Shown here: piece after piece, positions 1 to 64,000 of the stretch
How positions within the stretch are numbered: the first letter of the stretch is position 1
Layout: each line of letters starts with the position of its first letter
Notes under the pieces: model-generated
The model's input: the letters and a program-made list of their open reading frames with translations, nothing else
The model's database searches: none
Told to the model about the DNA's origin: nothing
Made by a program: the position numbers and the translations under genes
NCBI GenBank assembly: GCA_903824675.1
Contig: CAIJXV010000006.1
Span: 46,695-110,694, forward strand
From: an uncultured bacterium
GTDB lineage: Bacteria; Verrucomicrobiota; Kiritimatiellia; CAIKKV01; CAIJXV01
Direction: 5' to 3'
DNA length: 64,000 bases

Positions 1-595
1 TCAAGTTCTGGAAGGACAAGGGTTGGCTTTAGCGTTCCCCATAGCCGACACGAATTCTCTTTGTGAAATCGGCGAAAACGCCTCCTCCACTGTGCGTTGT
101 GCGTCTGTCCTTCTTGTCTTTCTTATCGATCGGGATTCCTCGAATTTGTTGCGTTTCGTCGAACAACTGAATGCCGCCCTGCAAGTGGTAAAGCTAAATG
201 GATCACAACAGCAGTGGTAGATATGTTTCTGATGTGTGATTCTGACAAGGATCCGAATTCACGCAAGGTCGTTGCGGCTTTGCTGGCGACAGCAAGAGGC
301 GATTGGAGTAGCAAGATGAGACTTCATGATCTTCTCCAATCTTGGCGTGAGTGTTCACATGCCCCGCTCCACCAGGCTACAGAGGCGGGAGTGTTGGACG
401 CTAACGCTTAGGGTAAGTAGTTGGATCATGGCCAACAATAACGGGTATGATAGTCTCGCGCTTCTGCGTACCTTGGCAGATGTGGCGCACTTTCTCGATT
501 GGTCCAAAGAGTTCGATTCCTAATGAATGGGCATAAATATTTGTCGAACCCAAGTCTGACACATACCCTTGTATCCCGACAGATTGCCTTGCGAG

Positions 596-1171
596 TTAGT
601 AATTATCTTCCTTGATCTCGAAATACCCCTGGGGATGGAGACAGGCCGGGCATTTCTGGAGGGCTTCAACCCCTTCGTGTACATAACCACATTTGCGGCA
701 TTTCCATTTGACCGGGACCGGTTTCTTGAAAACAAGGCCCTTTTCAATATTATCCAGAAGTTTTCGGTATCTTAGTTCATGCTGGATTTCGACTTTGGCG
801 ATGACCCGGAAACAGGCGGCAACATCCTTAAAACCTTCTTTTTCCGCAACGTCCGCAGAATCCGGATAAAGCTTGGTATGTTCAAGCCGTTCGCCATCGG
901 CCGCGGCTTTCAGGCATTCTGCCGTCGTACCGATCACTCCGGCGGGATACGCGGCCGTGATTTCCAGTTCGCCGCCCTCCAGGAATTTAAAAAACCGCTT
1001 GGCATGGGACACTTCATTGTCCGCCGTTTCGGTGAACAGGGCCGAGATCTGTTCATAACCTTCTTTTTTGGCTACGCTTGAGAAATAGGTATACCGGTTG
1101 CGCGCCTGCGATTCGCCGGCAAAAGCCGCCAGCAGATTTTTTTCCGTCTGAGTGCCTTTTAATGATGCCAT
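596..1171 (-). CDS. rbr: Rubrerythrin: ferritin-like diiron domain plus C-terminal rubredoxin-like CxxC...CxxC
   Basis: 191 aa. Diiron E..EXXH-type helices in the N-terminal part; C-terminal CRKCGY...CPAC rubredoxin-like zinc ribbon. Typical length. Confidence 0.88.
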   Translation of the reverse strand: MASLKGTQTEKNLLAAFAGESQARNRYTYFSSVAKKEGYEQISALFTETADNEVSHAKRFFKFLEGGELEITAAYPAGVIGTTAECLKAAADGERLEHTKLYPDSADVAEKEGFKDVAACFRVIAKVEIQHELRYRKLLDNIEKGLVFKKPVPVKWKCRKCGYVHEGVEALQKCPACLHPQGYFEIKEDNY

Positions 1172-1298
1172 GAGGGGTCTCCTTTTAGAAAGTATGTATC
1201 AAAAGCCGATGGGGAGTGCAACTCGGGTTCGATTTGCCGTCGGCCAGATGAGATCCGTCGCAGGGTCGCCTATCCGGACGGATAGGCGACGGACGGCA

Positions 1299-1592
1299 TC
1301 ATATTCGAGGGTTGGGGCCGTCTCCGGCCGGGAGCCGGATCATCGTCCGATCCTTGCCGGCGCCGCGGAGGAGGGTTTGGCGCGGGACGGTGATCGTCCG
1401 GGTGACGGGATATGTTTTCGCCGCAAATTCGAGGATCCCTCCGCCGTTCCGTTCAATGGCCTGGAGCGCGGCGGCAATGGCATCGTCGACGTTCGGTGTG
1501 GCGGCCAGATAGTCATCCACCCGGAACCGGGTGGTGGGCCATGGTTTTTCCTTTTGAATGGCAACCGCCCTGAAGGATTTGAGCGATGTCAT
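1299..1592 (-). pseudogene. Fragment of a pectate-lyase-superfamily (right-handed beta-helix) protein, N-terminal 97 aa only
   Basis: The motif DDAIAAALQAI...GGGILEFAAKTYPV...TLRGAG resembles the N-terminus of pectate-lyase / GH28-like beta-helix proteins. The ORF is only 97 aa and sits in a ~700 bp region with no intact gene. Confidence 0.3.
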
Positions 1593-1875
1593 TGCCGTCC
1601 TGACGCTGCTGGCCGAATACCTGGTTTCCCATCCGGAACGGGTACGGGCCGCCGACTTCTATCCGTCGGCGAGTTTGGTCTCAAGCGTGCGGTGCCGAAT
1701 GCTGGTCTCGCGCATCTTCGAGGCCTATACCGTTCATCCGCATTGGGTTTTGCGATCGCAGGAGATCATTGGGCAACGCATTCGCTGGTGGCTCAAAGGA
1801 ATCGATTGCGAATTGCGGGGGGTGCCTCCCCCCGGGGCGGTCTGATCGTTTCTAGCCCTGAGGGCCAGACCTCGT

Positions 1876-3570
1876 TTACGCATTCTGGCTGACCCGCACG
1901 AAATCCGGTTTGAGCCGGTTTTCGCTCGGAAGGAACTGCTTGGCATAGGGTTGATACCACTCGGGCATCATGAACGTCGGAATAAAAATATGCCGCAGAA
2001 TGCCGAGTCCGTAGACGACGCGCCAGAGTCGTTCGGATAGGGCCAGTCGTTTTTCGATCAACGGTAGAACCGGGTCGATGTCCGTTCGGCTCTGCCAGTT
2101 TTTGCCGGACCCGATTCGATGGTCGAGCGCCATCAAGTCGGCTTTGAGGGCCAGGTGCTCGAACGCCCAGGGTTGCTGTTCGGGCACGGTGATCAAGGGA
2201 CGCAGCCGGGCGAGTTCATTCGCCCAACCTTCCGCCTTTTCGGGTTCCAGATACTCCATTTCCTGAAGAATGCCGGCCAGCGTGTCCAGATTTTTTCCAC
2301 TCAACCCGTACATTTGACGACAGTAGTCACATGTCAGTTCGCGAGGGTCTGCCTCCGGTTCGCAGGCCAGCCGGGTGCAGAGGAATTGGTTGTAATGATC
2401 CCCGAAACTCTCGTTATAGGTAATGAATCCGCAGGACCCTTGTTCCTCGAGTCCCCCGATGACCTTTTGAATGCGGAGTGGCGCCGAGTGAATGCCCGAG
2501 GTCAGGTACACATCGCGTTTGTCGTGCGAATACCCGATATGGAAAAAAATGCTCTGGGGAAAGCCTTTCAGAACCGATTCGGCCTTCGAACCGCCGAAGG
2601 CTTCATAGGCCACGCTCACTTGGAATGTACGGAACCAGTCTTTAGCCGGGCCTTTCACGAATTCGGCGATCTGCCGGATTTCATCGTCCTCCATCCACCA
2701 GCCACATAAATCGGCTTTGATGTTCGGGAAATAACGCTGTGCGACCGCATGAATCTCGGGGAGCATCTTCAGAAAAGTGGGGAAATACGGCTGGCATTTG
2801 TCGCAGGCACATCCGCCATCGTCATAGGGATTATAGAACACGGTGTTTAACTCGATGCCCGACTCCGCTAGGTCGGCAAATAAGTTCTCGTGATTCCGCA
2901 GGCAGACGGCGCGGGCTTCCGGGATGGAAGGGCAGAGGACCTGACCTTGTACGCGGTGCTTCAAACTGCGCACGCCCATCCACTCGGGTCGCATCTGGTC
3001 AACAAATCCGACATTGTGGGCCACACACAGGCTGGTATCCAGACCGAGTCGGTTGGCCTGTCGGAGAAACTCCTTCTTTCGCTGCCAGAGTGTCATGGAG
3101 GTACTGCAATAGACGTGGGGAGAGAAGGGATCGGGCATGTCGTTGGGGTCAAACCAATCGGCATAGCCACTCGCCCCCCAGAGGGCCAGATCGTCCAGAT
3201 AATGTTGCATTTCTCCGGGCCAGGCCACCTCGAAGGGATTGCCGAAATGGCCCGGCATATAATGGATTCGATGCGGGAATCGCGGGGTTTTGGTGTATTG
3301 CCCCGCCGGCCATTGCCCCGTATCGGACGAGGCGCGTATAATCGTCAACAAGAGCCCGACTCCGGCAATGAAGTCCCGGGTTCCGGCCGCCCCAATGCGT
3401 ACGTTTTCTGCGCCTACGTCCAGGCGAAATCCATCGCGGCTCTCCCGTATAAAATCCAATTGCAGCGTCTCGGGCGAGTCGTTTTCACCGGTGAGGGGGC
3501 GCAGCCGTTCGGTTGCAATCCGCGCCGCTTCCTTTGCCTGGGGGCAATAGGAATGGATGATCGTTTTCAT
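1876..3570 (-). CDS. Hypothetical protein, possibly carbohydrate-active (TIM-barrel-like)
   Basis: Long uninterrupted ORF. Likely start is MKTIIHSY at 3570 with GGAGAG 8 nt upstream; the ORF track extends it to 3648. No motif I can assign firmly. Confidence 0.55.
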   Translation of the reverse strand: MKTIIHSYCPQAKEAARIATERLRPLTGENDSPETLQLDFIRESRDGFRLDVGAENVRIGAAGTRDFIAGVGLLLTIIRASSDTGQWPAGQYTKTPRFPHRIHYMPGHFGNPFEVAWPGEMQHYLDDLALWGASGYADWFDPNDMPDPFSPHVYCSTSMTLWQRKKEFLRQANRLGLDTSLCVAHNVGFVDQMRPEWMGVRSLKHRVQGQVLCPSIPEARAVCLRNHENLFADLAESGIELNTVFYNPYDDGGCACDKCQPYFPTFLKMLPEIHAVAQRYFPNIKADLCGWWMEDDEIRQIAEFVKGPAKDWFRTFQVSVAYEAFGGSKAESVLKGFPQSIFFHIGYSHDKRDVYLTSGIHSAPLRIQKVIGGLEEQGSCGFITYNESFGDHYNQFLCTRLACEPEADPRELTCDYCRQMYGLSGKNLDTLAGILQEMEYLEPEKAEGWANELARLRPLITVPEQQPWAFEHLALKADLMALDHRIGSGKNWQSRTDIDPVLPLIEKRLALSERLWRVVYGLGILRHIFIPTFMMPEWYQPYAKQFLPSENRLKPDFVRVSQNA

Positions 3571-3732
3571 GGTCGGGCTCTCCAGGTGTCCGGGTGATGC
3601 CGGAATTCGAGGAACGGTAGGAGAAACGGGCGGCGATGGAAAGAACAAATGTTGACACCGATTTTTTTAGTGTGATACTCGAAAGACTTTGTCAATAATG
3701 GCGCGATGTATCGACGCTAAAAGGACTTGAGC

Positions 3733-6093
3733 ATGAAACCTAAAAAACTGGATGAACGCCGTCGCAATATCGAAATGATGCCCGAGGCCTATGCTCCCGA
3801 ACCCTTGGATCTTCAGGCTCACCTGGCCCGGCAGAATCCGCAGTGGGCAGGGGAGAAGGGCTACGTTGCCTATTGGGGCGAGGGGGCTCCCTTGGGGAAC
3901 GGCGATTTCGGCGCCATGGTGTATGGCAGTCCTGAAAATCTATCGCTGGTGCTGGGAAAAAATGATCTTTGGCTGCGAACCACCGACCGGAGTTATTTCC
4001 CCGGCAAAAATTTCGAAGATATTTTGGGGATATTCCGTCGGCAGGATCAAAAGGCGTACGACCAGTTGCAGCCCTCGGATCCGAACTGGTGGGATCGCTA
4101 TCGGCCGAGCACGTTGGTGCAGGGTGGTTTTTTGCGGTTTCACCTGGCTGAAGCGGCGGCGATCAAGCAGATGAGTCAGGACCTGCATTTGCATGAGGGC
4201 ATCTGGACGGCGGCTTTTGAGGCCCAGGGATTTGATAACGTGTGGTCGGTGTCGCCGGATTTCACGCTCGAGTCGTTTTGCTCGGCGGTGGATGAGGTGT
4301 TGGTGTTCCGGGTTTCCCGGCATCAGCGACCGATCCGTTCTTTCACCTGGCGGCTGGGGCGGGAGTCGCATGAATTGATGCCGGCGCCGATCACTGATAC
4401 GCAGGGTGCACTGAGTTGGTTTGAGCAGGATCTGGTGACGGGTGACCGTTATGCCGTAGCCCTTTTACAGGAGGGGTTGCCGGTCGAGACCACCCTGGCC
4501 GGGCGGTCGGTAATCGGCGAGTGTGCCGGGGCGGGATCGGAGGCTGTGTGGTATGTGGCGATGGCCACCACCCGCGACGCTTCGGATCCGCTGGATCTGG
4601 CGGTGGAGCGGGTGAAAGCGGCGGCCCGGCGGGGAATCGATAAGGTTCGGATCGATCATGTGGCTCATTGGTCTGATTTTTGGAAGCGGTCCTGGGTGAC
4701 TTGCGCGGAACCCGTAGTGGAGCGGTCATGGGCGGTATCGATGTACCTGGCGGGATCGACGTTGCGGCCCGGCAAAGTTTCGCCCGGCTTGCAAGGGATG
4801 TGGTGTCGGGAAAACTTTCCCGCCTGGAGCGCGGACTTCCACGGGAATATCAACATCCAAGCCATCTACCAGGAGTTATTCGGATCGAATCATCTCGATT
4901 TATTTGAGCCCTGCACCTCGTTGTATGCCGGGATGCGGCCGCAATGCGAGCAGGACACCCGGACGTATTTCGGTTGCGACGGGGTCCGCTATCCGCATGC
5001 CGGTTCGATCGACGGCCATGAATTGACCGAGCAGAATTACCTGGCCCTGGCACCCTCGTTTGCCCCGAGCGTTTGGATTGCACGGTTGTATTGGTGGTAT
5101 TACACCCACAGTGGCGATCAGGCCTATTTGAAGGACACCGGTTATCCGATGTTGCGGGATGTGGCCCGTTTTTACAGGGGAATCCTGGAAAAAACCGGAA
5201 AAGATGCGGATGGACTGTACCAGGTCGAGCCCTCAATTTGGGGTGAACATGAAGCCACCCGGTTGACCGCGTGGGGCCGAAATTCCAGTTATGATGTGGC
5301 GGCCTTTGGCGCCGGGTTCGAGCAGGCGATTGCCGCCTCGACGATTTTGGGGATCGATGAGGGGGAGCGTGCGGTGTGGCAGGAGATGCTGGATCATCTG
5401 CCTCCCCTGGCGGCGGACGCGGAAGATATCTGGTTGTATTTCCCGGAGCCCCAGCCGAACAATATGCGGTATACCAGCGGATCCTTCTTCCATGCGGTCT
5501 TTCCGTGTGAACGGGTCAGTCTTTATCACGGGTCTGAAACCCTTCAAAAACAAGCGCGGGCGACGTGGCACTATTGTTCGTCGACCGGAAAGCCGAATGC
5601 CTGGTGCGGCGGGGTGCCGACGGCGGCTGCCGTTATGATGGGGGATACCGATACGGCTTGGGCTTCGATTATAGCCGGCATATCCCGGAACGGGTTGACC
5701 GGGTCCATGCCTTCCGGCTTTTTCCAGGCTGATCACGGAACGGGATTTGCCTTTGGGATCAATACGTCCTGCGTATTCTCGATCGATGGCAAACTGCTCT
5801 TATTTGGCGGGGTACCGACCGGGGTGGATTGTGCTTTTCATTCCTTACGGGCGGGCGGGGCGGTCCTGGTGAGTGCGGCGCAAAGAGGGGGACGGGTGCG
5901 ACGGGTTTCCATCCAAGCCCTGGTGGAGGGGACCCTGTGCCTATTGAATCCGTTTGGACCGGAGGGTGGGGCCGACAGGATTCAGGTTAAAGGATCGGAT
6001 GGCGCGACCTTCGATTTCAAGGCCGTCAGTTATCGCGCGCCCTTGGACTGGCCTGCCAAAGCCGGCGTAGTCTATGAGATTCGAGAGACTTAA
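3733..6093 (+). CDS. GH95-like (alpha-L-fucosidase family) six-hairpin glycoside hydrolase
   Basis: The N-terminal WGEGAPLGNGDFGAMVYG...LVLGKNDLW matches the GH95 N-terminal signature (LP[IL]GNG+[LF]GAMVFG...LNE..LW). Length of about 786 aa is typical of GH95. ATG at 3733; the track used TTG at 3727. Confidence 0.55.
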   Translation: MKPKKLDERRRNIEMMPEAYAPEPLDLQAHLARQNPQWAGEKGYVAYWGEGAPLGNGDFGAMVYGSPENLSLVLGKNDLWLRTTDRSYFPGKNFEDILGIFRRQDQKAYDQLQPSDPNWWDRYRPSTLVQGGFLRFHLAEAAAIKQMSQDLHLHEGIWTAAFEAQGFDNVWSVSPDFTLESFCSAVDEVLVFRVSRHQRPIRSFTWRLGRESHELMPAPITDTQGALSWFEQDLVTGDRYAVALLQEGLPVETTLAGRSVIGECAGAGSEAVWYVAMATTRDASDPLDLAVERVKAAARRGIDKVRIDHVAHWSDFWKRSWVTCAEPVVERSWAVSMYLAGSTLRPGKVSPGLQGMWCRENFPAWSADFHGNINIQAIYQELFGSNHLDLFEPCTSLYAGMRPQCEQDTRTYFGCDGVRYPHAGSIDGHELTEQNYLALAPSFAPSVWIARLYWWYYTHSGDQAYLKDTGYPMLRDVARFYRGILEKTGKDADGLYQVEPSIWGEHEATRLTAWGRNSSYDVAAFGAGFEQAIAASTILGIDEGERAVWQEMLDHLPPLAADAEDIWLYFPEPQPNNMRYTSGSFFHAVFPCERVSLYHGSETLQKQARATWHYCSSTGKPNAWCGGVPTAAAVMMGDTDTAWASIIAGISRNGLTGSMPSGFFQADHGTGFAFGINTSCVFSIDGKLLLFGGVPTGVDCAFHSLRAGGAVLVSAAQRGGRVRRVSIQALVEGTLCLLNPFGPEGGADRIQVKGSDGATFDFKAVSYRAPLDWPAKAGVVYEIRET

Positions 6094-6261
6094 TCGGGAC
6101 GCAGGAGGGTGAGTACAGCCGGGCGTATCGCACGGCTGATCTTTTCGCTTGAGGCGACGTTCCATTGAGATGCGTCGAAGGGGCGAAAATGGGCTCTTTG
6201 GGCTTGCTGGAGGGGGTGTTTTCTGGCATATTAAATAGCCCTTATTAACAACGAGGTTCCT

Positions 6262-7656
6262 TTGAAGATTTTGTTTATTTATACCGATATCAATGTCCGG
6301 GGCGGCGCCCTGAGTTATCAGTTCGGCATTGGCCAACTGAGTTCCGTCTTAAAGAAACACGGACATGAGACCCGTTTGCATCATATGTTCGGCGCTTACG
6401 ACGTGGAGCCGCTCCGGGCCACCCTGGCGGCCTACTCGCCGGACGTGGTCGCGTTTTCGATCGTCTATCCCCAATACCGGTATGTTCGCCAGATTCTGAA
6501 AGAATTAAGCCCTTGGAAAGCCTTTACCATTGCGGGCGGCGCTCATCCCACGGTGTTCCCGTCCTGCATTGAAGAAATGCCCGACATGAATGCCATTTGT
6601 GTCGGGGAAGGGGAATATCCCTTCCTGGGCCTGTTGGACGCTTTAAAAGAAGGCCGGCCGATCGACGCCATACCCAGCCTTTGGGTGCGGACGCCCAGCG
6701 GCGCCATTGTCCGCAACGATCCTTGCCCGTTCATCGAAAATCTGGATGAACTGCCGCCGATGGATCGCGAGATCTGCGATTACCAGGCCATTGTCGACTC
6801 GGATTTCAAGACCGCCACATTCCAATTCGGACGGGGATGTCCCTTTGATTGCACCTATTGCAGCAATCACATCATTCGTGCCCGCCAGAAGGGACCTTAT
6901 GTCCGTTTCCGGAGTGTGGATTTGTGTCTGGATGAAATCCGGGAAGTCACGACCCGGTATTCGGTCCAGAACCTGTATTTGAACGACGATACGTTCATGG
7001 TCAAGAAGAGTTGGTTCGAGGAGTTTTGCGAAAAATATCCGCGTCAATTTTCGTTACCGATATTGGTCAATGCCCGGCCGGAACAGATTAACGAAAGCGT
7101 TTGTAAGCTTCTAGCGCAGGCCCATTGTACCCGGGTCACGATGGGGATTGAGCATGGGAATGAAAAATACCGGGCGGACGTTCTGCGGCGGCGGATGACC
7201 AATGAGAGCATTGTCCGGGCGTTCAAGCTATGTCGGGACTTCGGATTCAAAACCAAATCCCATAATCTGGTGGGGTTGCCGGATGAGACTCCTGAATTGC
7301 ACCGGGATACCGTGAAAATCAACGCCGATATCTATCCGGACAGCTTTAATTTGCATATCTTCGAGCCCTATCCCGGGACCCATCTGGGGGACCGGTGTGA
7401 ACGGGAAGGCCTGATCGACCCCGAACGACGGGAAAAGGTTTTTGTGGGCCAGACCGACACGATTCTGAAGATGCCTCAATTTACTCGGGAACAAATTTTG
7501 AAGTGCTTTCGGCGATTTCCCTATGAAGTCTACAAAAAACACTCCCTGTTCAAAGCCATCCCCTATTTGATTTATTATTCGCGATATGGCGAAAAAATCA
7601 TTCGGATGATCCAGCCGATCAAGCGATTTATCCGAAAATTCGCGATGGGAGTCTGA
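6262..7656 (+). CDS. Cobalamin-binding (class B) radical SAM protein
   Basis: N-terminal Rossmann-like B12-binding region (KILFIY...), then the CxxxCxxC motif GRGCPFDCTYCSN. Size about 460 aa. Confidence 0.85.
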   Translation: MKILFIYTDINVRGGALSYQFGIGQLSSVLKKHGHETRLHHMFGAYDVEPLRATLAAYSPDVVAFSIVYPQYRYVRQILKELSPWKAFTIAGGAHPTVFPSCIEEMPDMNAICVGEGEYPFLGLLDALKEGRPIDAIPSLWVRTPSGAIVRNDPCPFIENLDELPPMDREICDYQAIVDSDFKTATFQFGRGCPFDCTYCSNHIIRARQKGPYVRFRSVDLCLDEIREVTTRYSVQNLYLNDDTFMVKKSWFEEFCEKYPRQFSLPILVNARPEQINESVCKLLAQAHCTRVTMGIEHGNEKYRADVLRRRMTNESIVRAFKLCRDFGFKTKSHNLVGLPDETPELHRDTVKINADIYPDSFNLHIFEPYPGTHLGDRCEREGLIDPERREKVFVGQTDTILKMPQFTREQILKCFRRFPYEVYKKHSLFKAIPYLIYYSRYGEKIIRMIQPIKRFIRKFAMGV

Positions 7657-9720
7657 GTGTTGGAATTTTGTTACAGGCAGTGGAAGATCCTTGCGGGGGC
7701 TCTCCTGCTCGCCGGTTTGGCCTTGCGTCTATCCCTGTTTGTCACCGGGTTGAACCATCTGCCGGTCTCAACGGACGAAAGCATCACAGCCCTCCAGGCG
7801 ATCGGGGTGACGCAGTCCACCTCCCATCCGGCCTATGAGGCCAAACAAAATCCCCGTGGGGTGGTGGGGCGGTTCCCCCTGCTTTTCATGGCTCAACCTT
7901 ATTTGTTCCCATTGGAATCCTATTTGATGGCGCCGGGAATGCCCTTCCTGCCTGCAACCGCCTTCGGGGCCCGCTGGATGGCCGGCTTGCTGGGCTTGCT
8001 GGGGGTTCTGTTCACCTTGCTCTTGTTGCGCCGATGGGGTGGACGGGGCGTCTGGGTTGTGGGGGGATTGCTGGTGTTGTTTCCCTCGGCCTATTTACTG
8101 ATCTATCAGGCGGGATATGCCCTGCCGAGTTATCCTGTCTTGCTGGCGTTTTCCGCCGGGATTTTCTGGCTGACCCAGTCTTCGGTACGGGATGAACGGC
8201 CACGACCGGTTTGGGTGGCGTTGGCGGGTTTGAGCGCAGGATTGGCAATGGCCGTCAACCTGTTGGCTCTTCCGGTCGCCCTGGCAGCTGTTGCCTGGGG
8301 CGGCTTGGGGCGCAACCGCCGGCAGGCTTTGATTCACCTCCCGGTGTTTGTTGTCTTTTTCCTGATGGGATTCAGCCCGTATTTCGTGGCCCAACAGCTG
8401 TATCCAGGGGCGTTTGGTGCCGTTTCGACCCTGATTCCCTGGGGACACGCGGTTCGTAAATTATGGGATCCGATGTTGTCGTTTACCCTGCCGGTGGCAT
8501 GCGGGGCGGAACCCAGTTACTGGCCCGACAATCGGGAAACCCTGGTGTTGATTCCTGGGTTCAGAATGATCTTTGCCGTTCTCTGGTTGGGATTATTGCT
8601 GGTGGCTGTCACGACCTGTATCGTGCGTTTTGGGCGCCGGTTGCGGGAGCATCGGTGGCCGGTGTTGGAAGCCTTGGATGCAGTGGTCGTCGTGAATGGG
8701 GTCGCCCTGCTTCTCTTTGCGACCAACAGCCGGTCGCTGGGCGATTCTTTCCGGTATTTGTTGCAGGTGGTCTGGACCTGGCCGCTCCTGGTGGCGGGTC
8801 TATATCGGTTGGCTCCTCGGCCTGGGCGTTGGTTTCTGGGGGCTTTAACCGGCCTGCTGGTGCTGGTCAATCTCGCCGGTGCCGTGGGGGTGATCCGCCA
8901 GTGGCGCCGTCCCGATTTTGCCGCGAATGAAGCCTGGCTTGGGGATTTGGGGCCGGTGATCGAACGGCTGGATCGCGAAGGGATTCGGCACTGCTATGCA
9001 TCCTATCATCTGGCCTATCGCATCACGTATGCGACCCGGGAACGGATTCTGGGCGCACAATTTTTCAACGAGCGGTTTCCGGGTTGGCCGCTCCCGTACA
9101 AGCACGCGGTGGATCAAGCCGCATCGGTGGCCTTTGTGTTCTCTCCGCGCTTTTCGCTGAAAGTGGAAGATGTGGCGCGGGACCTCACGGATTGTGGGAT
9201 CCAGTTTCAGCAGGCGCAGGTGGGAGAATACCAGATTTTGTATCGGTTCAAGGGGGCCGCCAGTTCACTGGCGTTTCCGGCACTGACGGGGAGCACCGCC
9301 CGAGTGAGCCATCAGCCGGACCAGGCGGGCTCGCTGACGGATGGCAATCTGGACACCCATTGGCGCGCGGGTGCAGTGCAAAGCACCCGGATGTGGGTGG
9401 AATGCCGCCAACGGACGCCCCAATGGGTGCAAGGGATCCGGCTGGACACCACGGGATATCCGTATGATAACGCGCGCGCGGTGCGGATTCTGATTTGGGA
9501 GCAGGGGGGGTGGCAGGAGGTGTTGCCCTCGACCCCGCATGGGTGGGATGCCGTGGCTTGGGAAAACGGGCATCCAGCCCTGGGTTTTGCCCGGCAAACC
9601 CTGGTTTGGCCCAAAGCTCGATTGACCGATGCCGTACGCATTGAAGTCACCGATCCGAATCCAGCTCGCGATTGGACTTTGAGTGAAATCGTTTTGCTGG
9701 CTCCGCCAGTTGCCCTCTGA
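7657..9720 (+). CDS. Polytopic membrane protein (GT-C / ArnT-PMT-like?) with C-terminal F5/8 type C (discoidin) domain
   Basis: About 12 hydrophobic helices in the first ~430 aa. The C-terminal motif DGNLDTHWRAG...ARAVRI...LSEIVL fits a discoidin domain. Starts immediately after the rSAM gene stop. Confidence 0.6.
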   Translation: MLEFCYRQWKILAGALLLAGLALRLSLFVTGLNHLPVSTDESITALQAIGVTQSTSHPAYEAKQNPRGVVGRFPLLFMAQPYLFPLESYLMAPGMPFLPATAFGARWMAGLLGLLGVLFTLLLLRRWGGRGVWVVGGLLVLFPSAYLLIYQAGYALPSYPVLLAFSAGIFWLTQSSVRDERPRPVWVALAGLSAGLAMAVNLLALPVALAAVAWGGLGRNRRQALIHLPVFVVFFLMGFSPYFVAQQLYPGAFGAVSTLIPWGHAVRKLWDPMLSFTLPVACGAEPSYWPDNRETLVLIPGFRMIFAVLWLGLLLVAVTTCIVRFGRRLREHRWPVLEALDAVVVVNGVALLLFATNSRSLGDSFRYLLQVVWTWPLLVAGLYRLAPRPGRWFLGALTGLLVLVNLAGAVGVIRQWRRPDFAANEAWLGDLGPVIERLDREGIRHCYASYHLAYRITYATRERILGAQFFNERFPGWPLPYKHAVDQAASVAFVFSPRFSLKVEDVARDLTDCGIQFQQAQVGEYQILYRFKGAASSLAFPALTGSTARVSHQPDQAGSLTDGNLDTHWRAGAVQSTRMWVECRQRTPQWVQGIRLDTTGYPYDNARAVRILIWEQGGWQEVLPSTPHGWDAVAWENGHPALGFARQTLVWPKARLTDAVRIEVTDPNPARDWTLSEIVLLAPPVAL

Positions 9721-9745
9721 TAGAGTTTGAACAAGGATACAGACC

Positions 9746-10624
9746 ATGCGGATTATATTAACCGGTTCACGGGGCCAGTTGGCTCACGATGTGGGAGATC
9801 GATTGGGACTCGGGAACGAAGTTCGGGGGGTTGATTTGCCGGAGGTGGATATTACCCGGCCGGAGTCGGTTCGTGAATTGATGGACGGTTTTCGTCCTCA
9901 GGTCGTGGTGAATTGTGCCGCTTTTACCCAGGTGGATGCTTGTGAGACTGAGCGGGATCTGTCTTTCGCCGTGAATGCGGTCGGGCCGGGGCTATTGGCC
10001 GAAGAAGCGAAGCGGGTCGGGTCTTACCTGGTTCACATATCCACCGATTACGTCTTTGACGGACAGCGGCCGGCATCGCGCGCCTACATTGAAACCGATT
10101 CGACCGGACCCTTGAGTTGGTATGGCCGGACCAAACTCGAAGGGGAGCAGCGAGTGTTGAATTCAGGCGTTTCGGCGGCGATTCTGCGTACGGCTTGGTT
10201 GTATGGGCGGAAGGGGAAAAATTTCCCCAAGACGATGCTGCGTCTGGCCCTTCGGAATCCGGAACGCGAGTTGAAAGTCGTGGATGATCAGCAGGGGTCG
10301 CCCACCTGGTCCTGGCGCCTGGCGGAACAGATCGAGGCGGTCATCGGTGCGCGGTGCGAAGGGATTTTTCATTCCACCGCGGAAGGGCAGACGGATTGGC
10401 ATGCGTTTGCCCGGTTCTTTTTGGAGGGAATGGCGGTGCCGTTCCAGATGCGGCCGTGTCCGTCATCCGACTATCCGACTCCGGCCCATCGACCGGCCAA
10501 TTCGATCCTGGAAAACAGTCGGTTGAAGGCCCTGGGCTTGAACCGGTTTATCGATTGGCGGGAAGATCTGCAGGAATTTATTCGACGATATCGTATGGAG
10601 TTGATTGAGGAGGCACGGGCATGA
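9746..10624 (+). CDS. rmlD: dTDP-4-dehydrorhamnose reductase
   Basis: [14 protein letters not shown]-terminus, the STDYVFDG motif and a length of 292 aa are characteristic of RmlD/RfbD. Confidence 0.85.
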
Positions 10625-11688
10625 ACGTATTAATGGTCACGGGGGGGAGCGGATTTATTGGGAGCAATTTCATTCGCCATGTTTTCGAAGATACCGGCTT
10701 CCAAGGACGGGTGATCAATCTCGACTTGCTGACGTATGCCGGGAATCCTGAGAATCTTGCGGATTTGGCCGGGCGGGTGGGGGATCGGTATGTATTTGAG
10801 CGGGGCGACATTTGCGATCGAGAGGCGACGGGCCGGTTGATGGATCGGTACGACGTGGATACCGTGTGTCATTTTGCCGCCGAATCGCACGTGGACCGAT
10901 CCATTGTGGCGCCCGATGAATTTGTTCGGACGAATATTGTGGGAACCCATACCCTGCTGCAACTGGTTCGGGAACGGGCCGGCCGGATCGGCCGGTTCCA
11001 TCACGTCAGCACGGATGAGGTTTACGGGAGCCTGGGCGCGACCGGTTTGTTTACCGAGAGTACCCCGTATCATCCGAATAGCCCCTATTCGGCCTCCAAA
11101 GCCTCGTCGGACCATTTGGTGCGAGCCTACCATGCCACCTATGGCGTGCCGGTGACAATTTCCAACTGCTCGAACAACTACGGGCCGTATCATTTCCCTG
11201 AGAAACTGATCCCGCTGGTGATCTTGAATGCCCGGGCTGGGCGCCCCCTGCCGGTTTATGGGGACGGAATGCAGGTGCGGGACTGGCTGTATGTTCAGGA
11301 TCATGGTCGGGCCATCTGGACGTTGCTCGAAAAGGGGCAGGTGGGCGAAACCTATAACATCGGCGGCCGGTGTGAGATGCCCAACCTGCGGGTGGTGGAG
11401 ATGATTTGCGATCTATTGGACGAACGGTTGGGCTTATTGAAGGGGGCACCGCGTCGGAACCTGATCACGTTTGTCAAGGATCGCCCCGGGCATGATCGAC
11501 GGTATGCGATCGACAGCACCAAAATCGAACGCGAAACGGGGTGGCGTCCGGCGGAAACCTTCGACACCGGGTTGCGAAAAACGGTCGATTGGTATCTGGA
11601 GCATACCGCCTGGGTGGATCGGGTGATCAGCGGTGCCTATCAGGATTGGATTCGAAACCAGTATGGAACTGAAACGCGGTCAAAATGA
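10621..11688 (+). CDS. rmlB: dTDP-glucose 4,6-dehydratase
   Basis: [11 protein letters not shown] Rossmann motif and the [15 protein letters not shown] catalytic YxxxK region. 4-nt ATGA overlap with rmlD. Confidence 0.9.
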
Positions 11689-13058
11689 GCAATAAAACAA
11701 TCTTCTGTATCGGTGCGGGGTATGTCGGGGGGCCGACCATGGCCATGATTGCCCACAAATGCCCTGACTACAAGGTCATCGTGGGGGATATCGATGATGC
11801 CCGGATCCAGGCTTGGCAATCGGGCCAGCCGCCGATTTACGAGCCGGGCCTGGCAGAGTTGACCCGATCATCCATCGGTCGCAATTTGTTTTTCACGACC
11901 GATATCGCCAAGGGGATTCGGGATGCGGACATTATTTTTGTCTGCATCAACACTCCGACGAAGAGTTTTGGGATGGGCGCCGGTCGGGCGTCGGATCTCC
12001 AATATTGGGAAAAAACCGCGCGTGAAATTTTAGAGCATGCGACCACCGACAAGATCGTGGTGGAAAAAAGCACTTTGCCGGTGCGCACGGCCGAGGCCAT
12101 GGAGCGCATCCTGCGGTCGCGGGGGGGGAAGGTTCGTTTCGAAGTGCTCTCGAATCCGGAATTCCTGGCCGAAGGCACCGCCGTTCACGATTTGGAGATG
12201 CCGGATCGGGTTTTGATCGGTGGGCACGAAACCGAACAGGGCCAGGCCGCGGTTCGGGAATTGGCAAAAATCTATTCGCGCTGGATTCCCCAGGAACGGA
12301 TCCTGACAACGAATGTGTGGTCGAGTGAATTGTCAAAACTGGCGGCCAATGCCTTTCTTGCTCAGCGGATCAGTTCGATCAATAGCTTGTCCGCCCTGTG
12401 CGAAGAGACCGAAGCCGACATTAACGAGATCGCCCGCGCGATCGGGATGGACCAGAGGATTGGCGCGAAGTTTTTGAAGGCCGGGGTTGGATTTGGCGGA
12501 TCGTGTTTCAAAAAAGATATCCTCAACATGGTCTATCTCTGCGAATTTTATGGTTTGCAGGAGGTCGCCGATTACTGGGCGCATGTGGTGGAGATCAATG
12601 ACTACCAGGTCGATCGGTTTGTGCGGAACCTGCTGGTGCATTTATTCAATACCGTGGCGGACAAACGCATTGCCGTTTTGGGTTTTGCCTTCAAGGCCGA
12701 TACCGGGGATACCCGGGAAAGTCCGGCGATTCGGGTGTGCCGGAAATTGGTAGAAGAACGGGCCCGTTTGGTCATCAGTGATCCCCAGGCCCTGGAGAAT
12801 GCCCGACGCGATTTGGCGGATGTGGCCGACCGGATTGAGTTTGAACCCGATCCGTATGTGGCCACCCAGGATGCTCATGCCATTGCCCTGTTGACGGATT
12901 GGGCCGAGTACCGTCATCTCGATTACGAACGTATCTTCAAGGGAATGGTCCAGCCGGCCTTTGTGTTTGACGGGCGGAATTTGCTGGATCATCACAAACT
13001 CTACGAAATCGGATTCAACGTCTATCCCACCGGCAAGGCGCCGATGAGTCATTTATAA
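11685..13058 (+). CDS. ugd: UDP-glucose 6-dehydrogenase
   Basis: GAGYVGG N-terminus and the [10 protein letters not shown] catalytic-cysteine motif. 457 aa. ATGA overlap with rmlB. Confidence 0.9.
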
Positions 13059-13106
13059 CCCAAAACTCCGGCGGCGTGACGCCGATCAGAGGAAAAGGAG
13101 CGACGA

Positions 13107-14003
13107 ATGAAAGGTATTATTCTGGCCGGTGGATCAGGAACCCGGCTCTTTCCCATTACCCGGGCGGTCAGCAAACAATTGTTGCCCATCTATGACAAGC
13201 CGATGATTTATTATCCCTTGTCGGTTCTCATGCTGGCGGGCATTCGCGATATTCTGATCATTTCAACCCCGGAGGATTTGCCGCGGTTCGAAACCCTGTT
13301 GGGCGACGGGGCGGCCCTGGGGTTGCGATTCGAATATGCGGTCCAACCGCGGCCGGAAGGATTAGCCCAGGCGTTCATCATCGGGCGCTCGTTCATCGGG
13401 GACGGCCCGGTGGCCCTGGTGCTGGGGGATAATATCTTTTATGGCCATGGTCTTTCGCAGTTGTTGCGGAGGGCCGGAGACTTGCGCCAGGGCGGCCAGA
13501 TCTTCGGTTATTATGTCAGCGACCCAGAACGGTATGGGGTGGTGGAATTTGATCCGCACGGGACGGCCTTGAGTATCGAAGAAAAACCGACCCAGCCGAA
13601 ATCCAACTATGCGGTGCCGGGCCTGTATTTTTACGATTCCGAAGTCGTATCGATTGCCGCGGCCCTCAAACCGTCGCCCCGGGGAGAATTGGAAATCACC
13701 GATATCAACCGAGTTTATCTGGCGCGGAAAACGTTGCGGGTTGAATTGCTGGGGCGCGGTCTGGCTTGGTTGGATACGGGGACGCATGAGTCGCTCCTGC
13801 AGGCTTCCAACTTTGTGCAGACCATCCAGGAGCGACAGGGATTGAAGGTCGCCTGTATTGAAGAAATTGCCTTCCGTTCGGGTTTTATCGGGGTGGATCA
13901 ATTGAAACAGTTGGCCGAGCCGATGCGCAAGAACGAATATGGTCGCTATTTGATGAAATTAGCGGATCAACCCCATTTACTCGGGGATATTCGAGATTTT
14001 TAA
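13107..14003 (+). CDS. rmlA: Glucose-1-phosphate thymidylyltransferase
   Basis: [18 protein letters not shown] signature; 298 aa. Confidence 0.9.
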
Positions 14004-14017
14004 GGGAGACGTTATAT

Positions 14018-14563
14018 ATGACGGAACTGGCAAAAATCACGGTGGGGCTGGGATCCCTGATCGTGCTCCTCCGGATGCCTTTTGTGCTGGCGCCCAGCCT
14101 GGCCCGGCAAGCCCTTTACGGTTTTCCCCGCAATCGGTGGGCGGCCGGATGTTTGGCGGCCATTGATCTGGGCTGGGTATCCTGGTTGTTGATGGGATTA
14201 CAACTGGGCTGGTTCGAGCCCTATAAGATGGCGCTGTACCTGATGGCCCCGGTGGCCTGGGTTTTACTGATGGTGTTCGTGGATGAATTGCTGGCCGTTC
14301 GGGCCCTCGGCGGACTGTTGATCCTGATTCCTTCGCCGGTGTTGGATGCCGCGCGCTGGCATCTTTCGCCGGGACGGTATGTGATGATTGTCCTGGCTTA
14401 TGTCATGGTCATTGTGGGCGTTGTTCTGGTCACGCAACCACACCGGTTTAAACGCGTGGCCCGGTTTTTTCTTCAGGACCGCGATGACTTGACCCGCTGG
14501 TTTGGCCTGGCCGGGGTAATCGTCGGAGCGCTGTTGGTGGTTTTGGGAATCGGCGTCTTTTAG
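14018..14563 (+). CDS. Small polytopic membrane protein, unknown function
   Basis: 181 aa with 4-5 hydrophobic segments, located in the glycan operon. Confidence 0.5.
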   Translation: MTELAKITVGLGSLIVLLRMPFVLAPSLARQALYGFPRNRWAAGCLAAIDLGWVSWLLMGLQLGWFEPYKMALYLMAPVAWVLLMVFVDELLAVRALGGLLILIPSPVLDAARWHLSPGRYVMIVLAYVMVIVGVVLVTQPHRFKRVARFFLQDRDDLTRWFGLAGVIVGALLVVLGIGVF

Positions 14564-14637
14564 GAGCTGTCCTTACGCGCTCCTCCCTCCCCCCGGCGAG
14601 GGGAAGGGCGGGGGTGAGGGGAGGACCGCCATTTGCT

Positions 14638-15591
14638 ATGGATCGAATTCGTAATCTATTGATCCTGCGTGGCGGTGCTTTAGGCGATTTTATTCTGACG
14701 CTTCCGGTCGTGTCTGCCTTACACCGTCATTTGCCGGCCATCACCATCGATCTGGCGTCCGATCCACGGTTTGCAGAATTAGCCATCGGGTCAGGATGGG
14801 TGCGGAAGGTGCATTCGTTGGATGCCGCGCTCATGGCCCAGATGTATGTTCCCGATGAAGCGCGGAATCCCGCCCTGGCAGATAGTTGGCGCGGATATGA
14901 TGCGGCCCTCTGTTATCTGGAGGATCCCGATCAGACCATCGCACACACCCTGGACGATGCCGGGATCCGACGGCGCGTATTTGTTTCACCCCGAAAGATC
15001 TGTGGGCATGCCATCGATCATTTCATGGGGGGGCTATGCTCGCTTGGCCTGGAAATGATAGCGGACGATTCCCTGGTATTGAATCTGCAGCCCAAAGGGA
15101 CGCGGTCTGCCCTCACGGTCCGGGTATCTCCACAAAGGCCTTTTTTTGTGATTCACCCGGGGAGCGGGAGCGCCCGGAAAAACTGGCCGCTGGATCGGTT
15201 TGTCCGCTTGGCCGAACGAATCCGGAATGAGAGGGCCCTTCTCCCCGTATTTCTTTTGGGCGAAGCTGAAGCCGGATTTGAAAATATTTTAAAGAAAACA
15301 TTGCCCTCCGCCTTATGTCTGACGGAGTTGGGGCTGTCAGACGTGGCTGCGGTTTTGAAACAGGCGCAATTTTATGTCGGAAACGATTCGGGCATCACCC
15401 ATTTGTCGGCCTCCCTGGGCGTGCCCACCTGGGCCTTATTCGGACCGACTGATCCGGAACAATGGGCGCCCCGGGGACGGCAGGTATACGTGGTGCGGTG
15501 TTCCGGTAATGGACTTCATTCGATGGAGGATATGTCCGACGATGCCGTCTGGCGGGCGCTCAAAATTGGAGATGGTTGTCCCCGGTCGTGA
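14638..15591 (+). CDS. GT9-family glycosyltransferase (LPS heptosyltransferase-like)
   Basis: LLILRGGALGDFILTLPV N-terminus, plus the GNDSG and FGPTDP motifs typical of ADP-heptose:LPS heptosyltransferases. ATG at 14638 has GGGAGGA upstream; the track start was GTG at 14614. Confidence 0.65.
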   Translation: MDRIRNLLILRGGALGDFILTLPVVSALHRHLPAITIDLASDPRFAELAIGSGWVRKVHSLDAALMAQMYVPDEARNPALADSWRGYDAALCYLEDPDQTIAHTLDDAGIRRRVFVSPRKICGHAIDHFMGGLCSLGLEMIADDSLVLNLQPKGTRSALTVRVSPQRPFFVIHPGSGSARKNWPLDRFVRLAERIRNERALLPVFLLGEAEAGFENILKKTLPSALCLTELGLSDVAAVLKQAQFYVGNDSGITHLSASLGVPTWALFGPTDPEQWAPRGRQVYVVRCSGNGLHSMEDMSDDAVWRALKIGDGCPRS

Positions 15592-15774
15592 GAAATGGCG
15601 AAGGATCGCCTTGTCCAGTGGCCGTCTTGGCCGTATCTCCGCTAACACCCCACAGAAGTTTCAGCAAAACGGAATATTCATAAAATGCCTTTATCTTATG
15701 TGTTGAAAATGGCGATGTGTGCGGCGATGTGCATAACTGGTTTCTTGACAAACATCTCAAGATAACTGTATTTC

Positions 15775-16308
15775 TTGCTCTGTGAGTGTTATTTTTATGG
15801 GGGTGCCGTGTCGAATATTTCAATTTCTATTTCCCTGATAGAGGATCTTAGTCAGGCATTGCAGGGAGGGGTGCTTGCATCTGCGCCCGCAATTCGGCAA
15901 GTGGCCTCGGCTGAAAGGCGCTGGCGACCTGATTTTGGCGATATTTTCTGGGGAGTATTGGCACGGTTCAATCGTCATCAGAAACACTACGGGATGGTTG
16001 CGGACGATCATCTGGAATGCCCGCCAGTCCGGGTTCCTGTCCAGGGCGAACGTCCGGCTGTGGTCTTCGCTCCCATCACTTCGCTTCGGAATTCCAATCC
16101 CAAAACGATGGTTTTGCCTCCCGGCACCTTGCCGGCTAAAAAAACCGGTAAAAACACCCATGCCGAGGTCAATTCCTATCTCCTTCTGGCCTTGCGCATG
16201 CTCGTGGGTGTGAAAACCGTTACCTCGCAATTCGAACGGGTACGGCGGTTGCCCGATAATTGCATACAAGATGCGCGCCGTGTTCTCAAACGGGATACCC
16301 TCAAATGA
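15775..16308 (+). CDS. Possible small leading ORF of the island operon (hypothetical)
   Basis: Its TGA stop overlaps the ATG at 16305 of the next gene in an ATGA arrangement, suggesting translational coupling. No recognisable motif and the start is uncertain. It could be non-coding leader sequence. Confidence 0.25.
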   Translation: MLCECYFYGGAVSNISISISLIEDLSQALQGGVLASAPAIRQVASAERRWRPDFGDIFWGVLARFNRHQKHYGMVADDHLECPPVRVPVQGERPAVVFAPITSLRNSNPKTMVLPPGTLPAKKTGKNTHAEVNSYLLLALRMLVGVKTVTSQFERVRRLPDNCIQDARRVLKRDTLK

Positions 16309-17399
16309 CTCAGTCTGACGTCGAAACATCCCGGTCTCTGCCGATACGTGCTTGGTTAGAACGACTTATTGACCACGGCGAGGTTGATGAGGTCTTTTAT
16401 GGAGTTTTGATCGAACAGGTTGGGTATATGACCCGGACAACGGCTAGACATATCCGGACAGAAACCACTGAAGATCTGGTTTCGCCGGAAGATTTGGCCG
16501 GCGATTTCCTGCTTCACTTAAAAGCGGAAAACAAGCGCGAAATTCAAACTTTGTCCGGGCTAAAAAGGGAGTTCTCCAAGTTTTTGACCGACCGGAACGA
16601 TCCCGAATCGAAGGAGCTTTGGGAGATCATCAGCGATGCTTTGCACCAGGGAGGGCGTGAAGGGTGGGCTCGGCGCTTGGATGACTTGCATAGTGAAAAG
16701 AATCATAACCAGGCCGTTTGGACATCGGCTTTGCCGGGATGTGATCAAAAAACGTTGGATTTGGCCCAATTCGAACAGAGGGCAAAAAAGATTCCCTGCT
16801 TTTATCCCGGCCGGACAGCGGGACGAATTCTCCCTCCGTCTGATGCGGTTGAATTGATAAGGCGCCTTTTGAAAGAAGCCCAAGTTCCGATTGTATTTAG
16901 CATTCTCTTTAACGAAGCCCGACGCCATGTAGTATTTGGACTCAGATGGGCGGAGGAACTTGGGGAGGAAAGTGAGGCCGAAGATGGCGAAAAACCTCAA
17001 ATCCAACATGCAGATCGAAGTTGGGAGGTGGTGCAATGGGCCAGGGAAGAATCGGCGGAAAGGGGTGATCGGATTTGGTGTGCCATCCAAGCCCTGAAAA
17101 CTGAAAAAGTGCTTTGCCTTTATATACTTCCCAAGCATTTTCTGGGACAGAAACCGACTTTGTCCGGTATGGGCGATTTCCGCCGGACCAGTGAAAATAG
17201 TCTAGAAATCATGTCGATTCTTGCGCAAGAGCTTAAAGTGGAACGACTTAAATCTGATGCGGCACATCAACGGCCTGATGTTATTGACGAGCAAGACGAT
17301 GATTTTATCAAAGCGTGGACGGTAATGATTCACTTTGTAGCCGAACGGCTTTTGGTGAAATGTTCGGAAAAAGGGTTCAACCCGGCCTTATCATCATAA
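16260..17399 (+). CDS. Hypothetical protein (gene A of island operon); acidic patches, no recognisable domain
   Basis: Long ORF of intermediate GC. An alternative start at 16305 (MTQSDVETS) is coupled to the upstream ORF. Glu/Asp-rich segments EEESEAEDGE and DEQDDD. Confidence 0.6.
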   Translation: MHTRCAPCSQTGYPQMTQSDVETSRSLPIRAWLERLIDHGEVDEVFYGVLIEQVGYMTRTTARHIRTETTEDLVSPEDLAGDFLLHLKAENKREIQTLSGLKREFSKFLTDRNDPESKELWEIISDALHQGGREGWARRLDDLHSEKNHNQAVWTSALPGCDQKTLDLAQFEQRAKKIPCFYPGRTAGRILPPSDAVELIRRLLKEAQVPIVFSILFNEARRHVVFGLRWAEELGEESEAEDGEKPQIQHADRSWEVVQWAREESAERGDRIWCAIQALKTEKVLCLYILPKHFLGQKPTLSGMGDFRRTSENSLEIMSILAQELKVERLKSDAAHQRPDVIDEQDDDFIKAWTVMIHFVAERLLVKCSEKGFNPALSS

Positions 17400-17413
17400 C
17401 GGGGGGATTTGAC

Positions 17414-18343
17414 GTGAAAAGTCAGCCTATTCGGCAATTAGAAGGATTATTGAACAGGGTATTGCCGTCCAAAGGCACTCTGGAATCTGTCGAAAACATA
17501 CAAAACATTGGTCCCGGACAAATGTGGTCGACGAAAGCCATCTTGGATTATCCGATTCATTTTGGGGAGCATGAACTGTTTTGGGTCCTGGTAGTTCAAT
17601 CCCGAGTAATGACGCTGAATAAAGAAAGGGTCCATTTGGTTGCCCCACTTTTATCCGATCCGCATCTGGCGGGACCAGAGGATATCATTTTGCCGAAAGA
17701 AATCATGGGGCATCGGGTGGCATTGGCGTGGGGCAGTCGGATAACGGTATTGGAGAAAAGTCTGGACCGGTGTGAGGGTAAACTCCCTAAAAAGTGGTGC
17801 GATGTTGTGGCGCAACTATCCGCAAATGTGGATTTTCATGTTCTCCGGACCTCCGGCATTGAAATGGGATTTGATTATCTGGACAACCATGATATCCGAT
17901 TTGCCTATCATGAGAACTTGGTGGACCGATTGAGTTACCTGCAATCGCCAGTTATACAGGTTGTCTGGCATGAACAAGCGGATGTGATCCGCATGGACAA
18001 ATGGTTCTCCCGAATAGAGCGGGCGAAATGCCAGTCCTTGGCTGCGGCGACGGGAAGTGCTTTCGAAGAAAGTCTCTATTACCGGGTAGTCGGCAAAAAA
18101 CTGGTCATCAAGGTTGTGCTGGCAAGCGACTGGACCCACGTTCAACTGTTGATCCTGAATGAGAAGGGGGAACTCGCCCCTGAACTGGATGGGTGCCAAG
18201 TGGTCAATACGGAAGGCAAGGCTGTCGGAAAGCCCATCAATGATGCGCAGGTATTAATCGATCTAAACGAAATGCGGTGGGGATGGAGTCTGGTGGACAA
18301 AGATGAGACGAGCCGTAAAATCGAGTATCTGCCAAGCCCATGA
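17414..18343 (+). CDS. Hypothetical protein (gene B of island operon)
   Basis: GTG at 17414 preceded by a GGGGGG SD 7 nt upstream; the track's earlier ATG at 17315 would overlap gene A. The stop TGA overlaps the ATG of gene C (ATGA). Confidence 0.55.
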   Translation: MKSQPIRQLEGLLNRVLPSKGTLESVENIQNIGPGQMWSTKAILDYPIHFGEHELFWVLVVQSRVMTLNKERVHLVAPLLSDPHLAGPEDIILPKEIMGHRVALAWGSRITVLEKSLDRCEGKLPKKWCDVVAQLSANVDFHVLRTSGIEMGFDYLDNHDIRFAYHENLVDRLSYLQSPVIQVVWHEQADVIRMDKWFSRIERAKCQSLAAATGSAFEESLYYRVVGKKLVIKVVLASDWTHVQLLILNEKGELAPELDGCQVVNTEGKAVGKPINDAQVLIDLNEMRWGWSLVDKDETSRKIEYLPSP

Positions 18344-20400
18344 AATTCCCTCCCTTCAGTTATGCCGCTTTACACGAAGAATTACGACTCCACCCTGACT
18401 CCGTATCCGTTTTTACGACAATGGAACTGAAGCACTTGACGCGGATTCCCCCTATCGATCATTCACTTGCCGAGGTGCTAACCGCCGAGGCCATCTATCG
18501 GGAATCAATCAGTCGGTTCTCGGGTGAGTTTATGAGCGAGATCGAGCGTTTGTCGTGCGTGGATGATTATCAACGCATTAAAACAGCCTGGGGTGTAAAA
18601 GGCGAACCCAAATTGGAACATTTCGGGGACTGTCTGCGGGGCCTGGTGTCGGATCCGGTCGCACAGAGAGCCGGAGAACGCCTAGCCACCTTTTGGATGG
18701 CCGACGGGTTGATTCCCGTAGTTTGTAAGCGAGCCGGTGCTTGCGAAGCAATCCCCATCCCGTTTTGTTTACGGTTTGAGACAAGTGTGCACCCGGGAGC
18801 GATTGATTTGGCGGAATGTCCGATTCCGAAATGGGAGCAGGGAGTCCGGGTTTTACGCAAAGAACTGAAGGAACCGGGATTGGTCATTCAAGTATTGCAT
18901 GCGTTGGGACCGCGCGTGAACAACTTGCATGGAAACAGCTTCCAGTTACCGGTTTGTCTGGCGTATGCCCAGAAAAAGGGACGGGTGTCCGGTCGGGAAG
19001 TATTTCACTTTTTGGCCACTGGGGCGGTAAGTGCCGGGTGTATTCGCAAGGTCGACGCACTGGATGAAAAGTTGATCTTGGCGCGGAAACTGGGGCTTGT
19101 CTTTGTGGGTCCGGGGCTGGCGGAGGGCGAGGGCTTGTTCCCGATACAATCTGGGGCTCCATTGATTGCCGTTTGGTCCGCTTTAGGACAAAACGCATTG
19201 AGCGTTGGGCGCGTCAGGATTACGGGGCCCGCGTTAATGGACCTGATCCGGTGTTTGAGGGATGATTTGCATAATGGTGCGGTTTCATTGAAGGACGCAT
19301 CCCGAAAATGGGCTGTTTATACCCGGTATCTGAGCAAACTGGAGGCGGATTCGCCCTACCGCCAGGAAGCTCAACTGGAGCTGGTGCTTTTGAAAGGGGT
19401 AATTCAAACCCATTCAGGAAGTGCGTCCAAAGCTGTTCGCAGCCTGGCAAAGGCGTTTAAAACTGCGATCACATCAGGTGTTGATAATTTAAGCCTGATC
19501 AAGTTGATGGCCCATCAGATTGTCGCCTTAACCGACATCGGTCGATTTGAAGCAGCTGAGGTTTGGGGTTGTCGCGCCCGCCGAGAGTTGGGAAAAAAAT
19601 TCCGAGGGAAGGCGGAGGACCGTATCCGAGCGAAAATGACGCTAAATGGCGTATTGGGAGGGCAGGTGTTTCTGCAAAAAGGCTTACTGAAGTCTGAATA
19701 TGCGTCCCAAAGCCGAGTAATGTTGGTAAAGGCGCTGGAAGATGCTTGTCACCTACGGGAAACCCGAGAAATTCTGCGGGACAGGGTGCAACTCTATTTA
19801 TGGGAAGCTCTTTATAGGCCGGCCGATGCCCTATTGAATTATAGGGGGGTGGAGCAAGATTTATTAAAAGTGACTCCTGACGACCGATGGATGGCGCATC
19901 AATATCTGAAACGGCATCGCTGGCTGGCGGCCTATCGCCTGATTTTAAGCGGACTGAAAACGGAAGGACAACCTGAAGAATGGGATCTTCCGGAACCTAT
20001 GGTGGGGCCAGCCGGTTGGATTCGAGCGACGGCCTTGAAATATAGAGCCACTTGGCGAGCACGGTTGGGCGACTATGTCGGGGCCAAGACCGATTTTGAT
20101 GCGAGTCTTGGGCCTTGGACGCACATGATCGGCAAAAGGCGAATCATCATTTGCCGGGAGCCCTTGATTAGGTTCATTTCAGGCACCATTGCACATGAAG
20201 CGTGTCGATCCTTATCCGACTCAAATGCCAGGGCGAGCCGAGAATACCGAGATATTGCCGACATGCTATTCGAAGGGTGCATTCCAGCCCGACTAAAGGG
20301 ACCATTTTCGGCTCGACAATGGCAGGTAATGAATGCAAAAGAGTGGGTAAATCGGTCGCAGCCTGTTCGGCCGGATTTGCGCTGCCAAATAGTCTATTGA
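18340..20400 (+). CDS. Protein with Lon-like (S16) Ser-Lys protease domain, no ATPase motif, long helical C-terminal region
   Basis: Residues ~198-255, HGNSFQLPVCLAYA...GREVFHFLATGAVSAGCIRKVDALDEKLILARKLGLVFVGP, align with the Lon proteolytic core DGPSAG...[36 protein letters not shown]. Ser200 is at nt 18937-18939 and Lys244 at nt 19069-19071. No Walker A in the protein. 686 aa. Confidence 0.6.
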   Translation: MKFPPFSYAALHEELRLHPDSVSVFTTMELKHLTRIPPIDHSLAEVLTAEAIYRESISRFSGEFMSEIERLSCVDDYQRIKTAWGVKGEPKLEHFGDCLRGLVSDPVAQRAGERLATFWMADGLIPVVCKRAGACEAIPIPFCLRFETSVHPGAIDLAECPIPKWEQGVRVLRKELKEPGLVIQVLHALGPRVNNLHGNSFQLPVCLAYAQKKGRVSGREVFHFLATGAVSAGCIRKVDALDEKLILARKLGLVFVGPGLAEGEGLFPIQSGAPLIAVWSALGQNALSVGRVRITGPALMDLIRCLRDDLHNGAVSLKDASRKWAVYTRYLSKLEADSPYRQEAQLELVLLKGVIQTHSGSASKAVRSLAKAFKTAITSGVDNLSLIKLMAHQIVALTDIGRFEAAEVWGCRARRELGKKFRGKAEDRIRAKMTLNGVLGGQVFLQKGLLKSEYASQSRVMLVKALEDACHLRETREILRDRVQLYLWEALYRPADALLNYRGVEQDLLKVTPDDRWMAHQYLKRHRWLAAYRLILSGLKTEGQPEEWDLPEPMVGPAGWIRATALKYRATWRARLGDYVGAKTDFDASLGPWTHMIGKRRIIICREPLIRFISGTIAHEACRSLSDSNARASREYRDIADMLFEGCIPARLKGPFSARQWQVMNAKEWVNRSQPVRPDLRCQIVY

Positions 20401-20409
20401 GGTTCAGCG

Positions 20410-21255
20410 ATGAAAGATCAGTCCGATCCCAAGGTGCTGGTGCCCGAAAGTTTTCGATTAGCATCAGACTACATGTATGGAATTGAGATTGCGTTGCGAG
20501 AATTGATCATCGAAGTAATGGATGCAGATCCAAGCCATGGTCGACTATGGTATCTAAAGTTGGAACCTGCACGTGACGTAGTGAAAAAGATGCGAGAAGC
20601 GAGAACCGATCAACTTCGCAACCGGCATATCCAATTCATCGCCTATCACCCCATCTATTACACGGATTTTCCCGATTTGCGAAAATTGTTTGAAAGTAGA
20701 CTTGTCTGGCCTCGATTTGAGCGATATTTATGGGGAAAAGAAGCATTTCTTGGCGACTTGGAAAAACTTGAACCAATTCGGAATTCGATAGCCCACCATC
20801 GTCCGGTTCCACATTCAACGGTCGAAATTATTGCTCCTGTATGGAATATGCTAAAAAATCGACTGGGTGAAGAGAAGATAAAACTCTGGGTACAGAGGCC
20901 GACGGTTGTTGAAAATATTAGGGAGAAATTAAACCACATCAACCAAGAAATTCACAAAACATGGGAAGTGATCTCCCAGAAAGAGTGCCAACTGCCGGAT
21001 ATATTAGAAGTCCGAGACTGTGTAGCTGCTTGGTGGTTCACACGGGAGTACTTGCTGCCAGATAAGGAAGAAATACCGGAATTTGATAGTATTTTAAAAT
21101 ATTTCAATAAATTGTCGGAATATAATCAAAACATTCCCTTCCATGAACGAGGATACGTCATCAAGATTCGCAAATGGGTCGGCGAAAACAAAATTGACGA
21201 ACTTGTTACTAATGCCGAATCCGTAATGGTGGAGGCCCTTAATGGCTGGGGGTGA
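20410..21255 (+). CDS. HEPN-domain protein, Abi_2 (AbiD/AbiF)- or Swt1-like
   Basis: LEPIRNSIAHHRPV contains the Rx4HH HEPN RNase motif (R124, H129, H130; nt 20779-20799). 281 aa, similar in size to Abi_2 proteins. AGG-rich SD upstream. Confidence 0.6.
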   Translation: MKDQSDPKVLVPESFRLASDYMYGIEIALRELIIEVMDADPSHGRLWYLKLEPARDVVKKMREARTDQLRNRHIQFIAYHPIYYTDFPDLRKLFESRLVWPRFERYLWGKEAFLGDLEKLEPIRNSIAHHRPVPHSTVEIIAPVWNMLKNRLGEEKIKLWVQRPTVVENIREKLNHINQEIHKTWEVISQKECQLPDILEVRDCVAAWWFTREYLLPDKEEIPEFDSILKYFNKLSEYNQNIPFHERGYVIKIRKWVGENKIDELVTNAESVMVEALNGWG

Positions 21256-21258
21256 AAG

Positions 21259-24048
21259 ATGAATATTTCGGACTTTGAAAAAAACAATAATACAATAGAA
21301 AATGATTTAACAAGGGCAATTAAAGAAACCCCTAACCCCTTTAATCCACATTCGCCAGTTGAAGATCCCGAATTACTAGTCGGCAGGCAAGCGTTATTGC
21401 TGGAAATTGACATGCAGTTGAAAGAGTGTCATGAAACAAGACGTTTTCGACATGTCATTGTTTCAGGGGAGCGCGGATCAGGTAAAACCAGTCTTATGCA
21501 GGTGATTGCGCAAAAGTATTATAAGAAACAGTGTTTATGCCAAATTAAAATTGAATCCGACACGAGCCTGCGCGATCCGCTTTTGTTTCGGCAGATATTT
21601 CGCAAATTAATTGAAAGTCTTTTTAGTCAGACGTCGGAACGTTCGCGCGATATATCATCAATATTTCGCGGAAAGACTGATAAAGTATTTCAAAGAACCA
21701 TTAGTGATCTCGAAAAATATAGTCCCGGAATAAAGGACCAGGTTTTTGCCTTTCCAGAAATATACTTCGAAACCAAGGACATACAGGCAGATGCAATGTT
21801 TGAGATTAAAAAAGCCCTTAAAGCGGATATTGCCATTATCGCTGATAACTTGAATGTCCCACTTTTTATTCTGGTAGACGCTTTTGGAGGGGCCGAAACA
21901 AATGCTGAATTTATTTGCATTCTAGTGTCCCTATTTGAAAAGGTCAATAACGTTTGCCTTTTGACTATTGCTTCTGCTGAAACGATTCAGGTGTTGCACA
22001 ATAAATCAGAAACGCTCATTCGAACCGCAAAGAAATATGACATGCCTCCCTTGACGGCTGATGATATTCGCGCCTTATTTGTAAAAACTTTACTTCAAAA
22101 AGATTTATTTAGAGAATCCATTCAAAAAGCTTTGGCGACGACGAAATGGGATGTCGCCAGTTGTGTGGAATTTTCGCCGTTTTGGGGTGAGTTCAAGTAT
22201 CAAATAAAACCCGAATTAATCGCGCAATGTGCGCAGGGCAACCCATATCTTACAATGATGATGCTTTATGTTGCCTTCAAGAAAGCGAAGGCGACAGATA
22301 ACAAGGTAATTGCTTTTGATGCTGAGGTCTTAAAGGATGTTTTTGTTGAATTGCAATACGATCAGAAATATCAACCTTATCAAAAAACCTTTACGTGGAT
22401 CAAATCATTGGGTTCTCGTAAGCGACTTCTTTTAAGTTTTTTGCTGCAAATTAGGACGCCCATTAAACTCGAAGATCTTTTTGCATTTGAACTTTTGATT
22501 CACCATGAGGATTTTGTCGTCAGGAACGAACTTCTTACGGCATACAGAGATTTCTGCCGACAAGGTGCTATACGCGAGAATACGGACGGCACATTTAGTG
22601 TGATGCTGAATAGCATTGAATGCGCCTATTTGACCCTATTTCAAGCTAACGACTTGAATGATTTTCGATTTTATAAAAACTTGACTGATTTTGTTTCCTC
22701 GGAATTACTTGGCCAACTACTTCGCCCTAAGTCTTCGTCGCTGATAAGTCGAAGAACCCAGTTTGAGGAATTCATCGAATTGCTAGAACGTGAAGCCCAA
22801 TTTCACCCTGACTTTATCCCCCTCATTAGTAAAGTTAGATATAAAGATGCTCTAGATGTGCTGTCTATGGATATAGATCAATCTGGGAATTCCAATATTC
22901 CTTTGCACACTGCTTCTGGCCGTTGTGCAATCTTGGCGTTCCCTAGGTGGACAGAATCAGTAAACCATCCCAAATCAAATTATAAAGATATACCCTTTGC
23001 TCAGGCTCTCTCTCAGATTCGAAATTCGGCAGACTGCAAAAACTTAATGCGCAGTAATCTTTGGGGTTTAAAATGGTGCATCGAGTATGAACGCCTGGAA
23101 GATGAAGCTGGGGTTCGTTCGGAAATCCCGTGGCTTCTCCCTTTTTTGTATTTATCATTGCAGATGCCTCGCATTCCAGTTCTGACAATTAAAGCGAGCT
23201 TTTCAGAGCGTCGCATTGAAATCGTCGCGAGTTGGATGGCGGCTTTACAAGGTGAAGAATCAATAGAGGATTCCATTCAGCCTCGCCTTGAGCAGCTTAA
23301 GGCTAATGCACTGTTAGCCAGTGTGGAGTTGTCTTGCTCATGGGAATATTATGAACCATTGTATCTACATGATCTACCGGATTCATTTTATGAGATGTCA
23401 CTCTATCACCCAGAGTATGAGAAGTACCACAATAATTCAAAGCGGGAAGGCCCTTTTGTCAAGGAACAACTATACCATTTCGGGGCACTCCTGGCTGATT
23501 CGTGGGTTCATATCTGCGCACAACGAAAGTTTCGTGAGATAGAGATCTTCTTGACGCACTACTCAAGACTTATAATTCTTCCGGACGTCCAAAGATATCT
23601 TAGCTTTCAAGAATATGATAAGTCTTTGCTCACCTGTCAGATCGAGTTCTCATTAATTGTTGCGGGTCGGTATGACTTGGCGACTGAACTTATTTCTGTC
23701 TTGTTGCCACATTTCAAGGATCCCGTGTTTTTGGCTCTAACACATTATGGGCTAGCATTAATTGCATTGTGCCAAAGCAAATTCGATGTCGTAGTTTCGG
23801 AATTAGCTGAAATCCGCTGTCTTATTTCTTTGCACGCTAATGATTTTAAGCGATTCACTGAGGCCGTTTCAGCTCATGACTTCGCCAAATATTCGTCCGC
23901 CAAAGAAGGTTGTTTCAGCACATATTTCTTTATTCCTCTTCCTAAGGTCGAAAACGGCGAGATCGTTTTTGCTATTTCTAATGCCGCGGACTTCACGGCC
24001 GTTTGTGATTCGGTCGATACGGCAGTTAGAAGGAAGCCAGCTCGATAA
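21259..24048 (+). CDS. STAND / AAA_16-type P-loop NTPase with ~650 aa helical C-terminal (sensor-like) region
   Basis: ELLVGRQALLLEIDMQL...HVIVSGERGSGKTSLMQ is an AAA_16-style N-terminus with Walker A at aa 70-77. The Walker B-like motif is VPLFILVDAFGG. 929 aa, conspicuously AT-rich coding sequence. Confidence 0.7.
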   Translation: MNISDFEKNNNTIENDLTRAIKETPNPFNPHSPVEDPELLVGRQALLLEIDMQLKECHETRRFRHVIVSGERGSGKTSLMQVIAQKYYKKQCLCQIKIESDTSLRDPLLFRQIFRKLIESLFSQTSERSRDISSIFRGKTDKVFQRTISDLEKYSPGIKDQVFAFPEIYFETKDIQADAMFEIKKALKADIAIIADNLNVPLFILVDAFGGAETNAEFICILVSLFEKVNNVCLLTIASAETIQVLHNKSETLIRTAKKYDMPPLTADDIRALFVKTLLQKDLFRESIQKALATTKWDVASCVEFSPFWGEFKYQIKPELIAQCAQGNPYLTMMMLYVAFKKAKATDNKVIAFDAEVLKDVFVELQYDQKYQPYQKTFTWIKSLGSRKRLLLSFLLQIRTPIKLEDLFAFELLIHHEDFVVRNELLTAYRDFCRQGAIRENTDGTFSVMLNSIECAYLTLFQANDLNDFRFYKNLTDFVSSELLGQLLRPKSSSLISRRTQFEEFIELLEREAQFHPDFIPLISKVRYKDALDVLSMDIDQSGNSNIPLHTASGRCAILAFPRWTESVNHPKSNYKDIPFAQALSQIRNSADCKNLMRSNLWGLKWCIEYERLEDEAGVRSEIPWLLPFLYLSLQMPRIPVLTIKASFSERRIEIVASWMAALQGEESIEDSIQPRLEQLKANALLASVELSCSWEYYEPLYLHDLPDSFYEMSLYHPEYEKYHNNSKREGPFVKEQLYHFGALLADSWVHICAQRKFREIEIFLTHYSRLIILPDVQRYLSFQEYDKSLLTCQIEFSLIVAGRYDLATELISVLLPHFKDPVFLALTHYGLALIALCQSKFDVVVSELAEIRCLISLHANDFKRFTEAVSAHDFAKYSSAKEGCFSTYFFIPLPKVENGEIVFAISNAADFTAVCDSVDTAVRRKPAR

Positions 24049-24197
24049 GGGGCTCCGTATTGGCCTCGCTGGCCCTTTGATTGTTCGGGATATGATTCTC
24101 CTTCTCCGCCAACTTTCTTGAATGGTGCTAATGTGATATACACAATTAGCATACATGGAGACGGCGACAGTAAACCCATTGTGCCACACTGATGGAA

Positions 24198-26336
24198 TTA
24201 CGAATAATTGAATGGCAATAAACGGGCGATGTCGCTGGCCGACGAAATATCCGAACCTTTGAGGATATCTGAAAACTGGTCTATCCCGCCCCATGCTTTC
24301 AGGTACGATGCAAATGGCGTGGACTGTGCGATGAGGCTTTCTGTCCAAGACAGGCATTCCTGGAAGTGTTTTGCATGCGATTGATTGTCTCCGCGAATCT
24401 TGTTGATGACGGTGATCAATCCCAATTGGGATAAACCAATGGTTTGCACCGTAAAGTGTAACTTCTTGGATATGCTGACACCTTGAGCCAAGATCTGAGT
24501 AGCAGATTCATATTGTTGGGCTTGTAAAAACAAATACCCGATCCACTTGCAGAGATGTTCGCATGGATGATCTTCGAATATGCGGGTCTTCCACGTATCC
24601 CAAATGGCTGCCGTCATGTTTTTGTCAATAGGGATGACGTCAGCGGCCACTGCGTCGCAATGGGCCGAAGCGATTCGAAGATAATTGATCGCATTGAATG
24701 GGGAGAGATTCGGGGTTGTCATGATTTCAGGTAGTCTCGAAACTAAATCTGCCGGAGTTGCAACAGGATTATTCCCTGAATGCCTGTTCATTTCAGCGCA
24801 GGCGCGGTTGAGATCGTCCGATTGCCAGGCCAGGGTTGCCAGATAGTTTGCCGACATTGAATAATATGAAATACCAGAGGGGAAATGTTTGATGCTTTTT
24901 TCGAAATATGCGCGAGCCATGTCTCCCCAGGCGGGATCCGTCCGCGCTAGAAAAGCGCAGGCTTGGCCCAGTGATCCTTGCATTTGGCCCAGAAGTTCAT
25001 CAGGTTCATCCGCTGGCACTTCGGCTTCGCGGCGGTCGACATCATCGCTGAACGTGGTTAGCACCTCTTCGAATCGGTAATCATTGAAAAGATAATTGAG
25101 ATTTCGGTTTCGGATTTCCAGTAAACGTTCTTTTCGCGTGTTGTGAGTTCCGGGTAGTAAATTCATCTGTTGTTGAAGCAATGTTGTCAGGCGGGTTTCA
25201 ATGTCTTTTTGCGGATTAACGTTGCCTTGGTGATTATGGCAGGCGGCAAGATCACTCAGACCATCTGCCAGATAATTTGCCCAAACACGTTGATTTTCGA
25301 TGGAACCCTTCGCCCTCAGGTTGGCCTCGGCGATGTCGGTCAATTGATGAAGGAGTTTCTTTGCACCATCCAGATTTCCGGGTTCACGAGTGCGGCTAGC
25401 GATGAGAAAGCGGGTATAGGCGAGTAATGCGGATGTTTCGCGCATGAGTATCTGACTGTCGTCTTCGCGTTTTAGAGCCTGGATCAAGCGGGAATAATCG
25501 GGATGCCCTTCTGTAGTCGGTAAATAACGCCGCAAATAATCGGCGGTCGTTGCGTACTGTTTGTTCTCCAAAAGGCGCGCGACTTCGTGATCGTAATGCC
25601 GGCGATAGTCGCCAAACATGAATTCATCGGGATTAGTTCGCTCGACTATTGTCCCGTCTGGTGTTTTTTTGCCGCCGCGCAGAAGACAGCATACGAAGTC
25701 CGCTGCGATGAGGCCTGGATTCCGATCCCCAATACCCCACCGTAATAATAATCGATTTTCGGCATTCAATCTTCTGGTGAATGAGATGGCTGGCGAGTCG
25801 CCAGAAAGGATCTGGTCTTTGATATAGTCCAATAGGCGAGGCATGTAGTCGGGATAGTTTGAGTTGATGGTTTCTGCGATGGTTCGTTGTGCAACCATTA
25901 TTTCCACAGAATCAGCATTTGGGCATCGCGTGAAGAGTGTTTCCAGAGCCTTTCGCGTAGCGGCAACCAAATTCAAGACATAAGTGGCCTGCGGAGAAGT
26001 CTCAAATCGCTTGCCGGTATTTCTTGATGCGAAAAAAAAAGCACTTGAACCGCAGATGCCTGTAAAAACGGCATTTGTGAAGGCTTCGAGATCCCGCCTT
26101 GACACTGGGCCGGCGACTCGGAGGTGGCCTTCTAACAACTTGCCGCAATGATAATGATCGGGATAGATGAATTTAATGCGGGAATTTGAGTTAAAAGCTG
26201 AAAGTTGGTCGACATGCAATGCCTTCCACGCCTGATCATCAAGGGTGCTACAGATGCCCCCTACAAGAGAAGATGCCTTTCGAGTGATCCCTTCATCAAA
26301 GGAGCCGCTCTCGTCTATGAAAATGAAATATTTCAC
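24198..26336 (-). CDS. DUF3800 N-terminal domain protein with long TPR-like helical C-terminus
   Basis: The N-terminus MKYFIFIDESGSFD matches the characteristic DUF3800 start (M.Y..IDESG). 712 aa, AT-richer than flanking genes, convergent with the STAND gene. Confidence 0.55.
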   Translation of the reverse strand: MKYFIFIDESGSFDEGITRKASSLVGGICSTLDDQAWKALHVDQLSAFNSNSRIKFIYPDHYHCGKLLEGHLRVAGPVSRRDLEAFTNAVFTGICGSSAFFFASRNTGKRFETSPQATYVLNLVAATRKALETLFTRCPNADSVEIMVAQRTIAETINSNYPDYMPRLLDYIKDQILSGDSPAISFTRRLNAENRLLLRWGIGDRNPGLIAADFVCCLLRGGKKTPDGTIVERTNPDEFMFGDYRRHYDHEVARLLENKQYATTADYLRRYLPTTEGHPDYSRLIQALKREDDSQILMRETSALLAYTRFLIASRTREPGNLDGAKKLLHQLTDIAEANLRAKGSIENQRVWANYLADGLSDLAACHNHQGNVNPQKDIETRLTTLLQQQMNLLPGTHNTRKERLLEIRNRNLNYLFNDYRFEEVLTTFSDDVDRREAEVPADEPDELLGQMQGSLGQACAFLARTDPAWGDMARAYFEKSIKHFPSGISYYSMSANYLATLAWQSDDLNRACAEMNRHSGNNPVATPADLVSRLPEIMTTPNLSPFNAINYLRIASAHCDAVAADVIPIDKNMTAAIWDTWKTRIFEDHPCEHLCKWIGYLFLQAQQYESATQILAQGVSISKKLHFTVQTIGLSQLGLITVINKIRGDNQSHAKHFQECLSWTESLIAQSTPFASYLKAWGGIDQFSDILKGSDISSASDIARLLPFNYS

Positions 26337-26609
26337 GGATTAAACACCTTATATCTTTGTTAGTTACTGATATTGCGGAATTCCCCTTCCCAGCGCAAGT
26401 TCGTTCTTTGAACCCTCTATACAACGGGACGAATTTCCAAGGAGGATTATTTGGGCAATTTCATCGGAAAAGTTGTTAGACGTCGGCTTCCAGTAATTTG
26501 CAACGTCTGCGATTGAATTCTAGCTACAAATGAAGATTTACCTGATGAAAACGATTTTAGGCCTTGGTTTCTGGTTCGGGTTGGTGGCGTTGTTGGTTTG
26601 GGAGGAACT

Positions 26610-28862
26610 GTGAAAAACGTATCTTCATATCGAGAAATACTGATCAATAAGACATGCCTGACCCGCGACCAATCGGCGATGATCGGGGCTTTGTCTCAAT
26701 TTTTTGATTCTGATCAAAGCCGGGTCTTTCTTCTCAAGGGTTATGCCGGAACGGGGAAAACCTATATCCTCCGGCAGATCGCCGAAGCCCTGTCGGTCGC
26801 GAAACTGCCGTTCTGTCTGCTGACCCCCACGGGGCGTGCGGCGCGTATCCTGGGTAAACGCACCGGCTTCCCCGCGCGGACCATTCATAGCCTGATGTAT
26901 GCCATGAACCAGGTACGGGAATATGAAAAAGATGAGGAGCGCTTTCAACTCCACTTCGAATTGTCCGATCCCAGTGGGATCGATAGCCGGATGGTTTTTC
27001 TGGTGGATGAGTCGTCCCTGATTGGCGATCGGGAAGGTGAACAGGAATTCTTGCGGTTTGGGTCGGGTCGCTTGCTCAAGGATTTTATTGATTATACGCG
27101 GGTGGGAGTGTCAGGGCTGGAAACGCGGATCGTATTTGCGGGGGATCCGGCCCAATTGCCGCCGGTGAATGATAACATTTCGCCGGCATTGTCGTCCGAA
27201 TATTTGAAGAAGACGCACAATTTGGTGGCCCAAACAGCGGAATTAACCGAGGTGGTGCGGCAGAAGGGTGGAAGTCCGGTTCTGCGCGTGGCTACGGAAT
27301 TGCGCAATAGTCTAGCGAATGGCCGGGTTAACAAGCTGGCGGTACCGGAGGAACCACCGGCCATCCGGTCAATCCAGCCCGCGGACGCCTCGAAATTGAT
27401 CGCGGAGGCATGTCGGGTGGATGCGATGGCGGAGGAGGTGCTGGTGACCTACAGCAATGAACTGGCGTTGAAATACAACCAGGCGGTGCGCGGTCATCTG
27501 TATGGGAATGAACAGGCTTCGGTACGGGTGGGGGACCGGGTGATGGTGAACACCAACAATCCGTGTTGGGGCCTGATGAACGGTGATTTTGCGGCGTTGC
27601 TAGGTGTCGCGCCTGAGCCCGAGATCCGTCAGGTTGCAGTTCGGGGGCAGGACGTCCAGGCGCTCATCTTCCGACGGGTGACGGCGGGTTGGCTGAATGC
27701 GGAGAACCAGCCGGTGCGACTGGAATGCTTGGTGATGGAAAATCTGCTGGATTCGCGCGAGCGGGATTTGACCCGGCCGGAAATGATGGCGCTCTACGTG
27801 GATTTCAAGAATCGGAATCCAGATCTGAAGCCACACACGCGCGATTTTGAGACGGCGCTACGGGCAGATGAGTATTTCAACGCGTTACGGGTGAAATATG
27901 GTTATGCGGTGACCTGCCACAAGGCGCAGGGTGGGGAGTGGGACCGGGTGATCGTGGACTTTCGGACCGGGGGAGGGTGGTCAAATCCCGCGTATTTTCG
28001 CTGGTGCTATACGGCTATAACGCGGGCCCGGAGTGAATTGCTGACGATCAATGCGCCGCAGTTTGTCCATTCCTGGGTGGGAATTCGGCGGGTGGGGGTG
28101 GGGAAAGGGGAGGGGAAGTTGTTGGTTGCTGCGGTGTTGGTTGATAGCGGGGAGGATGAAGGGATGGAGCGGAAGCCAAAGTGCTCGGTGGATGAAGCGA
28201 GCGGTGAGATCAGTGCGGGAACGCCCGGCTGTACCGGGGAACAACAAGATGAAGACAAGGCCGGCTGGCCGGGGGTCAAGTGGGCAGAGGGACATGAGCC
28301 GTTGAAACTTAAAGCCAATTGCTTTGCGGCGATGTTGCGGGCACAGGGTTTCGAGGTGGGTGTGCTGGAGCATGGCAACTATTTTGAACGGTACACAATT
28401 ATGGACGGCGCGAGACCGATCAAAATCCAGGTCTATTACGATGGAAGGATGCGATTCCGTGTACCCCAGCCGATGCCCCGCGGCAAGGTTTCGGTGGATG
28501 ATCCGGCTTTTAAGAAAATCGCAGCGTTATTCCTGTCGGCGATCCCCGAGGATGGCGGAATGGCTGAGGAAGGGGCCAAACCCCAAGCGGTTGAGTTGCG
28601 GGCAAAACTGGAGGAATTGCGGGCGCAGGGAGTGGATGTGTTGCGGCTGGATAGCGGGGAATATGTGGATCGGGTGACCTTGCGTCGGGAAACGTCGGTG
28701 GCTGAGGTGGATTTTTATCATGATCGCAAAGGGCGTTATACATCCTGGCAGATCATGCCGACCCGCGATCCTGAATTTCGGGGATGGTTGACCGGCCGGA
28801 TCGAGGATTTACTGATGACGCCGGAACAAAGTGCCGTGCAAGGTGTGGATTTACTGGAATGA
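26610..28862 (+). CDS. RecD/TraA-like SF1B DNA helicase (AAA_30 + UvrD_C_2) with ~270 aa C-terminal extension
   Basis: Walker A LLKGYAGTGKTY, Walker B FLVDESSLIG, motif FAGDPAQLPPV, and VTCHKAQGGEWDRVIV. Start uncertain (GTG at 26610 with GGAGG upstream; the track used TTG at 26598). Confidence 0.8.
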   Translation: MKNVSSYREILINKTCLTRDQSAMIGALSQFFDSDQSRVFLLKGYAGTGKTYILRQIAEALSVAKLPFCLLTPTGRAARILGKRTGFPARTIHSLMYAMNQVREYEKDEERFQLHFELSDPSGIDSRMVFLVDESSLIGDREGEQEFLRFGSGRLLKDFIDYTRVGVSGLETRIVFAGDPAQLPPVNDNISPALSSEYLKKTHNLVAQTAELTEVVRQKGGSPVLRVATELRNSLANGRVNKLAVPEEPPAIRSIQPADASKLIAEACRVDAMAEEVLVTYSNELALKYNQAVRGHLYGNEQASVRVGDRVMVNTNNPCWGLMNGDFAALLGVAPEPEIRQVAVRGQDVQALIFRRVTAGWLNAENQPVRLECLVMENLLDSRERDLTRPEMMALYVDFKNRNPDLKPHTRDFETALRADEYFNALRVKYGYAVTCHKAQGGEWDRVIVDFRTGGGWSNPAYFRWCYTAITRARSELLTINAPQFVHSWVGIRRVGVGKGEGKLLVAAVLVDSGEDEGMERKPKCSVDEASGEISAGTPGCTGEQQDEDKAGWPGVKWAEGHEPLKLKANCFAAMLRAQGFEVGVLEHGNYFERYTIMDGARPIKIQVYYDGRMRFRVPQPMPRGKVSVDDPAFKKIAALFLSAIPEDGGMAEEGAKPQAVELRAKLEELRAQGVDVLRLDSGEYVDRVTLRRETSVAEVDFYHDRKGRYTSWQIMPTRDPEFRGWLTGRIEDLLMTPEQSAVQGVDLLE

Positions 28863-28876
28863 CGGGATGATGAGCG

Positions 28877-30802
28877 ATGAACGAGGTAAAAACCATATTT
28901 CAGATGCGCCGTGAGGGACGATTGGCTGAAGCCCTTGAAATGGCTCGAACCTTTTGCGTCGCGAACCCGGCGGATTCCTGGGGTGTGAAGGCGCTGGCCT
29001 GGGTTCTGCGCGACCTTATTCTCGGTTGCCTGAAAGCGAAGGATCGGTCCGGTGCAACGGATTTATATCTGGAATTCGCACAATTACCCATTGGGGAAGA
29101 TGATATCGTCTTGGTCCAGACGGCCGATTGGCTGAAGAGTGCCGTGGACGATCCGGTGCGGCCGCTGTTGGACCAGGCAAAGCAATCTCAGGAAGCGGGC
29201 GATTTGGGTGCAAGTCTCGCGATTCTGCGGGATGTGGTTAGGCAGTATCCGCAATCGGAGCAGGCCCGGTCAGCGTTGGGGTGGGCGATTTACCGGGTCT
29301 TACACGCGATGGGACGGGAAGAGCATCCTGACCGACAGGCGGTTCTATCCTATTTGCGGGAATATCGAGCATTGTTTCCCCAACCCAAACCAGGCACGTT
29401 ACACTCGGCGATTCTGAATGCCGCCACCAAGCTGAGCGATGACTTGCCGCAATTTCCCCGTTTCTTTTTGTGGTGGGGTCCGGATAACTTTCAGACGGAG
29501 GATGCCCGGCCATTTTGCCCAAAGGATTCAGATCAGACATTTCCGAGCCTGGTTGAAAAAACGATCAAGGCGCTGTATCGCACCTGTAAAGGGCTTGAGG
29601 ACCTGGAAGTCGTGGGGCGGTGTGCTGATTTTGTAAAACTCTGGTTGCCGCGGTTTCCTGAGCAAGAATGGTTTGGGTATTATTACGGCCGGATGCTTAT
29701 TTTCGCGGGGCGGCTGGAGGAGGCGCGGGGGTACTTGATGCCGATCATTCGCAAGAAGCAGTCGGAATTCTGGGCTTGGGCGGCACTGGCCGACACCTTT
29801 GGGGAAGCGGCTCATGAAGAGCGGGTGACGTGTCTCTGTCAGGCGGCCCGGTGCCCTATTCATGACGAGTCCTTCAAAGTTGGGGTCCACACGGCGCTGG
29901 CTGAATTGCTGGCCCGGATGAATAAGAAGTCCGAAGCCCGTTGGGAACTCCAGACGGTGGTGAAGATCCGCGCCGAGAAGTGGTGGAAAATAACATCCGA
30001 AATTCAGGCGATGCAGGCAGCTGATTGGGCGGTGGGTGAGCCGGCGGATGACGGGAATCAGTCCTTATACGAGGAGTATGGGGCTCGGGCCTCATCCATT
30101 TTATGCGAAGGGTTGCCGTGGGAAAATGCCATCGTATTGGAAGTGTCAGAGGCCCGACCGTCTGATGGGCCGGAGCGGCGAGCCGTGCCGCCACTGGTGA
30201 TGATTGGATTAGGGAAAGGACCGCGTTTGACGACGCTCCGATTAAAACAGAATTTTTCGAGGGCAACGCGTGACGCACGGGTGGGGATGCCGGTGCGGAT
30301 CCGGCAAGATCAGGCGATGGAACACCCGTCCGTGATGGCGTTCGAATCGCGGGTCGGTACGGATTGGGATCTGCTTCCCGAACGGGCAGGGATCGTATTG
30401 TCGAATTCGGATGAGCGAGGGCTGACGATCATTTATCTCGGAGGCGATGAAGTAGTTTTTCTTTACCATGATCGGCTGCCGGAAGTCCAGGCCTATGAAG
30501 TGGGTGAATTTGTGAAAGTGCGGGTGATTTGGAATGAGCGGTCCGCTCGATTCAAGTGGCTGACCGTGGCTCTGGATTTGACTCCCTCGCCGGTGGCATG
30601 GTGCCGTGAGTTTGCGGACTCGGTTCGCCTGTCGGCCAACGGGGGGTTTGGCTTTGCGGGGGATGTATTTATCCAGCCCGGCTTGGTCAGCGAACAGGGG
30701 GTGACGGATGGATGCCAGGTGCGGGGAAGAGCGATTTTGCGCAAGAAACCGAACCGGGGCGAGTTGGGTTGGCAGGCGGTGACTGTGGCGGTGAAAGCGT
30801 AA
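28877..30802 (+). CDS. Large helical-repeat (TPR-like) protein with C-terminal beta-rich (OB-like?) region, unknown function
   Basis: 641 aa ORF starting 14 nt after the helicase stop. The N-terminal 400 aa are predicted helical repeats. No catalytic motif recognised. Confidence 0.5.
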   Translation: MNEVKTIFQMRREGRLAEALEMARTFCVANPADSWGVKALAWVLRDLILGCLKAKDRSGATDLYLEFAQLPIGEDDIVLVQTADWLKSAVDDPVRPLLDQAKQSQEAGDLGASLAILRDVVRQYPQSEQARSALGWAIYRVLHAMGREEHPDRQAVLSYLREYRALFPQPKPGTLHSAILNAATKLSDDLPQFPRFFLWWGPDNFQTEDARPFCPKDSDQTFPSLVEKTIKALYRTCKGLEDLEVVGRCADFVKLWLPRFPEQEWFGYYYGRMLIFAGRLEEARGYLMPIIRKKQSEFWAWAALADTFGEAAHEERVTCLCQAARCPIHDESFKVGVHTALAELLARMNKKSEARWELQTVVKIRAEKWWKITSEIQAMQAADWAVGEPADDGNQSLYEEYGARASSILCEGLPWENAIVLEVSEARPSDGPERRAVPPLVMIGLGKGPRLTTLRLKQNFSRATRDARVGMPVRIRQDQAMEHPSVMAFESRVGTDWDLLPERAGIVLSNSDERGLTIIYLGGDEVVFLYHDRLPEVQAYEVGEFVKVRVIWNERSARFKWLTVALDLTPSPVAWCREFADSVRLSANGGFGFAGDVFIQPGLVSEQGVTDGCQVRGRAILRKKPNRGELGWQAVTVAVKA

Positions 30803-30932
30803 GATTCCACATTCTCAACCACGACCTATCAACTTGTCGCCGTCCATCTTTAGCTTCATCCAGTGGCGGTCCCCGGCCGTGAGAATGATGGGGGGGTACC
30901 GTGTCCAGATGGAGTTTTTTGTCCGGTGTCAT

Positions 30933-30963
30933 AAAAAAACAGCCGGGCTATAATGCCCGGCTG
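30933..30963 (-). terminator. Rho-independent terminator for the minus-strand gene ending at 31002
   Basis: Perfect 9-bp inverted repeat CAGCCGGGC / GCCCGGCTG with loop TATAAT, followed on the minus strand by T7 (A7 on the plus strand at 30933-30939). Confidence 0.55.
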
Positions 30964-31001
30964 TACTTTGCACTCTATGCTGTTTGTGCGCTGGAAAGCG
31001 A

Positions 31002-31454
31002 TTACTTATCGAAACGGTGTTTGCCTTTGCCGGAACCGCCGCCCTTGGAACCCATCCTCGCCAGTTTGTTTTCCAGTTGTGAAATAGTGGCGCCGTCGTT
31101 CAATTCTTTGCGAACTCGCTGCATTTCTTCGTCTGAGGCTGGCCGCCCGGTGAATTTTCGAAAAGTATCGTTGATGACGAGTCCGGCTTCCGGACTGAAG
31201 GCGATCATTTTTCGGACCATTTCCGTCGATGTTCCCTGCTCGAGAGCGTCGCCGTAAAGTTTATAGGCTTGTTCATCGGCCGGGTGATTCAGAATATCGC
31301 GATAGAGCTGATCGACCACCATCCGCGATCCAACCCGTTTTTTAAGGCCATCGCCGCCACCCCCGCCTGCTTGTGCCGGGGTGGACAACCCCATGACGGC
31401 CCATACCAAAACCAACGGAATTGCAAGACGAAACGCCTGCTTAAAAAGTTTCAT
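31002..31454 (-). CDS. Secreted small protein with DUF4214-like domain
   Basis: N-terminal signal peptide (LAIPLVLVWAVMGLSTPAQA). DQLYRDILNHPADEQAYKLYGDAL...MVRKMIAFSPE resembles the DUF4214 consensus. Gly-rich tails. Confidence 0.45.
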   Translation of the reverse strand: MKLFKQAFRLAIPLVLVWAVMGLSTPAQAGGGGGDGLKKRVGSRMVVDQLYRDILNHPADEQAYKLYGDALEQGTSTEMVRKMIAFSPEAGLVINDTFRKFTGRPASDEEMQRVRKELNDGATISQLENKLARMGSKGGGSGKGKHRFDK

Positions 31455-31861
31455 GAAATACCTCCTGTAGTAAGTTGGTTAAAAGCTATCATTTTCAAGG
31501 GATCGGGGCAATTTCATTTTTGCCCGCCGCACCCCCGCGTGGATTGTATAAGTTAAATGCCGCACAAGTTTTCCTGATCTCCGACAGTTTTCACTCGATG
31601 TCGGCCCGCCCTCGGTGGCGGGCGTCTGGTGATGGAGGGGATTGGATCAGCGGACGCCGGGCGCAGAGGTCCGGCCTACAACAACATGAGATCCCTCGCC
31701 TTCGCCTGCCCAGAGGATGTCGAAGGGCTCGGGATGACAATGGGTAGGACGAGATCTCCGAGCGAGCCGGATCTGAATATAAGAGGGCTCACAGCACGCA
31801 GTTATAAAGCGGCATTTCACATTGCAATTCTGTCCCGCCGCATCCCCGATCCTCGACAACT

Positions 31862-32167
31862 CTACCGTAATTCGTTGTCGCGAGGGGGATTTCGTTTGAA
31901 ACGGTTAATAAAGCTTCGAAGGGCTTCACGGGCGAGCCGTTTCCCCTCCGGTCCAGCCATCCAGAGACCGAGGCCGAGCATGGCCCACGACAGGGCATAA
32001 CCGCCGAATCCGACGGCTTCCCAGAGGACGCGATGGGTTTTGGCGAACAAGGCGGCCCCCACGCCGACGCTGGCATAGCCAAACGGAATGTTGATGATCA
32101 GGAGCAGGACCCCGACACGGAATCGGAGGGTTGCGGGTGGGGGTGATTCGGGAGAGGGGATTGTCAT
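31862..32167 (-). CDS. Small membrane protein, hypothetical
   Basis: 101 aa with two hydrophobic helices. Could be spurious. Confidence 0.3.
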   Translation of the reverse strand: MTIPSPESPPPATLRFRVGVLLLIINIPFGYASVGVGAALFAKTHRVLWEAVGFGGYALSWAMLGLGLWMAGPEGKRLAREALRSFINRFKRNPPRDNELR

Positions 32168-32187
32168 TTTTTGGGGAATGGGTCGAA

Positions 32188-33057
32188 TCAGGTGGATTGT
32201 GACCAGCGGGCGAAGAAACCGGAGGGAAGGGGAGAGGCTTCGGGATGGGCGGAGAGCAACATGGTTCCGTATTCCAGTTTCCCGCCGAACCGTTTGATCC
32301 AGGGCGCCATCAGGTTTTTCATGAGGACCGGTGAAAAGCCCAGCGTATGGCAGGTGAACAGGACGAAGCGGGGGGGGTCGGCCGCGAGACGGGGGAGCAG
32401 ATTGAGGAACGGGACGAGGTGTTCATCGAGGATCCATTTCTCACAATTAGGTCCGTTGCCATAGCTGGGCGGATCGAAAATCAGGCCTTCGTAAAAACGT
32501 TGCCGGCGGATTTCACGGGCGGCGAATTTTTGGGCATCATCCGTGATCCAGCGGATAGGCGCGGCTTCCAAGTGGCTGGCCCGGGAATTTTCCCGGGCCC
32601 ATTCATTGATGTCGGCGACGGCATCGACATGGCAGACGGTGGCACCCGCCTGGGCGGCATGAAGGGACATGGCGCCGGTATAGGCGAAAAGATGGAGAAT
32701 ACGGCAGGGAGCGGATTGGACACGAATTTGGGATTCCACCCAGTCCCAATGGCAGGCGTGTTCCGGGAAAAGCCCGACATGGCCGAAACCGGTGGGTTTG
32801 ATTCGGAATTGCAATCCCCGCCATTGGATCGACCAGGCGGCCGGGAGGGGCCGGTTCATTCGCCAGCGGCCGTTTCCATCGCGTTGGCGCTCGAAAACTC
32901 CATCGGCCCGTTCCCACAATTCCGGTTTTTCTTTTTTCCAGATGGCGGCGGCCGCAGGGCGGGCGAGGATGTAGGCCCCCCACCGTTCGAGGCGTTGCCC
33001 GTTGCCGGCATCAAGAAATTCATAATCGTCGGCGTTGGGCGCAGTCAATTCCATCAT
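32188..33057 (-). CDS. Class I SAM-dependent methyltransferase, RlmI/YccW-like
   Basis: LFAYTGAMSLHAAQAGA (SAM-binding motif I) and the FDPPSYG motif. 289 aa. Confidence 0.6.
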   Translation of the reverse strand: MMELTAPNADDYEFLDAGNGQRLERWGAYILARPAAAAIWKKEKPELWERADGVFERQRDGNGRWRMNRPLPAAWSIQWRGLQFRIKPTGFGHVGLFPEHACHWDWVESQIRVQSAPCRILHLFAYTGAMSLHAAQAGATVCHVDAVADINEWARENSRASHLEAAPIRWITDDAQKFAAREIRRQRFYEGLIFDPPSYGNGPNCEKWILDEHLVPFLNLLPRLAADPPRFVLFTCHTLGFSPVLMKNLMAPWIKRFGGKLEYGTMLLSAHPEASPLPSGFFARWSQST

Positions 33058-33075
33058 AAGCGGGTCCGATCAGGA

Positions 33076-34590
33076 TCAGGCAGTAATGCCGGTGATAACT
33101 TTGAACCGGGCGTAGGCGCGGTCCCAGGAAGGGATGTCACGGGGTTGATAATCCGTGATGGGGAAGGCTCGACGGATGATCGGCTGGGCTTCCGTCAGGG
33201 AGTGGATCAGGCCCAGCCCCAAGGCTTGGACCATGATGTTTCCGACCGCCGTTGCCTCTTCAGGCCCCGCGACGACCGGCAGACCGAGCGCGTTGGCGGT
33301 GAACTGGTTGAGGAGAATATTACGACTGCCGCCGCCCACGATATGGACTTTGCGCGTTGTTTTCCCGCACGCTTTGCAGATTTGCTCGTTGACCCGCCGA
33401 TAGGTGAGCGCCAGACTTTCGTAAACGGCACGCAGGTAAAGGCCGCGATCACTCGGTTGGGGTTGGCCGGTTCGATGGCAATACTCATCGATGGCGGTCT
33501 GCATGTTCGTGGGATTATAGAACGACGGGTCATCGGGATTGACGAAGATCTGGAAGGGCGGGGCCTCATGGGTCAGGGCATCCAATTCCTTCCACGACGT
33601 TTCCTGCCCATCGGCATTGCGCCAGACCCGGCGCAATTCCTGAACGAGCCAACCGCCCATGCAGTTTTTGAGAAGGCGAATGTTGCCGATGCCGCCTTCG
33701 TTGCTCAAGTTCATGGCCATCGCGGCGGGGGAGGTGACCGGTTCGGGGACCAGTTTGCCGACCAGCGACCACGTTCCGGAACTGATGATCAGGGCTTCGT
33801 CCGGGTTGTCCACCGGGGCGGCGGCATACGCACTGGCCGTGTCGTGCGACCCGACGGCAATCAGGCGTGCGGGATTGATGCCCGCTTCGGCGGCGATCGG
33901 GCCATGCAATTGTCCGATCAAGGTTCCGGGGGCGACAATTTCCGGCATGACCTCGGCGGGGATCCGGAGTTTTTTGAGGATCTCGGGGCTCCACGTCCGC
34001 AGGCGGGCATCCATTAACTGGGTGACGCTGGCCCAGGACGAATCGATTTTACACACCCCGCCTAGATAGAAGTTAAAGAGGGCGGGAATGGGTAAAAACC
34101 GGCTATCCTTGCGCAGAAGTTCCTTGCGGTTGAGTACGAACCAATGGAGCTGATTGCTGATATTGAAGGGCTGGAAATGGATTCCCGTCAACGAGTAAAT
34201 CTTTTTGGGACTGACCCGTTTTTTGATCACCTCGACCATGTGGTCCAGCCGATGATCCCGGTAGGCATAGACTTTGCCGAGTAAATCGCCATCGGCGGTG
34301 ACGAATTGTCCATCCGAACCCCAGGTATCGATTCCGATCGCATCCAATTCCGGCCCGACCTGACGCCGATAGGCATGCAGGCCGAGCAGGATATTTTGAT
34401 ACAGGAAGGTATCGTCCCAATAACGCCGTTCGATCAGGGTCCCGCTGCGATCCGGGAGATGGAAAGGGATATTTTCATGGGCGAAGCGGTGAACTTCGCG
34501 CATGGAAAAGGAGCCCTCTTCAAAAAGACCGGCAAAGCATTTTCCGCCGGATGCCCCGAAATCGATTGCCAAAACGCGCGTGGTGGCCAT
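33076..34590 (-). CDS. rhaB: Rhamnulokinase-like FGGY carbohydrate kinase
   Basis: Colinear matches to E. coli RhaB: AIDFGASGG, IHRF, GIDTWG, AYRD, GIHFQPFN, GSHDTASA, SSGTWSL, LKNCMGGWL and HIVGGG. 504 aa. Confidence 0.8.
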   Translation of the reverse strand: MATTRVLAIDFGASGGKCFAGLFEEGSFSMREVHRFAHENIPFHLPDRSGTLIERRYWDDTFLYQNILLGLHAYRRQVGPELDAIGIDTWGSDGQFVTADGDLLGKVYAYRDHRLDHMVEVIKKRVSPKKIYSLTGIHFQPFNISNQLHWFVLNRKELLRKDSRFLPIPALFNFYLGGVCKIDSSWASVTQLMDARLRTWSPEILKKLRIPAEVMPEIVAPGTLIGQLHGPIAAEAGINPARLIAVGSHDTASAYAAAPVDNPDEALIISSGTWSLVGKLVPEPVTSPAAMAMNLSNEGGIGNIRLLKNCMGGWLVQELRRVWRNADGQETSWKELDALTHEAPPFQIFVNPDDPSFYNPTNMQTAIDEYCHRTGQPQPSDRGLYLRAVYESLALTYRRVNEQICKACGKTTRKVHIVGGGSRNILLNQFTANALGLPVVAGPEEATAVGNIMVQALGLGLIHSLTEAQPIIRRAFPITDYQPRDIPSWDRAYARFKVITGITA

Positions 34591-34628
34591 GGACGAGCCT
34601 CCTGGTTCTGACTATTTAGAGACAACCC

Positions 34629-35282
34629 TTACTGGGCGGCCTGCATCATCTTGACGCGGTGCTTGGGGCCTTCCAAGGCCATCAGATCGCGAATGTTTTG
34701 TTCTGAAAGGAAGCGCGGCTTGCCGGTGATACAGGCGGCGACGAGGGAGATGGCGGCATCTTCAACCACCTGACAGCGATAGAAAGCCTGTTTCATGACC
34801 GCGCCGGTGGCCAGAACCCCGTGGTTGACCATGAAAATCGTATCGTGATCCTTGGCGCAGGCGGACATGGCATCGGCCAGATCCTGGGTGGTGGGGGTGA
34901 CATAGGGAACCGTGGCGGTGCGTCCGAGGTCGTTGACGAATTCCGCAAACATCGCCTTGAGTTCAACACCCGAACTGATGACGCCGGAGGCCCAGGCGGA
35001 ATGGGTGTGGAAGATGGCATTGACATCCGGCCGGACCCGGTAGATGTCCAGATGCATGTTGACTTCCGAGGTGGGCTTGTTTTTTCCTTGGACCTGCTGT
35101 CCCGAAGTCAGATCGATGCCGCAGAGATCCTCGGGAGACATTTCATCCATGGCGAAGCCGCTGGGCTTCATCCAGATGATGTTTTTGTCGCGAGCGCTGA
35201 TATTGCCCCCGGCTCCGGCGACGAGTCGGGCGCGGGCGATTTTGATGCCGTAATTGACGAGATCTTCGCGTACTGAGGCCAT
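34629..35282 (-). CDS. Class II aldolase/adducin-family protein (FucA/RhaD-like)
   Basis: 217 aa. The GNISAR, HTHS and HG motifs are typical of L-fuculose-phosphate aldolase-type enzymes. Confidence 0.8.
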   Translation of the reverse strand: MASVREDLVNYGIKIARARLVAGAGGNISARDKNIIWMKPSGFAMDEMSPEDLCGIDLTSGQQVQGKNKPTSEVNMHLDIYRVRPDVNAIFHTHSAWASGVISSGVELKAMFAEFVNDLGRTATVPYVTPTTQDLADAMSACAKDHDTIFMVNHGVLATGAVMKQAFYRCQVVEDAAISLVAACITGKPRFLSEQNIRDLMALEGPKHRVKMMQAAQ

Positions 35283-35306
35283 GATTTGACTCCTTGATTC
35301 AGTGGG

Positions 35307-36353
35307 TTAGGGCTTGATGACGACTTTCAGGGAACCCGAGGCGGGATTCGCCTGGACTTTGACCGCTTCGTCGAACTGGGCGAGCGGGAAGGTGTGGGTG
35401 ACGAGTTTGCGCCCGTCGATTTTGCCGTTGACCAGGAAGTCGCGGGCCGTGAGGTATTCGGCGAGGGCGGAGCTGTTGGCCCCGTGCAAATTGAGTTCCA
35501 AGTAGTGGATCAGGTTCAGGTCGGTCAGTTCCGTGGGATCCGATTTGGGCATTCCCGCGAAAATCGAGAGATGACCGGACCGTTTGAGGAGCTTGATTCC
35601 GACGGTGACCAGTTGCTTGACGGAAGCGGCTACGACGACGGCGTCGACCCCCCGGCCGCGCGTGGCGGATTTGACCCACTCGTCCGGCTTGTGCTCCCGG
35701 CTGCTAACGAAGTCATCAAACGGCAGGCCGATCTTTTGCAGGAGATTCAAGCGGTCGGTTGAAACGTCCATGATGGTGATCCGGCGGGCGCCCCGGGCGC
35801 GGGCCACGAGACCATTGAGGACCCCGATGATGCCGCCCCCGAAAATCAGGACGTGTTCCGCGGTTTCCATGGGAATGTATTTCATGCCATTCACACAGCA
35901 ACTTAACGGCTCAATGAGCGTTCCGAGTTCAGGCGATAAATCCTGGGGGATCGGGATCAGGCAGCCCTGGTCGACCGCCTTTTTGGGCATGATCATGTAT
36001 TCCGCGAATCCGCCGTTCCACTGGTATCCGATGGCCTTGAACCCCTTTTCGCAGAGGTTTTCGCGATGGAGGGCACACATCGGACATTCGCCGCATCCGA
36101 CCACCGTTTGAACGATGTAGCGCTCGCCGGGTTTAAATTGGGTGACGCCCGCGCCGACGGCGGTGACACAACCGGTGATCTCGTGGCCGACGATGGGCAC
36201 ATCGACATGCTTTTCGCCGGAGAGGACCCGTTGATCGGTTCCGCAGAGGGCGCACGCTTCGACTTTCAACAACACATCTCCCGGGCCGGGGGTGGGGATG
36301 GGCAGATCCTGGATGGCAATGACGCCGGGTTTGAGAATGACGGCTGCTTTCAT
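35307..36353 (-). CDS. Zinc-dependent medium-chain alcohol dehydrogenase
   Basis: GHEITGCV catalytic-Zn motif, CGECPMCA structural-Zn cysteines and a GxGxxG Rossmann motif. 348 aa. Confidence 0.85.
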   Translation of the reverse strand: MKAAVILKPGVIAIQDLPIPTPGPGDVLLKVEACALCGTDQRVLSGEKHVDVPIVGHEITGCVTAVGAGVTQFKPGERYIVQTVVGCGECPMCALHRENLCEKGFKAIGYQWNGGFAEYMIMPKKAVDQGCLIPIPQDLSPELGTLIEPLSCCVNGMKYIPMETAEHVLIFGGGIIGVLNGLVARARGARRITIMDVSTDRLNLLQKIGLPFDDFVSSREHKPDEWVKSATRGRGVDAVVVAASVKQLVTVGIKLLKRSGHLSIFAGMPKSDPTELTDLNLIHYLELNLHGANSSALAEYLTARDFLVNGKIDGRKLVTHTFPLAQFDEAVKVQANPASGSLKVVIKP

Positions 36354-36380
36354 GATGATCAGAGACTCCGGGTTTTGGGG

Positions 36381-37169
36381 TTAACGCATTTCCTGGCCAC
36401 CCGTTACATTGATGGCCTGGCCGGTCATGTAACTGGAGAGGTCCGAGGCGAGAAAGACCATCACATTGCAGACGTCCTCATAAGCGCAGGGACGCTTCAT
36501 CGGGACTTGGTCGATGTATTTTTGGCGGACGGCTGCTTCCGTGATGCCCTGGTTTTGGGCGTATTGCTTGAATAGGCTGTCTTTCCAAAGGGGGGAATCG
36601 AGAAGGTTGCCGGGACAGATGGCGTTGACGCGGATTTTCTTCTCCGCCATTTCGAGGGCCGCGCTCTGGACCAGGCCGATGGCGCCAAATTTCGAGGCGG
36701 CATAGGCCGAATTTTTGAAAGACCCTTTTTTGCCCGACTTGGAATTGATCTGGATGTAACTTCCCGCCCCTGCGGCGTCCATGACTTTCAGGGCGTGCTT
36801 CATGCACAGCATCTGGCCGACGAGATTGACCTCGATGACCTTGCGCCATTTCCCGACATCAAATTCAGTGAGAGGGCCGGAAATCAGGATGCCGGCATTG
36901 GCGATAAAAATGTCAATGCCGCCGAATGTTTTTTGGGCCTGATCCACCAAGGCCTTGACTTCAGGTTCCTGGGTGACATCACAGCGGGCCGTGAGCAAGG
37001 TCCGACCGGGATATCGGGATTTGAGTTCTGCGGCCGTTTCGCCGAGTTGGGTTTCCTGCATGTCGCCGGCGAGCACCTGGCAACCTTCCGCCAGCAGACG
37101 TTCGACCAAGGCCTTGCCCAATCCCTGGGCTGCACCGGTGATGACGGCTCGTTTCTCTTTTAAGAGCAT
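36381..37169 (-). CDS. Short-chain dehydrogenase/reductase (SDR)
   Basis: RAVITGAAQGLGKAL (TGxxxGxG) and the YAASKFG (YxxxK) motif. Likely start is MLLKEKR at 37169; the track extended it to 37241. Confidence 0.85.
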   Translation of the reverse strand: MLLKEKRAVITGAAQGLGKALVERLLAEGCQVLAGDMQETQLGETAAELKSRYPGRTLLTARCDVTQEPEVKALVDQAQKTFGGIDIFIANAGILISGPLTEFDVGKWRKVIEVNLVGQMLCMKHALKVMDAAGAGSYIQINSKSGKKGSFKNSAYAASKFGAIGLVQSAALEMAEKKIRVNAICPGNLLDSPLWKDSLFKQYAQNQGITEAAVRQKYIDQVPMKRPCAYEDVCNVMVFLASDLSSYMTGQAINVTGGQEMR

Positions 37170-37209
37170 ATGGTCGGGTCTCCTTTGCCGCCGCGTCGGG
37201 CGGATGAGT

Positions 37210-38568
37210 TCAGGGGGTCCACTGGGCTCTGCGCAGAGCATCCTGGATTTTGGTGAAAGCGCGATCGGGCCCGACTTCTCGCAATCGGGCGGCGTCGTTC
37301 TCGGTGAGGGGCGGGAGAGCGCCGATCATTGCAAAAAAACGATTGCGGGCCTTACGATTGGCGCCGAATTCCGCATCGGCTTGCGGGCCTATATAGGAAT
37401 AACCGGCGTAACGGAGAAGTATCGAATGGCCGACCATGATTTGGGCGCCACGGGTGAATATCTCGCGGTAGGGTTTAAGTTCCGGGCCGGAGAGATCATC
37501 GACAAAAGGCAACCCATCCCGATTCATTTCCGTGCCGATATTGACCGGAAGGGCGCGGGCTTCGCAGGCCTCGACATAGCGGGCCAGATGCGCGGTTTTG
37601 ACGGCTTTCTGAGCCGGGTCAGTGATATTCCAGTTGCGATCGGGGATGATATTGACGGCGGCGGCGCCTTGCGCCGTAAGGCAGTCGAGCATGGCGTTCG
37701 GAACGGCCTCTCCCGCGCAGGTTCCGTCGAGCCAGGTGATCATGGGGATGGCGGAACAGGCGCGGACCCAACGGATGAATTCGCTGGCGGGAGGGAATGT
37801 GTCGGGGGTCGGTTGAAGATACCCGAACCCGCCTTTCTTGGCGAATTTGGCGCGAACCCGTTCTTCGAGAGCGGGAAGCCGGTCGATCAGTTTTTCAATT
37901 TCTGTCGCATCGCGTCCCAGCAGGCGAGCCCAAACGGAAATCCGGGCGGTGCGGTCGGCATAACGAGTGGTGGCCTGATTCACGTAGGCGCGGATGATAT
38001 GTCGTTCGGTGGGACAGCGACCGGGGGAAAGGGGGACGACATCGCGGTCATAATCGATGGCGAGATCGGCGACGTGGGGATTGATGCGGGCGACCAATTC
38101 GCGGTTGCGTCGGGCGGCATGGTTTCGGTAGCTCAAGAGCGTCTTGGCTTCGGGCGAATCGGTTGGAAGCGAACGCGCAAACCCGGCCCCCATGATATAG
38201 GTGACTCCCGGCTCGCCCGGAGAATTGATTTCAGCCTGGGCGAATTCGGGGAGAAAAGCGCGGGTTTCGAGATGAACCGCGGTTCGCAGCCCGAGGCAAA
38301 GCCCGGCATCCAGAAACTCATCCAGCCCATCCAGCACATCGAAATCGCAAAGAGCGGTGGCATACAAGCCTTGGCGGCGGGATTCCCAGGCCAGATGGAC
38401 CGGGGAGAAGCCCCGCGCGTTATATGAGAAAAAGGAGTGCAGGTGCATGTTGACGTTGTTGCCGATGGCGGGCAACAACTCCGGCGCGGCGGCCAGTGCC
38501 CGCAGGGCCTGATTTCGTTGGACGAAATCAAAATCATCGAGCTGGGTTTCAAGAGCGGATAAATTCAT
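37210..38568 (-). CDS. PHP-domain metal-dependent phosphoesterase-like protein
   Basis: N-terminal NMHLHSFFSYNA...ALCDFDVLDG resembles the PHP HxH...DHD signature. 452 aa. Confidence 0.45.
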   Translation of the reverse strand: MNLSALETQLDDFDFVQRNQALRALAAAPELLPAIGNNVNMHLHSFFSYNARGFSPVHLAWESRRQGLYATALCDFDVLDGLDEFLDAGLCLGLRTAVHLETRAFLPEFAQAEINSPGEPGVTYIMGAGFARSLPTDSPEAKTLLSYRNHAARRNRELVARINPHVADLAIDYDRDVVPLSPGRCPTERHIIRAYVNQATTRYADRTARISVWARLLGRDATEIEKLIDRLPALEERVRAKFAKKGGFGYLQPTPDTFPPASEFIRWVRACSAIPMITWLDGTCAGEAVPNAMLDCLTAQGAAAVNIIPDRNWNITDPAQKAVKTAHLARYVEACEARALPVNIGTEMNRDGLPFVDDLSGPELKPYREIFTRGAQIMVGHSILLRYAGYSYIGPQADAEFGANRKARNRFFAMIGALPPLTENDAARLREVGPDRAFTKIQDALRRAQWTP

Positions 38569-38719
38569 GGTGCACCTGTCGGAAGGGAAGACCCTCGTAA
38601 TTTGAAGTAAAAAACTGCCCCCTGATGAGGGGAGAGCTTTGCCGGGGGAATCAAGTAATCGGGCGGGCGTGGCCGAAACGAACCGGCCAACGAACCCGCC
38701 CTCTATCCGTCACGCCGGA

Positions 38720-39136
38720 TTAATGCTTGGTGGATTTCGAACCCGACTTGGATTTGTATTTGCTGGAGGAACTCTTACTGCTGGTCGAGGATTTGGTTGC
38801 GCTTTTGGCGGCAGGAGCCGGGGCGACCTTGGCCTTGTTCAGAGCTTCGAGCTTGGACATATATTGGGCTTTCCAATCCATGGCCACTTTGCGCAGTTCT
38901 TCAGCAGCCTGAATTTTACGCTCAATATCAGCTTCCCGGGCCTGCATGTTGATCAGGGCCTGGTCATATTCCTGACGCAGCTGCTCAAAATTATGTTTGG
39001 CAACGGTTAATTCACCGCCGCGCCGGGTGGCCATGGTCGAAGCGATAATGGCCCAAGCCAGAGCTAAGACGAGCAGAATCCAGAGCGCAACGGTCATCGG
39101 ACTTTTAGTAGCAGCATATTCCTGTTCGCCGTTCAT
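38720..39136 (-). CDS. Membrane-anchored coiled-coil protein with Lys/Ser-rich C-terminal tail
   Basis: N-terminal TM helix (VALWILLVLALAWAII), a central coiled-coil, and a C-terminus of the form KSATKSSTSSKSSSSKYKSKSGSKSTKH. Confidence 0.4.
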   Translation of the reverse strand: MNGEQEYAATKSPMTVALWILLVLALAWAIIASTMATRRGGELTVAKHNFEQLRQEYDQALINMQAREADIERKIQAAEELRKVAMDWKAQYMSKLEALNKAKVAPAPAAKSATKSSTSSKSSSSKYKSKSGSKSTKH

Positions 39137-39250
39137 AGAAAAAACCCTTTCGTATTTGGTTAGGTGTGTTTAAACATAGGACGAAAAACATTGCACTGCA
39201 AGCACTAAAATGAACACAGAACACGGTCGTCGGGAGGGTGAATCCCAGGA

Positions 39251-40021
39251 CTAGGTGCGTTGGGTTTGATGGACAAACGCCCCGATCGTGCCCACCGTGT
39301 CAATCCAGATGCCATTGGCCGGGTCCCGGCAGTAAGCGCAAATGGCTTCCAGCGTGGAGGTCTTGGTCGTTTGGGCGCGATCTTCAGCGCCGATATCGTG
39401 CCCCGCCAACACCAGCCAGTTTCCGGTTTTTGCCGCCTGGTCGATCTGAGGACGGACGTGTTCAAAATCCAGTCCATCGAACTCTACGCCGGCCAGTTGA
39501 GCGAGATCGCAGCGATCGGGGGCGTTGAAGTATTCGTCCCGCCAGCCGCGACCGGTCAGATAATGGCGGGCGATCAGCGGCACATAGCTGTGAAGTTGTT
39601 TGCCCCGGCCGACAAACTTCTGCCCGCAGGGGTAGGCAAAACTCACCGGCCGGACGCCGACGAGTTCTTCAATTTGCCGGTTGGATTCGATGAGTTCCGC
39701 CTCCATCATCTCCAAGGTCATGTTCTCCAGCGACTGAGGCCGTGAAGAGGAGAATCCGAAGTTGCAGGTGCAGGGATGCGAGAGGGTGTGGCCGGCGGCT
39801 TCATGGCCCGTGGCTACGGCGCGTCGCCAGGCTTCGTGCTGTTGTTTGACCACCGCCGGCATGACGTAAAATGTGGCATGGACCCCAAACCGGTCGAAGA
39901 GCGGAACCCCCTGTTCGACCTGGCTTGGACGGGAATCATCAAAGGTCAGACTCAAGGCGCCGCGCACCCCCGATGGCCAGGCGAAAGCGGGATTTGCGAC
40001 GGGGGATACGGCAGGGGACAT
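39251..40021 (-). CDS. Polysaccharide deacetylase (CE4 / NodB-homology) family protein
   Basis: FDDS and FYVMP motifs and the HTLSHP His motif are typical of the NodB domain. 256 aa. Confidence 0.65.
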   Translation of the reverse strand: MSPAVSPVANPAFAWPSGVRGALSLTFDDSRPSQVEQGVPLFDRFGVHATFYVMPAVVKQQHEAWRRAVATGHEAAGHTLSHPCTCNFGFSSSRPQSLENMTLEMMEAELIESNRQIEELVGVRPVSFAYPCGQKFVGRGKQLHSYVPLIARHYLTGRGWRDEYFNAPDRCDLAQLAGVEFDGLDFEHVRPQIDQAAKTGNWLVLAGHDIGAEDRAQTTKTSTLEAICAYCRDPANGIWIDTVGTIGAFVHQTQRT

Positions 40022-40062
40022 AGTTGCCTCATTTCTTCATTCGTGACGGGTCGGTCGGGACT

Positions 40063-40920
40063 TCATTCCCCCGGGAAATAAAGGGCGAGTTTGCTTTTGA
40101 CATCGGCCTCGAAATGACGGATGTACTCCGTGACAAAATCAGCCACATTGCGGGTGTCGTTCGCGATCAGCGGCGTCAGATCCATGGCGAAAATCAATTC
40201 CTGAGCCTGATCGACCCCGTGGGCTTCAAAATAGGTGGCATTCGCGCGACGCCGACCCAACGTGGCCAGATCATAGCGCTTTCCGCCGGCGACTTGGGAG
40301 TCGAAAAGGGCGGTCAGGGCCATCCCCAGGTTTTCGTGGCCGGTCACATACAGGGCCGACTTCTCCTTGTCGTCCATCCAATCCAGGCCGCGCCAGACTT
40401 CGCATCCGAGCAGACGTTTGGGCCGGGCGGTCAGGGGCAGGGACCGAATGGCTTTGAGGGTGGCGGCAAAAATAGCCACATGGGTGGGATGTTTATCGGC
40501 TGGATTATGGGTGTAGATGGTTTCCGGCTGGGTGGCTTCCAGGATTTGGCGGAGATCATGGACGAGGTCGGTGTTGGCCGGATTTTTGGATTCCTTGCTG
40601 GAATAGTCGAGTTGGATCATGGCGGCATATCCGCCGACCGACGCGGCTGAACGTTGTTCGACATGGCGGACCCGGGTCATGTCGGCGTCGGAATACTCGG
40701 CATAGACTCCCGCGCGAGCGCTGCCGGCGCCGTCCGTGCAGGTGATGCCGGTGAACCATTGGTCCCGGCGTCCATGACAGGCGGCGACCCCTTGGAAGGC
40801 CATGATTTCGAGATCATCCTGATGGGCGCCGATCCCGAGGTGAGTGGTTCGGGCCAGGGCCGAAGCGAGATCGATGCCATCGGGGACGAAAAGATCAACG
40901 GTCGGTTTGTGTAATTTCAT
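40063..40920 (-). CDS. PIG-L / LmbE-family N-acetylglucosaminyl deacetylase
   Basis: GAHQDDLEI (the HxDDE motif), plus the THNPADKHPTH motif. 285 aa. Confidence 0.75.
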   Translation of the reverse strand: MKLHKPTVDLFVPDGIDLASALARTTHLGIGAHQDDLEIMAFQGVAACHGRRDQWFTGITCTDGAGSARAGVYAEYSDADMTRVRHVEQRSAASVGGYAAMIQLDYSSKESKNPANTDLVHDLRQILEATQPETIYTHNPADKHPTHVAIFAATLKAIRSLPLTARPKRLLGCEVWRGLDWMDDKEKSALYVTGHENLGMALTALFDSQVAGGKRYDLATLGRRRANATYFEAHGVDQAQELIFAMDLTPLIANDTRNVADFVTEYIRHFEADVKSKLALYFPGE

Positions 40921-40944
40921 GGTGGGTTCCTCCGGTTGGGGTTA

Positions 40945-42354
40945 TCAGGAGAGCGCGGGCAAACTGGCGGCGGCGACGGCTTGTCCGACGCGGCGGCTTT
41001 TCTCGTCGGGGACATGGATCGTGACGCGGCTGGCGACATCCGGAAATTCTCGGGCGAGCACTTCCCTCGCCTTATTCAGGATGATTTCGCCGCCCTGACC
41101 GGAGGTGACCCGGCCGAGGATCAGCAGGTTTTCCAAATCGTAGAAGTCGGCATAATGGGGGATGGTATAGCCGAGATAGACGCCGATGGTATCGAAAATC
41201 TTTGCCGCCTGGGGATCACCTGCATCGCATCGTTTTTGCACGTCCTTCAGTCGTTCCGGCAGTTTCTGGTCGGACGGGAACGAAAACCCGGCGGCGGGCG
41301 CCAATTTATTGGTTGCCTGCTGGGAGAAATAGAGGGCGCCGACGCCGATATCGCCGGACCATTCGTCGGCAACGGTGGACGGGTTGAAATCGACCGGGGC
41401 GAAGGCCAGTTCATTGAGCCAGCCGAGGATGCGGCCCTGCCGGTCGAGATAGCCGCCTGCTTCGCTGGATCCCATGGCAACGCCCAACATGGCGTTTCGG
41501 CCCAGAGAAAGCGCACCGGCCAAGGCGGTGACATCGCCATCGTTCGCCACTTCAAAGGGGATCTTCCATTCAGCCTTGAGCCGGTGAAACAGCGTTTTCC
41601 CTTCGCGCTCGAACTTGTCCTGGGGAACGGCGCGGAAGAGGGATGCGACTTTGATTTCATTATTGATGATAATGCCGGCGGAACTGCCTCCGATGGCGTC
41701 CACCCGGGGCATATGCGTGGCGGCCAGTTTCAAGCCTTCGTTGAGTTTGGCATAATGGTAGGCCGGATCGGCCTCCACGGAGGGAGTCCAGGGCAATTCC
41801 GTGGTGAAAACTTCCTGGCCGTCGATCACCGCGGCGATTTTATAATCACTGGCGCCGAGATCGAACCCGATGCGGCATCCCTCCAAGTGGCCGCCAATGG
41901 AGATGACGGCTTCTTTCGTGGCGGGGAGCGACGCGGGATCGGAGCAGATTGTTTCGAAGGGAAGATCGAAGGACTTCCGCATTAGATCGGCATCGAAGGC
42001 ACGAGCCCCATGTGCCGAATAAAGCGCCCGGAGAGGATCGGCGAAGGCCCGGGGCCCGCCGAGATGCAGTCGAAATCCGCCGCGGGCATAGAGCAGGAAT
42101 TTGATGGAGCGTTCAAGATACCGGAGGGTGTCGGCATCACGAGCAGATCCCGGGGGCAAAATCTCCAAGGTCAGGCGCGTGACCAGACCATTATTGCGTT
42201 CGAGAGCGATGGGGAAGGGAATGCCCTTCCCGGAGGCCGCCACGGCGCGCCGGTAATTCCGGGTGGCCAGCGCGGCCGGGCGGTAGCCTGGATCGAGAAC
42301 GGCAGGCAGGGCGGGGGCAACATCGAGCAAAGAACAAGGTTGTGCTGTGGACAT
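40945..42354 (-). CDS. ROK / BadF-type sugar-kinase-like ATPase with N-terminal extension
   Basis: RIGFDLGASDYKIAAV and ANDGDVTALAGA resemble the ROK/ASKHA fold phosphate-binding motifs. 469 aa. Confidence 0.45.
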   Translation of the reverse strand: MSTAQPCSLLDVAPALPAVLDPGYRPAALATRNYRRAVAASGKGIPFPIALERNNGLVTRLTLEILPPGSARDADTLRYLERSIKFLLYARGGFRLHLGGPRAFADPLRALYSAHGARAFDADLMRKSFDLPFETICSDPASLPATKEAVISIGGHLEGCRIGFDLGASDYKIAAVIDGQEVFTTELPWTPSVEADPAYHYAKLNEGLKLAATHMPRVDAIGGSSAGIIINNEIKVASLFRAVPQDKFEREGKTLFHRLKAEWKIPFEVANDGDVTALAGALSLGRNAMLGVAMGSSEAGGYLDRQGRILGWLNELAFAPVDFNPSTVADEWSGDIGVGALYFSQQATNKLAPAAGFSFPSDQKLPERLKDVQKRCDAGDPQAAKIFDTIGVYLGYTIPHYADFYDLENLLILGRVTSGQGGEIILNKAREVLAREFPDVASRVTIHVPDEKSRRVGQAVAAASLPALS

Positions 42355-42402
42355 GGGATCGCTTCCTGCCGGGTTAAAGGTCGGGCCTATAAAAGGGACG
42401 GA

Positions 42403-43344
42403 TTACTTGGCCGGCTGAACCGCCATCCCTTTTTCGATTTTCTTGGCGCCTTCCTGAGGCTCGGCGTAAGAGATCTTTTCCTTGACCGAAGTGATTTTTA
42501 CGGTAGCCATCTTGGTCATGTCGCTGTCGAGCAATTCACCGGTGTCGGGGTCACGGACTTCTTCGGTTTGCCCGACATCCAACAGCAGTCCTTCCGAGAC
42601 GCCTTCACGGGATCCGCGATTGATGGTGACTTTGTCGCCCTTCACCGCGACAACACTGCCTTCCCAAGGGATGGACTCGAGTTGTTTGGTCAGGAATTCA
42701 ACGGCCTGATTGACGGCGTCGGAGGTTGCCTTGCCGACATTGTCCTTCATGAACCCGCCCATATCGCCGGTCAAGCCGCCGAGGGCCGAACCGCTATAGC
42801 CCAGGCGAAGCCCTTTGCGGCCAGCTTTGCCGACGACATTTTTCGAGGCCTTAACCTGGCCGGTGGTGGAATCAACGACATAGATCGTGACATTGATTTC
42901 CGCCGTATCCTTGTTGCCGCCAATGCTGATCCCTTTGAAGTTCAGGCCTCCGCCCCCGCCGGTGGTGCTGTCCTGCACATGGGTAATCGCTCCTTTGACG
43001 AGAAGCTGGGCGGGCGTCATCTGTCCGGTTTTAGGTGCTTTTTTGCCGCCAGCCATTCGCCCGGTGGTGGCGAGATCCTGCTCCGCCATGGCTTCCTGGC
43101 GCATATCGGCTTCACCGAGGACAACGAATTTGCCAGATTGCTGAAGCTGGTCTGTCAAGACGGTCCCCCACGCATCCCCGATGTCCCACTGGCCGCTCCA
43201 ACCGGCTTTGTTTTCGAATTTACTGACGGTAATGGTGTATCGCAGGTTGCCTTTGCCGGTTTCCTCATCGGCCTGGGCGGGGGGGAGGGATGCGGTTCCG
43301 ATACCGATCAGCAGGGCGGTCATCGCTAGGGCTTTGGCGTACAT
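42403..43344 (-). CDS. CsgG-family (curli secretion-like) outer-membrane lipoprotein
   Basis: Signal peptide MYAKALAMTALLIGIGTASL, ITVSKFENKAG and a Gly-rich central region fit CsgG-like proteins. Start at 43344 is internal to the track ORF. Confidence 0.6.
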   Translation of the reverse strand: MYAKALAMTALLIGIGTASLPPAQADEETGKGNLRYTITVSKFENKAGWSGQWDIGDAWGTVLTDQLQQSGKFVVLGEADMRQEAMAEQDLATTGRMAGGKKAPKTGQMTPAQLLVKGAITHVQDSTTGGGGGLNFKGISIGGNKDTAEINVTIYVVDSTTGQVKASKNVVGKAGRKGLRLGYSGSALGGLTGDMGGFMKDNVGKATSDAVNQAVEFLTKQLESIPWEGSVVAVKGDKVTINRGSREGVSEGLLLDVGQTEEVRDPDTGELLDSDMTKMATVKITSVKEKISYAEPQEGAKKIEKGMAVQPAK

Positions 43345-43557
43345 TGCGGCCTCCGGATTGTGAGTGTGGATCATTACCTCTGGTTTATTCAATACAACTC
43401 TCTAGTTATAGAAAAGATGGGGGGGCGGGTCAACGTTTTTTCAGTTGTTTCCGTGGAAGGAGACAGAACAAACAAGATCTTCATTGCCCATTTCGGATAA
43501 TATTATGATTGATGGTAATGGGGGAAAAGATTATTATGAGAACGAAAGGTTTTCTTT

Positions 43558-44349
43558 GTGAAAATAAGACCTATTTTAAAACGAAACCGCCGGGCCGGAA
43601 TGACGCTCGTTGAAGTGATGGTGGCGTCTTTTCTGCTCGCGCTTTTTATCGGGGGGGTTTACACCGGTTTAATCACCGGGATGCGGATGAATTATGCTAC
43701 CGCCCAACGATTGGCAGCCTTCGGGCTGTGTGCGGAGCGGCTCGAACAAATGCGCGGATGCGATTATTCGACCATTACGGTTAATAATTTCCCCACCGAA
43801 ACCAATAAGCTGACGCATCTCGGCGGAAGCCAACGCGTTCCCCTCAACTGCATCCGATCCAATATCATTGTTAGTCTGAGCAATCCCGCGCGCAAGGCGA
43901 TCGCCATCAAAGTCAATTGGGTCTATCGCGGCAAAGACTACAACGAATCGATCAATGGCACTATTTTCTTCAAGGAGGAATCCGCCTCTCCTGTGTTTCG
44001 GGGTGCCATTGACGGTTGGGTCAACATTAATCCCAATAACAGTTCAGACAATGAGTTTTCAGTCGAAACCCCGGGGGGTACCATCAATCGGGACGATCTT
44101 ACCCAGGATTCTGCAGGATATTACGGCCCGGCGACACTGGTCCATGTTAAACCCAAAGGGAATGGCAATCAGAACAATCTGACGATGAATGGGGAATTAT
44201 TCACGCTTTTCAATTCCAGCACCTACGATATTGCCGCGGATGACATGACGGTTTGGATCAAAAACGACAAGATCAACCCCCAAGGCAAGGCCATTGGCAA
44301 ATGGTGGATCTGGATTTCGTCCGGCGACGGAACATTAACCATCAATTGA
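43558..44349 (+). CDS. Prepilin-type N-terminal cleavage/methylation domain protein (pseudopilin)
   Basis: RRAG|MTLVEVMVASFLLALFI is a class III signal peptide (G/MTLVE motif with a hydrophobic helix). Confidence 0.6.
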   Translation: MKIRPILKRNRRAGMTLVEVMVASFLLALFIGGVYTGLITGMRMNYATAQRLAAFGLCAERLEQMRGCDYSTITVNNFPTETNKLTHLGGSQRVPLNCIRSNIIVSLSNPARKAIAIKVNWVYRGKDYNESINGTIFFKEESASPVFRGAIDGWVNINPNNSSDNEFSVETPGGTINRDDLTQDSAGYYGPATLVHVKPKGNGNQNNLTMNGELFTLFNSSTYDIAADDMTVWIKNDKINPQGKAIGKWWIWISSGDGTLTIN

Positions 44350-44356
44350 GGTTTCC

Positions 44357-44944
44357 ATGGTTGCTCCCCTTCGCAAATCCCGCTTCCGTCGGCGACCTTC
44401 CCGGGGATTCACCTTGGTGGAGGTTCTCCTCGCTGCGGCCCTTTCAACTTTTATCGTGGCGGCGGCGTTTGCGGTGTTTTTTACCGCGGCCCGCCTGACC
44501 CGGGCCGGCAGTTATCAAGTCCGGTTCACGGCGATGGCGCGCAAATCCATTCAACGCATCTCCCGCCATATCGAGCGGGGCAAGGCGGTGGGCGTTTCCA
44601 GTAATGGTCTCGATATTATTTTTATCAATTTGACCAGTGGGCGGTTTGTCTACCGGGACGAAGACAACAATCCCGCCACGGTTGCCGATAATAAATTGAT
44701 TTTTTATCCCAACATCACCCAGACCAATATCTCGGAAACCATTTGTACTCATGTCAGCCCCATTGGGGTCGAACCCATGTTTGCCGTGATCGCGGCCAGT
44801 CCCAATGCGGCCCGACTTAGTTTTCATGTCGGCGACGGTACGAATAAGGTGGACGCCGCGTTCTCGGGAACCGGTCAAGGGTATCAGGGTGTTGAAGTCC
44901 GCTTTAGTGCGACCCCCCGCAATTTGCAACGCTGGTATGACTAA
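44357..44944 (+). CDS. Prepilin-type N-terminal cleavage/methylation domain protein (pseudopilin)
   Basis: SRG|FTLVEVLLAAALSTFIV class III signal peptide. Confidence 0.6.
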   Translation: MVAPLRKSRFRRRPSRGFTLVEVLLAAALSTFIVAAAFAVFFTAARLTRAGSYQVRFTAMARKSIQRISRHIERGKAVGVSSNGLDIIFINLTSGRFVYRDEDNNPATVADNKLIFYPNITQTNISETICTHVSPIGVEPMFAVIAASPNAARLSFHVGDGTNKVDAAFSGTGQGYQGVEVRFSATPRNLQRWYD

Positions 44945-46805
44945 AATAGAGGATACAACCATGGGGCATCTCATCCCTGAAAAACGACAGTCCGGCAGCG
45001 TTATTGTCGGTGCGGTCATTTTTCTGCTCATCGGCTTTATGCTGGTTTCCAGTTATCTGGCCCTCTCGTCCAACGACACCCGCCTGACCCGCCTGGCCAT
45101 CGATAATCAAAAAGCACGGATCGTGGCTGAAGCGGGATTGGAATATGGGGTGCTCAAGCTACGCGATGCCGTCTTTCAATATCACTTGTCCCCTAATGTC
45201 AGCACCAGCGCCTTGCAGGTTACGCTTGATTCGATTCCCCCTCCCTCCAATATGCCGCCGTATATCTATGTCACCCCCGGCGGCGCCTCCGCCTTCCGCC
45301 TCAAGATCGAATCGGCGGCGATGGACGGCACGATCTCCAACGGGACGGCGTGTCGGGGATCCTATGGCAGTGTTCAGCTTTTTTCAGTCACCGTCGGGTG
45401 TCTCAATACAAACAATGGGAAAGGCGCGGTCCTCAAGCAAACCGTTCAGGCGGTCGGTCTCTGTCTGATCCGTTTCGGTGTATTTTACGACGAGGACCTG
45501 GAAATCGTCCCCGGTGCTAACATGAACTTTTCAGGTGCGGTCCATGCCAATGGGAACATCTACCTCGGGGGGCCATTGACGTTCTCGGACCGATTGACTG
45601 CGCATGGCAATATTTACCACAAGCGAAAAGATAAAAACAGCATTGAGGGTGAAGCCAAAGCGGAGAACGCCGACAATGTTCTGCAATCCTTCAAACTCTC
45701 CAATGGAACCTGGCTGGATTGCTATAATTCGGACTGGATGGTCCAATCTCTGACCCGGTGGGGTGGCACCGTCATGTCGGCCGCCCATGGGGTGCCCCGG
45801 CTGGCTCCCCCGATTAATCCCATCGATACGCCGCACGATATCATCGAACGGCCGCTCCTGACCAATAATCCCGCCTATAGCTCGATGACCGAAAATGAAA
45901 AATTTGCCAATAAGGCCGCATTGCGGCTCTATTTTTCCTCCACCGGCACGTTGACGGCAACCGATTATTTTACCAATAATGTCACGGCTGCCTTTTCAAA
46001 TGCGGTCATCAAGAAAAGTGGAACGACTTTTCTTAAAGACAATTATTCCAACTATATTATGAGTGTCACCGGGGTCTACGATGTCACTCAGACCGGATTC
46101 AAAGACGCCCGACAGGTCACCAATATGGCCCCGATCGATATTTATGTCGATCGTTTGATCAAAGCTTACCCTTCCCTGTATACCGGGTATACGGATAAAC
46201 AAGGTCGTGGAGTGATTTATATTACTCGGGATGATCCCGACGGAGTCTCAAATGGGGTCATGCCTTGTATCCGGCTTCGCAATGGACGCGAAATACCGGC
46301 GGCCTTAGGCGTGTCTATTGTTTCTGATCTGCCGGTTTACATCGAGGGGGATTACAATACCGTCACCACCAAAACATCCTTGGTGGCAGGCGATGCGGTT
46401 ACCTTCCTGTCCAAAAACTGGCAGGATAAAAATAGTTACGCAGCAGATACGGTCCGCACGGCCGTCGATACCACTTATAAAACCGTTGTGATGACCGGCA
46501 ATACCCTGACGACCGCAGGATCTTATAATGGCGGGTTGGAAAATGTGCTTCGACTTTTAGAAAACTGGACCGGAAAAACCGTTTACTATCGGGGCTCGAT
46601 CATTGATATCTGGCGCTCTGAAATAGCCAATGCTAAATGGCCCGATACGGGCACCAAAGGCGGGCTCTATCGATATAACCCGGGTACTCGGGATTGGGGC
46701 TATGACTCGTTATACCGAACCCAAAGTCCGCCGGGCATGACCTACGTATTTGGCATGGAAGAAATCGAATGGATCCGCACCACCTGGGCCGCTGCAGGCT
46801 GGTGA
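44936..46805 (+). CDS. Large PilX/minor-pilin-like protein with N-terminal TM helix
   Basis: N-terminal hydrophobic helix SGSVIVGAVIFLLIGFMLVSSYLA followed by ~600 aa of Thr/Asn/Gly-rich sequence, immediately after two pseudopilins. Confidence 0.4.
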
Positions 46806-47004
46806 CTTGAAAATAATCGAACCGACCGTATCGACCGTAAGGGTGCTTATTCATTTCAGAGAATTCTCCTCGCCTCCCTTTGGAAAGCAGTTTTTTGCTT
46901 GAGGCTGTCAATTAATCTGAGTGCGGGCTTGCAATCATTTCTGGAAAATGGCAGATAGGACGCCGCCGGCGAATGGTGCGTCAAAACGACAAAGGTGAGT
47001 CGCC

Positions 47005-47904
47005 ATGATACTTGATGGACACATTCATATTTTGAACGGGACAGATGACCGCTCTGTTTTCAGGAGCAAACTCCGCTCGACAGGAATTGACGGCGGCATC
47101 GTGATGTCCCTGCCCCCTCCGAGTTTCCCCCAGTTGGCCGAGCGGACCCCCGCCTCGATTCGGTTGTCTGGTGTACTGGACTGGTGCCGGGGGGATGCGA
47201 ACCTCTATCCTTTTTTCTGGATCGATCCACTGGAACCCACGGCCATGCGCCAAGTGACGGCTGCGGTTCGATCCGGCATCCGGGGGTTCAAGGTGATTTC
47301 CGACCGGTTCGATCCAGGCGATCCGCGGGCGATGAAAATCTTTCGGGCGATTGCCGCAACCGGGCGACCGATCCTTTTTCATTCTGGAATCTTATGGGAT
47401 GGGAAGCCTTCTTCAACTCATACCCGTCCCTTGAATTTCGAAGCCTTGATGGATGTGGATGGCCTGCGTTTCGCCCTGGCTCATATCGGGTGGCCTTGGT
47501 GCGAAGAACTGATCGCGGTTTACGGGAAGCTGTTAAATGCCCATTCGCTGCGGCGCGATCAGGCGGCCGAGATGTTCATCGATCTCACCCCCGGCACTCC
47601 CCCCATCCGCCGCGAAGAGGCGTTGACCTTGCTCTTCAAAATTGGATATGACGTGGCGTCCAATGTTTTTTTCGGCGCCGATTGCCGGGCGGGGGATTAT
47701 CAGGGTCAGTGGGTGCAGGATTGGATCCGGCGTGATAACCGGATTTATCGGAAGTTGGGTTTAAAAGCTGAAATACTCCAATCTATTTATTCCGATAATC
47801 TGTTGCGATTCATTCGAGGGGGAGCTACCACTCCCCGCCAGTTGCCCCGGCCGGATGCCGGGTCGGGGGTGCCGCAGAAGCGCCGGGGGGCCGTTTCGCG
47901 GTGA
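47005..47904 (+). CDS. Amidohydrolase-family (TIM-barrel metal-dependent hydrolase) protein
   Basis: MILDGHIHI (HxH metal ligands) and a later HSG motif. 299 aa. Confidence 0.6.
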   Translation: MILDGHIHILNGTDDRSVFRSKLRSTGIDGGIVMSLPPPSFPQLAERTPASIRLSGVLDWCRGDANLYPFFWIDPLEPTAMRQVTAAVRSGIRGFKVISDRFDPGDPRAMKIFRAIAATGRPILFHSGILWDGKPSSTHTRPLNFEALMDVDGLRFALAHIGWPWCEELIAVYGKLLNAHSLRRDQAAEMFIDLTPGTPPIRREEALTLLFKIGYDVASNVFFGADCRAGDYQGQWVQDWIRRDNRIYRKLGLKAEILQSIYSDNLLRFIRGGATTPRQLPRPDAGSGVPQKRRGAVSR

Positions 47905-47988
47905 TTTGAGTTTTTGAGAGAGGAAAGGGTGGGGCGGCCTTGGCCTCACACTCAGGATGTTAAGATTGATAATCGAAGGAGAATTCAG

Positions 47989-49263
47989 ATGACGAAGAGC
48001 GGAAAACCAAGCTGGATGAAGGGCAAGCCGATTCGGGTGGGCGTGATTGGCGTCGGGCGGGGGCAGAGTTTTACCCGGGGTGCGACGGATTTGGTGGGGA
48101 TGAAATTGGTGGCCATTTGTGACACCTGGAAGGAACGCCTCGCTCCGGTGGGCAAGCAATATAATGTGTCCACCTATACCGATTACGATAAATTTCTCGA
48201 ACATGATATGGATGCGGTGGTGTTGGCCAATTATTTCCATGAACACGCGACGTTTGCCATCAAGGCTCTGAAAGCCGGCAAGCACGTGATGAGTGAATGC
48301 TCCTGTAATTCCACGCTGGCCGAAGGGGTGGAACTGTGCCGGACGGTTGAAAAAACCGGCTTGACCTATATGCTGGCGGAGAATTATCCCTATACCGCCT
48401 TTAATATGGAAATGCGGCGGGTGTATCGCACAGGGGAAATCGGCGAGGCCACTTATGCGGATGGCGAGTATAATCACCCCATGAGTCCGGATAGCCGGAT
48501 GTCCATTGCGCCGGGAGTCAATCATTGGCGAAATTGGCTGCCCTCCACTTATTATTGCACGCATGCCCTGGCCCCCTTGATGTACATCACCGACACCATG
48601 CCCACCAAGGTCAACGGACTGTCGATCCTCTCACCCGGGATTGAGGATCAAACCGCGCGGCGGGCTGATCCCGGCTCGGTCATTCTGTGCCGGATGGATA
48701 ACGGTGCCGTGTTCCGGTTGTTCGGGCTGATCCTGCCGGGGCACAGCAATTGGTATCGCATCCATGGGAGCAAAGGCGCCATGGAACTCACCCGGGGCCT
48801 GGGCTATTTCGGCAACGGCCAAGTGCGGATCTGGCATGAGGAATGGGATATCAAGCCGGGAACTCCGCTGGAGCGGACCTATCTTCCCGACTGGCCGGAA
48901 TATGGCGAACTGGCCCGCCAGGCCGGTCATGGGGGCGGCGATTTCTGGACTAACTTTGAGTTTTCACGTGCGATCAAGACCGGCCGGCCGCCCTTTCTGG
49001 ATGTCTACCGCGGGGTGGCGATGTCGTCTGTCGGGATATTGGCCTGGAAGAGTGCCCTGGAAGAGGGTCGGCCCTTCGATATGCCTGACTTCCGCAAGGA
49101 ATCCAGTCGCAAAAACGTCGATCAGGACCGCTGGTCTCCCTGGCCGAAGGATGCGGCGGCGGGCCAGCCCCCGCCGAGTCTTCGCGGTAATGTCGCTCCT
49201 TCTGCCGCCGGGATGGCCGCCGCGAAAAAAGTTTGGAAAAAAATCGGATATCGGGGTAAATGA
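47989..49263 (+). CDS. Gfo/Idh/MocA-family NAD(P)-dependent oxidoreductase
   Basis: IRVGVIGVGRGQS Rossmann N-terminus and the EHAT...KAGKHVMSE motif. GAAGGA SD upstream of the ATG at 47989. Confidence 0.8.
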   Translation: MTKSGKPSWMKGKPIRVGVIGVGRGQSFTRGATDLVGMKLVAICDTWKERLAPVGKQYNVSTYTDYDKFLEHDMDAVVLANYFHEHATFAIKALKAGKHVMSECSCNSTLAEGVELCRTVEKTGLTYMLAENYPYTAFNMEMRRVYRTGEIGEATYADGEYNHPMSPDSRMSIAPGVNHWRNWLPSTYYCTHALAPLMYITDTMPTKVNGLSILSPGIEDQTARRADPGSVILCRMDNGAVFRLFGLILPGHSNWYRIHGSKGAMELTRGLGYFGNGQVRIWHEEWDIKPGTPLERTYLPDWPEYGELARQAGHGGGDFWTNFEFSRAIKTGRPPFLDVYRGVAMSSVGILAWKSALEEGRPFDMPDFRKESSRKNVDQDRWSPWPKDAAAGQPPPSLRGNVAPSAAGMAAAKKVWKKIGYRGK

Positions 49264-50336
49264 AAGTGACGCATCGAGAGCGAATTTTGACGGCCTATCG
49301 CCGGCGGACGCCCGACCGGCTTCCGTGGAGCCTCGGAATGACGCCGCCGGTTCTCGAGATGTTTCGGAAACAAACCGGGGCATCGGACCCCGCCCGATAT
49401 TATGACTTCGATGCGGTCTGGTTGGGAGTGAATGCGGCATCGCGCCCGACGGATTGGTCGCCCTATTATGCCGATCGGTCCTTCGAAGGACCGGTGAATT
49501 TCGAATCCGATTGGGGTTTTGCGATGGTGCAGAAAGAGCCCGGGAGCCATTTCCGCCATTATGAAAGCCCTTTTGATTCAAAGGATTTCACGCCCGATGA
49601 CGCCCGCCGTTATCCCCTGCCGGATTTCCGCGATCGGGCGCGCTATGCAGGGCTGGCCGATGCGAATCGGAAAATTCAGGCCCAGGGATATGCGACTCAA
49701 TATGTCATTGGATTTTCGACCTTTGATTTCTCCTGGTTGATCCGCGGGTTTGAGCCGTTTTTGGCCGACCTGGCAACGGAAGAGGAATCCGCCCGTATCC
49801 TGATGGATCGGGTATCTGACACGGTGGCCGATGTGCTGGAAAATGTGGCGGCCTGCGGGGCGGACATCGTGGGATGCGGCGAGGATGTCGGCATGCAAAA
49901 CGCCTTGATCATGGGGCCTGACATCTGGCGGCGCGAGATTAAGCCGCGATTCCGAAAGATCATCTCCCGGGCCAAACGGGCCAAACCGGACGTGCTCTTT
50001 TTTTATCACAGCGACGGCAACATCGCAGAGATTATTCCGGATCTGATCGAGATCGGGGTGGATATCTTGAATCCGATTCAGCCGGAATGTATGGATGCGG
50101 CGGCGGTCAAAGCGCAGTATGGCGATCGATTGTCGTTTAATGGAGCGATCGGGACCCAGACGGTGATGCCGCGGGGCACGCCGGACGACGTTCGGGCGGC
50201 GGTGCAGGCGGCCTTTGAGACGATGGGGCGGGGGGGCGGCTATTGTTGTGCTCCCAGCCACACGTTGGAACCCGAAGTGCCATGGGAGAATATTGTGGCC
50301 TTTGTCGAAGCCTGTCAGGCCTGCATTTATAGATGA
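49260..50336 (+). CDS. Uroporphyrinogen decarboxylase (URO-D) family protein
   Basis: N-terminus MKVTHRERILTAYRRRTPDRLPW and overall URO-D-like layout. ATGA overlap with the upstream gene. Confidence 0.6.
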   Translation: MKVTHRERILTAYRRRTPDRLPWSLGMTPPVLEMFRKQTGASDPARYYDFDAVWLGVNAASRPTDWSPYYADRSFEGPVNFESDWGFAMVQKEPGSHFRHYESPFDSKDFTPDDARRYPLPDFRDRARYAGLADANRKIQAQGYATQYVIGFSTFDFSWLIRGFEPFLADLATEEESARILMDRVSDTVADVLENVAACGADIVGCGEDVGMQNALIMGPDIWRREIKPRFRKIISRAKRAKPDVLFFYHSDGNIAEIIPDLIEIGVDILNPIQPECMDAAAVKAQYGDRLSFNGAIGTQTVMPRGTPDDVRAAVQAAFETMGRGGGYCCAPSHTLEPEVPWENIVAFVEACQACIYR

Positions 50337-50538
50337 TCGGGCTGACTTTCGCGCCATCCCACGGAATCGGTTTACGGGTTCACCACCTTGTCAGAAAAAG
50401 AACGTCGGACGGCCTGTTCTGGACCCTGTGTTGCGGCAGTTGAATTGCGCTCCCATTGACTCCCATCGATCCATCAAGAAAAACCTTGCGCGTTTGCGGC
50501 GACTTCATTAGAATGCGCGCTCTTTTTGGTCAAGGAAT

Positions 50539-50613
50539 GCGCCCATCGTCTATCGGTCAGGACACTAGGTTTTCATCCTAGTAAGCCGGGTTCGACTCCC
50601 GGTGGGCGCGCCA
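50539..50613 (+). tRNA. tRNA-Glu (anticodon UUC)
   Basis: Cloverleaf: 7-bp acceptor stem GCGCCCA/TGGGCGC, D-arm GTCTATCGGTCAGGACA, anticodon stem CTAGG/CCTAG with loop TTTTCAT (anticodon TTC), T-arm CCGGGTTCGACTCCCGG, and a 3' CCA. Confidence 0.85.
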
Positions 50614-50659
50614 GTTCGGATTTGGGGTTTCTACATCTGTTTTGGGATGGAGGTATCGC

Positions 50660-51277
50660 ATGGCAAAGGTAATTAAAAATAAAAAAACCGGCAAGGTAGC
50701 CAAACCCGCGGCCCGCGTCGCGCCAAAGTCCGCTCCCAAGGCGGTCCGAAAGCCGATTTCTCGCAAAGCTGTGCCCGCACCCAAGACGTCCAAAACCGTC
50801 CGTCCGATTTCAGTTCAGAACAAACCCGCTCCGGTCGAAGATGTCAAAAGCATCTATTCGGCTGCGGAACTCGGAGTTTTCCAGACACCGTTGATCAAAT
50901 TACGCGATCAAATCAATCGCCGTATTCATACCATGGCCAATGATTCCCTGAAAAATGTCGACGATACGCCGTCTGAAGATCGGACCGATGATTTTGACCG
51001 GGAATTTGCCCTTAACCTGGTCAGTTCCGAGCATGATGTCCTTTTCGAGATCGACGATGCTTTGCGCCGGATTCATTTGAAGTCCTATGGGAAATGCGAC
51101 GGATGCAGCAAGCGGATCGAGAAGATTCGTCTGCGCGCCTTGCCGTTTGCCCGTATGTGCGTGAAATGCCAGTCGGAATCGGAACGCGGCCGTTCCCGTT
51201 TCCGGCCTTTTGGCGAGACCCTGTCACAGGGAGTCGAGTCCGCGACCGAGCCGGCTGAGGTTGAAGAAACTGAGTAA
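50660..51277 (+). CDS. DksA/TraR-family C4 zinc-finger protein with Lys/Ala/Pro-rich histone-like N-terminal tail
   Basis: C-terminal CDGCSKRIEKIRLRALPFARMCVKCQ (CxxC-17-CxxC). The N-terminus is KKTGKVAKPAARVAPKSAPKAVRKP. GGAGG SD upstream of 50660. Confidence 0.7.
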   Translation: MAKVIKNKKTGKVAKPAARVAPKSAPKAVRKPISRKAVPAPKTSKTVRPISVQNKPAPVEDVKSIYSAAELGVFQTPLIKLRDQINRRIHTMANDSLKNVDDTPSEDRTDDFDREFALNLVSSEHDVLFEIDDALRRIHLKSYGKCDGCSKRIEKIRLRALPFARMCVKCQSESERGRSRFRPFGETLSQGVESATEPAEVEETE

Positions 51278-51319
51278 GGGGTGGCCCTGTCGCAATCCGG
51301 GCTGACGGGGAGGGTGATC

Positions 51320-51820
51320 ATGATGTGGGCGCTGGTGCTGTCGATTGTCGTATTGGACCAGATCACCAAATCATTGGTTATCTTAAGCTTTGCGCTCAAT
51401 GAGAGCCGTCCGGTTATCCCCGGTTTATTTCATTTTACCTATGTCCGCAATACCGGCGCGGCCTGGGGCATGTTCGGCGGATTTAATGCCTGGTTGGCGT
51501 TTTTTTCGGCGGTGGTTCTCTGCGTTTTGATCCTTTTTCGCCGCTCGCTCCTGGGTAACGGTCCACTTGCCCGTTGGTCGTTTGCCTTGTTAGTGGGTGG
51601 AATTTTAGGAAACTGCCTGGATCGTGTTCGGTGGTTTTACGTGGTCGATTTTCTCGATTTTTTCTGGAAAGAGTCGCATTTCCCCGCATTCAATATCGCC
51701 GATTCGGCCATTTTTTGCGGAGTTTGTCTGTTGTTTTTCTCCTCCTGGTCCCAATCGCACCAATGGCAACGCGATTCAGACCCGATGAAGGTTGAACCCT
51801 CGCCTCCGTCGGCCGGGTAA
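51320..51820 (+). CDS. lspA: Lipoprotein signal peptidase (signal peptidase II)
   Basis: LDQITK, NTGAAWG and FNIADSAI motifs, with 4 TM helices. Confidence 0.8.
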   Translation: MMWALVLSIVVLDQITKSLVILSFALNESRPVIPGLFHFTYVRNTGAAWGMFGGFNAWLAFFSAVVLCVLILFRRSLLGNGPLARWSFALLVGGILGNCLDRVRWFYVVDFLDFFWKESHFPAFNIADSAIFCGVCLLFFSSWSQSHQWQRDSDPMKVEPSPPSAG

Positions 51821-51825
51821 TCGCA

Positions 51826-52785
51826 ATGGAAACGGTGCCCATCCAGGTGTTGGTCGGGCCGACCGCGGCTGGAAAAACAGACGTTATTCATCATTTGGCC
51901 CGCGAGCGGCAGGCCCTTATTCTCTCTGCTGATTCCATGCTGGTTTACCGGGGCATGGATATTGGGACGGCGAAACCCACTCCTGCGGAACGTGCCGGCC
52001 TGACCTATCGAGGGATTGATCTGGTGGAGCCCGGTGAACCCTTCAGTGTGGTTGATTTTTTAAAAGAGGCACGACGGGCCCTGGCGGATTGTATCCGGGA
52101 CAACCGACCCTTGTTGATCGCCGGGGGGACGGGGTTGTATGTGCGGTGCCTTCTGGAAGGCCTGCGAACTGAGCCTGGCGCCGATCGGGTGGGGCGGGCG
52201 GCGCGCGAAAAAATGGTCGATGCCGGTCGGATCGAAGATCTTCAGGAAGAGTTGCGACGACGCACTCCGGAGGTGTGGGCCACTCTCCCGGTGGCGGATC
52301 GCAGCAATCCCCGTCGGCTGATCCGCATTCTGGAGAAAGTGGATGCGGGCATGGGTCAAATTTGTCGATCCTGGGCGGTTGATCCCCATCTACAGCCTGA
52401 AGTGGCGGGGTTGAATATGCCACGTGCGGTCCTGCACGAAGCGATCCATGAACGCATTCGCCGGATGTATGAGGGCGGACTGTTGGAAGAGGTGCGTGCC
52501 CTGTTGGCGGCGGGTCTGGCGTCGGATTCCACGGCCTGGCAGGCCATTGGATATGCCGAGGCGGCCGCCTGTCTGCGCGGTGAACTGACTCGTGAATCGG
52601 CGATGGAGCGCACGCTCTTTCGTACCCGTCAACTGGCCAAGCGGCAGATGACGTGGTTTCGCGGGCAATTGCGGGTCCGATGGGTGGATCGGGAATCCGG
52701 CGAATCTCCTGCGGTGACGGCGGCACGGGTGGCGGCCGTCTGGGCTGAAATCGGTTCGGTGCGATTAAAAGGCTTGGACGCTTAA
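51826..52785 (+). CDS. miaA: tRNA dimethylallyltransferase
   Basis: VLVGPTAAGKT P-loop and the ILSADSMLVYRGMDIGTAKP motif. 319 aa. Confidence 0.9.
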   Translation: METVPIQVLVGPTAAGKTDVIHHLARERQALILSADSMLVYRGMDIGTAKPTPAERAGLTYRGIDLVEPGEPFSVVDFLKEARRALADCIRDNRPLLIAGGTGLYVRCLLEGLRTEPGADRVGRAAREKMVDAGRIEDLQEELRRRTPEVWATLPVADRSNPRRLIRILEKVDAGMGQICRSWAVDPHLQPEVAGLNMPRAVLHEAIHERIRRMYEGGLLEEVRALLAAGLASDSTAWQAIGYAEAAACLRGELTRESAMERTLFRTRQLAKRQMTWFRGQLRVRWVDRESGESPAVTAARVAAVWAEIGSVRLKGLDA

Positions 52786-52837
52786 ACCCATCGAGGGGTT
52801 GGGGGTGTTTGGAAATCCAGGGTGAAGGGGGGAGATC

Positions 52838-53590
52838 ATGGGGCGGGCAGATGCGGAGTATGTGATCGAATCGGCGGTGCAGCGGGTTTGCGATATGCCG
52901 GCACGGTACCGTCCGAGAGAAGAAGTGGATCGGGTGGGTTTCTCGAACGCTTCGGATGACCTGTTGCTGGCGCTCCTGCTCCGGCATGGGATACCGGGGC
53001 TGAACGTGGTGCAATTGGCGCGTCGCCTACTGCATGAGGACTATGGCTCGTTAAACGATCTGGCCGCGGAGCCCGTGGAAGAATTGGCTCGCCGGCGGGG
53101 AATGGGGCGGGTCAAGGCGCAGATTATAAAGGCGGCATTGGAATTGGGGCTTCGCCTGGCGCGCGAGATCAAACCGGCCGGAACCCGGGTCAGGGCTCCG
53201 CAGGATGCGGCGGACCTTTTACGGGACCGGGTCCGGGGGTTGGAGGAGGAGGTTTTCTGGGTGTTGTTATTGAATGCGCGTAATCGATTGAAAGTTGAAC
53301 CGCAAGAGATCACCCGCGGTATTTTGGATGCCAGCCTGATTCATCCGCGCGAGGTGTTTCGCCGGGCGATTCGCCATGCCTCGGCGGCGGTGATTGTGGC
53401 CCACAATCATCCCTCGGGCGATCCGACCCCGTCGGCCGAGGATTTGTCTGTCACCCGGCAGATGATCGAGGCGGGAAAGGTCGTGGGCATTCCCGTGCTG
53501 GATCATGTTATTTTGGGCGCGGCGCGGGCGGGTCAAGAAAACGACTTCCTGAGTTTGCGAGAAAGTGGTATGGTCATTTTTAATTCTTGA
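52838..53590 (+). CDS. radC: RadC-family JAB-domain protein
   Basis: C-terminal HNHPSGDPTPSAEDLSVTRQ (JAMM motif) and a helix-hairpin-helix N-terminal region. Confidence 0.85.
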   Translation: MGRADAEYVIESAVQRVCDMPARYRPREEVDRVGFSNASDDLLLALLLRHGIPGLNVVQLARRLLHEDYGSLNDLAAEPVEELARRRGMGRVKAQIIKAALELGLRLAREIKPAGTRVRAPQDAADLLRDRVRGLEEEVFWVLLLNARNRLKVEPQEITRGILDASLIHPREVFRRAIRHASAAVIVAHNHPSGDPTPSAEDLSVTRQMIEAGKVVGIPVLDHVILGAARAGQENDFLSLRESGMVIFNS

Positions 53591-53603
53591 ATGAGGGATA
53601 GAT

Positions 53604-54422
53604 ATGACGATTCATTCGACTGCCCAGATCGACCCTGCGGCCGAATTGGGTGCGGGCGTGACGGTAGGACCGTTTGCCGTGATTGAACGGGATGTGACGA
53701 TTGGGGAAGGGACCGTTATCGGTCCTCATGCCTGCATTTTACGATATACCACCTTGGGTAAAAAATGCCAGATCCATGCCGGAGCGGTTATCGGCGATCT
53801 GCCCCAGGACCTGGGATTCAAGGGCGGCGCGTCTTATGTGCGGATTGGCAATGGAACGATCATCCGCGAACATGTCACCATCCATCGCGGGACAGAGGCC
53901 GGAACCAGCACGGAAGTCGGTGATGAGTGTATGATCATGGCCACTGCGCATCTGGCCCATAATGTCCGGTTGGCCAACCGCGTGCTGGTGGTCAGCGGGG
54001 CCTTGCTGGCCGGCTATGTTCAGGTTGACGACCGGGCCTTCATCAGCGGCAATGTGGTTGTTCATCAGTTCACGCGGATCGGTCGACTGGCGATGCTTGG
54101 GGGGGCCTGCGGGGTGTCGCGCGATGTCCCGCCGTTTTGCACGGTAAGGCCTCAGGGAACAAATGAACTTTTGGGCCTCAACATCGTGGGTTTGCGACGG
54201 GGAGGGGTTATGCCGGAGGACCGGTTATCCCTGAAAAAGGCGTTTCATTTATGGTTTCGTTCGGGGCTGAGCATTCGCCAGGCCACCGCGGAAGTTCGGC
54301 GGCAACTGGGACATTGTTCGGCGGTGATGGAAATGGCCGAATTCATTGACGCGACCCGGCGGGGCATTTGTGTCTGCCGCGGGGAGGCGCCGGCGGAGTC
54401 GGCCGATGAGGCAACTGCATAA
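53604..54422 (+). CDS. lpxA: UDP-N-acetylglucosamine O-acyltransferase
   Basis: Hexapeptide-repeat left-handed beta-helix. Colinear matches to E. coli LpxA: IHPTA, EHVTIHRGT and VVHQF. 272 aa. Confidence 0.85.
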   Translation: MTIHSTAQIDPAAELGAGVTVGPFAVIERDVTIGEGTVIGPHACILRYTTLGKKCQIHAGAVIGDLPQDLGFKGGASYVRIGNGTIIREHVTIHRGTEAGTSTEVGDECMIMATAHLAHNVRLANRVLVVSGALLAGYVQVDDRAFISGNVVVHQFTRIGRLAMLGGACGVSRDVPPFCTVRPQGTNELLGLNIVGLRRGGVMPEDRLSLKKAFHLWFRSGLSIRQATAEVRRQLGHCSAVMEMAEFIDATRRGICVCRGEAPAESADEATA

Positions 54423-54444
54423 TTGACAAGGAGGACGGACGCAA

Positions 54445-54804
54445 ATGAACAATCAAAAGTTGGGTTACCGGTTTCATTGGCTGGGGGTCGCGGTTGTGGC
54501 TGTGATGCTGGTAGTGGGTTTGATGGCCTGCCGAACCGCGGATATCCGCAGCAAAACAATCAAGATTCCCGATGTGAAAAGCGAGGCCGCCCGGGTGGTG
54601 GTCAGCAATTCGCTGGCCCAACTCGAGGGTGTCATCGGTCCGTCAATCCATTTCGAAGCGGGCACGGTAACCGTGACCTATGACAGTATGAAGCTGGCGT
54701 TGAAAAACATGGAATTCGCCATCGCCGATGCCGGTTTCTCCGCTAACGATACCCCTGCGAATGCCGCCAAACGGGCCGCTTTGCCGGCCTCTCTTCGCGA
54801 TTAA
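54445..54804 (+). CDS. Small lipoprotein, hypothetical
   Basis: Signal peptide with lipobox LMAC; 119 aa. Confidence 0.4.
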   Translation: MNNQKLGYRFHWLGVAVVAVMLVVGLMACRTADIRSKTIKIPDVKSEAARVVVSNSLAQLEGVIGPSIHFEAGTVTVTYDSMKLALKNMEFAIADAGFSANDTPANAAKRAALPASLRD

Positions 54805-54837
54805 GCCGGTGGTCGCCTGTTTCGTTACGTATTTTTC

Positions 54838-55728
54838 ATGAACGCTCTGATCGATCAATTTCTGGATCATCTCATTCTGGAAGGGGGCTTAAGCCCCCGG
54901 ACCCGGTCAGCCTACGGGGCGGATTTGGTTTCTTTCTCCCGGTATTTGGCCAAAGCGGGGGTGACGTCGGTGAATGCGGTGACGCGCCATCGAATTCTGG
55001 AATATTTGGAATTTGAAAAAGATCGGGGGCTGAGCGGAAATTCACTGGCGCGACGGTTGGTGACGATCAAGGTTTGGTTTCGTTATCTGCATCAGGAAGG
55101 ACTATTGGCCCGGAATGAAACTGCGGTGATGGATTCGCCGCGGTTATGGAAAGTATTGCCCGGTTGCCTGTCTTTGAAAGAAGTGGATCGCCTTTTGGCC
55201 CAGACCCGGGGCGAGGATGCGCTGTCGGTGCGGGATCAGGCGATCCTTGAGATTTTTTACGCCTCGGGTTTACGGGTTTCGGAGGTGGCGGAGTTACGGC
55301 AGGAGGATCTGCATTTTGAAAGCGGTTATCTGAGATGCCGCGGCAAAGGCAACAAGGTACGGATTGTGCCGGTGGGCGCATCGGCGATCCGTGCCATCGG
55401 CCGATATTTAGGCGAAGTCCGGCCGAAGTTCGCGGCCCTGAGCGGGGAGCCCCGAGGAGTTTTTTTGAACCGACGCGGACGGCCCTTTACCCGGCAGGGG
55501 TTATGGAAGTTGATCCGGGGCTATGCGCGTAAGGCGGGGATCGTTCGGCGGGTTTCGCCGCACACCCTGCGCCACTCGTTTGCGACTCATTTGCTGGCCA
55601 ATGGGGCGCCGCTCCGGTTGATCCAGGAGATGCTGGGCCATGCGGATATTGCCACCACCCAGATTTACACGCACGTCGACCAGAACCGTCTGAAATCCAT
55701 CCACCATCAATACCATCCCCGCGCATGA
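54838..55728 (+). CDS. xerD: Tyrosine recombinase XerD
   Basis: The N-terminus (LDHLILEGGLSPRTRSAY) and C-terminal HTLRHSFATHLL...GHADIATTQIYTHV catalytic R-H-R-Y motifs are both present. 296 aa. Confidence 0.85.
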   Translation: MNALIDQFLDHLILEGGLSPRTRSAYGADLVSFSRYLAKAGVTSVNAVTRHRILEYLEFEKDRGLSGNSLARRLVTIKVWFRYLHQEGLLARNETAVMDSPRLWKVLPGCLSLKEVDRLLAQTRGEDALSVRDQAILEIFYASGLRVSEVAELRQEDLHFESGYLRCRGKGNKVRIVPVGASAIRAIGRYLGEVRPKFAALSGEPRGVFLNRRGRPFTRQGLWKLIRGYARKAGIVRRVSPHTLRHSFATHLLANGAPLRLIQEMLGHADIATTQIYTHVDQNRLKSIHHQYHPRA

Positions 55729-56474
55729 CCACCACTCCCTTCCAAAAAAAACTGAATGCCATTCTGGGTTTGGCGCCCGTTTCGCCCTATCGCGCTCTCG
55801 AAAAGAAAATCGGTTACCGGTTCAAGAATCCAGCCTTGCTGGAGCAGGCCATGACCCATCCATCACACCGGTTTGAAGCCCGGATCGGGCACGACAATCA
55901 GCGTCTCGAATTTTTGGGGGATGCGGTGTTGAGCCTGGTGACCGCCGCCCGGTTGTATCATTTGCCCGGCGAGCGGGATGAGGGGGATCTGACCGAATGG
56001 CGGAGTCGGCTCACGAGCGGCAAGGCGTTGACGCGGTTTGCCCGGCAATGCGAGTTGGGGACGTTTTTGAAGTTGGGCCGGGGGGAGGAGAAGACCGGGG
56101 GACGGCAGCGGGATACGGTTTTGGCGGATGCCTTGGAGGCGATTTTCGGCGCCGCGTATATCGATGGCGGCTTGAAGGCGGTTGAGAAAATCTTTGCGCG
56201 GATCATCCTGCCGGACCTGCCGGGCGCCCAGGAGTCGATCCCGACGAATCCCAAGGGCGCGTTGCAGGAGATTTTGCAGCGTCAGTTTGGACTCAATCCC
56301 CGGTACACGGTGATCGAGGAAACGGGACCCTTGCATGACCGGCATTTCACGGTGGAGGTATCGTGGGCCTCAGGGCCGACGGCTCGGGGCATGGCCTCCA
56401 GTAAACGCCAGGCCGAGGTCGAGGCCGCCGCCGAAGCCCTGCGGCAGATTTCGGGGGATTTCCCTTCCACATGA
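55725..56474 (+). CDS. rnc: Ribonuclease III
   Basis: RNase III signature ERLEFLGDAVL and a C-terminal dsRBD. ATGA overlaps on both sides. Confidence 0.9.
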   Translation: MTTTPFQKKLNAILGLAPVSPYRALEKKIGYRFKNPALLEQAMTHPSHRFEARIGHDNQRLEFLGDAVLSLVTAARLYHLPGERDEGDLTEWRSRLTSGKALTRFARQCELGTFLKLGRGEEKTGGRQRDTVLADALEAIFGAAYIDGGLKAVEKIFARIILPDLPGAQESIPTNPKGALQEILQRQFGLNPRYTVIEETGPLHDRHFTVEVSWASGPTARGMASSKRQAEVEAAAEALRQISGDFPST

Positions 56475-58018
56475 AAGCTGTTATCCCGAGACACCTGGTG
56501 CTGGCGACCATTGATGATGGGGTGCGAGCTGTTTCGATTCGCGCCTTGGGCGCCTATGCCGAATCGCGAGGGGTGCAAACGACGCTTCTGATGATCATTA
56601 AGTCGCTCGCGAGCTTTGATCATCCCATCCACTTCTCGTCCACGGAAATCGCGCAGGTGTGTGATTTTTTGCGCAGGGAGCAGGTGACCCATCTGGGGTT
56701 CTACCTCATGACGGCCAGTCTGAAACCCTATGTTCTGTTGGTCCGGGCGCTCCGCGAAAAAGGATTCAAGGGCATCATCATGGCGGGGGGCGTTCATGTG
56801 AGCCTCTGCACAGAAGAATCCCTTCCAGAGGGGGCTGATTTCGCGGTTCAAGGTCCGGGCGAGATTCCGCTGGGTCTGATTCTGGAGGGTGCGAACCCGG
56901 CCCATATTCCGGGTTTGGTTTGGCGCGACGGAGAGCGGATTGTGGTCAATGCGCAAAGTCCCATTCAAAAGACCGATTTGGATGCGTTGCCGTACCCGAT
57001 CCTCCGATTTAATCACGATTGGGTTCTTCTGAATGGCAAGCTGAGGAAGCATACTTGGGCGATTCACCGGCGTTATGCCGGATGGCATGGGCGCTACTAC
57101 GACCTGGTGACGTCGCGGGGCTGTGTCTACCGCTGTGCCTATTGCTGTAATGTGAATGGCGCTCCGGTAAGGCGGGCGAGCGTCGATCATGTGATCGGCG
57201 AACTGAAGCACCTGCGCCAATCGGTGCCGGACATCAGCGGCATCAATATTCAGGATGATAGTTTCTATGCCGGTTCTGAAGCCTGGGTGAAGGAATTTTG
57301 CGATCGCTTGCCCGTCGAAGTCGGGTTGCCGTTTATCATTCGGATAATCCCCAAGTATGTCACTCCGGCACGGTTGGAGATGTTCAAGGCGGCCGGTCTT
57401 GAATATGTGACGATGGGTCTGGAGTCCTCGAATCGGATCAATCGCCAGGTTTTCAATCGCCCGGAAACCACCACCTCTTTCATTCAGGCTGCCCGGACGA
57501 TTCTCGATGCCGGATTATTGTTGTCGATTGATTTGATCATCAATAATCCCTACGAAACCGAGAATGATCTGCGCGAAATTGCGGAGACACTCAACGCACT
57601 TCCCCGTCCGAATTGGTGGATGGTTTCCCTTTCCTTGACGCCTTTCCCCGGCACCCCGCTTTATGCGCGGTGTGTGAAGGATAAGATGTTGGATCGATTT
57701 GCCACCGATGCTTATGACGCCATGCTGGTGCCGTCGCGTCCCGGTGGCTACCAGACACCCCGATTCTGGCTCCTGCTCAACACCGTGGTTCTGCCGCGGG
57801 TCAATGCGGAAGTCGGCGCCCGCCTGATCGCCTTGGGGCCGGATAATGCGAGCGCGATGCGTTATGTCGAGACTCTCAGTACCACCATTCGACGGACCGC
57901 GCGGATGACGAGTTGGCTGCGGGACGAAACCCCTTTTTTGTATGGTCTGCTGTTTCGGGGACTTCGTTCCCTCATGAAACGCAAGCATCTCCCCAGCGGG
58001 GTCAAGGTGGTGCATTGA
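56471..58018 (+). CDS. Cobalamin-binding (class B) radical SAM protein
   Basis: N-terminal B12-binding-like region, then CxxxCxxC in SRGCVYRCAYCCN. 515 aa. Confidence 0.8.
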   Translation: MKAVIPRHLVLATIDDGVRAVSIRALGAYAESRGVQTTLLMIIKSLASFDHPIHFSSTEIAQVCDFLRREQVTHLGFYLMTASLKPYVLLVRALREKGFKGIIMAGGVHVSLCTEESLPEGADFAVQGPGEIPLGLILEGANPAHIPGLVWRDGERIVVNAQSPIQKTDLDALPYPILRFNHDWVLLNGKLRKHTWAIHRRYAGWHGRYYDLVTSRGCVYRCAYCCNVNGAPVRRASVDHVIGELKHLRQSVPDISGINIQDDSFYAGSEAWVKEFCDRLPVEVGLPFIIRIIPKYVTPARLEMFKAAGLEYVTMGLESSNRINRQVFNRPETTTSFIQAARTILDAGLLLSIDLIINNPYETENDLREIAETLNALPRPNWWMVSLSLTPFPGTPLYARCVKDKMLDRFATDAYDAMLVPSRPGGYQTPRFWLLLNTVVLPRVNAEVGARLIALGPDNASAMRYVETLSTTIRRTARMTSWLRDETPFLYGLLFRGLRSLMKRKHLPSGVKVVH

Positions 58019-58048
58019 GATTCCATCCCCGATGACAGGATAAATCGC

Positions 58049-60709
58049 ATGTCTTACCCAGCTTCTTTGCAACGGTTCAATCGTGAGGGTCTCCCCTTAT
58101 TGCATGCCCGGATGAAGGGGGAAACCCTGCTGACGGATGTGGAACAGATCCTTTCAACGGATCGGTGGAATTCATTCGACCAGTTCCACCGGACTTCGCG
58201 GTATGTTCGGGACCGCTTCGCTGAAGCCGGGGCTCGTACAGAGGTTTATCCCGTTCCAACTCGCGGACCGGATGGGTCCGGTCGCTGGCGCATCCAACAG
58301 GCTTCGGATGTCAAAGGCGCTACGCTGGACATCATTCATCCCATCCGACGGCGGGTGTTGGATTTTCAGAAAAACCCCTGGCATGTGGTGCAATGGTCGG
58401 CGGCGACTCCGCGCGAGGGCGTGGAGAGCGAATTGGTCGTCATCGACGACTGGGAAACTTTACGCCGGGTGCCGGCGGAGTCGCTACAGGGCCGCTGGAT
58501 CCTGACGCGCTTGAGTCCCTGGCATGCAACGCACGAATTTGTTCGTACCGGTGCGGATGGCCTCCTGACCGGTAATCCTATGGGGCCCGGATGCGGTCGA
58601 ACGCCCTTGGAACGCCAACTGGAGACGGCGACGGAGTGGACGAAACTGGGTTGGAGCGGGTTGCCCATGGAACAGGCCGGGTTATCGTTGGTGGCACTGG
58701 CGATTCCGGGTGATGAAAATGTTCGGCTGCGCGCGCTGATTCGTCGGCATGGCCGCGTTCGCATTCGGGCGCGGGTGGATGTGCGCCGGTATGTGGGAAC
58801 TCATGATTTGACGATGGGGGTGGTGCCGGGGTGGGGGGACCCACAGGAAGAAGTGTGGGTGTTGTCCCACAGTGCGGAACCCGGCGCTTCTGATAATGCC
58901 TCAGGAATGGCCATATGCCTTTCAGCCGCCACCGCGCTTGAGCGGGCCATTCGGGACGGCGTCCTACCCCGTCCGCGGCGCTCGATCCGCTTCCTCATCG
59001 GGTATGAGTGCTATAGTTTCTTTCACTATCTTGAGCATGGGCAACGGTTGCAACCGGCATTGGCGGGGATGGTGGCCGATAGCCTCGGATATCACCCGCG
59101 TTACTGCAAGGGCCGCTTGAACTGGCATGCGTCGATGCCGGCTTCGGCCGGGTTTATCGACGCCATCGGCGAGTCGATCCTGCGTGCGACCCTGCGGGTT
59201 GACAATCCGGGGTATCATGTGGTTCCCCAGCCGTTTGTGTCCACGGATGATACCCTGGTAGGCGATCCGAAATACGGTTTTCCCTGTCCCTGGATGAACA
59301 TGCACTACAAGGCGGATGGGGTGGCCTATGAAGTGTACCACACCTCGGCGGATGTCCCGGCCTTGATGAGTCCACGGGGATTGCGAGTTGCGGCTGCGGC
59401 TACGGCGGGCTATGTTCATTATCTTGCGGATGCGGATAGCGTTGCCATGTTGGAGATGGCACGAACCCATACGGATGAGGTGCTTGCCGATCTGGCGCTC
59501 CAGCCCCGACGGACTCGGTCCTGGGCGCAATTGCGCCGGACCCAGCATGCCGTTTCCCTGAAACGATTGCAGCGTTGGATGTGGGGCGGCGACCGGCAGA
59601 CTTACCTGCGGCAGTTGTCCGCAATGGAGGCGGAAGTCCGGCATGCGTCGAACAGCGGACGGTGTGCGTCGCATCCGATTCGTGCCTTGAAAGGTTCGAA
59701 TCGGGTGGTCTATCGCGCCCGACTGCTGGCTCCGGACCTGGAGAACATTGCGCCCGATATTCGCCAACGCCTCCGGGATTCCGGTCTGGACCGACGGCCC
59801 CTGTTTTGGGCTGACGGTGAACGCACGATCCGGCAGATTACCGAGTTACACGCGGCGCAGAGCGGTGCAGAACCGGATGTGGCACGAATGCAGGAGTATT
59901 TCGAGGCCATGGGTGCAGTGGGGTTCGTCAAGCTGGTTCCGTCGTCGATTTTATTGACCCGGAAAACGCTGACCCGGGATCTCCAGGCACTGGGACTGAG
60001 GCCCGGGATGGATGTGATAGTCCATAGCTCGTTGTCGCGAATCGGGTTTGTACGCGGCGGAGCGAACACCGTCATCAATGCCGTGCTTGAAGCGATCGGG
60101 CGGGAAGGGACTTTGTTGGCACCCTCCTTTAACCACGGAGGCGCGGCCGTCTACAACCCTCGAACCACTCCGACGACGAATGGGGTCATCGCCGATACCT
60201 TGTGGCGGCGACCGGATGCCGGGCGCAGTCTTCAGGGGACCCATGCCGTGGCCGCCATCGGGCCGCGCGCCCAGTTTTATCTGGAAGGCCATTTGGAGGC
60301 GGGTATTTGGGGAATGGATAGTCCGATTGGCCGCCTTGTCCAGCGCGGTGGCTATGTGCTTTGCCTGGGCGTGTCGCCAGAGGTGGCCACGGTTTACCAC
60401 ATCGCTGAAATGGCCTCTCCGGGCCGTTGTTTGGAGATGTTCAAAGGCCTGGATCGGCTGGTCCAAGCGGATGGCGTGGTGGTCCCGGTGCCCGGCTTGC
60501 TTTGGCGGAAGGAGAACTGCCCGGTATCGGTTTCCCGGCTGGAAGCGGGTCTGGACCGGCGCGGCCAACTGAAACGCGGGACCGTGGGCGCCGCCGCGTC
60601 CCTGCTTTTCAATGCCAAGGATTTATTTATTCAACACCGCCGCAATCTGGCAAAAGTCTGCCCGACCTGCAAAGTGCGGCCGGATCCGAGTTGGAAACCG
60701 AAGGCATAG
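58049..60709 (+). CDS. Fusion protein: DUF4910 / M28-aminopeptidase-like domain + C-terminal AAC(3)-family (Antibiotic_NAT fold) acetyltransferase-like domain
   Basis: The mid-region HSAEPGASDNASGMAICLSAATAL matches the DUF4910/M28-like metal site. The C-terminal ~270 aa align colinearly with AAC(3): GMDVIVHSSLSRIGFVRGGANTVINAVLEAIGREGTLL, THAVAAIGP, and SPIGRLVQRGGYVLCLGVSPEVATVYHIAEMASP. Confidence 0.6.
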   Translation: MSYPASLQRFNREGLPLLHARMKGETLLTDVEQILSTDRWNSFDQFHRTSRYVRDRFAEAGARTEVYPVPTRGPDGSGRWRIQQASDVKGATLDIIHPIRRRVLDFQKNPWHVVQWSAATPREGVESELVVIDDWETLRRVPAESLQGRWILTRLSPWHATHEFVRTGADGLLTGNPMGPGCGRTPLERQLETATEWTKLGWSGLPMEQAGLSLVALAIPGDENVRLRALIRRHGRVRIRARVDVRRYVGTHDLTMGVVPGWGDPQEEVWVLSHSAEPGASDNASGMAICLSAATALERAIRDGVLPRPRRSIRFLIGYECYSFFHYLEHGQRLQPALAGMVADSLGYHPRYCKGRLNWHASMPASAGFIDAIGESILRATLRVDNPGYHVVPQPFVSTDDTLVGDPKYGFPCPWMNMHYKADGVAYEVYHTSADVPALMSPRGLRVAAAATAGYVHYLADADSVAMLEMARTHTDEVLADLALQPRRTRSWAQLRRTQHAVSLKRLQRWMWGGDRQTYLRQLSAMEAEVRHASNSGRCASHPIRALKGSNRVVYRARLLAPDLENIAPDIRQRLRDSGLDRRPLFWADGERTIRQITELHAAQSGAEPDVARMQEYFEAMGAVGFVKLVPSSILLTRKTLTRDLQALGLRPGMDVIVHSSLSRIGFVRGGANTVINAVLEAIGREGTLLAPSFNHGGAAVYNPRTTPTTNGVIADTLWRRPDAGRSLQGTHAVAAIGPRAQFYLEGHLEAGIWGMDSPIGRLVQRGGYVLCLGVSPEVATVYHIAEMASPGRCLEMFKGLDRLVQADGVVVPVPGLLWRKENCPVSVSRLEAGLDRRGQLKRGTVGAAASLLFNAKDLFIQHRRNLAKVCPTCKVRPDPSWKPKA

Positions 60710-60721
60710 GAACCCGTTGCG

Positions 60722-61807
60722 ATGCAAAACAGGGAAGACCTGCTCCATCGAACTGATGGCATTTTTTACAGCGCTCCGCCCACGGTCTTTGATCCGGTGA
60801 TCGGCTACCGATGGCGGCCTCGATCGCGTATTCTTTCGCTGGCAAAAGGAGAATTGATTTATGAGAACCAACTCTTCTTCAATAATTATGGATATCACTG
60901 CGCGACCGATTACCAGCCTGAAAAGAAATCGGCCCGTACCTTTCGGATCGTGATCCTGGGTGACTCGTTCACGAACGGTGTCTGCATGCCCCAAACCTGG
61001 GCGGAATCGTTGCAGGAAGTGCTTCGAGCCCGGCCGGATCATGGGCGGGATGTCGAGGTCTATGCCTTTCCGACGGATGGGGGTGGCCTGTTGAATTGGT
61101 ACCACGTATTCATGCATCAGATCCTGCCGGTGTTTGAGTTCGATGCCTTGATCCTGGGAGACACGGTCAACGATTGCGGGAATAAGTTTATCGTGACGCA
61201 TAGTACGGACGAAGGGGCTTACATCGGATTCTTTGATTATGAACAGCGTCCGGTTTCGCAGGCCGATTTTCAACGGGTCTTCCCGAAAATGACCCGTTAT
61301 TACGATGTCATTTCTGAATCGTCCCTGAATGAGCTTTCAAAACGGGCAAAGGCCCGGCCCCCGGCGAAGATAACGGAGGCGGATTACCTTCCGAAGGATG
61401 ACGATGCCGCGGGCCTGATGCTGCCTGCCGGTGCGAACTCCGATCCTGAATCCCTGACCGAGTGGTATGGCGAACGGCGGTTGGACATGCTTCGCGAAAT
61501 GGTGGAGGCGTGTCGTCAACGCGGGGTGCCGGTCATCTATTACTCCATGCCGAATCGGAGAGCCTTGCTCCTGTCCAAACACCGCCCGGGTATCCTGCGA
61601 CAGGAGGCGGGAGCTGCGGCGATGGCGAAGCGGTTCCGACTGGAATATTTCAATGGCTACCGGGTATTCAAGGATGTGTCGACGCGCGACATCGTCGATC
61701 TCCACTGGCTTAAATATGATGGGCATTGGGCTTTGCCGGCCGCCCATTTGTTTGCGCTGAAAATGGCGGGGTGGTTGCTGCGAAAAGGTCTGATCAAGTC
61801 TCTGTAA
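60722..61807 (+). CDS. SGNH/GDSL-like hydrolase, hypothetical
   Basis: FRIVILGDSFTNG resembles SGNH block I (GDSxx). 361 aa. Confidence 0.4.
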   Translation: MQNREDLLHRTDGIFYSAPPTVFDPVIGYRWRPRSRILSLAKGELIYENQLFFNNYGYHCATDYQPEKKSARTFRIVILGDSFTNGVCMPQTWAESLQEVLRARPDHGRDVEVYAFPTDGGGLLNWYHVFMHQILPVFEFDALILGDTVNDCGNKFIVTHSTDEGAYIGFFDYEQRPVSQADFQRVFPKMTRYYDVISESSLNELSKRAKARPPAKITEADYLPKDDDAAGLMLPAGANSDPESLTEWYGERRLDMLREMVEACRQRGVPVIYYSMPNRRALLLSKHRPGILRQEAGAAAMAKRFRLEYFNGYRVFKDVSTRDIVDLHWLKYDGHWALPAAHLFALKMAGWLLRKGLIKSL

Positions 61808-63440
61808 GCTTCGCGAGGGGCCTAGCGCCCCCCCCGAGCAGCCGTTCGGCGGCGCGCATGCCGTCCAGGGCGGAACTGACGATTCCACCGGCGTAGCCTG
61901 CGCCTTCTCCGACCGGGAAGAGTCCCCGGGTATTGATGGATTCACCCTCGGAATTCCGCGCGATCCAGAGTGGACTGGAACTGCGGGTTTCGGGGGCGTA
62001 AAGCAAGGCTTCTTCAAGTTTGACGCCGTTTAATTCCTTCAACATGGCGGGTAGCGTTTTTTCCAATGTACGAGTGATAAATTCGGGGAGAAGGTCGCGG
62101 AATTCAACCGGGACGGAATTCGGGCAGGACCGTCCGTCAGGCAGTGAGGCCTGAACTTTACGGGCCAGAAAATCAACCAGTCGGATGGCCGGCACATGAT
62201 AGGCGATGCCTGCCGCAGCAAAAGCGTCACGTTCCAATTGGCGTTGGAATTCCATGCCGGCCAGGGCAGGGATTGCCTGTTCCGGATAGTCGGTCGGGCT
62301 CACCGGGACCAGAAAAGCGGCATTGCCGTGGGTTAGGGCCCGCTTCGAGTAGCTCATTCCGTTGGTCGTCAGGAACCCCGGTTCCGAGGCGCAACTGATC
62401 ACCTTGCCGCCAGGACACATGCAAAAACTATAGCAGGCGCGGATTCCATCCTCCTCCCGGCGGGTCAGGCGGAAACTGGCGGCGCCCAGTAGGGGATTTC
62501 CGGCAAAACGGCCATATTGAGCCCGATCGATGGCGGTTTGGGGTATTTCAAGGCGGACACCCACGGCAAAGGGTTTGGGTTGGAGTGCGACGCCCTGGGC
62601 GGCCAGCATGGCATAGACATCCCGGGCGCTATGCCCCACCGCCAGAACACACTGTTGACAGGCGATTTCCTGTCCATTCACCACCACGGCCCGGAGCTGT
62701 CCCGCCTCGATGACCAGTGAATCCAGTCGGGCGTTGAATCGTACCTCCCCGCCGGCTGCGATGATTTGCTCCCGCAGGCGGGGGACGATTTGAAGCAGGA
62801 TATCGCTTCCCACATGGGGTTCGGCGTCGATCAGAACTGTGTCATCCGCGCCGCAGGCATGAAGGAGTTCCATGAACATTCGGACCCGGCCGCGTTCCTT
62901 ACTGCGGGCGGTCAGCTTGCCATCGGAAAAAAGGCCGGCCCCCCCTTCGCCAAACAGGACATTGCTTTCAGGATCGAGTATCCCGCTATTCCAGAATCCA
63001 GCCACCTTCGGGGCACGGGCAGCCGCTTCCTCTCCTCGTTCAATAAGGAGAGGGTTTGCCCCCGCCAAGGCCAGTTGATGGGCGGCGAGCAAGCCGGCCG
63101 GTCCGGCTCCCACAACGATGGGGCGGGGGGCAGGAGATGGCGCATTTCCTTGTGGGTATGTGCTGTCGCGGGATGGGATGGGGGTGGCCGGCAGGGGTTC
63201 CACTGGGGAAATGATGCCCGGGGGGATGGTTTTCGGGAGGGATTTGAGGGCCAGATCAGCCTCGACGGTTAAGGCATAGACGGGTTCTGGATTTCGGGGT
63301 CGTGCATCGAGCGAACGGCGGATCAGTTTGAGGTGAGACAACAGGTTAGGGGCACACCCGAGTTTGCGAGCGGTCTGCTGAAGGATGATATTGTCATTGT
63401 ACTTAAGGGGGACATTAACCTGTTGAACTTGTATTCGCAC
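61794..63440 (-). CDS. FAD-dependent oxidoreductase, COG2509-like (uncharacterized NAD(FAD)-utilizing dehydrogenase)
   Basis: PIVVGAGPAGLLAA dinucleotide-binding motif and a C-terminal GEGAGYAGGIVSSALDG motif. 548 aa with a ~110 aa N-terminal domain. Confidence 0.7.
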   Translation of the reverse strand: MRIQVQQVNVPLKYNDNIILQQTARKLGCAPNLLSHLKLIRRSLDARPRNPEPVYALTVEADLALKSLPKTIPPGIISPVEPLPATPIPSRDSTYPQGNAPSPAPRPIVVGAGPAGLLAAHQLALAGANPLLIERGEEAAARAPKVAGFWNSGILDPESNVLFGEGGAGLFSDGKLTARSKERGRVRMFMELLHACGADDTVLIDAEPHVGSDILLQIVPRLREQIIAAGGEVRFNARLDSLVIEAGQLRAVVVNGQEIACQQCVLAVGHSARDVYAMLAAQGVALQPKPFAVGVRLEIPQTAIDRAQYGRFAGNPLLGAASFRLTRREEDGIRACYSFCMCPGGKVISCASEPGFLTTNGMSYSKRALTHGNAAFLVPVSPTDYPEQAIPALAGMEFQRQLERDAFAAAGIAYHVPAIRLVDFLARKVQASLPDGRSCPNSVPVEFRDLLPEFITRTLEKTLPAMLKELNGVKLEEALLYAPETRSSSPLWIARNSEGESINTRGLFPVGEGAGYAGGIVSSALDGMRAAERLLGGGARPLAKLTET

Positions 63441-63724
63441 GGGAGGCTTTCGTGATTAGCAATTTTGAATACCTGGTTGTGAAATTTACCTAAAAAAGGA
63501 CAACTTGCACGCCAAATCTAGTCTCTTGCACCAAAGACGGCTGTCGATAGCTGAATAAGGTTGCAGCCATTTGCTCTATTTGCATCCTTATTCTTGACTC
63601 TGTTTCTTCCGCACTTCATTATAAAACATTGAGATAACTACTTTATGGGTAAGGTGTTTATAGGGTGCGACTCTCAAAGAGTAGGGGGATGGGGAACCCG
63701 TTCGAAGTAGAAGGGGAATGAACG

Positions 63725-64000
63725 ATGGCTTGGAATGTTAAATATAATAGCGACACCAAAATCATCGAGCTGACCTATTCCGGTTTGGTTTCGCCAATAG
63801 AGTTAAAAGATGCTTTATCGGCCGCGCTATCGCTTTCGAAACAAGAAGGCACCTCGCTATTTTTAGCTGATTGCACCGATATGGTGGGGGGGCATTCAAT
63901 AACCGATCTTTACTTTTTAATTGCGCTTTATGAAGAGAGCGGCTTAAGGGGTATGAAAGAGGCGTTGGTATTGCCCGCCTTGAAATCTTCCGTGGAACAG
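63725..64000 (+). CDS. Hypothetical protein, 3'-truncated by window end
   Basis: ATG at 63725; open to the end of the window (MAWNVKYNSDTKIIELTYSGLV...). No motif recognised. Confidence 0.3.
   Translation, partial: MAWNVKYNSDTKIIELTYSGLVSPIELKDALSAALSLSKQEGTSLFLADCTDMVGGHSITDLYFLIALYEESGLRGMKEALVLPALKSSVEQ

Follow-up and report, generated by a model that had tools for sequence, protein, structure and literature searches.

The window analyzed here, a 64,000-nucleotide stretch of a contig from an uncultured member of the Kiritimatiellia (Verrucomicrobiota), carries at positions 21259 to 24048 a gene that a preliminary description read as a STAND-like NTPase acting with a separately encoded effector. 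We asked what kind of NTPase this gene encodes, whether the gene preceding it belongs to the same system, and what the two might do together. The two genes and the features within them described below lie on the forward strand. The ATPase gene is a single uninterrupted reading frame of 929 codons; its composition would lead one to expect a stop once in ~16 codons, and a stop-free run of this length would arise by chance with a P of ~4e-26, which supports it as a real ORF. Its start codon is preceded by a Shine-Dalgarno-like sequence, GGGGGTGA, and the stop codon of an upstream HEPN gene lies 3 nt before it. The public annotation (P0001) gives a protein of 850 aa starting at M80. The 929-aa start is favored over that annotation by a conserved N-terminal family motif, NPFNP...LLVGRQ (aa 26 to 44; 21334 to 21390), in which N26, P27, and G42 do not vary and R43 almost never does (alignment A1). 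A scan for promoters and terminators returned sites no more numerous than in shuffled sequence. Among window ORFs of at least 200 aa, the ATPase gene has the lowest GC content (0.412, against 0.553 for the whole window), in agreement with the preliminary description, which had called it the most AT-rich gene in the window, and the HEPN gene is second lowest at ~0.43. The pair thus stands at 0.41 to 0.43, below both its flanking genes (0.49 to 0.53) and the window as a whole (0.55).

The sequence places the product among sensor-type NTPases of the AAA_16 type, which are ORC/Cdc6-STAND-like. The Walker A motif GERGSGKT (aa 70 to 77; 21466 to 21489) has G70, G75, and K76 invariant across 92 sequences and T77 nearly invariant. 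In the Walker B motif FILVDAF (aa 203 to 209; 21865 to 21885), D207 aligns with the invariant aspartate of 91 relatives, and the catalytic glutamate that is near-invariant in the family is replaced by Ala208 (DE to DA). Only ~60 aa, including the NPF...VGR motif, precede the NTPase, so that both motifs and the placement of the ATPase at the extreme N terminus are as first described. A helical lid follows (aa 267 to 346; 22057 to 22296), with the GxP motif QGNPY at aa 326 to 330, built on an invariant P329 and nearly invariant G327 and Y330; this region is helical in an AlphaFold model, with a pLDDT of 84 to 91. The model, which is based on a multiple-sequence alignment and has an overall pLDDT of 76 and a pTM of 0.72, further predicts a winged-helix-like domain at aa ~355 to 450 (22321 to 22608; a helix-helix-beta-hairpin module with pLDDT of 86 to 97), a helical linker with low-confidence, window-specific insertions at aa 513 to 581 and 614 to 633, and a small alpha/beta domain at aa 639 to 698 (23173 to 23352; pLDDT of ~88 to 96) with a weak collinear match to positions 503 to 560 of the family profile introduced below.

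The C-terminal part had been described as about 650 aa of helical repeats, a claim that did not hold: after the lid, winged helix, linker with insertions, and alpha/beta domain there remain about three TPR-like hairpins. These fall in a helical hairpin region at aa 731 to 871 (23449 to 23871), followed in the model by a beta-hairpin and a helix at the C-terminal end. Positions 594 to 690 of the family profile match consensus TPR proteins (E of 2e-30), and positions 614 to 691 align to window aa 780 to 857, the only stretch homologous to the ~3 TPR units of the family. No TPR or SLR model matched the window ATPase in a Pfam scan. The TPR-like region is a putative sensor or interaction surface. 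PDB sequence searches with the ATPase and with its partner returned nothing significant.

We then compared this architecture with known NTPase classes. Leipe, Koonin, and Aravind reportedly defined STAND NTPases in 2004 by a P-loop domain with Walker A and B motifs, a helical lid with a GxP motif, and a winged helix ahead of a repeat or sensor region. The window protein has the Walker motifs, the GxP lid, a winged helix, and TPR-like hairpins, the last two in the predicted structure. Its best fold matches are replication initiators, with NLRs, Avs5, CED-4, and RdrA within 1 to 2 Z units; by the fold matches of this model, ORC/Cdc6 and STAND are not separable. It is nevertheless very improbable that the gene encodes an Orc1/Cdc6-type initiator or a MalT/LuxR-type transcription regulator instead of an immune NTPase. 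A best homology to Orc1/Cdc6 or to such regulators had been named in the preliminary description as the case against itself. The window protein reaches 13.6 bits with TIGR02928 against a cutoff of 181.3, and family members score 22 to 23.5 bits with the ORC/Cdc6 model, whose cutoff is ~181. Orc1/Cdc6 proteins have ~400 aa, whereas this protein carries a 450-aa C-terminal extension with TPR. An HTH domain (GerE/LuxR or BTAD) was sought in the window protein with Pfam and NCBIfam and not found, which speaks against a regulator of the MalT/LuxR or SARP type. The narrow Z-score distance to NLRs, Avs5, CED-4, and RdrA also speaks against an initiator or regulator, as do the consistent coupling of the gene to effectors of the nuclease, protease, membrane, or glycosyltransferase kind and its occurrence at non-syntenic sites in more than 10 bacterial phyla.

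Pfam models for NACHT, NB-ARC, and nSTAND did not reach threshold with the window ATPase, and PADLOC Avs models gave no match at an E of ≤0.1. Avs identity is ruled out by this lack of a PADLOC match, by the absence of an N-terminal effector fusion (the NTPase starts at aa ~25), and by the presence of only ~3 TPR-like units. Pfam PF10923 (BrxD) does score above its threshold (23.8 versus 22.2) while covering only profile positions 26 to 125 of 414; the PADLOC BrxD model did not match the window protein, the NCBIfam BrxD model scored 16.4 against 350 on a family member, and no BREX genes occur among the seven neighboring proteins scanned (16260 to 30802). The partial PF10923 match, the low NCBIfam score, and the lack of BREX neighbors speak against BrxC/BrxD identity. 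The DefensePredictor systems DS-8, DS-11, and DS-41 were rejected on NCBIfam scores of 12 to 19 bits, with cutoffs of 260 to 790. Across PADLOC v2 and NCBIfam, no ATPase model was reached by the window ATPase or by the family members tested. What stands of the STAND-like assignment is an N-terminal P-loop NTPase of AAA_16/STAND-like type with a GxP lid, a winged helix, and a noncatalytic C terminus; the repeat solenoid and the Avs affiliation do not.

A word-indexed homology search with the window ATPase returned only the protein itself. An exhaustive phmmer search recovered 160 relatives, nearly all of 730 to 790 aa, aligned over window aa ~25 to 460. The relatives form an AAA_16-plus-TPR family of ~745 aa, whose profile matches the window protein with an E of 1.2e-42 and is collinear to the C terminus. 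Conservation in the family is uneven, with a majority-residue fraction of 0.57 in the N-terminal 430 aa versus 0.31 in the C-terminal half.

The upstream gene (20410 to 21255) encodes a protein of 281 aa with an N-terminal Swt1-like HEPN RNase domain and a C-terminal adaptor domain. An HMM built from 66 partner homologues matches it over aa 8 to 274 (E of 7.9e-60), and PADLOC PDC-M34B matches its HEPN domain (E of 3e-10); a Pfam scan of the window partner gave only a sub-threshold Abi_2 match, and most of the partner homologues found carry Pfam PF18731 (HEPN_Swt1). The catalytic Rx4H motif, RNSIAH (aa 124 to 129; 20779 to 20796), aligns with the family consensus EPIRNKIAHNR, and since both the arginine and the histidine are retained, the partner is predicted to be an active RNase. 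The adaptor (aa ~150 to 281; 20857 to 21252), is a conserved domain of ~120 aa in family partners. Its W, Y, G, and W columns are invariant in alignment A3, and the window partner shows the landmarks WWF (aa 208 to 210) and ERGYVIKIRKW (aa 246 to 256). A profile search with A3 against a database of 5.8 billion proteins gave no match at an E of ≤0.001, while full-length partners were found in a separate search. A homotypic copy of the adaptor was sought in 107 family ATPases and the window protein, with a best E of 1.3 and an hhalign probability of 0.2%. The proposal of a separately encoded HEPN effector upstream is supported: the partner ends 3 nt before the ATPase ORF and has an intact Rx4H motif, and the pairing is conserved elsewhere.

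This pairing of separate HEPN and ATPase genes recurs in dozens of unrelated genomic contexts, and family ATPases nearly always stand immediately behind a HEPN gene. Partner homologues lie 2 to 15 nt upstream of ATPases of the same family in unrelated neighborhoods, and one such pair interrupts a series of genes for purine biosynthesis. Among 185,579 species genomes scanned, ~30 loci have a HEPN-family ORF immediately before the ATPase, including nearly all of the 34 query-closest loci whose contig extends upstream. Metagenomes were scanned with an adaptor pattern taken from a narrower alignment (A5), alignment A4 being too diverse to serve. All 57 loci found in this way carry HEPN plus adaptor, with the ATPase ORF next in line at 53; the other 4 contigs end within ~300 nt past the adaptor ORF. 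A single cassette locus was found among 2.9 million viral contigs, which suggests that the cassette is mostly cellular. The family spans more than 10 bacterial phyla at non-syntenic sites and extends to some archaea, with occurrences in Cyanobacteria, Acidobacteriota, Chloroflexota, Desulfobacterota, Rhizobiales, Bacteroidota, Actinomycetota, and Archaeoglobaceae. Carriers of canonical cassettes include Calothrix NIES-4105, Ensifer adhaerens SD006, Rhizobium sp. Root1203, and Nostoc. With its ATPase and partner profile matches (E of 1.2e-42 and 7.9e-60, respectively) and its gap of 3 nt, the window pair fits this cassette family.

The HEPN protein is not the only partner of the family ATPases. 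At one locus (L008), a NERD-plus-kinase protein lies directly upstream of the ATPase and ends in the adaptor (aa 770 to 867), and at another (L023), a Lon-like protein in the same position also ends in it (aa 412 to 530). Two further loci (L025 and L035) have a partner with two transmembrane segments (2-TM) that ends in a weak trace of the adaptor core motif, while actinomycete versions carry a GT4 glycosyltransferase (GT4-conflict domain) fused C-terminally to the ATPase. Given these non-HEPN partners and the fused GT4, the family looks like a sensor NTPase with interchangeable, separately encoded effectors.

The compactness of the cassette, its mobility, its translational coupling, and its presence in unrelated contexts, including the purine-biosynthesis run, would also suit an addiction module resembling a toxin-antitoxin system, in which a constitutively toxic HEPN RNase would be neutralized by the ATPase-TPR protein as its antitoxin or chaperone, the whole being a selfish element that does not sense phage directly. 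Pairs of a HEPN toxin and a protein antitoxin are well established (PMC3710099), and the toxin-first gene order with a 3-nt gap is in keeping with such a module. However, an NTPase of 745 to 929 aa that combines a lid and a winged helix with a variable TPR end is over-elaborate for an antitoxin, and its pairing with kinase/NERD, Lon-like, 2-TM, and fused GT4 effectors is typical of sensor-effector defense. We regard the addiction module as decidedly unlikely, and the two models overlap in practice.

The window ATPase itself is highly diverged. It retains 31 of 75 near-invariant family residues, compared with a minimum of 58 of 75 among 91 relatives, the motifs counted including Walker B DE, LRN, TGT, RQFKK, and YEIQLICH. 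The changes include E208A, R223V, N224S, G238A/T239S, Q256T/F257A, and E331L/C336L/H337Y, and sensor-1-region residues of the family are missing. In 1.84 billion representative proteins, none besides its own entry, P0001, is more than ~25% identical to it. The loss of the Walker B glutamate and of other family-invariant residues suggests that the protein probably binds nucleotide and hydrolyzes it poorly or not at all, and the window copy may act differently from the rest of the family, or not at all. It could be a decaying, nonfunctional relic, an AT-rich, drifted ATPase whose catalytic residues and signaling are gone, as the low count of retained residues, the low-confidence insertions specific to the window, and the lack of any close relative would lead one to expect. 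Yet the frame of 929 codons is intact against a chance of ~4e-26; the P-loop, the Walker B aspartate, the GxP motif, and the N-terminal motif are all retained; the model is confident across most domains; and the catalytic motif and adaptor of the partner are intact. We consider decay unlikely.

We instead favor, as the probable explanation, that 20410 to 21255 and 21259 to 24048 form one horizontally acquired two-gene conflict cassette, antiviral and of the abortive-infection type, in a defense island. The neighboring genes include a TOTE/PDC-M16 system. Three upstream genes (16260 to 20400) were provisionally rejected as parts of the cassette because their GC content differs (0.49 to 0.53) and they have no homologues in 82 family loci. 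One finding qualifies this rejection: the 686-aa upstream protein and the Lon-like partner at L023 have a weak Lon-like segment in common.

HEPN RNases work as dimers, and nucleotide binding makes STAND/AAA+ switches oligomerize (PMC3710099, PMC7159879). In the proposed cassette, the second gene would encode the sensor or switch NTPase and the first its Swt1-like HEPN RNase effector, whose C-terminal adaptor may dock onto the NTPase, as gene adjacency and domain conservation suggest. At rest, the effector would be kept in an inactive or monomeric state by the NTPase. The variable C-terminal half, possibly together with the winged helix, would recognize a trigger derived from the phage, and this recognition would lead to nucleotide-dependent oligomerization of the NTPase. 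HEPN domains could then meet as an active dimer and cleave RNA, and growth of the infected cell would stop.

Comparison with known systems shows shared parts in different arrangements. In Avs1-21 and bNACHT the effector is fused N-terminally, whereas here it is a separate gene with its own adaptor domain; the Avs and bNACHT sensor has at least 400 aa, compared with ~3 TPR-like units in the window family, whose Walker B is DE. Swt1-like HEPN–STAND-ATPase–TPR (+S1) fusions such as Npun_F6454 (PMC3710099) have the same three blocks as the window cassette, and both are predicted defense RNases. The Npun_F6454 type is a single polypeptide, in contrast to the separate HEPN with its C-terminal adaptor in the window, and the ATPases are likened by block composition. 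The nSTAND2 systems (PMC7159879, PMC8195603), like the window family, are mobile two-gene STAND-like operons with HEPN or GT4 in the effector slot, but both of their proteins are STAND NTPases, with the effector fused to an inactive STAND, while the partner in the window has no NTPase. The EAD principle (PMC7159879, PMC8195603), whereby small nonenzymatic adaptors link separate effectors to a core NTPase, would also apply to the window family; EADs occur as two homotypic copies, on core and on effector, whereas the adaptor here is detected on the effector only. An EAD-like trait is nonetheless present, since one adaptor is found on HEPN, NERD-plus-kinase, and Lon-like partners, with a weak core motif on 2-TM partners. 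RADAR RdrA, BREX BrxC/BrxD, and ORC/Cdc6 differ from the window ATPase in C-terminal architecture, and neither BREX nor RADAR partner genes accompany it. PADLOC PDC-M34 covers part of the cassette: PDC-M34B matches the HEPN partner at an E of 1e-20 to 1e-25 in typical members (3e-10 in the window). This match is limited to the HEPN domain and excludes the adaptor, and no PADLOC model, PDC-M34A included, matches the ATPases tested.

More tentatively, and as a possibility to which we give limited credence, the family may be a distinct class of immune module in which an NTPase at the ORC/Cdc6-STAND boundary engages interchangeable separate effectors (HEPN RNase, NERD nuclease plus kinase, Lon-like protease, or 2-TM protein) through a heterotypic docking domain at the C terminus of the effector. 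The window copy would then be a natural hydrolysis-dead variant, serving as a receptor that is either ATP-locked or independent of nucleotide and that might sense nucleic acid with its winged helix.

Should the cassette be a defense system, it would add a widespread module, one without prior characterization in the libraries and papers that were searched. The split between a sensor NTPase and a killing effector, linked by an adaptor of ~120 aa, makes activation in trans by NLR-like switches testable, and the adaptor motif WWFD..YL...RGSGHKIE.W provides a sequence handle for new effectors. The window copy carries a naturally occurring Walker B Glu-to-Ala change, and its comparison with canonical members could show whether signaling needs hydrolysis.

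The HEPN protein encoded directly 5′ of the ATPase gene (20410 to 21255, 281 aa) carries an intact Rx4H motif (RNSIAH, aa 124 to 129). About 70 homologs of this protein were found, each roughly 266 aa long and most of them matching Pfam HEPN_Swt1. The three that were traced to their contigs each lie 2 to 15 nt 5′ of a 741- to 753-aa ATPase of the same family as the window ATPase (100%, 74%, and 49% identity to protein records P0149, P0191, and P0088, respectively), in neighborhoods unrelated to one another. A scan of 185,579 species, with one genome each, returned 77 family loci in Cyanobacteria, Acidobacteriota, Chloroflexota, Desulfobacterota, Rhizobiales, Bacteroidota, many Actinomycetota, and an Archaeoglobaceae archaeon, while 2.9 million viral contigs yielded only one. 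At ~30 of these 77 loci, a HEPN-family ORF lies immediately upstream of the ATPase; this applies to nearly all of the 34 loci ranked nearest the query for which the contig continues upstream. A metagenome scan seeded with the C-terminal motif of the partner alone (WWFD.xYL) found 57 loci, all with HEPN plus the conserved C-terminal domain, here called the adaptor; the ATPase ORF follows in 53, and the other 4 contigs stop ~300 nt or less past the adaptor ORF. This recurrence bears out the preliminary description, in which the effector was a separate upstream HEPN gene. Since the GC content of the window pair (0.41 to 0.43) differs from that on both flanks (0.49 to 0.53) and its flanking genes do not recur at other family loci, the unit consists of two genes. 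The pair is also mobile. At L002:8001-11067, a family locus within a run of purine biosynthesis genes, it sits between GATase_5 (purQ-like) and SAICAR synthetase, in what looks like a clean two-gene insertion illustrating cassette mobility.

The adaptor, which spans the last 100 to 120 aa of the partner with the HEPN domain, is shared with other effectors; in its consensus, WWFD..YLG...I..FF...EY..LPR.RGSGHKIE.W, four columns (W, Y, G, and W) never vary. Two non-HEPN proteins encoded directly 5′ of family ATPases likewise end in it: a NERD plus protein kinase partner of 856 to 869 aa (L008:212-2782; adaptor at aa 770 to 867) and a partner of 527 to 535 aa with a weak Lon-protease-like Ser/Lys segment (L023:4410-5993; adaptor at aa 412 to 530). 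In two Flavobacteriia (L025:5411-5980 and L035:5404-6000), the partners are small proteins of 189 to 198 aa with two hydrophobic transmembrane helices, which have only a weak copy of the adaptor core motif, RxRGxxH (E value, 0.02 to 0.05). In many actinomycetes (L039, L041, L042, L047, L050, L052 to L055, and others), a HEPN gene is missing upstream and the ATPase is ~1,150 to 1,200 aa long; the one checked, P0224, has a GT4-conflict glycosyltransferase at its C terminus.

The ATPase ORF called at 21259 to 24048 (plus strand) is genuine: a single open frame encodes 929 aa, and since a stop is expected every ~16 codons at this base composition, the probability of 929 open codons by chance is ~4e-26. 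Its start lies 3 nt beyond the stop of the HEPN gene and is preceded by the Shine-Dalgarno-like GGGGGTGA. Further support for it comes from a conserved motif near the N terminus, NPF...VGR, of which N26, P27, and G42 are invariant in the family. One public record, P0001 (850 aa), begins at M80 and therefore lacks the Walker A P-loop (21259 to 21498 encode aa 1 to 80); another, P0002, is the 929-aa form, which is correct given that aa 26 to 78 are conserved across the family. As had been proposed, this is the most AT-rich gene among window ORFs of at least 200 aa (GC, 0.412 versus 0.553 for the whole window), and the HEPN gene ranks second (0.432).

A word-indexed homology search with the window ATPase returned only itself. 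Searching 1.84 billion representative proteins exhaustively with phmmer returned 160 matches at an E value of ≤1e-3 (best, 1.5e-17), nearly all 730 to 790 aa long and aligned to query aa 25 to 460. These relatives have subthreshold AAA_16 matches and C-terminal TPRs. A profile of 107 relatives matches the window ATPase at an E value of 1.2e-42 over profile positions 4 to 452, with weak collinear continuations beyond; the C-terminal half is more variable (majority-residue fraction of 0.31 versus 0.57 in the N-terminal 430 aa). The window ATPase is a highly divergent outlier, keeping 31 of the 75 family positions conserved at ≥90%, while the other 91 members keep 58 to 75 (median, 72). Walker A (GERGSGKT, aa 70 to 77) and Walker B (FILVDAF, aa 203 to 209) are present as first noted, and D207 occupies the alignment column of the Walker B aspartate that all 91 relatives share. 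The GxP and N-terminal motifs are also kept. Lost are the Walker B glutamate (family hhhhDE becomes FILVDA), R223, N224, Q256, F257, and the lid residues E331, C336, and H337, and the TGT ending strand 4 is ASA (G238A, T239S). The most economical reading of these residues is that the protein binds nucleotide but may hydrolyze it poorly. Alternatively, the window copy could be a relic in decay; however, the long frame is intact, the fold is predicted with confidence, and the HEPN partner is intact.

Without an alignment, the AlphaFold pLDDT was 35; a 92-sequence alignment raised it to 76 (pTM, 0.72), and the domain order was taken from the latter model. An NTPase base (aa ~60 to 265) is followed by a helical lid with the GxP motif G327-N-P329 (invariant at P329), a winged-helix-like module (aa ~355 to 450), a helical linker, two low-confidence insertions specific to the window protein (aa 513 to 581 and 614 to 633), a compact alpha/beta domain (aa 639 to 698), helical hairpins (aa 731 to 871), and a terminal beta-hairpin plus helix. 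The ~650 aa of helical repeats originally described after the NTPase could not be confirmed in these mixed domains, since homology to the family's approximately three genuine TPR units is limited to aa 780 to 857 and no TPR or SLR model matched the window protein.

Fold evidence cannot separate a STAND from an initiator clade. Behind the best matches, to replication initiators, closely trail RdrA (Z score, 13.2), TnsC (13.1), plant NLRs (12.6 to 12.1), Avs5 and CED-4 (12.1), MalT (10.9), and BrxC (10.5). Among Pfam models, AAA_16 scored 31.3 bits (cutoff, 32.6), NACHT scored 23.2 (26.7), and BrxC_BrxD scored 23.8 (22.2), the last over just 100 of 414 model positions. The testable STAND hallmarks are present (a GR motif before the P-loop, a GxP lid, and a winged helix and then repeats). 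"STAND-like" is acceptable as a description, but tests for Avs, NACHT, or NB-ARC membership were negative. So were those for ORC/Cdc6, BREX, and MalT. ORC/Cdc6 models reached 13.6 to 23.5 bits against the 181 needed, and no HTH domain is present, which argues against the MalT/LuxR or Orc1/Cdc6 identity named as what would refute a defense STAND.

The HEPN-ATPase pair lies in a defense island, as indicated by a two-gene TOTE conflict system downstream: a RecD/Pif1-like helicase with a TBP-TOTE domain (26598 to 28862, plus strand; PADLOC PDC-M16A, E value of 9e-197) and a DUF7017/TPR protein with S1CSD-TOTE-2 (28877 to 30802, plus strand; PDC-M16B, 7e-103). Between the pair and this system, convergent with the ATPase gene, a 712-aa ORF (24198 to 26336, minus strand; GC of 0.487, under the window mean) had no significant match in Pfam, PADLOC, NCBIfam, or PDB sequences and may be another uncharacterized island gene. 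Upstream, three abutting or overlapping ORFs of 379, 342, and 686 aa (16260 to 20400, plus strand) have no Pfam match; their GC content (0.49 to 0.53) and absence at other family loci point to a module of their own. The 686-aa ORF stops 9 nt 5′ of the HEPN gene, and its product contains a Ser/Lys segment with weak similarity to Lon S16 protease (aa 195 to 258; PADLOC SAVED-Lon/CARF-Lon, E value of 2e-3), a segment that resembles the Lon-like partner in L023 (BLASTP E value, 4e-5). The sole tRNA in the window, tRNA-Glu (TTC; 50539 to 50613, plus strand), is distant from the island, with no evident link to it.

In 2013, Swt1-like HEPN domains were catalogued as fusions with STAND-ATPase plus TPR (with or without S1) (PMC3710099), and a 2021 study described two-gene nSTAND2 systems whose effectors are GT4 or HEPN (PMC8195603). 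In the passages of a 2026 Avs-family survey (PMC13581612) that matched term searches, the split arrangement is not described. PADLOC models did not match the ATPase of the window or those of the family that were tested, PDC-M34B matched only the HEPN domain of the partner, and no DefensePredictor DS system in NCBIfam gave a match. The adaptor coupling resembles the effector-associated-domain principle (Kaur et al. 2020, PMC7159879) but lacks its homotypic pair of copies, since no adaptor copy was detectable in family ATPases.

We rate the module as most likely a sensor NTPase of NLR/ORC-like type whose effector is encoded in trans and linked to it through the adaptor. The NTPase would serve as sensor and switch, with the variable C-terminal half, perhaps aided by the winged helix, recognizing an infection cue. 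Nucleotide-dependent oligomerization would in turn bring the HEPN domains, docked through their adaptors, together as active dimers, which would cleave RNA and arrest the cell. The overall logic of such a module is anticipated by specialists; an adaptor with swappable effectors and a natural Walker B variant make it concrete and open to testing.

Follow-up and report, generated by a model that had tools for sequence, protein, structure and literature searches.

The gene at positions 24198..26336 of the window (the whole stretch of 64,000 nucleotides that was analysed) encodes a 712-aa divergent DUF3800-TPR protein, and raises the question of whether such a protein acts by itself or in company with a neighbouring immune system. 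The ORF lies on the (-) strand, with a GTG start at 26336 and the stop codon at 24198-24200, has a GC content of 0.486, and is monocistronic in the window, being convergent with one neighbour and divergent from the other. The gene was confirmed as real, with 62 full-length homologues, in which length and architecture are always intact (705-747 aa), and an AF2 model at a pLDDT of 91.7. A promoter and terminator scan of the gene stayed at background level, and an Rfam scan around it for published DUF3800-associated RNA motifs found none.

A DUF3800-type head on a helical module

The N-terminal domain (residues 1-~243, 25608..26336, (-) strand) has an RNase H2-like fold in the model, as published for DUF3800, and is followed by an all-helical TPR-like module (residues ~244-712, 24201..25607, (-) strand). 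Structure prediction had been suggested in the preliminary description of this locus, and the resulting two-part architecture bears out the fusion of a DUF3800-type head to about 450 aa of helical repeats that was proposed there. The C-terminal module carries the conserved motifs NHxG (H369, G371), NRNLNxLFNDYRF (containing N418), GSxGQ, and HPxE (P591), and ends in an LPFxY tail. It has a likeness to the peptide-binding modules of Rap, PlcR and LGN, and a Foldseek search of the full model against the PDB returned generic TPR solenoids only, at TM<=0.3.

DUF3800 proteins are marked by an N-terminal DE motif and a C-terminal QxxD motif, and have been linked structurally to RNase H2 (PMC7736814). 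The match to the Pfam DUF3800 model (PF12686) on which the preliminary description had staked its reading of the N-terminus was absent at thresholds as lax as E<=10, whether the whole protein or its first 250 residues were searched; scans against Pfam, NCBIfam, and PADLOC were likewise empty, and 0 families of PADLOC-DB v2 matched at E<=0.01. The DUF3800 call nevertheless stood by remote homology. A profile of the N-domain, searched against 1.84e9 representatives, retrieved only 139 proteins, nearly all of them 630-740 aa long and starting with this domain, and the same-architecture proteins that it recruited had E values from 1e-23 to 1e-3. PF12686 was matched by 14 of 44 distant same-architecture relatives (best E 6.6e-8), P0092 scored 25.0 bits against a gathering cut-off of 21, and full-length profile-profile alignment of A1 with A3 (hhalign) gave 100% probability over 684 columns. 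By sequence comparison, the protein is homologous to proteins that match PF12686, though it has no such match itself, and within the DUF3800-TPR family it ranks as a rare and strongly diverged member, with a predicted biochemical role. Family members are annotated in their source records as 'hypothetical protein' throughout.

The residues of the N-domain that are invariant family-wide are D8 and E9 (26310-26315), H63 (26148-26150), Y119 (25980-25982), R151 (25884-25886), and D213 (25698-25700), with 98-100% conservation across 91 distant and 70 close members; in the same comparison, E155 and D243 were conserved within the close clade only. Where the QxxD motif would have its Gln, three residues ahead of D213, the protein has Ile. 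The canonical DEDD tetrad of RNase H is not conserved, D, E and one D alone being invariant, and with E155 and D243 confined to the close clade the head could therefore bind rather than cut. The N-domain profile had no match among PDB sequences at E<=10, and its comparison by hhalign with an RNase HII alignment stayed under 1% probability. The RNase HII alignment was made from the enzymes of E. coli, T. maritima, and S. aureus, each sequence checked against the PDB, and the comparison yielded nothing beyond six residues (YPDHYH/YPTAFH), a match no better than chance; because this comparison failed, the catalytic-residue equivalences are drawn from fold and conservation only. Compared with type 2 RNase H (RNase HII/HIII/H2A; PDB 1io2, 4py5, 3puf), the head has no sequence or profile similarity, does not conserve the third and fourth carboxylates, in whose place stand the invariant H63, Y119, and R151, and differs further by extra helices and the TPR fusion; type 2 RNase H is housekeeping, whereas the present protein is rare and island-borne. 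No activity has been demonstrated for any DUF3800 protein in the literature cited here.

The lack of a conserved tetrad would suit a non-catalytic adaptor or regulator, the head of which only binds a signal in the form of nucleic acid or RNA fragments, or acts as an off-switch by degrading that signal, and so tunes a partner instead of killing. Partner systems already own nucleases (McrC-like PD-(D/E)xK, PLD), relatives in CRISPR loci accompany the tRNA-cleaving or tRNA-signalling effectors Cas12a3 (PMC13594972) and Cas13 CASK (10.64898/2026.08.25.746378), and one homologue (locus L006) adjoins an RtcR-like CARF regulator and a Csx1-like CARF-HEPN protein. The absolute conservation of D8, E9, and D213 together with H63 and R151 is, however, what a functional metal-dependent site typically shows, neither a ligand nor an RNA partner came to light, and the Rfam scan gave no motif near the gene; a purely regulatory head is considered improbable.

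Published relatives and homologue loci

TPR-DUF3800 proteins have been reported to accompany Cas12a2/a3, type III, and type VI loci as accessories, and their RNase H fold is described as having its catalytic site rearranged (PMC10910872, PMC13594972, PMC12669027). These accessories have the same two-part architecture as the protein studied here (RNase H-fold DUF3800 and TPR-type repeats in one polypeptide); full-length homology extends to relatives including the type III-embedded P0077, and the published Cas12a-linked proteins are likened by description. The present clade differs from the CRISPR accessories in being invisible to the Pfam model, in having no cas genes nearby, and in its partners, which are PDC-M26, STAND, TOTE, and a Lon-like paralogue. 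Csx32 of the Cas13 CASK operon (bioRxiv 10.64898/2026.08.25.746378) is likewise a DUF3800 accessory, and its immune operon encodes a TPR protein as well, but there it is the kinase Csx33, and not Csx32, that carries the TPR domain, whereas here that domain is in the same chain, and the window contains no kinase. The DUF3800 proteins of type VII retrons (fused to or beside a reverse transcriptase; PMC7736814) share the N-terminal DE motif, the missing Q of the QxxD motif, the predicted RNase H2-like structure, and the defence context, but not the ~450-aa helical module, and both the reverse transcriptase and the msr/msd of retrons are absent at this locus.

Partner counts were made over 20 informative homologue loci. 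Every informative locus was a defence island, none was purely housekeeping, and no relatives were found in the plasmids, phages, and IMG/VR searched, in line with the defence setting that the preliminary description had expected. Cas domains were absent from the window genes scanned (7.6 to 34.6 kb), and no close-clade locus lists cas effector genes; only the distant P0077 lies inside a type III cas operon, where it overlaps cas6b.

That description had left two roles side by side, an independent single-gene defence or an accessory component. As an autonomous defence, the protein would sense a phage protein or peptide through its TPR-like module and free the RNase H-like head, leading to abortive infection, with the neighbours reflecting island clustering only. 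Its monocistronic position, the invariably intact length and architecture, the likeness of the TPR domain to peptide-binding modules, and the wide differences in neighbours among loci all agree with this, and four homologues flanked by unrelated systems without overlap (L004, L016, L019, L026) also fit an autonomous gene. Elsewhere, however, 4-bp stop/start overlaps join homologues to partner genes that are unrelated to one another, namely an NB-ARC STAND (L015), a PLD protein (L022), and an upstream gene (P0005 locus), and in L001 a Lon-like gene is followed after a 16-bp gap by the homologue. A tail-to-tail PDC-M26 pair (McrBC-like) is kept beside homologues in 6 different, independent genomic settings, across which it co-diverges with the family (identity falling to 46-50% for the DUF3800-TPR protein, and to 23% for the McrC-like partner). 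The embedding of distant relatives in cas operons, and a C-terminal module held in common with a Lon-like neighbour (below), also speak against autonomy. Because the start/stop overlaps with unrelated partner genes recur elsewhere, the accessory role is the likelier of the two, and an autonomous defence is regarded as unlikely. Such tight linkage recurs with several different immune modules of bacteria, which the family accompanies as a plug-in gene. The STANDs that adjoin the gene or its homologues in the window, L015, and L021 had no detectable mutual relationship, so the family has no one STAND partner that is conserved.

Neighbours in the window

Divergent from the gene lies a TOTE (TPR-OB-TBP-Effector)/PDC-M16 pair (26598..30802, (+) strand; Pfam PF22721, PF22860, PF22707), made up of an SF1 helicase with a TBP-TOTE domain (26598-28862, (+) strand) and a TPR-DUF7017-S1/CSD protein (28877-30802, (+) strand), and matched by PADLOC as PDC-M16A (E 9e-197) and PDC-M16B (E 6.6e-103). 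The DUF3800-TPR protein might be the effector 'E' of this system, supplying an RNase H-fold domain in trans. The pair is complete and physically adjacent, the same trio together with a STAND recurs in L015 and L021 at an identity of only 36-45% for the DUF3800-TPR protein, and its RNase H2-like head would match the RNase H-fold effectors that TOTE reportedly uses, RNase H domains being called frequent in TOTE systems in a passage of PMC12458937 that cites Aravind et al. 2022. TOTE pairs nevertheless flank the family at only 3/20 informative loci, which is not the pattern of a regular TOTE component, and the protein has no PADLOC model. Members of the helicase family number at least 7986, compared with ~140 in the DUF3800-TPR family, a search for a 'Rosetta stone' fusion found DUF3800 in none of the top 120 helicase homologues, the TOTE pair has the GC of the host background (0.57) and not 0.486, and the target repeats are without similarity to the TPR of TOTE-B. 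A TOTE effector is thus quite improbable, and the association with a RecD-like helicase raised in the preliminary description is weak, given the locus count and the size of the helicase family.

At 3.8 kb on the convergent side, and on the opposite strand, lies the probable partner, a 686-aa Lon/CalpL-like protein (18340..20400, (+) strand) with a Ser-Lys motif (S200 at 18937-18939, K244 at 19069-19071). Its C-terminal helical module is homologous to that of the DUF3800-TPR family (hhalign 80.6%, E 1.3e-5, 254 columns), and in its own family GxSxxLPVxxA...K is invariant. The protein's profile matches CalpL, the CRISPR-associated SAVED-Lon protease (PDB 7qda, 8b0r), weakly but across the dyad (E 0.044), with the GxSxxL...K motifs aligned, and PADLOC SAVED-Lon and CARF-Lon models match at residues 195-258 (E 0.002-0.003). 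CalpL is an accessory protease of an immune locus and the Lon-like protein is predicted to be one; unlike CalpL, it has no detected SAVED or CARF sensor, its C-terminal half being the helical module. Lon-like relatives adjoin DUF3800-TPR homologues in L001, L002, L010, and L023, the two genes there being co-directional, whereas in the window their distance and opposite strands count against the accessory reading; a Lon-like partner was counted in 5/20 informative loci, a figure that carries ascertainment bias from four relatives found only by looking in the homologue loci. The one independently retrieved relative (L027) lies on a 3.5-kb contig with no DUF3800-TPR gene on it. The preliminary description had passed over this Lon-like gene, which is the best supported partner inside the window.

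Upstream of the Lon-like gene, and overlapping it, is a gene for a 342-aa protein with no Pfam or PADLOC match (17315..18343, (+) strand); the two are conserved as a pair in L023 and L027 (tblastn E 8e-6 and 1e-6 through L027; profile search). A 379-aa protein, also without a Pfam or PADLOC match, is encoded by the first gene of this block of like composition (16260..17399, (+) strand, GC 0.489), and no homologue of it was found in other loci; in L001, homologues of both upstream genes were sought and not found. The block has a GC content of 0.49-0.53 (0.526 for the Lon-like gene, against 0.486 for the DUF3800-TPR gene). Between the two lies a low-GC cassette (20410..24048, (+) strand, GC 0.41-0.43; Pfam, PADLOC) convergent on the DUF3800-TPR gene, consisting of an Abi_2-like/PDC-M34B gene (20410-21255, (+) strand) and a 929-aa STAND-like NTPase (21259-24048, (+) strand). 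Kinship of the target repeats with the STAND C-terminus or the TOTE-B TPR was rejected, neither giving a match in control comparisons. The STAND/Abi cassette was probably acquired on its own and inserted between the Lon-like and DUF3800-TPR genes, and the original partner in the window is most likely the equally AT-shifted operon 16260-20400, ending in the Lon-like protease.

Predicted mode of action and significance

On balance, and with moderate confidence, we favour a modular accessory or effector, the helical module of which docks to a partner and gates a nuclease-like head, with the 16260-20400 operon as the original partner. The protein would then not be a self-sufficient system. Its helical module may dock onto the partner or sense the partner's signal, candidate partners being the Lon/CalpL-like paralogue with the same module, the STAND NTPase, the McrBC-like PDC-M26 pair, and the TOTE helicase pair, and, in distant relatives, CRISPR effectors. 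Docking would gate the RNase H-like head and lead to cutting of nucleic acid, the likeliest substrate being RNA, either alone or as one strand of a hybrid. The STAND/Abi cassette may have come between the operon and the DUF3800-TPR gene later, with the TOTE pair a neighbour of different composition.

A more speculative extension, which we think distinctly unlikely, is that the DUF3800 head and the Lon/CalpL-like head are alternative outputs on one NHxG-type helical sensor, forming an undescribed two-effector (RNase and protease) unit that is recruited by different upstream detectors and maybe responds to a shared RNA-derived signal. For the present clade these detectors would be STAND, McrBC-like, and TOTE systems; for its distant relatives they would be CRISPR systems of types III, V, and VI. 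The idea of a shared RNA signal (e.g. tRNA fragments) comes from the company that the family keeps, namely Cas12a3, Cas13-CASK, and the RtcR/Csx1-like pair in L006.

DUF3800-TPR proteins have been noted time and again as accessories alongside Cas12a2/a3, Cas13, and type III systems, and the present protein adds a Pfam-invisible branch. The family is not CRISPR-specific, since it also attaches to McrBC-like, STAND, and TOTE modules, and its function must therefore serve nucleic-acid immunity in general. The smallest set of invariant residues to mutate is now defined (D8, E9, H63, Y119, R151, D213), and a Lon-like protease paralogue carrying the same C-terminal module has been identified. Taken together, these findings suggest as hypotheses that the proteins form a heteromer, that activation is proteolytic, or that a signal is shared. 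If the shared-sensor idea is true, CRISPR accessory signalling would be linked to non-CRISPR defence.

A probable divergent DUF3800-TPR protein and the conserved site of its family

The gene under study occupies 24198-26336 on the reverse strand (712 codons, GTG initiation codon), exactly as the preliminary description had it. It converges on the 929-aa STAND-like ORF, which ends at 24048, across 149 nt, and diverges from the helicase ORF, whose start at 26598 is 261 nt away; this arrangement, too, had been described there. Among 5.8 billion clustered proteins searched, 62 proved to be full-length homologues (705-747 aa, 35-64% identity), and since these exist and numerous polar residues are invariant in their alignment, among them D8-E9-S10-G11, the ORF is, judged by its conservation, a real gene.

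Assignment to DUF3800, for which the lack of a profile match had been named beforehand as counting against it, failed by direct matching and held by remote homology to DUF3800-matching proteins. The Pfam scan of the protein gave no match at E≤0.01, DUF3800 was not matched even at E≤10 by the whole protein or its isolated N-terminal 250 aa, the C-terminal half gave TPR matches at noise level only (E≤10), and PADLOC and NCBIfam scans gave no match. Searching 1.84 billion representatives with an N-domain profile retrieved only 139 proteins at E≤1e-3, almost all of which, fragments aside, are 630-740 aa long with the domain N-terminal. Pfam DUF3800 was matched by 14 of 44 distant members (best E 6.6e-8), TPR models were matched by several of them, and the family member P0092 scored above the DUF3800 gathering score (25.0 vs 21 bits). 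Profile-profile comparison of the close family with the 44 distant members gave 100% probability over 684 columns, so that the entire two-domain architecture is homologous.

An AlphaFold2 model built from the 62-sequence alignment (pLDDT 91.7, pTM 0.81) predicts an alpha/beta domain from residue 1 to ~243 and an all-helical remainder, in agreement with the described fusion to about 450 aa of helical repeats. The modelled N-terminal domain has an RNase H2-like fold, the fold published for DUF3800 (PMC7736814; PMC10910872) and of the kind that had been anticipated as an informative outcome; the whole architecture has no counterpart among solved structures.

When 161 full-length members, 91 of them distant, were aligned together, D8, E9, G11, F13, H63, Y119, R151 and D213 were 98-100% conserved, even in the distant sequences. 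Within the helical part, H369/G371 (NHxG), N418 and P591 are conserved; E155 and D243 are conserved in the close clade only. Given the remote homology and the retention of every family-wide invariant residue, the protein is very probably a divergent DUF3800-TPR protein, belonging to a new clade unseen by the Pfam model and lacking a PADLOC entry. The family-wide invariant site, as read from the alignment, is also new; it follows the pattern D-E...H...Y...R...D, not the classical DEDD tetrad. Sequence-based alignment of the N-terminal domain to RNase HII gave no usable match, and equivalences between catalytic residues are therefore inferred only. The sole local hhalign match, YPDHYH (26148-26165, residues 58-63) to YPTAFH of RNase HII, spans 6 columns at a probability of 0.3% and is probably due to chance, though H63 is invariant across the family.

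Genomic neighbourhoods

Neighbourhoods were compared over all flanking ORFs at 20 informative loci, namely the window plus those obtained by scanning genomes and metagenomes and by looking up exact proteins. None of the 20 was purely housekeeping, which upholds the proposed defence setting, and no relatives were found in plasmid, phage or IMG/VR collections.

At six loci (L005, L007, L008, L016, L019, L025), a McrBC-like pair (PADLOC candidate PDC-M26), consisting of an AAA_5 protein and a DUF2357/PD-(D/E)xK protein, lies tail-to-tail 0-158 bp downstream of the DUF3800-TPR gene. The resulting three-gene unit, DUF3800-TPR, then McrC-like PDC-M26B (DUF2357/PD-(D/E)xK), then McrB-like PDC-M26A (AAA_5), is kept in six differing genomic settings (L005, L007, L008, L016-18, L019-20, L025), and the divergence of the partners parallels that of the DUF3800-TPR protein, the McrC-like protein being at 23% identity where the DUF3800-TPR proteins are at 46-50%. 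STAND-type NTPases are adjacent or one gene off in the window, L001, L015, L021 and the locus of family member P0005, with no detectable relationship to one another. At L022 (2170-12178), the homologue is the final, overlapping gene of an operon encoding a Cas_Cas02710-like protein, an AAA_11/AAA_12 SF1 helicase, a 425-aa protein without family match and a PLD nuclease. DrmD-like and SspH/HerA-like genes lie near the homologue at L003, and an integrase and a TrwC relaxase at L004. Azaca-like genes (ZacA/DUF6361, PLD protein and helicase) were also seen a few kb away at L022 and L026 (2-5838). This non-CRISPR partner repertoire, above all the conserved tail-to-tail PDC-M26 triple, is new.

In one sub-branch of Cas12a2, TPR-DUF3800 proteins have been described as accessories, accompanied at times by a UvrD helicase and another TPR protein (PMC10910872); they are also described in ~40% of Cas12a3 loci as well as type III loci (PMC13594972). 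The DUF3800 protein Csx32 belongs to the Cas13 CASK operon (10.64898/2026.08.25.746378), and DUF3800 is found in retron type VII too (PMC7736814). An activity for DUF3800 is given in none of these reports. The DUF3800-TPR immune accessory is of a kind already in the literature and uncharacterised there. Consistent with these CRISPR accessories, the distant relative P0077 lies within a type III operon (L024, 1-6606: Cas10 palm fragment, RAMP, two small genes, P0077, Cas6b, Cas1) and overlaps cas6b; no repeat array was seen on this short contig. At L006 (12694-15253), the homologue is followed by genes for a Csx1-like CARF-HEPN protein and an RtcR-like CARF-AAA-HTH regulator, an arrangement that echoes the family's link to the tRNA-cleaving Cas12a3 and to Cas13 CASK. 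Both the Csx1-like and the RtcR-like protein belong to RNA-damage or cyclic-nucleotide signalling.

The family is tightly linked to immune modules driven by NTPases or Cas proteins, a linkage re-invented repeatedly. The preliminary description had left the choice between an independent single-gene defence and an accessory component; the DUF3800-TPR gene shares four-base stop/start overlaps with a STAND gene at L015, with the gene for a PLD protein at L022 and, at the P0005 locus, with a gene upstream of it, and such repeated wiring into operons of unrelated systems favours an accessory, plug-in role over mere co-residence in islands. We consider that role probable, and autonomous defence by the single gene unlikely.

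The co-occurrence with helicases that had been put forward for checking proved weak, complete TOTE/PDC-M16 pairs being present only in the window, L015 and L021. That of the window (26598-30802, +) pairs an SF1 helicase bearing a TBP-TOTE domain with a TPR-DUF7017-S1/CSD protein, and a dedicated TOTE effector would fit these three loci; however, at least 7986 proteins (E≤1e-10) belong to the TOTE helicase family against ~140 for the DUF3800-TPR family, and DUF3800 is absent from the top 120 helicase homologues. TOTE is therefore unlikely as an obligate partner, and a dedicated effector role is very unlikely.

The window island and its Lon-like gene

The defence island spans ~15 kb (~15.7-30.8 kb), between rhamnose/LPS genes (rmlD, rmlB, UDP-glucose dehydrogenase, rmlA, heptosyltransferase; 9.7-15.6 kb) and an FGGY sugar kinase (33.1-34.6 kb). 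Its edges carry no integrase or tRNA, the sole tRNA being tRNA-Glu (50539-50613). GC content is 0.486 for the DUF3800-TPR gene and 0.489, 0.491 and 0.526 for the three genes of the 16260-20400 operon (16260-17399, 17315-18343 and 18340-20400, all +), and because these values are similar, the simplest reading is that gene and operon may have been acquired together. The Abi_2-like/PDC-M34B gene (0.429) and the STAND (0.411), at 20410-24048 (+), fall far below both their flanks (0.49-0.57) and look like a separately acquired cassette, on the simplest reading inserted afterwards between the two. The TOTE genes (0.566 and 0.570) match the host background (flanking housekeeping genes, 0.55-0.59), and would most simply be resident or a separately acquired neighbour. 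The window STAND has only ~40 aa ahead of its P-loop and no recognisable effector domain.

The product of the third operon gene (18340-20400, +; 686 aa) has no Pfam match. The motif GxSxxLPVxxA...(~40 aa)...K, with S200 and K244, is invariant in this protein and its four relatives, residues 195-258 are matched by PADLOC SAVED-Lon and CARF-Lon models (E 0.002-0.003), and the family profile matches the CRISPR protease CalpL (7qda/8b0r) over precisely this stretch (E 0.044), aligning the motif with the CalpL Ser-Lys dyad. These three weak, independent pointers suggest that it likely has a Lon-type Ser-Lys protease core. Its C-terminal half matches the DUF3800-TPR helical module (hhalign 80.6%, E 1.3e-5, 254 columns), pairing NHxG with NHxG, LTD...EEA with LFNDYRFEEA and GGQ with GS-GQ; two controls, the TPR-bearing TOTE protein and the STAND, gave no match to that module. 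Two neighbouring genes with different enzymatic heads therefore carry a homologous repeat module, and this Lon-like paralogue is new.

Relatives of the Lon-like gene occur beside DUF3800-TPR homologues in L001, L002, L010 and L023. A caveat to joint acquisition is that in the window the Lon-like gene and the DUF3800-TPR gene lie on opposite strands, whereas elsewhere the two are co-directional. The upstream gene (17315-18343, 342 aa) is conserved with it in L023 and L027. A second caveat is that a word-indexed search found only two clusters of Lon-like relatives, the independent one being L027, a short contig with no DUF3800-TPR gene visible. Both families end in a conserved aromatic tail, LPFxY-A/S in DUF3800-TPR proteins (24198-24215 in the window) and with a final Tyr in the Lon-like proteins; it is a possibility that this tail docks into a TPR groove.

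Proposed function

The protein combines a predicted RNase H2-like domain, bearing an invariant acidic and basic site, with a conserved TPR-like module that has invariant polar motifs of its own. On balance we favour an accessory in which the repeat module would dock to a partner or recognise a trigger, and docking would control a putative nuclease head. That the head is catalytic is a tentative proposal, and it would most probably hydrolyse RNA, either alone or as one strand of a hybrid. Very unlikely is a role as an adaptor without catalysis or as a regulator that degrades a signal. The most novel scheme, though a rather unlikely one, is that a sensor module shared with the Lon-like paralogue would drive RNase and protease outputs below various detectors, perhaps by way of an RNA-derived signal; its interest would be high if it proved true.

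Follow-up and report, generated by a model that had tools for sequence, protein, structure and literature searches.

Related systems

The architecture termed TOTE (TPR, OB, TBP, Effector) was named in 2022, its definition being taken here as quoted in PMC12458937, and RNase H domains are described in the literature as common in it. A second description is the PADLOC candidate PDC-M16, one of 145 candidates of the 'guilt-by-embedding' set of Payne et al. (bioRxiv 10.1101/2024.01.29.577857), which, according to that preprint, were picked out because they lie within BREX, DISARM or type I RM systems; M16 itself is not mentioned in its main text. The literature searched contained no experimental report on TOTE or PDC-M16, nor any mention of PDC-M16, DUF7017 or the Pfam accessions. 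TALON, which is largely confined to Chloroflexota, combines a TPR-CSD protein and a TBP protein, as stated in PMC12458937, with a YprA-family (SF2) helicase whose RNase H domain is inactivated and with a NERD nuclease. Finally, the anti-phage RNase RnlA, the toxin of the anti-T4 toxin-antitoxin system RnlAB, carries TBP1 and TBP2 as substrate-binding domains, TBP1 being required for substrate binding, and the closest likeness of these domains is reported to be with the N-domain of RNase H3, which binds RNA/DNA hybrids (PMC8266594).

The gene pair examined here, located in a window of 64,000 nucleotides (the whole stretch of DNA analysed), is of this already catalogued kind and is not a new type of system. 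Both PDC-M16 profiles were matched over their full length by adjacent genes, namely PDC-M16A by the helicase protein (E 9e-197; amino acids 21-720 versus profile positions 5-668 of 691) and PDC-M16B by its partner (E 6.6e-103; amino acids 1-638 versus profile positions 1-629 of 634), which is far beyond chance. Further, all components of TOTE were retrieved, i.e. a TPR/DUF7017 protein ending in S1/CSD-type OB domains and a tandem TBP-like module fused to an effector, in this case an SF1B helicase, encoded by two adjacent and co-directional genes. The preliminary description of this DNA had treated the C-terminal extension of the helicase as novel; besides the Pfam assignment of that extension given below, the partner carries PF22860 and PF22707, the pair is covered by the PADLOC profiles and TOTE had been named earlier. 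The window copy differs from TOTE in the absence of the RNase H domains mentioned above, in the absence of the HEPN (DUF4145/Swt1) or Schlafen domains of long-form relatives and in the possession of a long acidic linker, and it differs from PDC-M16 in lying outside any BREX, DISARM or type I RM system. As to TALON, the TPR-CSD and TBP proteins are common to both, whereas the window pair possesses an SF1B helicase and lacks a nuclease. It is considered fairly probable that the pair represents an intact, diverged, two-gene short-form TOTE cassette corresponding to PDC-M16 and acting along the lines of the working model given below.

Gene organization and flanking regions

Both open reading frames were present, intact and co-directional on the plus strand. 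The helicase gene (TOTE-A/PDC-M16A; 26610..28862) encodes a protein of 750 amino acids in which an SF1B helicase is fused to a tandem TBP-like tail, and the partner gene (TOTE-B/PDC-M16B; 28877..30802) encodes a protein of 641 amino acids in which a DUF7017-containing TPR solenoid precedes three OB-like beta domains. The stop codon of the former and the start codon of the latter are separated by 14 nt (28863-28876), as was described before. Translation of the helicase gene probably starts at the GTG codon at 26610 and not at the TTG codon at 26598 that had been listed previously, since a GGAGG Shine-Dalgarno sequence (26601-26605) is located four nucleotides (aact) before this GTG codon and public gene calls, among which an identical protein was found, are 750 amino acids long. 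The ribosome-binding site is part of an intergenic region (26337..26609; 273 nt, GC content of 0.425) that lies upstream of the pair on the plus strand as well as upstream of a divergent ORF of 712 amino acids. The promoter of the pair is presumed to occur in this region by position, as a scan of 26337..26609 for the sigma-70 consensus returned zero plus-strand sites. Downstream, a GC-rich hairpin with a stem of 10 bp (30939..30964), found on the minus strand by the scan and accompanied by a T-run, is situated between convergent genes and is probably a terminator.

The adjoining segment (16.2-26.3 kb) has a low GC content, and the GC and GC3 values of the pair are chromosome-like, so that its earlier placement inside the island has to be qualified. 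This host-like composition is compatible with a cellular role. It would fit a housekeeping module for nucleic acids, for instance an accessory helicase acting on R-loops, RNA:DNA hybrids or stalled forks together with a TPR-OB loader that binds single-stranded DNA or RNA, an explanation that is judged unlikely, with about the chance of a long shot worth keeping in mind, in view of the family-wide features described below.

Helicase protein

The N-terminal part of the helicase protein (26610..28079) is a RecD2/Dda/Pif1-like SF1B helicase core in which every motif is intact, namely motif I (GTGKT; 26748-26762, amino acids 47-51), motif Ia (PTGRAA; 26826-26843, amino acids 73-78), motif II (DESS; 27006-27017, amino acids 133-136), motif III (GDPAQLPPV; 27141-27167, amino acids 178-186), motif V (HKAQGGEWD; 27918-27944, amino acids 437-445) and motif VI (TAITRA; 28011-28028, amino acids 468-473), in the numbering of the 750-amino-acid protein and all on the plus strand. 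The complete SF1B set reported beforehand, based on motifs I, II, III and V, was retrieved from the translation, and the motifs hardly vary among the 44 homologues compared. The protein matched AAA_30, AAA_19, UvrD_C_2, PIF1 and TBP-TOTE (PF22721) in Pfam, as well as, weakly, the RecD-like SH3 domain, and its core matched the Dda-like helicases of PHROG (E 2.5e-63) and the PDB structures of RecD2 (3e1s) and Dda (3upu). It is not a RecD2 orthologue, as the RecD2 equivalog model of NCBIfam (TIGR01448) scored 105 bits versus a cutoff of 500; the RecD model (TIGR01447) was rejected too (51.8 versus 310). Although the full motif set is shared with RecD2, Dda and Pif1, the helicase of the window has a TBP tandem at its C-terminus and comes with an obligate TPR-OB partner gene, two features that are not known from these three helicases.

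Weak NCBIfam matches to the TraA_Ti, TraI and Dtr relaxase models could hint at a conjugative, relaxase-associated helicase of the TraA/TraI type with an accessory protein. However, these matches are confined to the P-loop region (roughly amino acids 38-151) and amount to 14-34 bits versus cutoffs of 590-2212, Pfam finds zero relaxase domains, and the C-terminus is a TBP-TOTE tandem instead of the TraA C-terminal domain. Similarly, linked transfer functions such as a coupling protein, type IV secretion or an oriT were absent from the island in the window and from all related neighbourhoods examined, plasmids included. These domain and context tests refute a TraA/TraI identity, which is given next to no credence.

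The helicase core is followed by a low-complexity linker rich in Gly, Glu and Asp (28080..28295, plus strand; about amino acids 491-562 of the translation), whose length and sequence vary among homologues, and by a structured C-terminal region. Both elements had been recognized before; the structured part measures about 190 amino acids. Nor is this extension novel or uncharacterized at the family level, as had been proposed, since it corresponds to TBP-TOTE, matched in two stretches (E 1.7e-20). Pfam, an AlphaFold model (pLDDT 87.7; two alpha/beta repeats) and fold matches agree on a first TBP-like repeat (28296..28541; a helix, three strands and a helix) and a second one (28581..28814; a helix, four strands and a helix), both on the plus strand. 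The top Foldseek match of the modelled tail was RnlA, with both repeats aligned (E 7.7e-3, prob 0.97), so that the tail may resemble the TBP1/TBP2 domains of RnlA/LsoA, a weak similarity in the model (TM about 0.3, 8-10% identity). The TBP tandem of RnlA is located N-terminal to a HEPN RNase and comes with neither a helicase nor a TPR-OB partner, whereas the window helicase protein has no HEPN domain. Indeed, a nuclease or other obviously toxic domain is absent from the window copy, which argues against a role in conflict and is compatible with the housekeeping alternative, as is the binding of RNA/DNA hybrids by the TBP-like domains of RNase H3 (cited in PMC8266594).

Partner protein

The partner protein was said to combine TPR-like repeats with a beta-rich C-terminus, and its structure model (pLDDT 88.6) bears this out, being all-helical over amino acids 1-410 and beta-rich over amino acids 415-639. 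The helical part is a TPR-like solenoid (28877..30106) according to the model and to Foldseek matches with OGT, SPY and consensus TPR proteins, and Pfam recognized TPR_14 and TPR_19 as well as, within the solenoid, DUF7017 (29666-30091; amino acids 264-405, E 5.2e-39). The most conserved aromatic motifs of the partner family, FPEQEWFGYYYG (29654-29689) and KQSEFWAW (29756-29779), contain residues that are invariant among homologues. The C-terminal part (30119..30793) is made up of three small beta domains (30119-30349, 30383-30574 and 30602-30793), as indicated by Pfam and the model; all these features are on the plus strand. The third domain is the S1CSD-TOTE-2 match (E 6.7e-16, amino acids 577-637) and carries GGFGFAGDVFI (30641-30673), a sequence like RNP1/RNP2 of cold-shock domains. 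It is assigned to the cold-shock type by the Pfam model and the predicted fold, as BLASTP of this domain against CspA of E. coli yielded zero alignments. In homologues, S1CSD-TOTE-1 falls where the second beta domain sits; Pfam did not detect it in the window copy, although the model places a beta domain there.

Conservation and genomic neighbourhoods

Adjacency of the two genes is maintained in about 20 non-redundant loci, which stem from at least six phyla as well as from plasmids. The helicase gene is directly upstream of the partner gene on the same strand in all ten genome loci compared and in a Logan contig, with a gap of -1 to 21 nt where both ORFs are intact. Two TBP-TOTE repeats were present in eight of nine of those locus helicases and DUF7017 in all partners; of the 120 top helicase homologues, 119 possess PF22721. 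The same pair occurs in Variovorax, Pontiella, Riemerella and a cyanobacterium, as well as in three plasmid cassettes. Even where the gene order is reversed (loci L026-L029 and L031) or where a UvrD-type helicase replaces the RecD type (L037), the pair is kept, the sole exception among loci long enough to tell being one contig with Cas1-Cas2 and about 3 kb between the genes. Thus, the strong co-conservation and the lack of TraA features and transfer genes leave nothing of the conjugative origin or unlinked inheritance that the preliminary description had named as grounds for abandoning its proposal. Sequence divergence is high, the nearest relative being 56-60% identical to the window copy and the next less than 40%, with most at 31-38%; a fragmentary partner homologue showed 53% identity.

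Overall, the neighbours of the pair in relatives comprise BREX, GmrSD, type I restriction, reverse transcriptases and toxin-antitoxin genes. The embedding context that defines the PDC candidates was recovered in L006, where the pair sits inside a BREX operon between PglX/GmrSD and PglZ/BrxL, and RM or GmrSD genes were found elsewhere. In L028 the pair adjoins a PglX/MmeI-like methylase and GmrSD; its neighbours in L027 are GmrSD and an AAA_15/21 ATPase, and those in L037 are HsdR and TerB. Reverse transcriptases adjoin the pair in five loci and toxin-antitoxin genes in some relatives. A conserved helicase-partner pair with defence-type associations, distinct from the genes upstream, as was anticipated, is therefore present in the loci surveyed. 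In Variovorax, Pontiella and Riemerella, the cassette stands alone among housekeeping genes, with zero or one recognizable defence-type neighbour, which together with the host-like GC and GC3 and the lack of a nuclease speaks for the cellular housekeeping module. Against this stand the patchy distribution and high divergence, the decay of the pair in some genomes (the helicase gene is frameshifted in L014 and L033-35, the partner gene truncated in L007), the carriage on plasmids near IS elements and resistance genes, the association with BREX, RM, GmrSD and reverse transcriptase systems, the fusion to HEPN or Schlafen domains in some relatives (at the N-terminus in the long form), and the shuffling of gene order and helicase class among loci. 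Such features are typical of defence cargo and not of core metabolism.

Partner homologues were retrieved from 72 of 72,556 plasmids, among which enterobacterial IncY plasmids and others, including Acinetobacter plasmids of roughly 330 kb. One copy in E. coli adjoins stbA. Among 50,697 phage records, one had a match, which was partial and on a phage-like contig. Plasmid carriage, the stbA neighbour, this partial match and the likeness of the helicase core to phage Dda-like helicases could fit a selfish function of mobile elements, such as maintenance or replication of plasmids or phage-plasmids, or inter-element competition in which rivals are excluded for the benefit of the carrier. This reading is thought improbable, with a slim chance of being right, as such carriage is rare, most copies seen are chromosomal, a replication-initiator or partition gene is not consistently linked and the partner had zero matches in PHROG; moreover, inter-element competition would itself amount to a role in conflict or defence.

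Functional interpretation

From the BREX, RM, GmrSD, reverse transcriptase and toxin-antitoxin neighbours, a defence role of the short-form TOTE/PDC-M16 pair is likely, making it a reasonable anti-phage candidate. The comparison with Gabija and Hachiman made earlier holds as an analogy, as these are also two-gene cassettes with a superfamily 1 or 2 helicase in defence islands, whereas the partner in the window is a TPR-OB protein and not a nuclease. The identity of the pair with either system was rejected: the match to GajB, a UvrD-like helicase, is weak (E 0.0025) and limited to amino acids 424-490 (67 amino acids), and the PADLOC matches listed for the ten scanned proteins of the island include neither GajA (OLD nuclease) nor HamA (DUF1837) nor HamB.

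In the working model, nucleic-acid sensing would direct the SF1B helicase. The partner protein may act as a sensor or adaptor. Single-stranded nucleic acid would be bound by its three S1/cold-shock-like OB domains at the C-terminus, and its TPR/DUF7017 solenoid would hold either the helicase protein or a ligand derived from the invader. The helicase protein would be the effector and, in the window copy, the output itself, as the N-terminal HEPN- or Schlafen-type domains of the long forms are missing. Through its tandem TBP-like tail, the helicase protein may attach to RNA of the invader, to RNA:DNA hybrids or to replication intermediates. The SF1B motor, with its motifs intact, would then translocate in the 5' to 3' direction and unwind or strip these intermediates, by which the replication of phages or mobile elements would be blocked and the cell may gain immunity.

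Identification of a TOTE gene pair

Two long ORFs running in the same direction (26598-28862 and 28877-30802) were retrieved, separated by 14 nt. The most probable start of the first one is GTG 26610, not the TTG listed before, since a GGAGG motif is located at 26601-26605 and public gene calls of the identical protein correspond to 750 amino acids. The pair thus comprises a helicase (protein A; 750 aa, 26610-28862, forward strand) and a partner protein (protein B; 641 aa, 28877-30802, forward strand). It is preceded by an AT-rich intergenic region of 273 nt, shared with a divergent ORF of 712 aa, and followed by a GC-rich hairpin (30939-30964). No structured RNA family of Rfam was matched on either strand of 24000-32200. 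[quoted passage not shown] Membership of Gabija or Hachiman was rejected on the PADLOC matches listed for the ten island proteins scanned.

The TOTE architecture was named in 2022, as cited in PMC12458937, and is already covered by dedicated Pfam families and PADLOC; the statements on TOTE made here are drawn from the Pfam family names and from that paper. The PDC candidates of PADLOC were recognised because they lie within BREX, DISARM or type I restriction-modification (RM) systems, and all 145 of them are stated to be untested (bioRxiv 10.1101/2024.01.29.577857). Literature searches with PDC-M16, DUF7017 and PF22721/PF22860/PF22707 retrieved no paper, and a combined search on TATA-binding, TPR, RecD, defense and phage retrieved nothing; an experimental test of TOTE/PDC-M16 was not found in the literature searched.

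Domain architecture of the helicase and its partner

Protein A contained an SF1B helicase core (Pfam AAA_30, AAA_19, UvrD_C_2 and PIF1), similar to Dda-like and RecD2 helicases. All helicase motifs quoted in the preliminary description were present in the translations, and motifs I, Ia, II, III, V and VI were intact and nearly invariant in 44 homologues, aligned without the Gly-rich linker. An assignment as RecD2 orthologue was rejected (105 bits versus a cutoff of 500). Similarly, the possibility that protein A is a relaxase-associated helicase of the TraA/TraI type, which the preliminary description had named as the outcome that would overturn a defence reading, is refuted: matches to the corresponding models were confined to the P-loop region and scored 14-34 bits versus cutoffs of 590-2212, and genes for relaxases, coupling proteins or type IV secretion were linked to the pair at none of the neighbourhoods examined, plasmids included.

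The C-terminal region of protein A, initially taken for an uncharacterised domain of about 230 aa, consists of an acidic linker spanning some 70 aa and a catalogued tandem domain, TBP-TOTE (PF22721; two stretches, E 1.7e-20). The structure of this tail (aa 551-750), predicted with the 44 homologues (pLDDT 87.7), displayed two repeats, each composed of a helix, three or four strands, and a helix. Foldseek matches of the model came close to significance only for chains of RnlA, an anti-phage toxin of E. coli (E 7.7e-3, probability 0.97), the alignment covering both repeats. The two N-terminal domains of RnlA are named TBP1 and TBP2 and are reported to be most similar to the N-domain of RNase H3; TBP1 is required for substrate binding (PMC8266594). 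Given this structural match and the literature on TBP1 and TBP2, the tail is probably a nucleic-acid-binding tandem of the TBP-like class, without a close solved relative.

Protein B carried DUF7017 (PF22860; E 5e-39) and TPR repeats, together with the "S1/CSD-like domain 2 of the TOTE conflict systems" (PF22707; E 7e-16). In its predicted structure (pLDDT 88.6), which matched TPR proteins, an all-alpha solenoid (aa 1-410) was followed by three small beta domains (415-491, 503-566 and 576-639). The most conserved aromatic motifs of the family were located in the TPR/DUF7017 solenoid. The last beta domain contained the stretch GGFGFAGDVFI, similar to cold-shock RNP motifs; as a BLASTP comparison of this domain with CspA revealed no similarity, the cold-shock assignment rests on the Pfam model.

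Co-conservation and spread of the gene pair

For the retrieval of related loci, an alignment of five partner sequences was used, a set of eight being too diverse. An SF1B helicase ORF was found directly upstream of the partner gene and on the same strand in 10/10 reference-genome loci (Verrucomicrobiota, three Hymenobacter species, Bacteroidia, Prevotella, Spyradenecus and Dakarella) and on one Logan contig, the gap ranging from -1 to 21 nt where both ORFs were intact. Two TBP-TOTE repeats occurred in eight of the nine helicases from these loci; DUF7017 was present in all eight partner ORFs scanned, seven of which also possessed S1CSD-TOTE domains. A word-index search with the TBP tail alone recovered nothing, the protein itself included, and helicase homologues were therefore collected with the full-length sequence; among the 120 best of them, 119 carried PF22721. 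A DUF7017 protein was encoded immediately 3' of the helicase gene in Variovorax, Pontiella, Riemerella and a Thermostichales cyanobacterium. The order was reversed in five metagenome loci (L026-L029 and L031), with the partner gene preceding that of the helicase-TBP protein; the helicase ORF was complete in L027, L028 and L031 and had retained its tail (own HMM), while L030, of the same clade, was too short to show the helicase. The partners of this clade (L026-L031) were 27-31% identical to protein B. Two rumen metagenome loci, L037 (6-7532) and L038, encoded HsdR (1071 aa), a UvrD-type SF1A helicase with two TBP-TOTE repeats (801 aa), a DUF7017/S1CSD partner (497 aa) and TerB, so that the helicase class joined to the TBP tandem is swapped. 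The two genes, for which the preliminary description had named a lack of co-conservation as a refuting outcome, are kept together across genomes, plasmids and metagenome loci. This linkage outlasts gene reordering and effector replacement, which is strong evidence that the two gene products work together.

The closest full-length relative pair of the window copy was 56-60% identical, metagenome contigs of identical sequence being set aside, and a fragmentary partner homologue was 53% identical to protein B. The remaining relatives reached at most about 46% (helicase) and 41% (partner) identity in the best local alignments, and mostly 31-39% over nearly the full length; the nearest partner relative among named organisms belonged to an uncultured Verrucomicrobiota metagenome-assembled genome (MAG). 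In the closest relative pair (L003), four overlapping genes without family match (162, 302, 337 and 456 aa; 170-3943) were located upstream and an AAA_21/AAA_15 ATPase gene (8352-9650) downstream, a neighbourhood unlike that of the window. The helicase ORF changed frame at the same point, near aa 301, in Dakarella massiliensis (L014:5823-7308) and in three independent metagenome contigs (L033, L034 and L035); this recurrence indicates a real frameshift, i.e. a pseudogene or recoding, and not an assembly error. The partner ORF of a further locus, L007, was truncated.

Overall, the partner family comprised 1,920 representatives (E 1e-3 or better) among 1.84 billion clusters at 50% identity, and TOTE/PDC-M16 occurred in at least six bacterial phyla. 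Of 72,556 plasmid records, 72 contained a partner homologue. Cassettes on plasmids of Acinetobacter, Sulfurospirillum and E. coli contained both genes, overlapping by 4 nt. Long-form cassettes, encoding a DUF4145 domain, the helicase and two TBP-TOTE repeats (907-979 aa) along with a partner of 474-647 aa, were present on plasmids of E. coli (IncY; NZ_CP010154.1, 40427-44787), Acinetobacter baumannii (L023) and Sulfurospirillum (L024); in E. coli and Klebsiella, where IncY plasmids are among the carriers, they adjoin IS elements and resistance genes. The 72 plasmid copies might point to a plasmid-selfish role, which is quite unlikely given their rarity and the chromosomal location of most copies.

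Genomic surroundings

The left flank of the window, up to 15.6 kb, contained genes for rhamnose and UDP-sugar metabolism, and the right flank those for a methyltransferase and a sugar kinase. Immediately upstream of the pair, a segment of low GC content (16260-26336; 0.41-0.53, versus 0.57 in the flanks) harboured five co-directional genes (379, 342, 686, 281 and 929 aa). Among these, the 929-aa protein is a STAND/AAA_16-like NTPase (21259-24048), the 281-aa protein (20410-21255) showed weak matches to Abi_2 and PADLOC PDC-M34B, and the 686-aa protein gave only faint SAVED/CARF-like matches. The 712-aa ORF (24198-26336, reverse strand) had no match in Pfam, PADLOC, NCBIfam or PHROGs. This segment probably represents a distinct cargo of defence type that arrived more recently. 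The TOTE pair itself was chromosome-like (GC 0.57, GC3 0.63-0.65). Since the upstream genes are low in GC while the pair is not, the island is composite, and the pair looks like its older resident. Contigs of identical sequence excepted, neither the 712-aa ORF nor any other island neighbour recurred beside other TOTE cassettes, so that the conserved unit consists of the two genes alone. The only tRNA gene of the window was 20 kb away from the pair, and no boundary repeats of note surrounded the latter. A prophage or satellite origin was rejected, the partner having no PHROG match and a single phage-collection match.

The host-like composition of the window pair, together with solitary cassettes amid housekeeping genes elsewhere, would fit a housekeeping helicase acting on R-loops or replication forks. 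This is unlikely, considering the patchy distribution of the family, its decay in some genomes, its carriage on plasmids, its embedding in BREX and the shuffling of its effectors.

Several neighbourhoods of related loci were of a defence type. In L006 (157-14540), a type 1 BREX operon housed the pair together with a GmrSD-like gene, PglX lying on one side of them and PglZ-BrxL on the other. Genes for a PglX/MmeI-like methylase and GmrSD adjoined the pair in L028 (1083-16861), those for GmrSD and an AAA_15/21 ATPase in L027 (5554-14071), and HsdR and TerB flanked it in L037. This BREX/RM embedding is the same context by which the PDC candidates were found. GmrSD-type (DUF262/DUF1524) nuclease genes adjoined the pair in four loci (L006, L028, L027 and L024, the latter at 15654-15878), and toxin-antitoxin genes were adjacent in L017, L020 and L024.

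The commonest PADLOC family in 120 flanking ORFs was reverse transcriptase (RT). Homologous retron-like RT genes (35% identity, E 1e-60) were located upstream on the same strand in three Hymenobacter genomes and a Bacteroidia MAG (L008:3610-5631, L010:3325-5634, L011:3745-5860 and L009:1181-5941), with one or two unrelated ORFs between them and the TOTE helicase gene. The RT of L009 was fused to a "HisKin-conflict" domain and was followed by an iREC/receiver protein. Unrelated RTs occurred in two loci beyond these four Bacteroidota loci; in L020, an unrelated RT was located downstream of the pair. On a JGI contig (3300059473; P0005), the order was helicase-TBP, Cas1-Cas2, about 3.1 kb devoid of genes (perhaps a CRISPR array), the TPR-OB partner and an RVT_1 RT; as Cas1-Cas2 directly follows the helicase gene and the partner lies beyond, a CRISPR adaptation module is situated between the two TOTE genes. 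Within the less probable of the two mechanistic readings given below, the recurrent RT links and this Cas1-Cas2 insertion could reflect functional coupling to systems producing or handling cDNA or R-loops rather than co-location in islands.

Possible role of the TOTE pair

The pair combines its domain composition and intact catalytic motifs with obligate gene pairing and defence-type neighbourhoods, and an immune or conflict role is the favoured and rather likely interpretation. A specific mechanism, consisting of nucleic-acid reading and an SF1B motor, is put forward tentatively. The OB domains of the partner and the TBP-like tandem of the helicase would recognise nucleic acid produced by the invader, either single-stranded or as RNA:DNA hybrids, the TPR/DUF7017 solenoid may mediate assembly or ligand sensing, and the SF1B motor would then unwind or strip the invader intermediates. 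Long-form relatives possess an additional N-terminal DUF4145, HEPN_Swt1 or Schlafen AlbA_2 domain, and RNase H is mentioned for TOTE in PMC12458937, which suggests a role for the helicase in delivering or supporting a nuclease in these forms. The absence of such a nuclease-type domain from the short form of the window is the weakest point of this model. Alternatively, the short-form pair may provide nuclease-free immunity with the SF1B helicase as the effector, whereby the TBP-like tail and the OB domains would recognise RNA:DNA hybrids or single-stranded intermediates that arise from invading replicons or from RT activity, and the motor would dismantle them without cutting; this is considered quite improbable.

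The window locus is a diverged, intact short-form example of an already known, predicted kind, and leaves the knowledge of the family unchanged. Its practical value is that of one more validation candidate, the copy on the E. coli IncY plasmid being more convenient to test, and the locus itself will not surprise a specialist. The TOTE family as a whole is worth testing. TOTE/PDC-M16 is widespread and occurs on plasmids of clinical Escherichia, Klebsiella and Acinetobacter. If true, an immune output that relies on a helicase alone, with TBP-like and cold-shock-like nucleic-acid readers as its guides, would be unusual.
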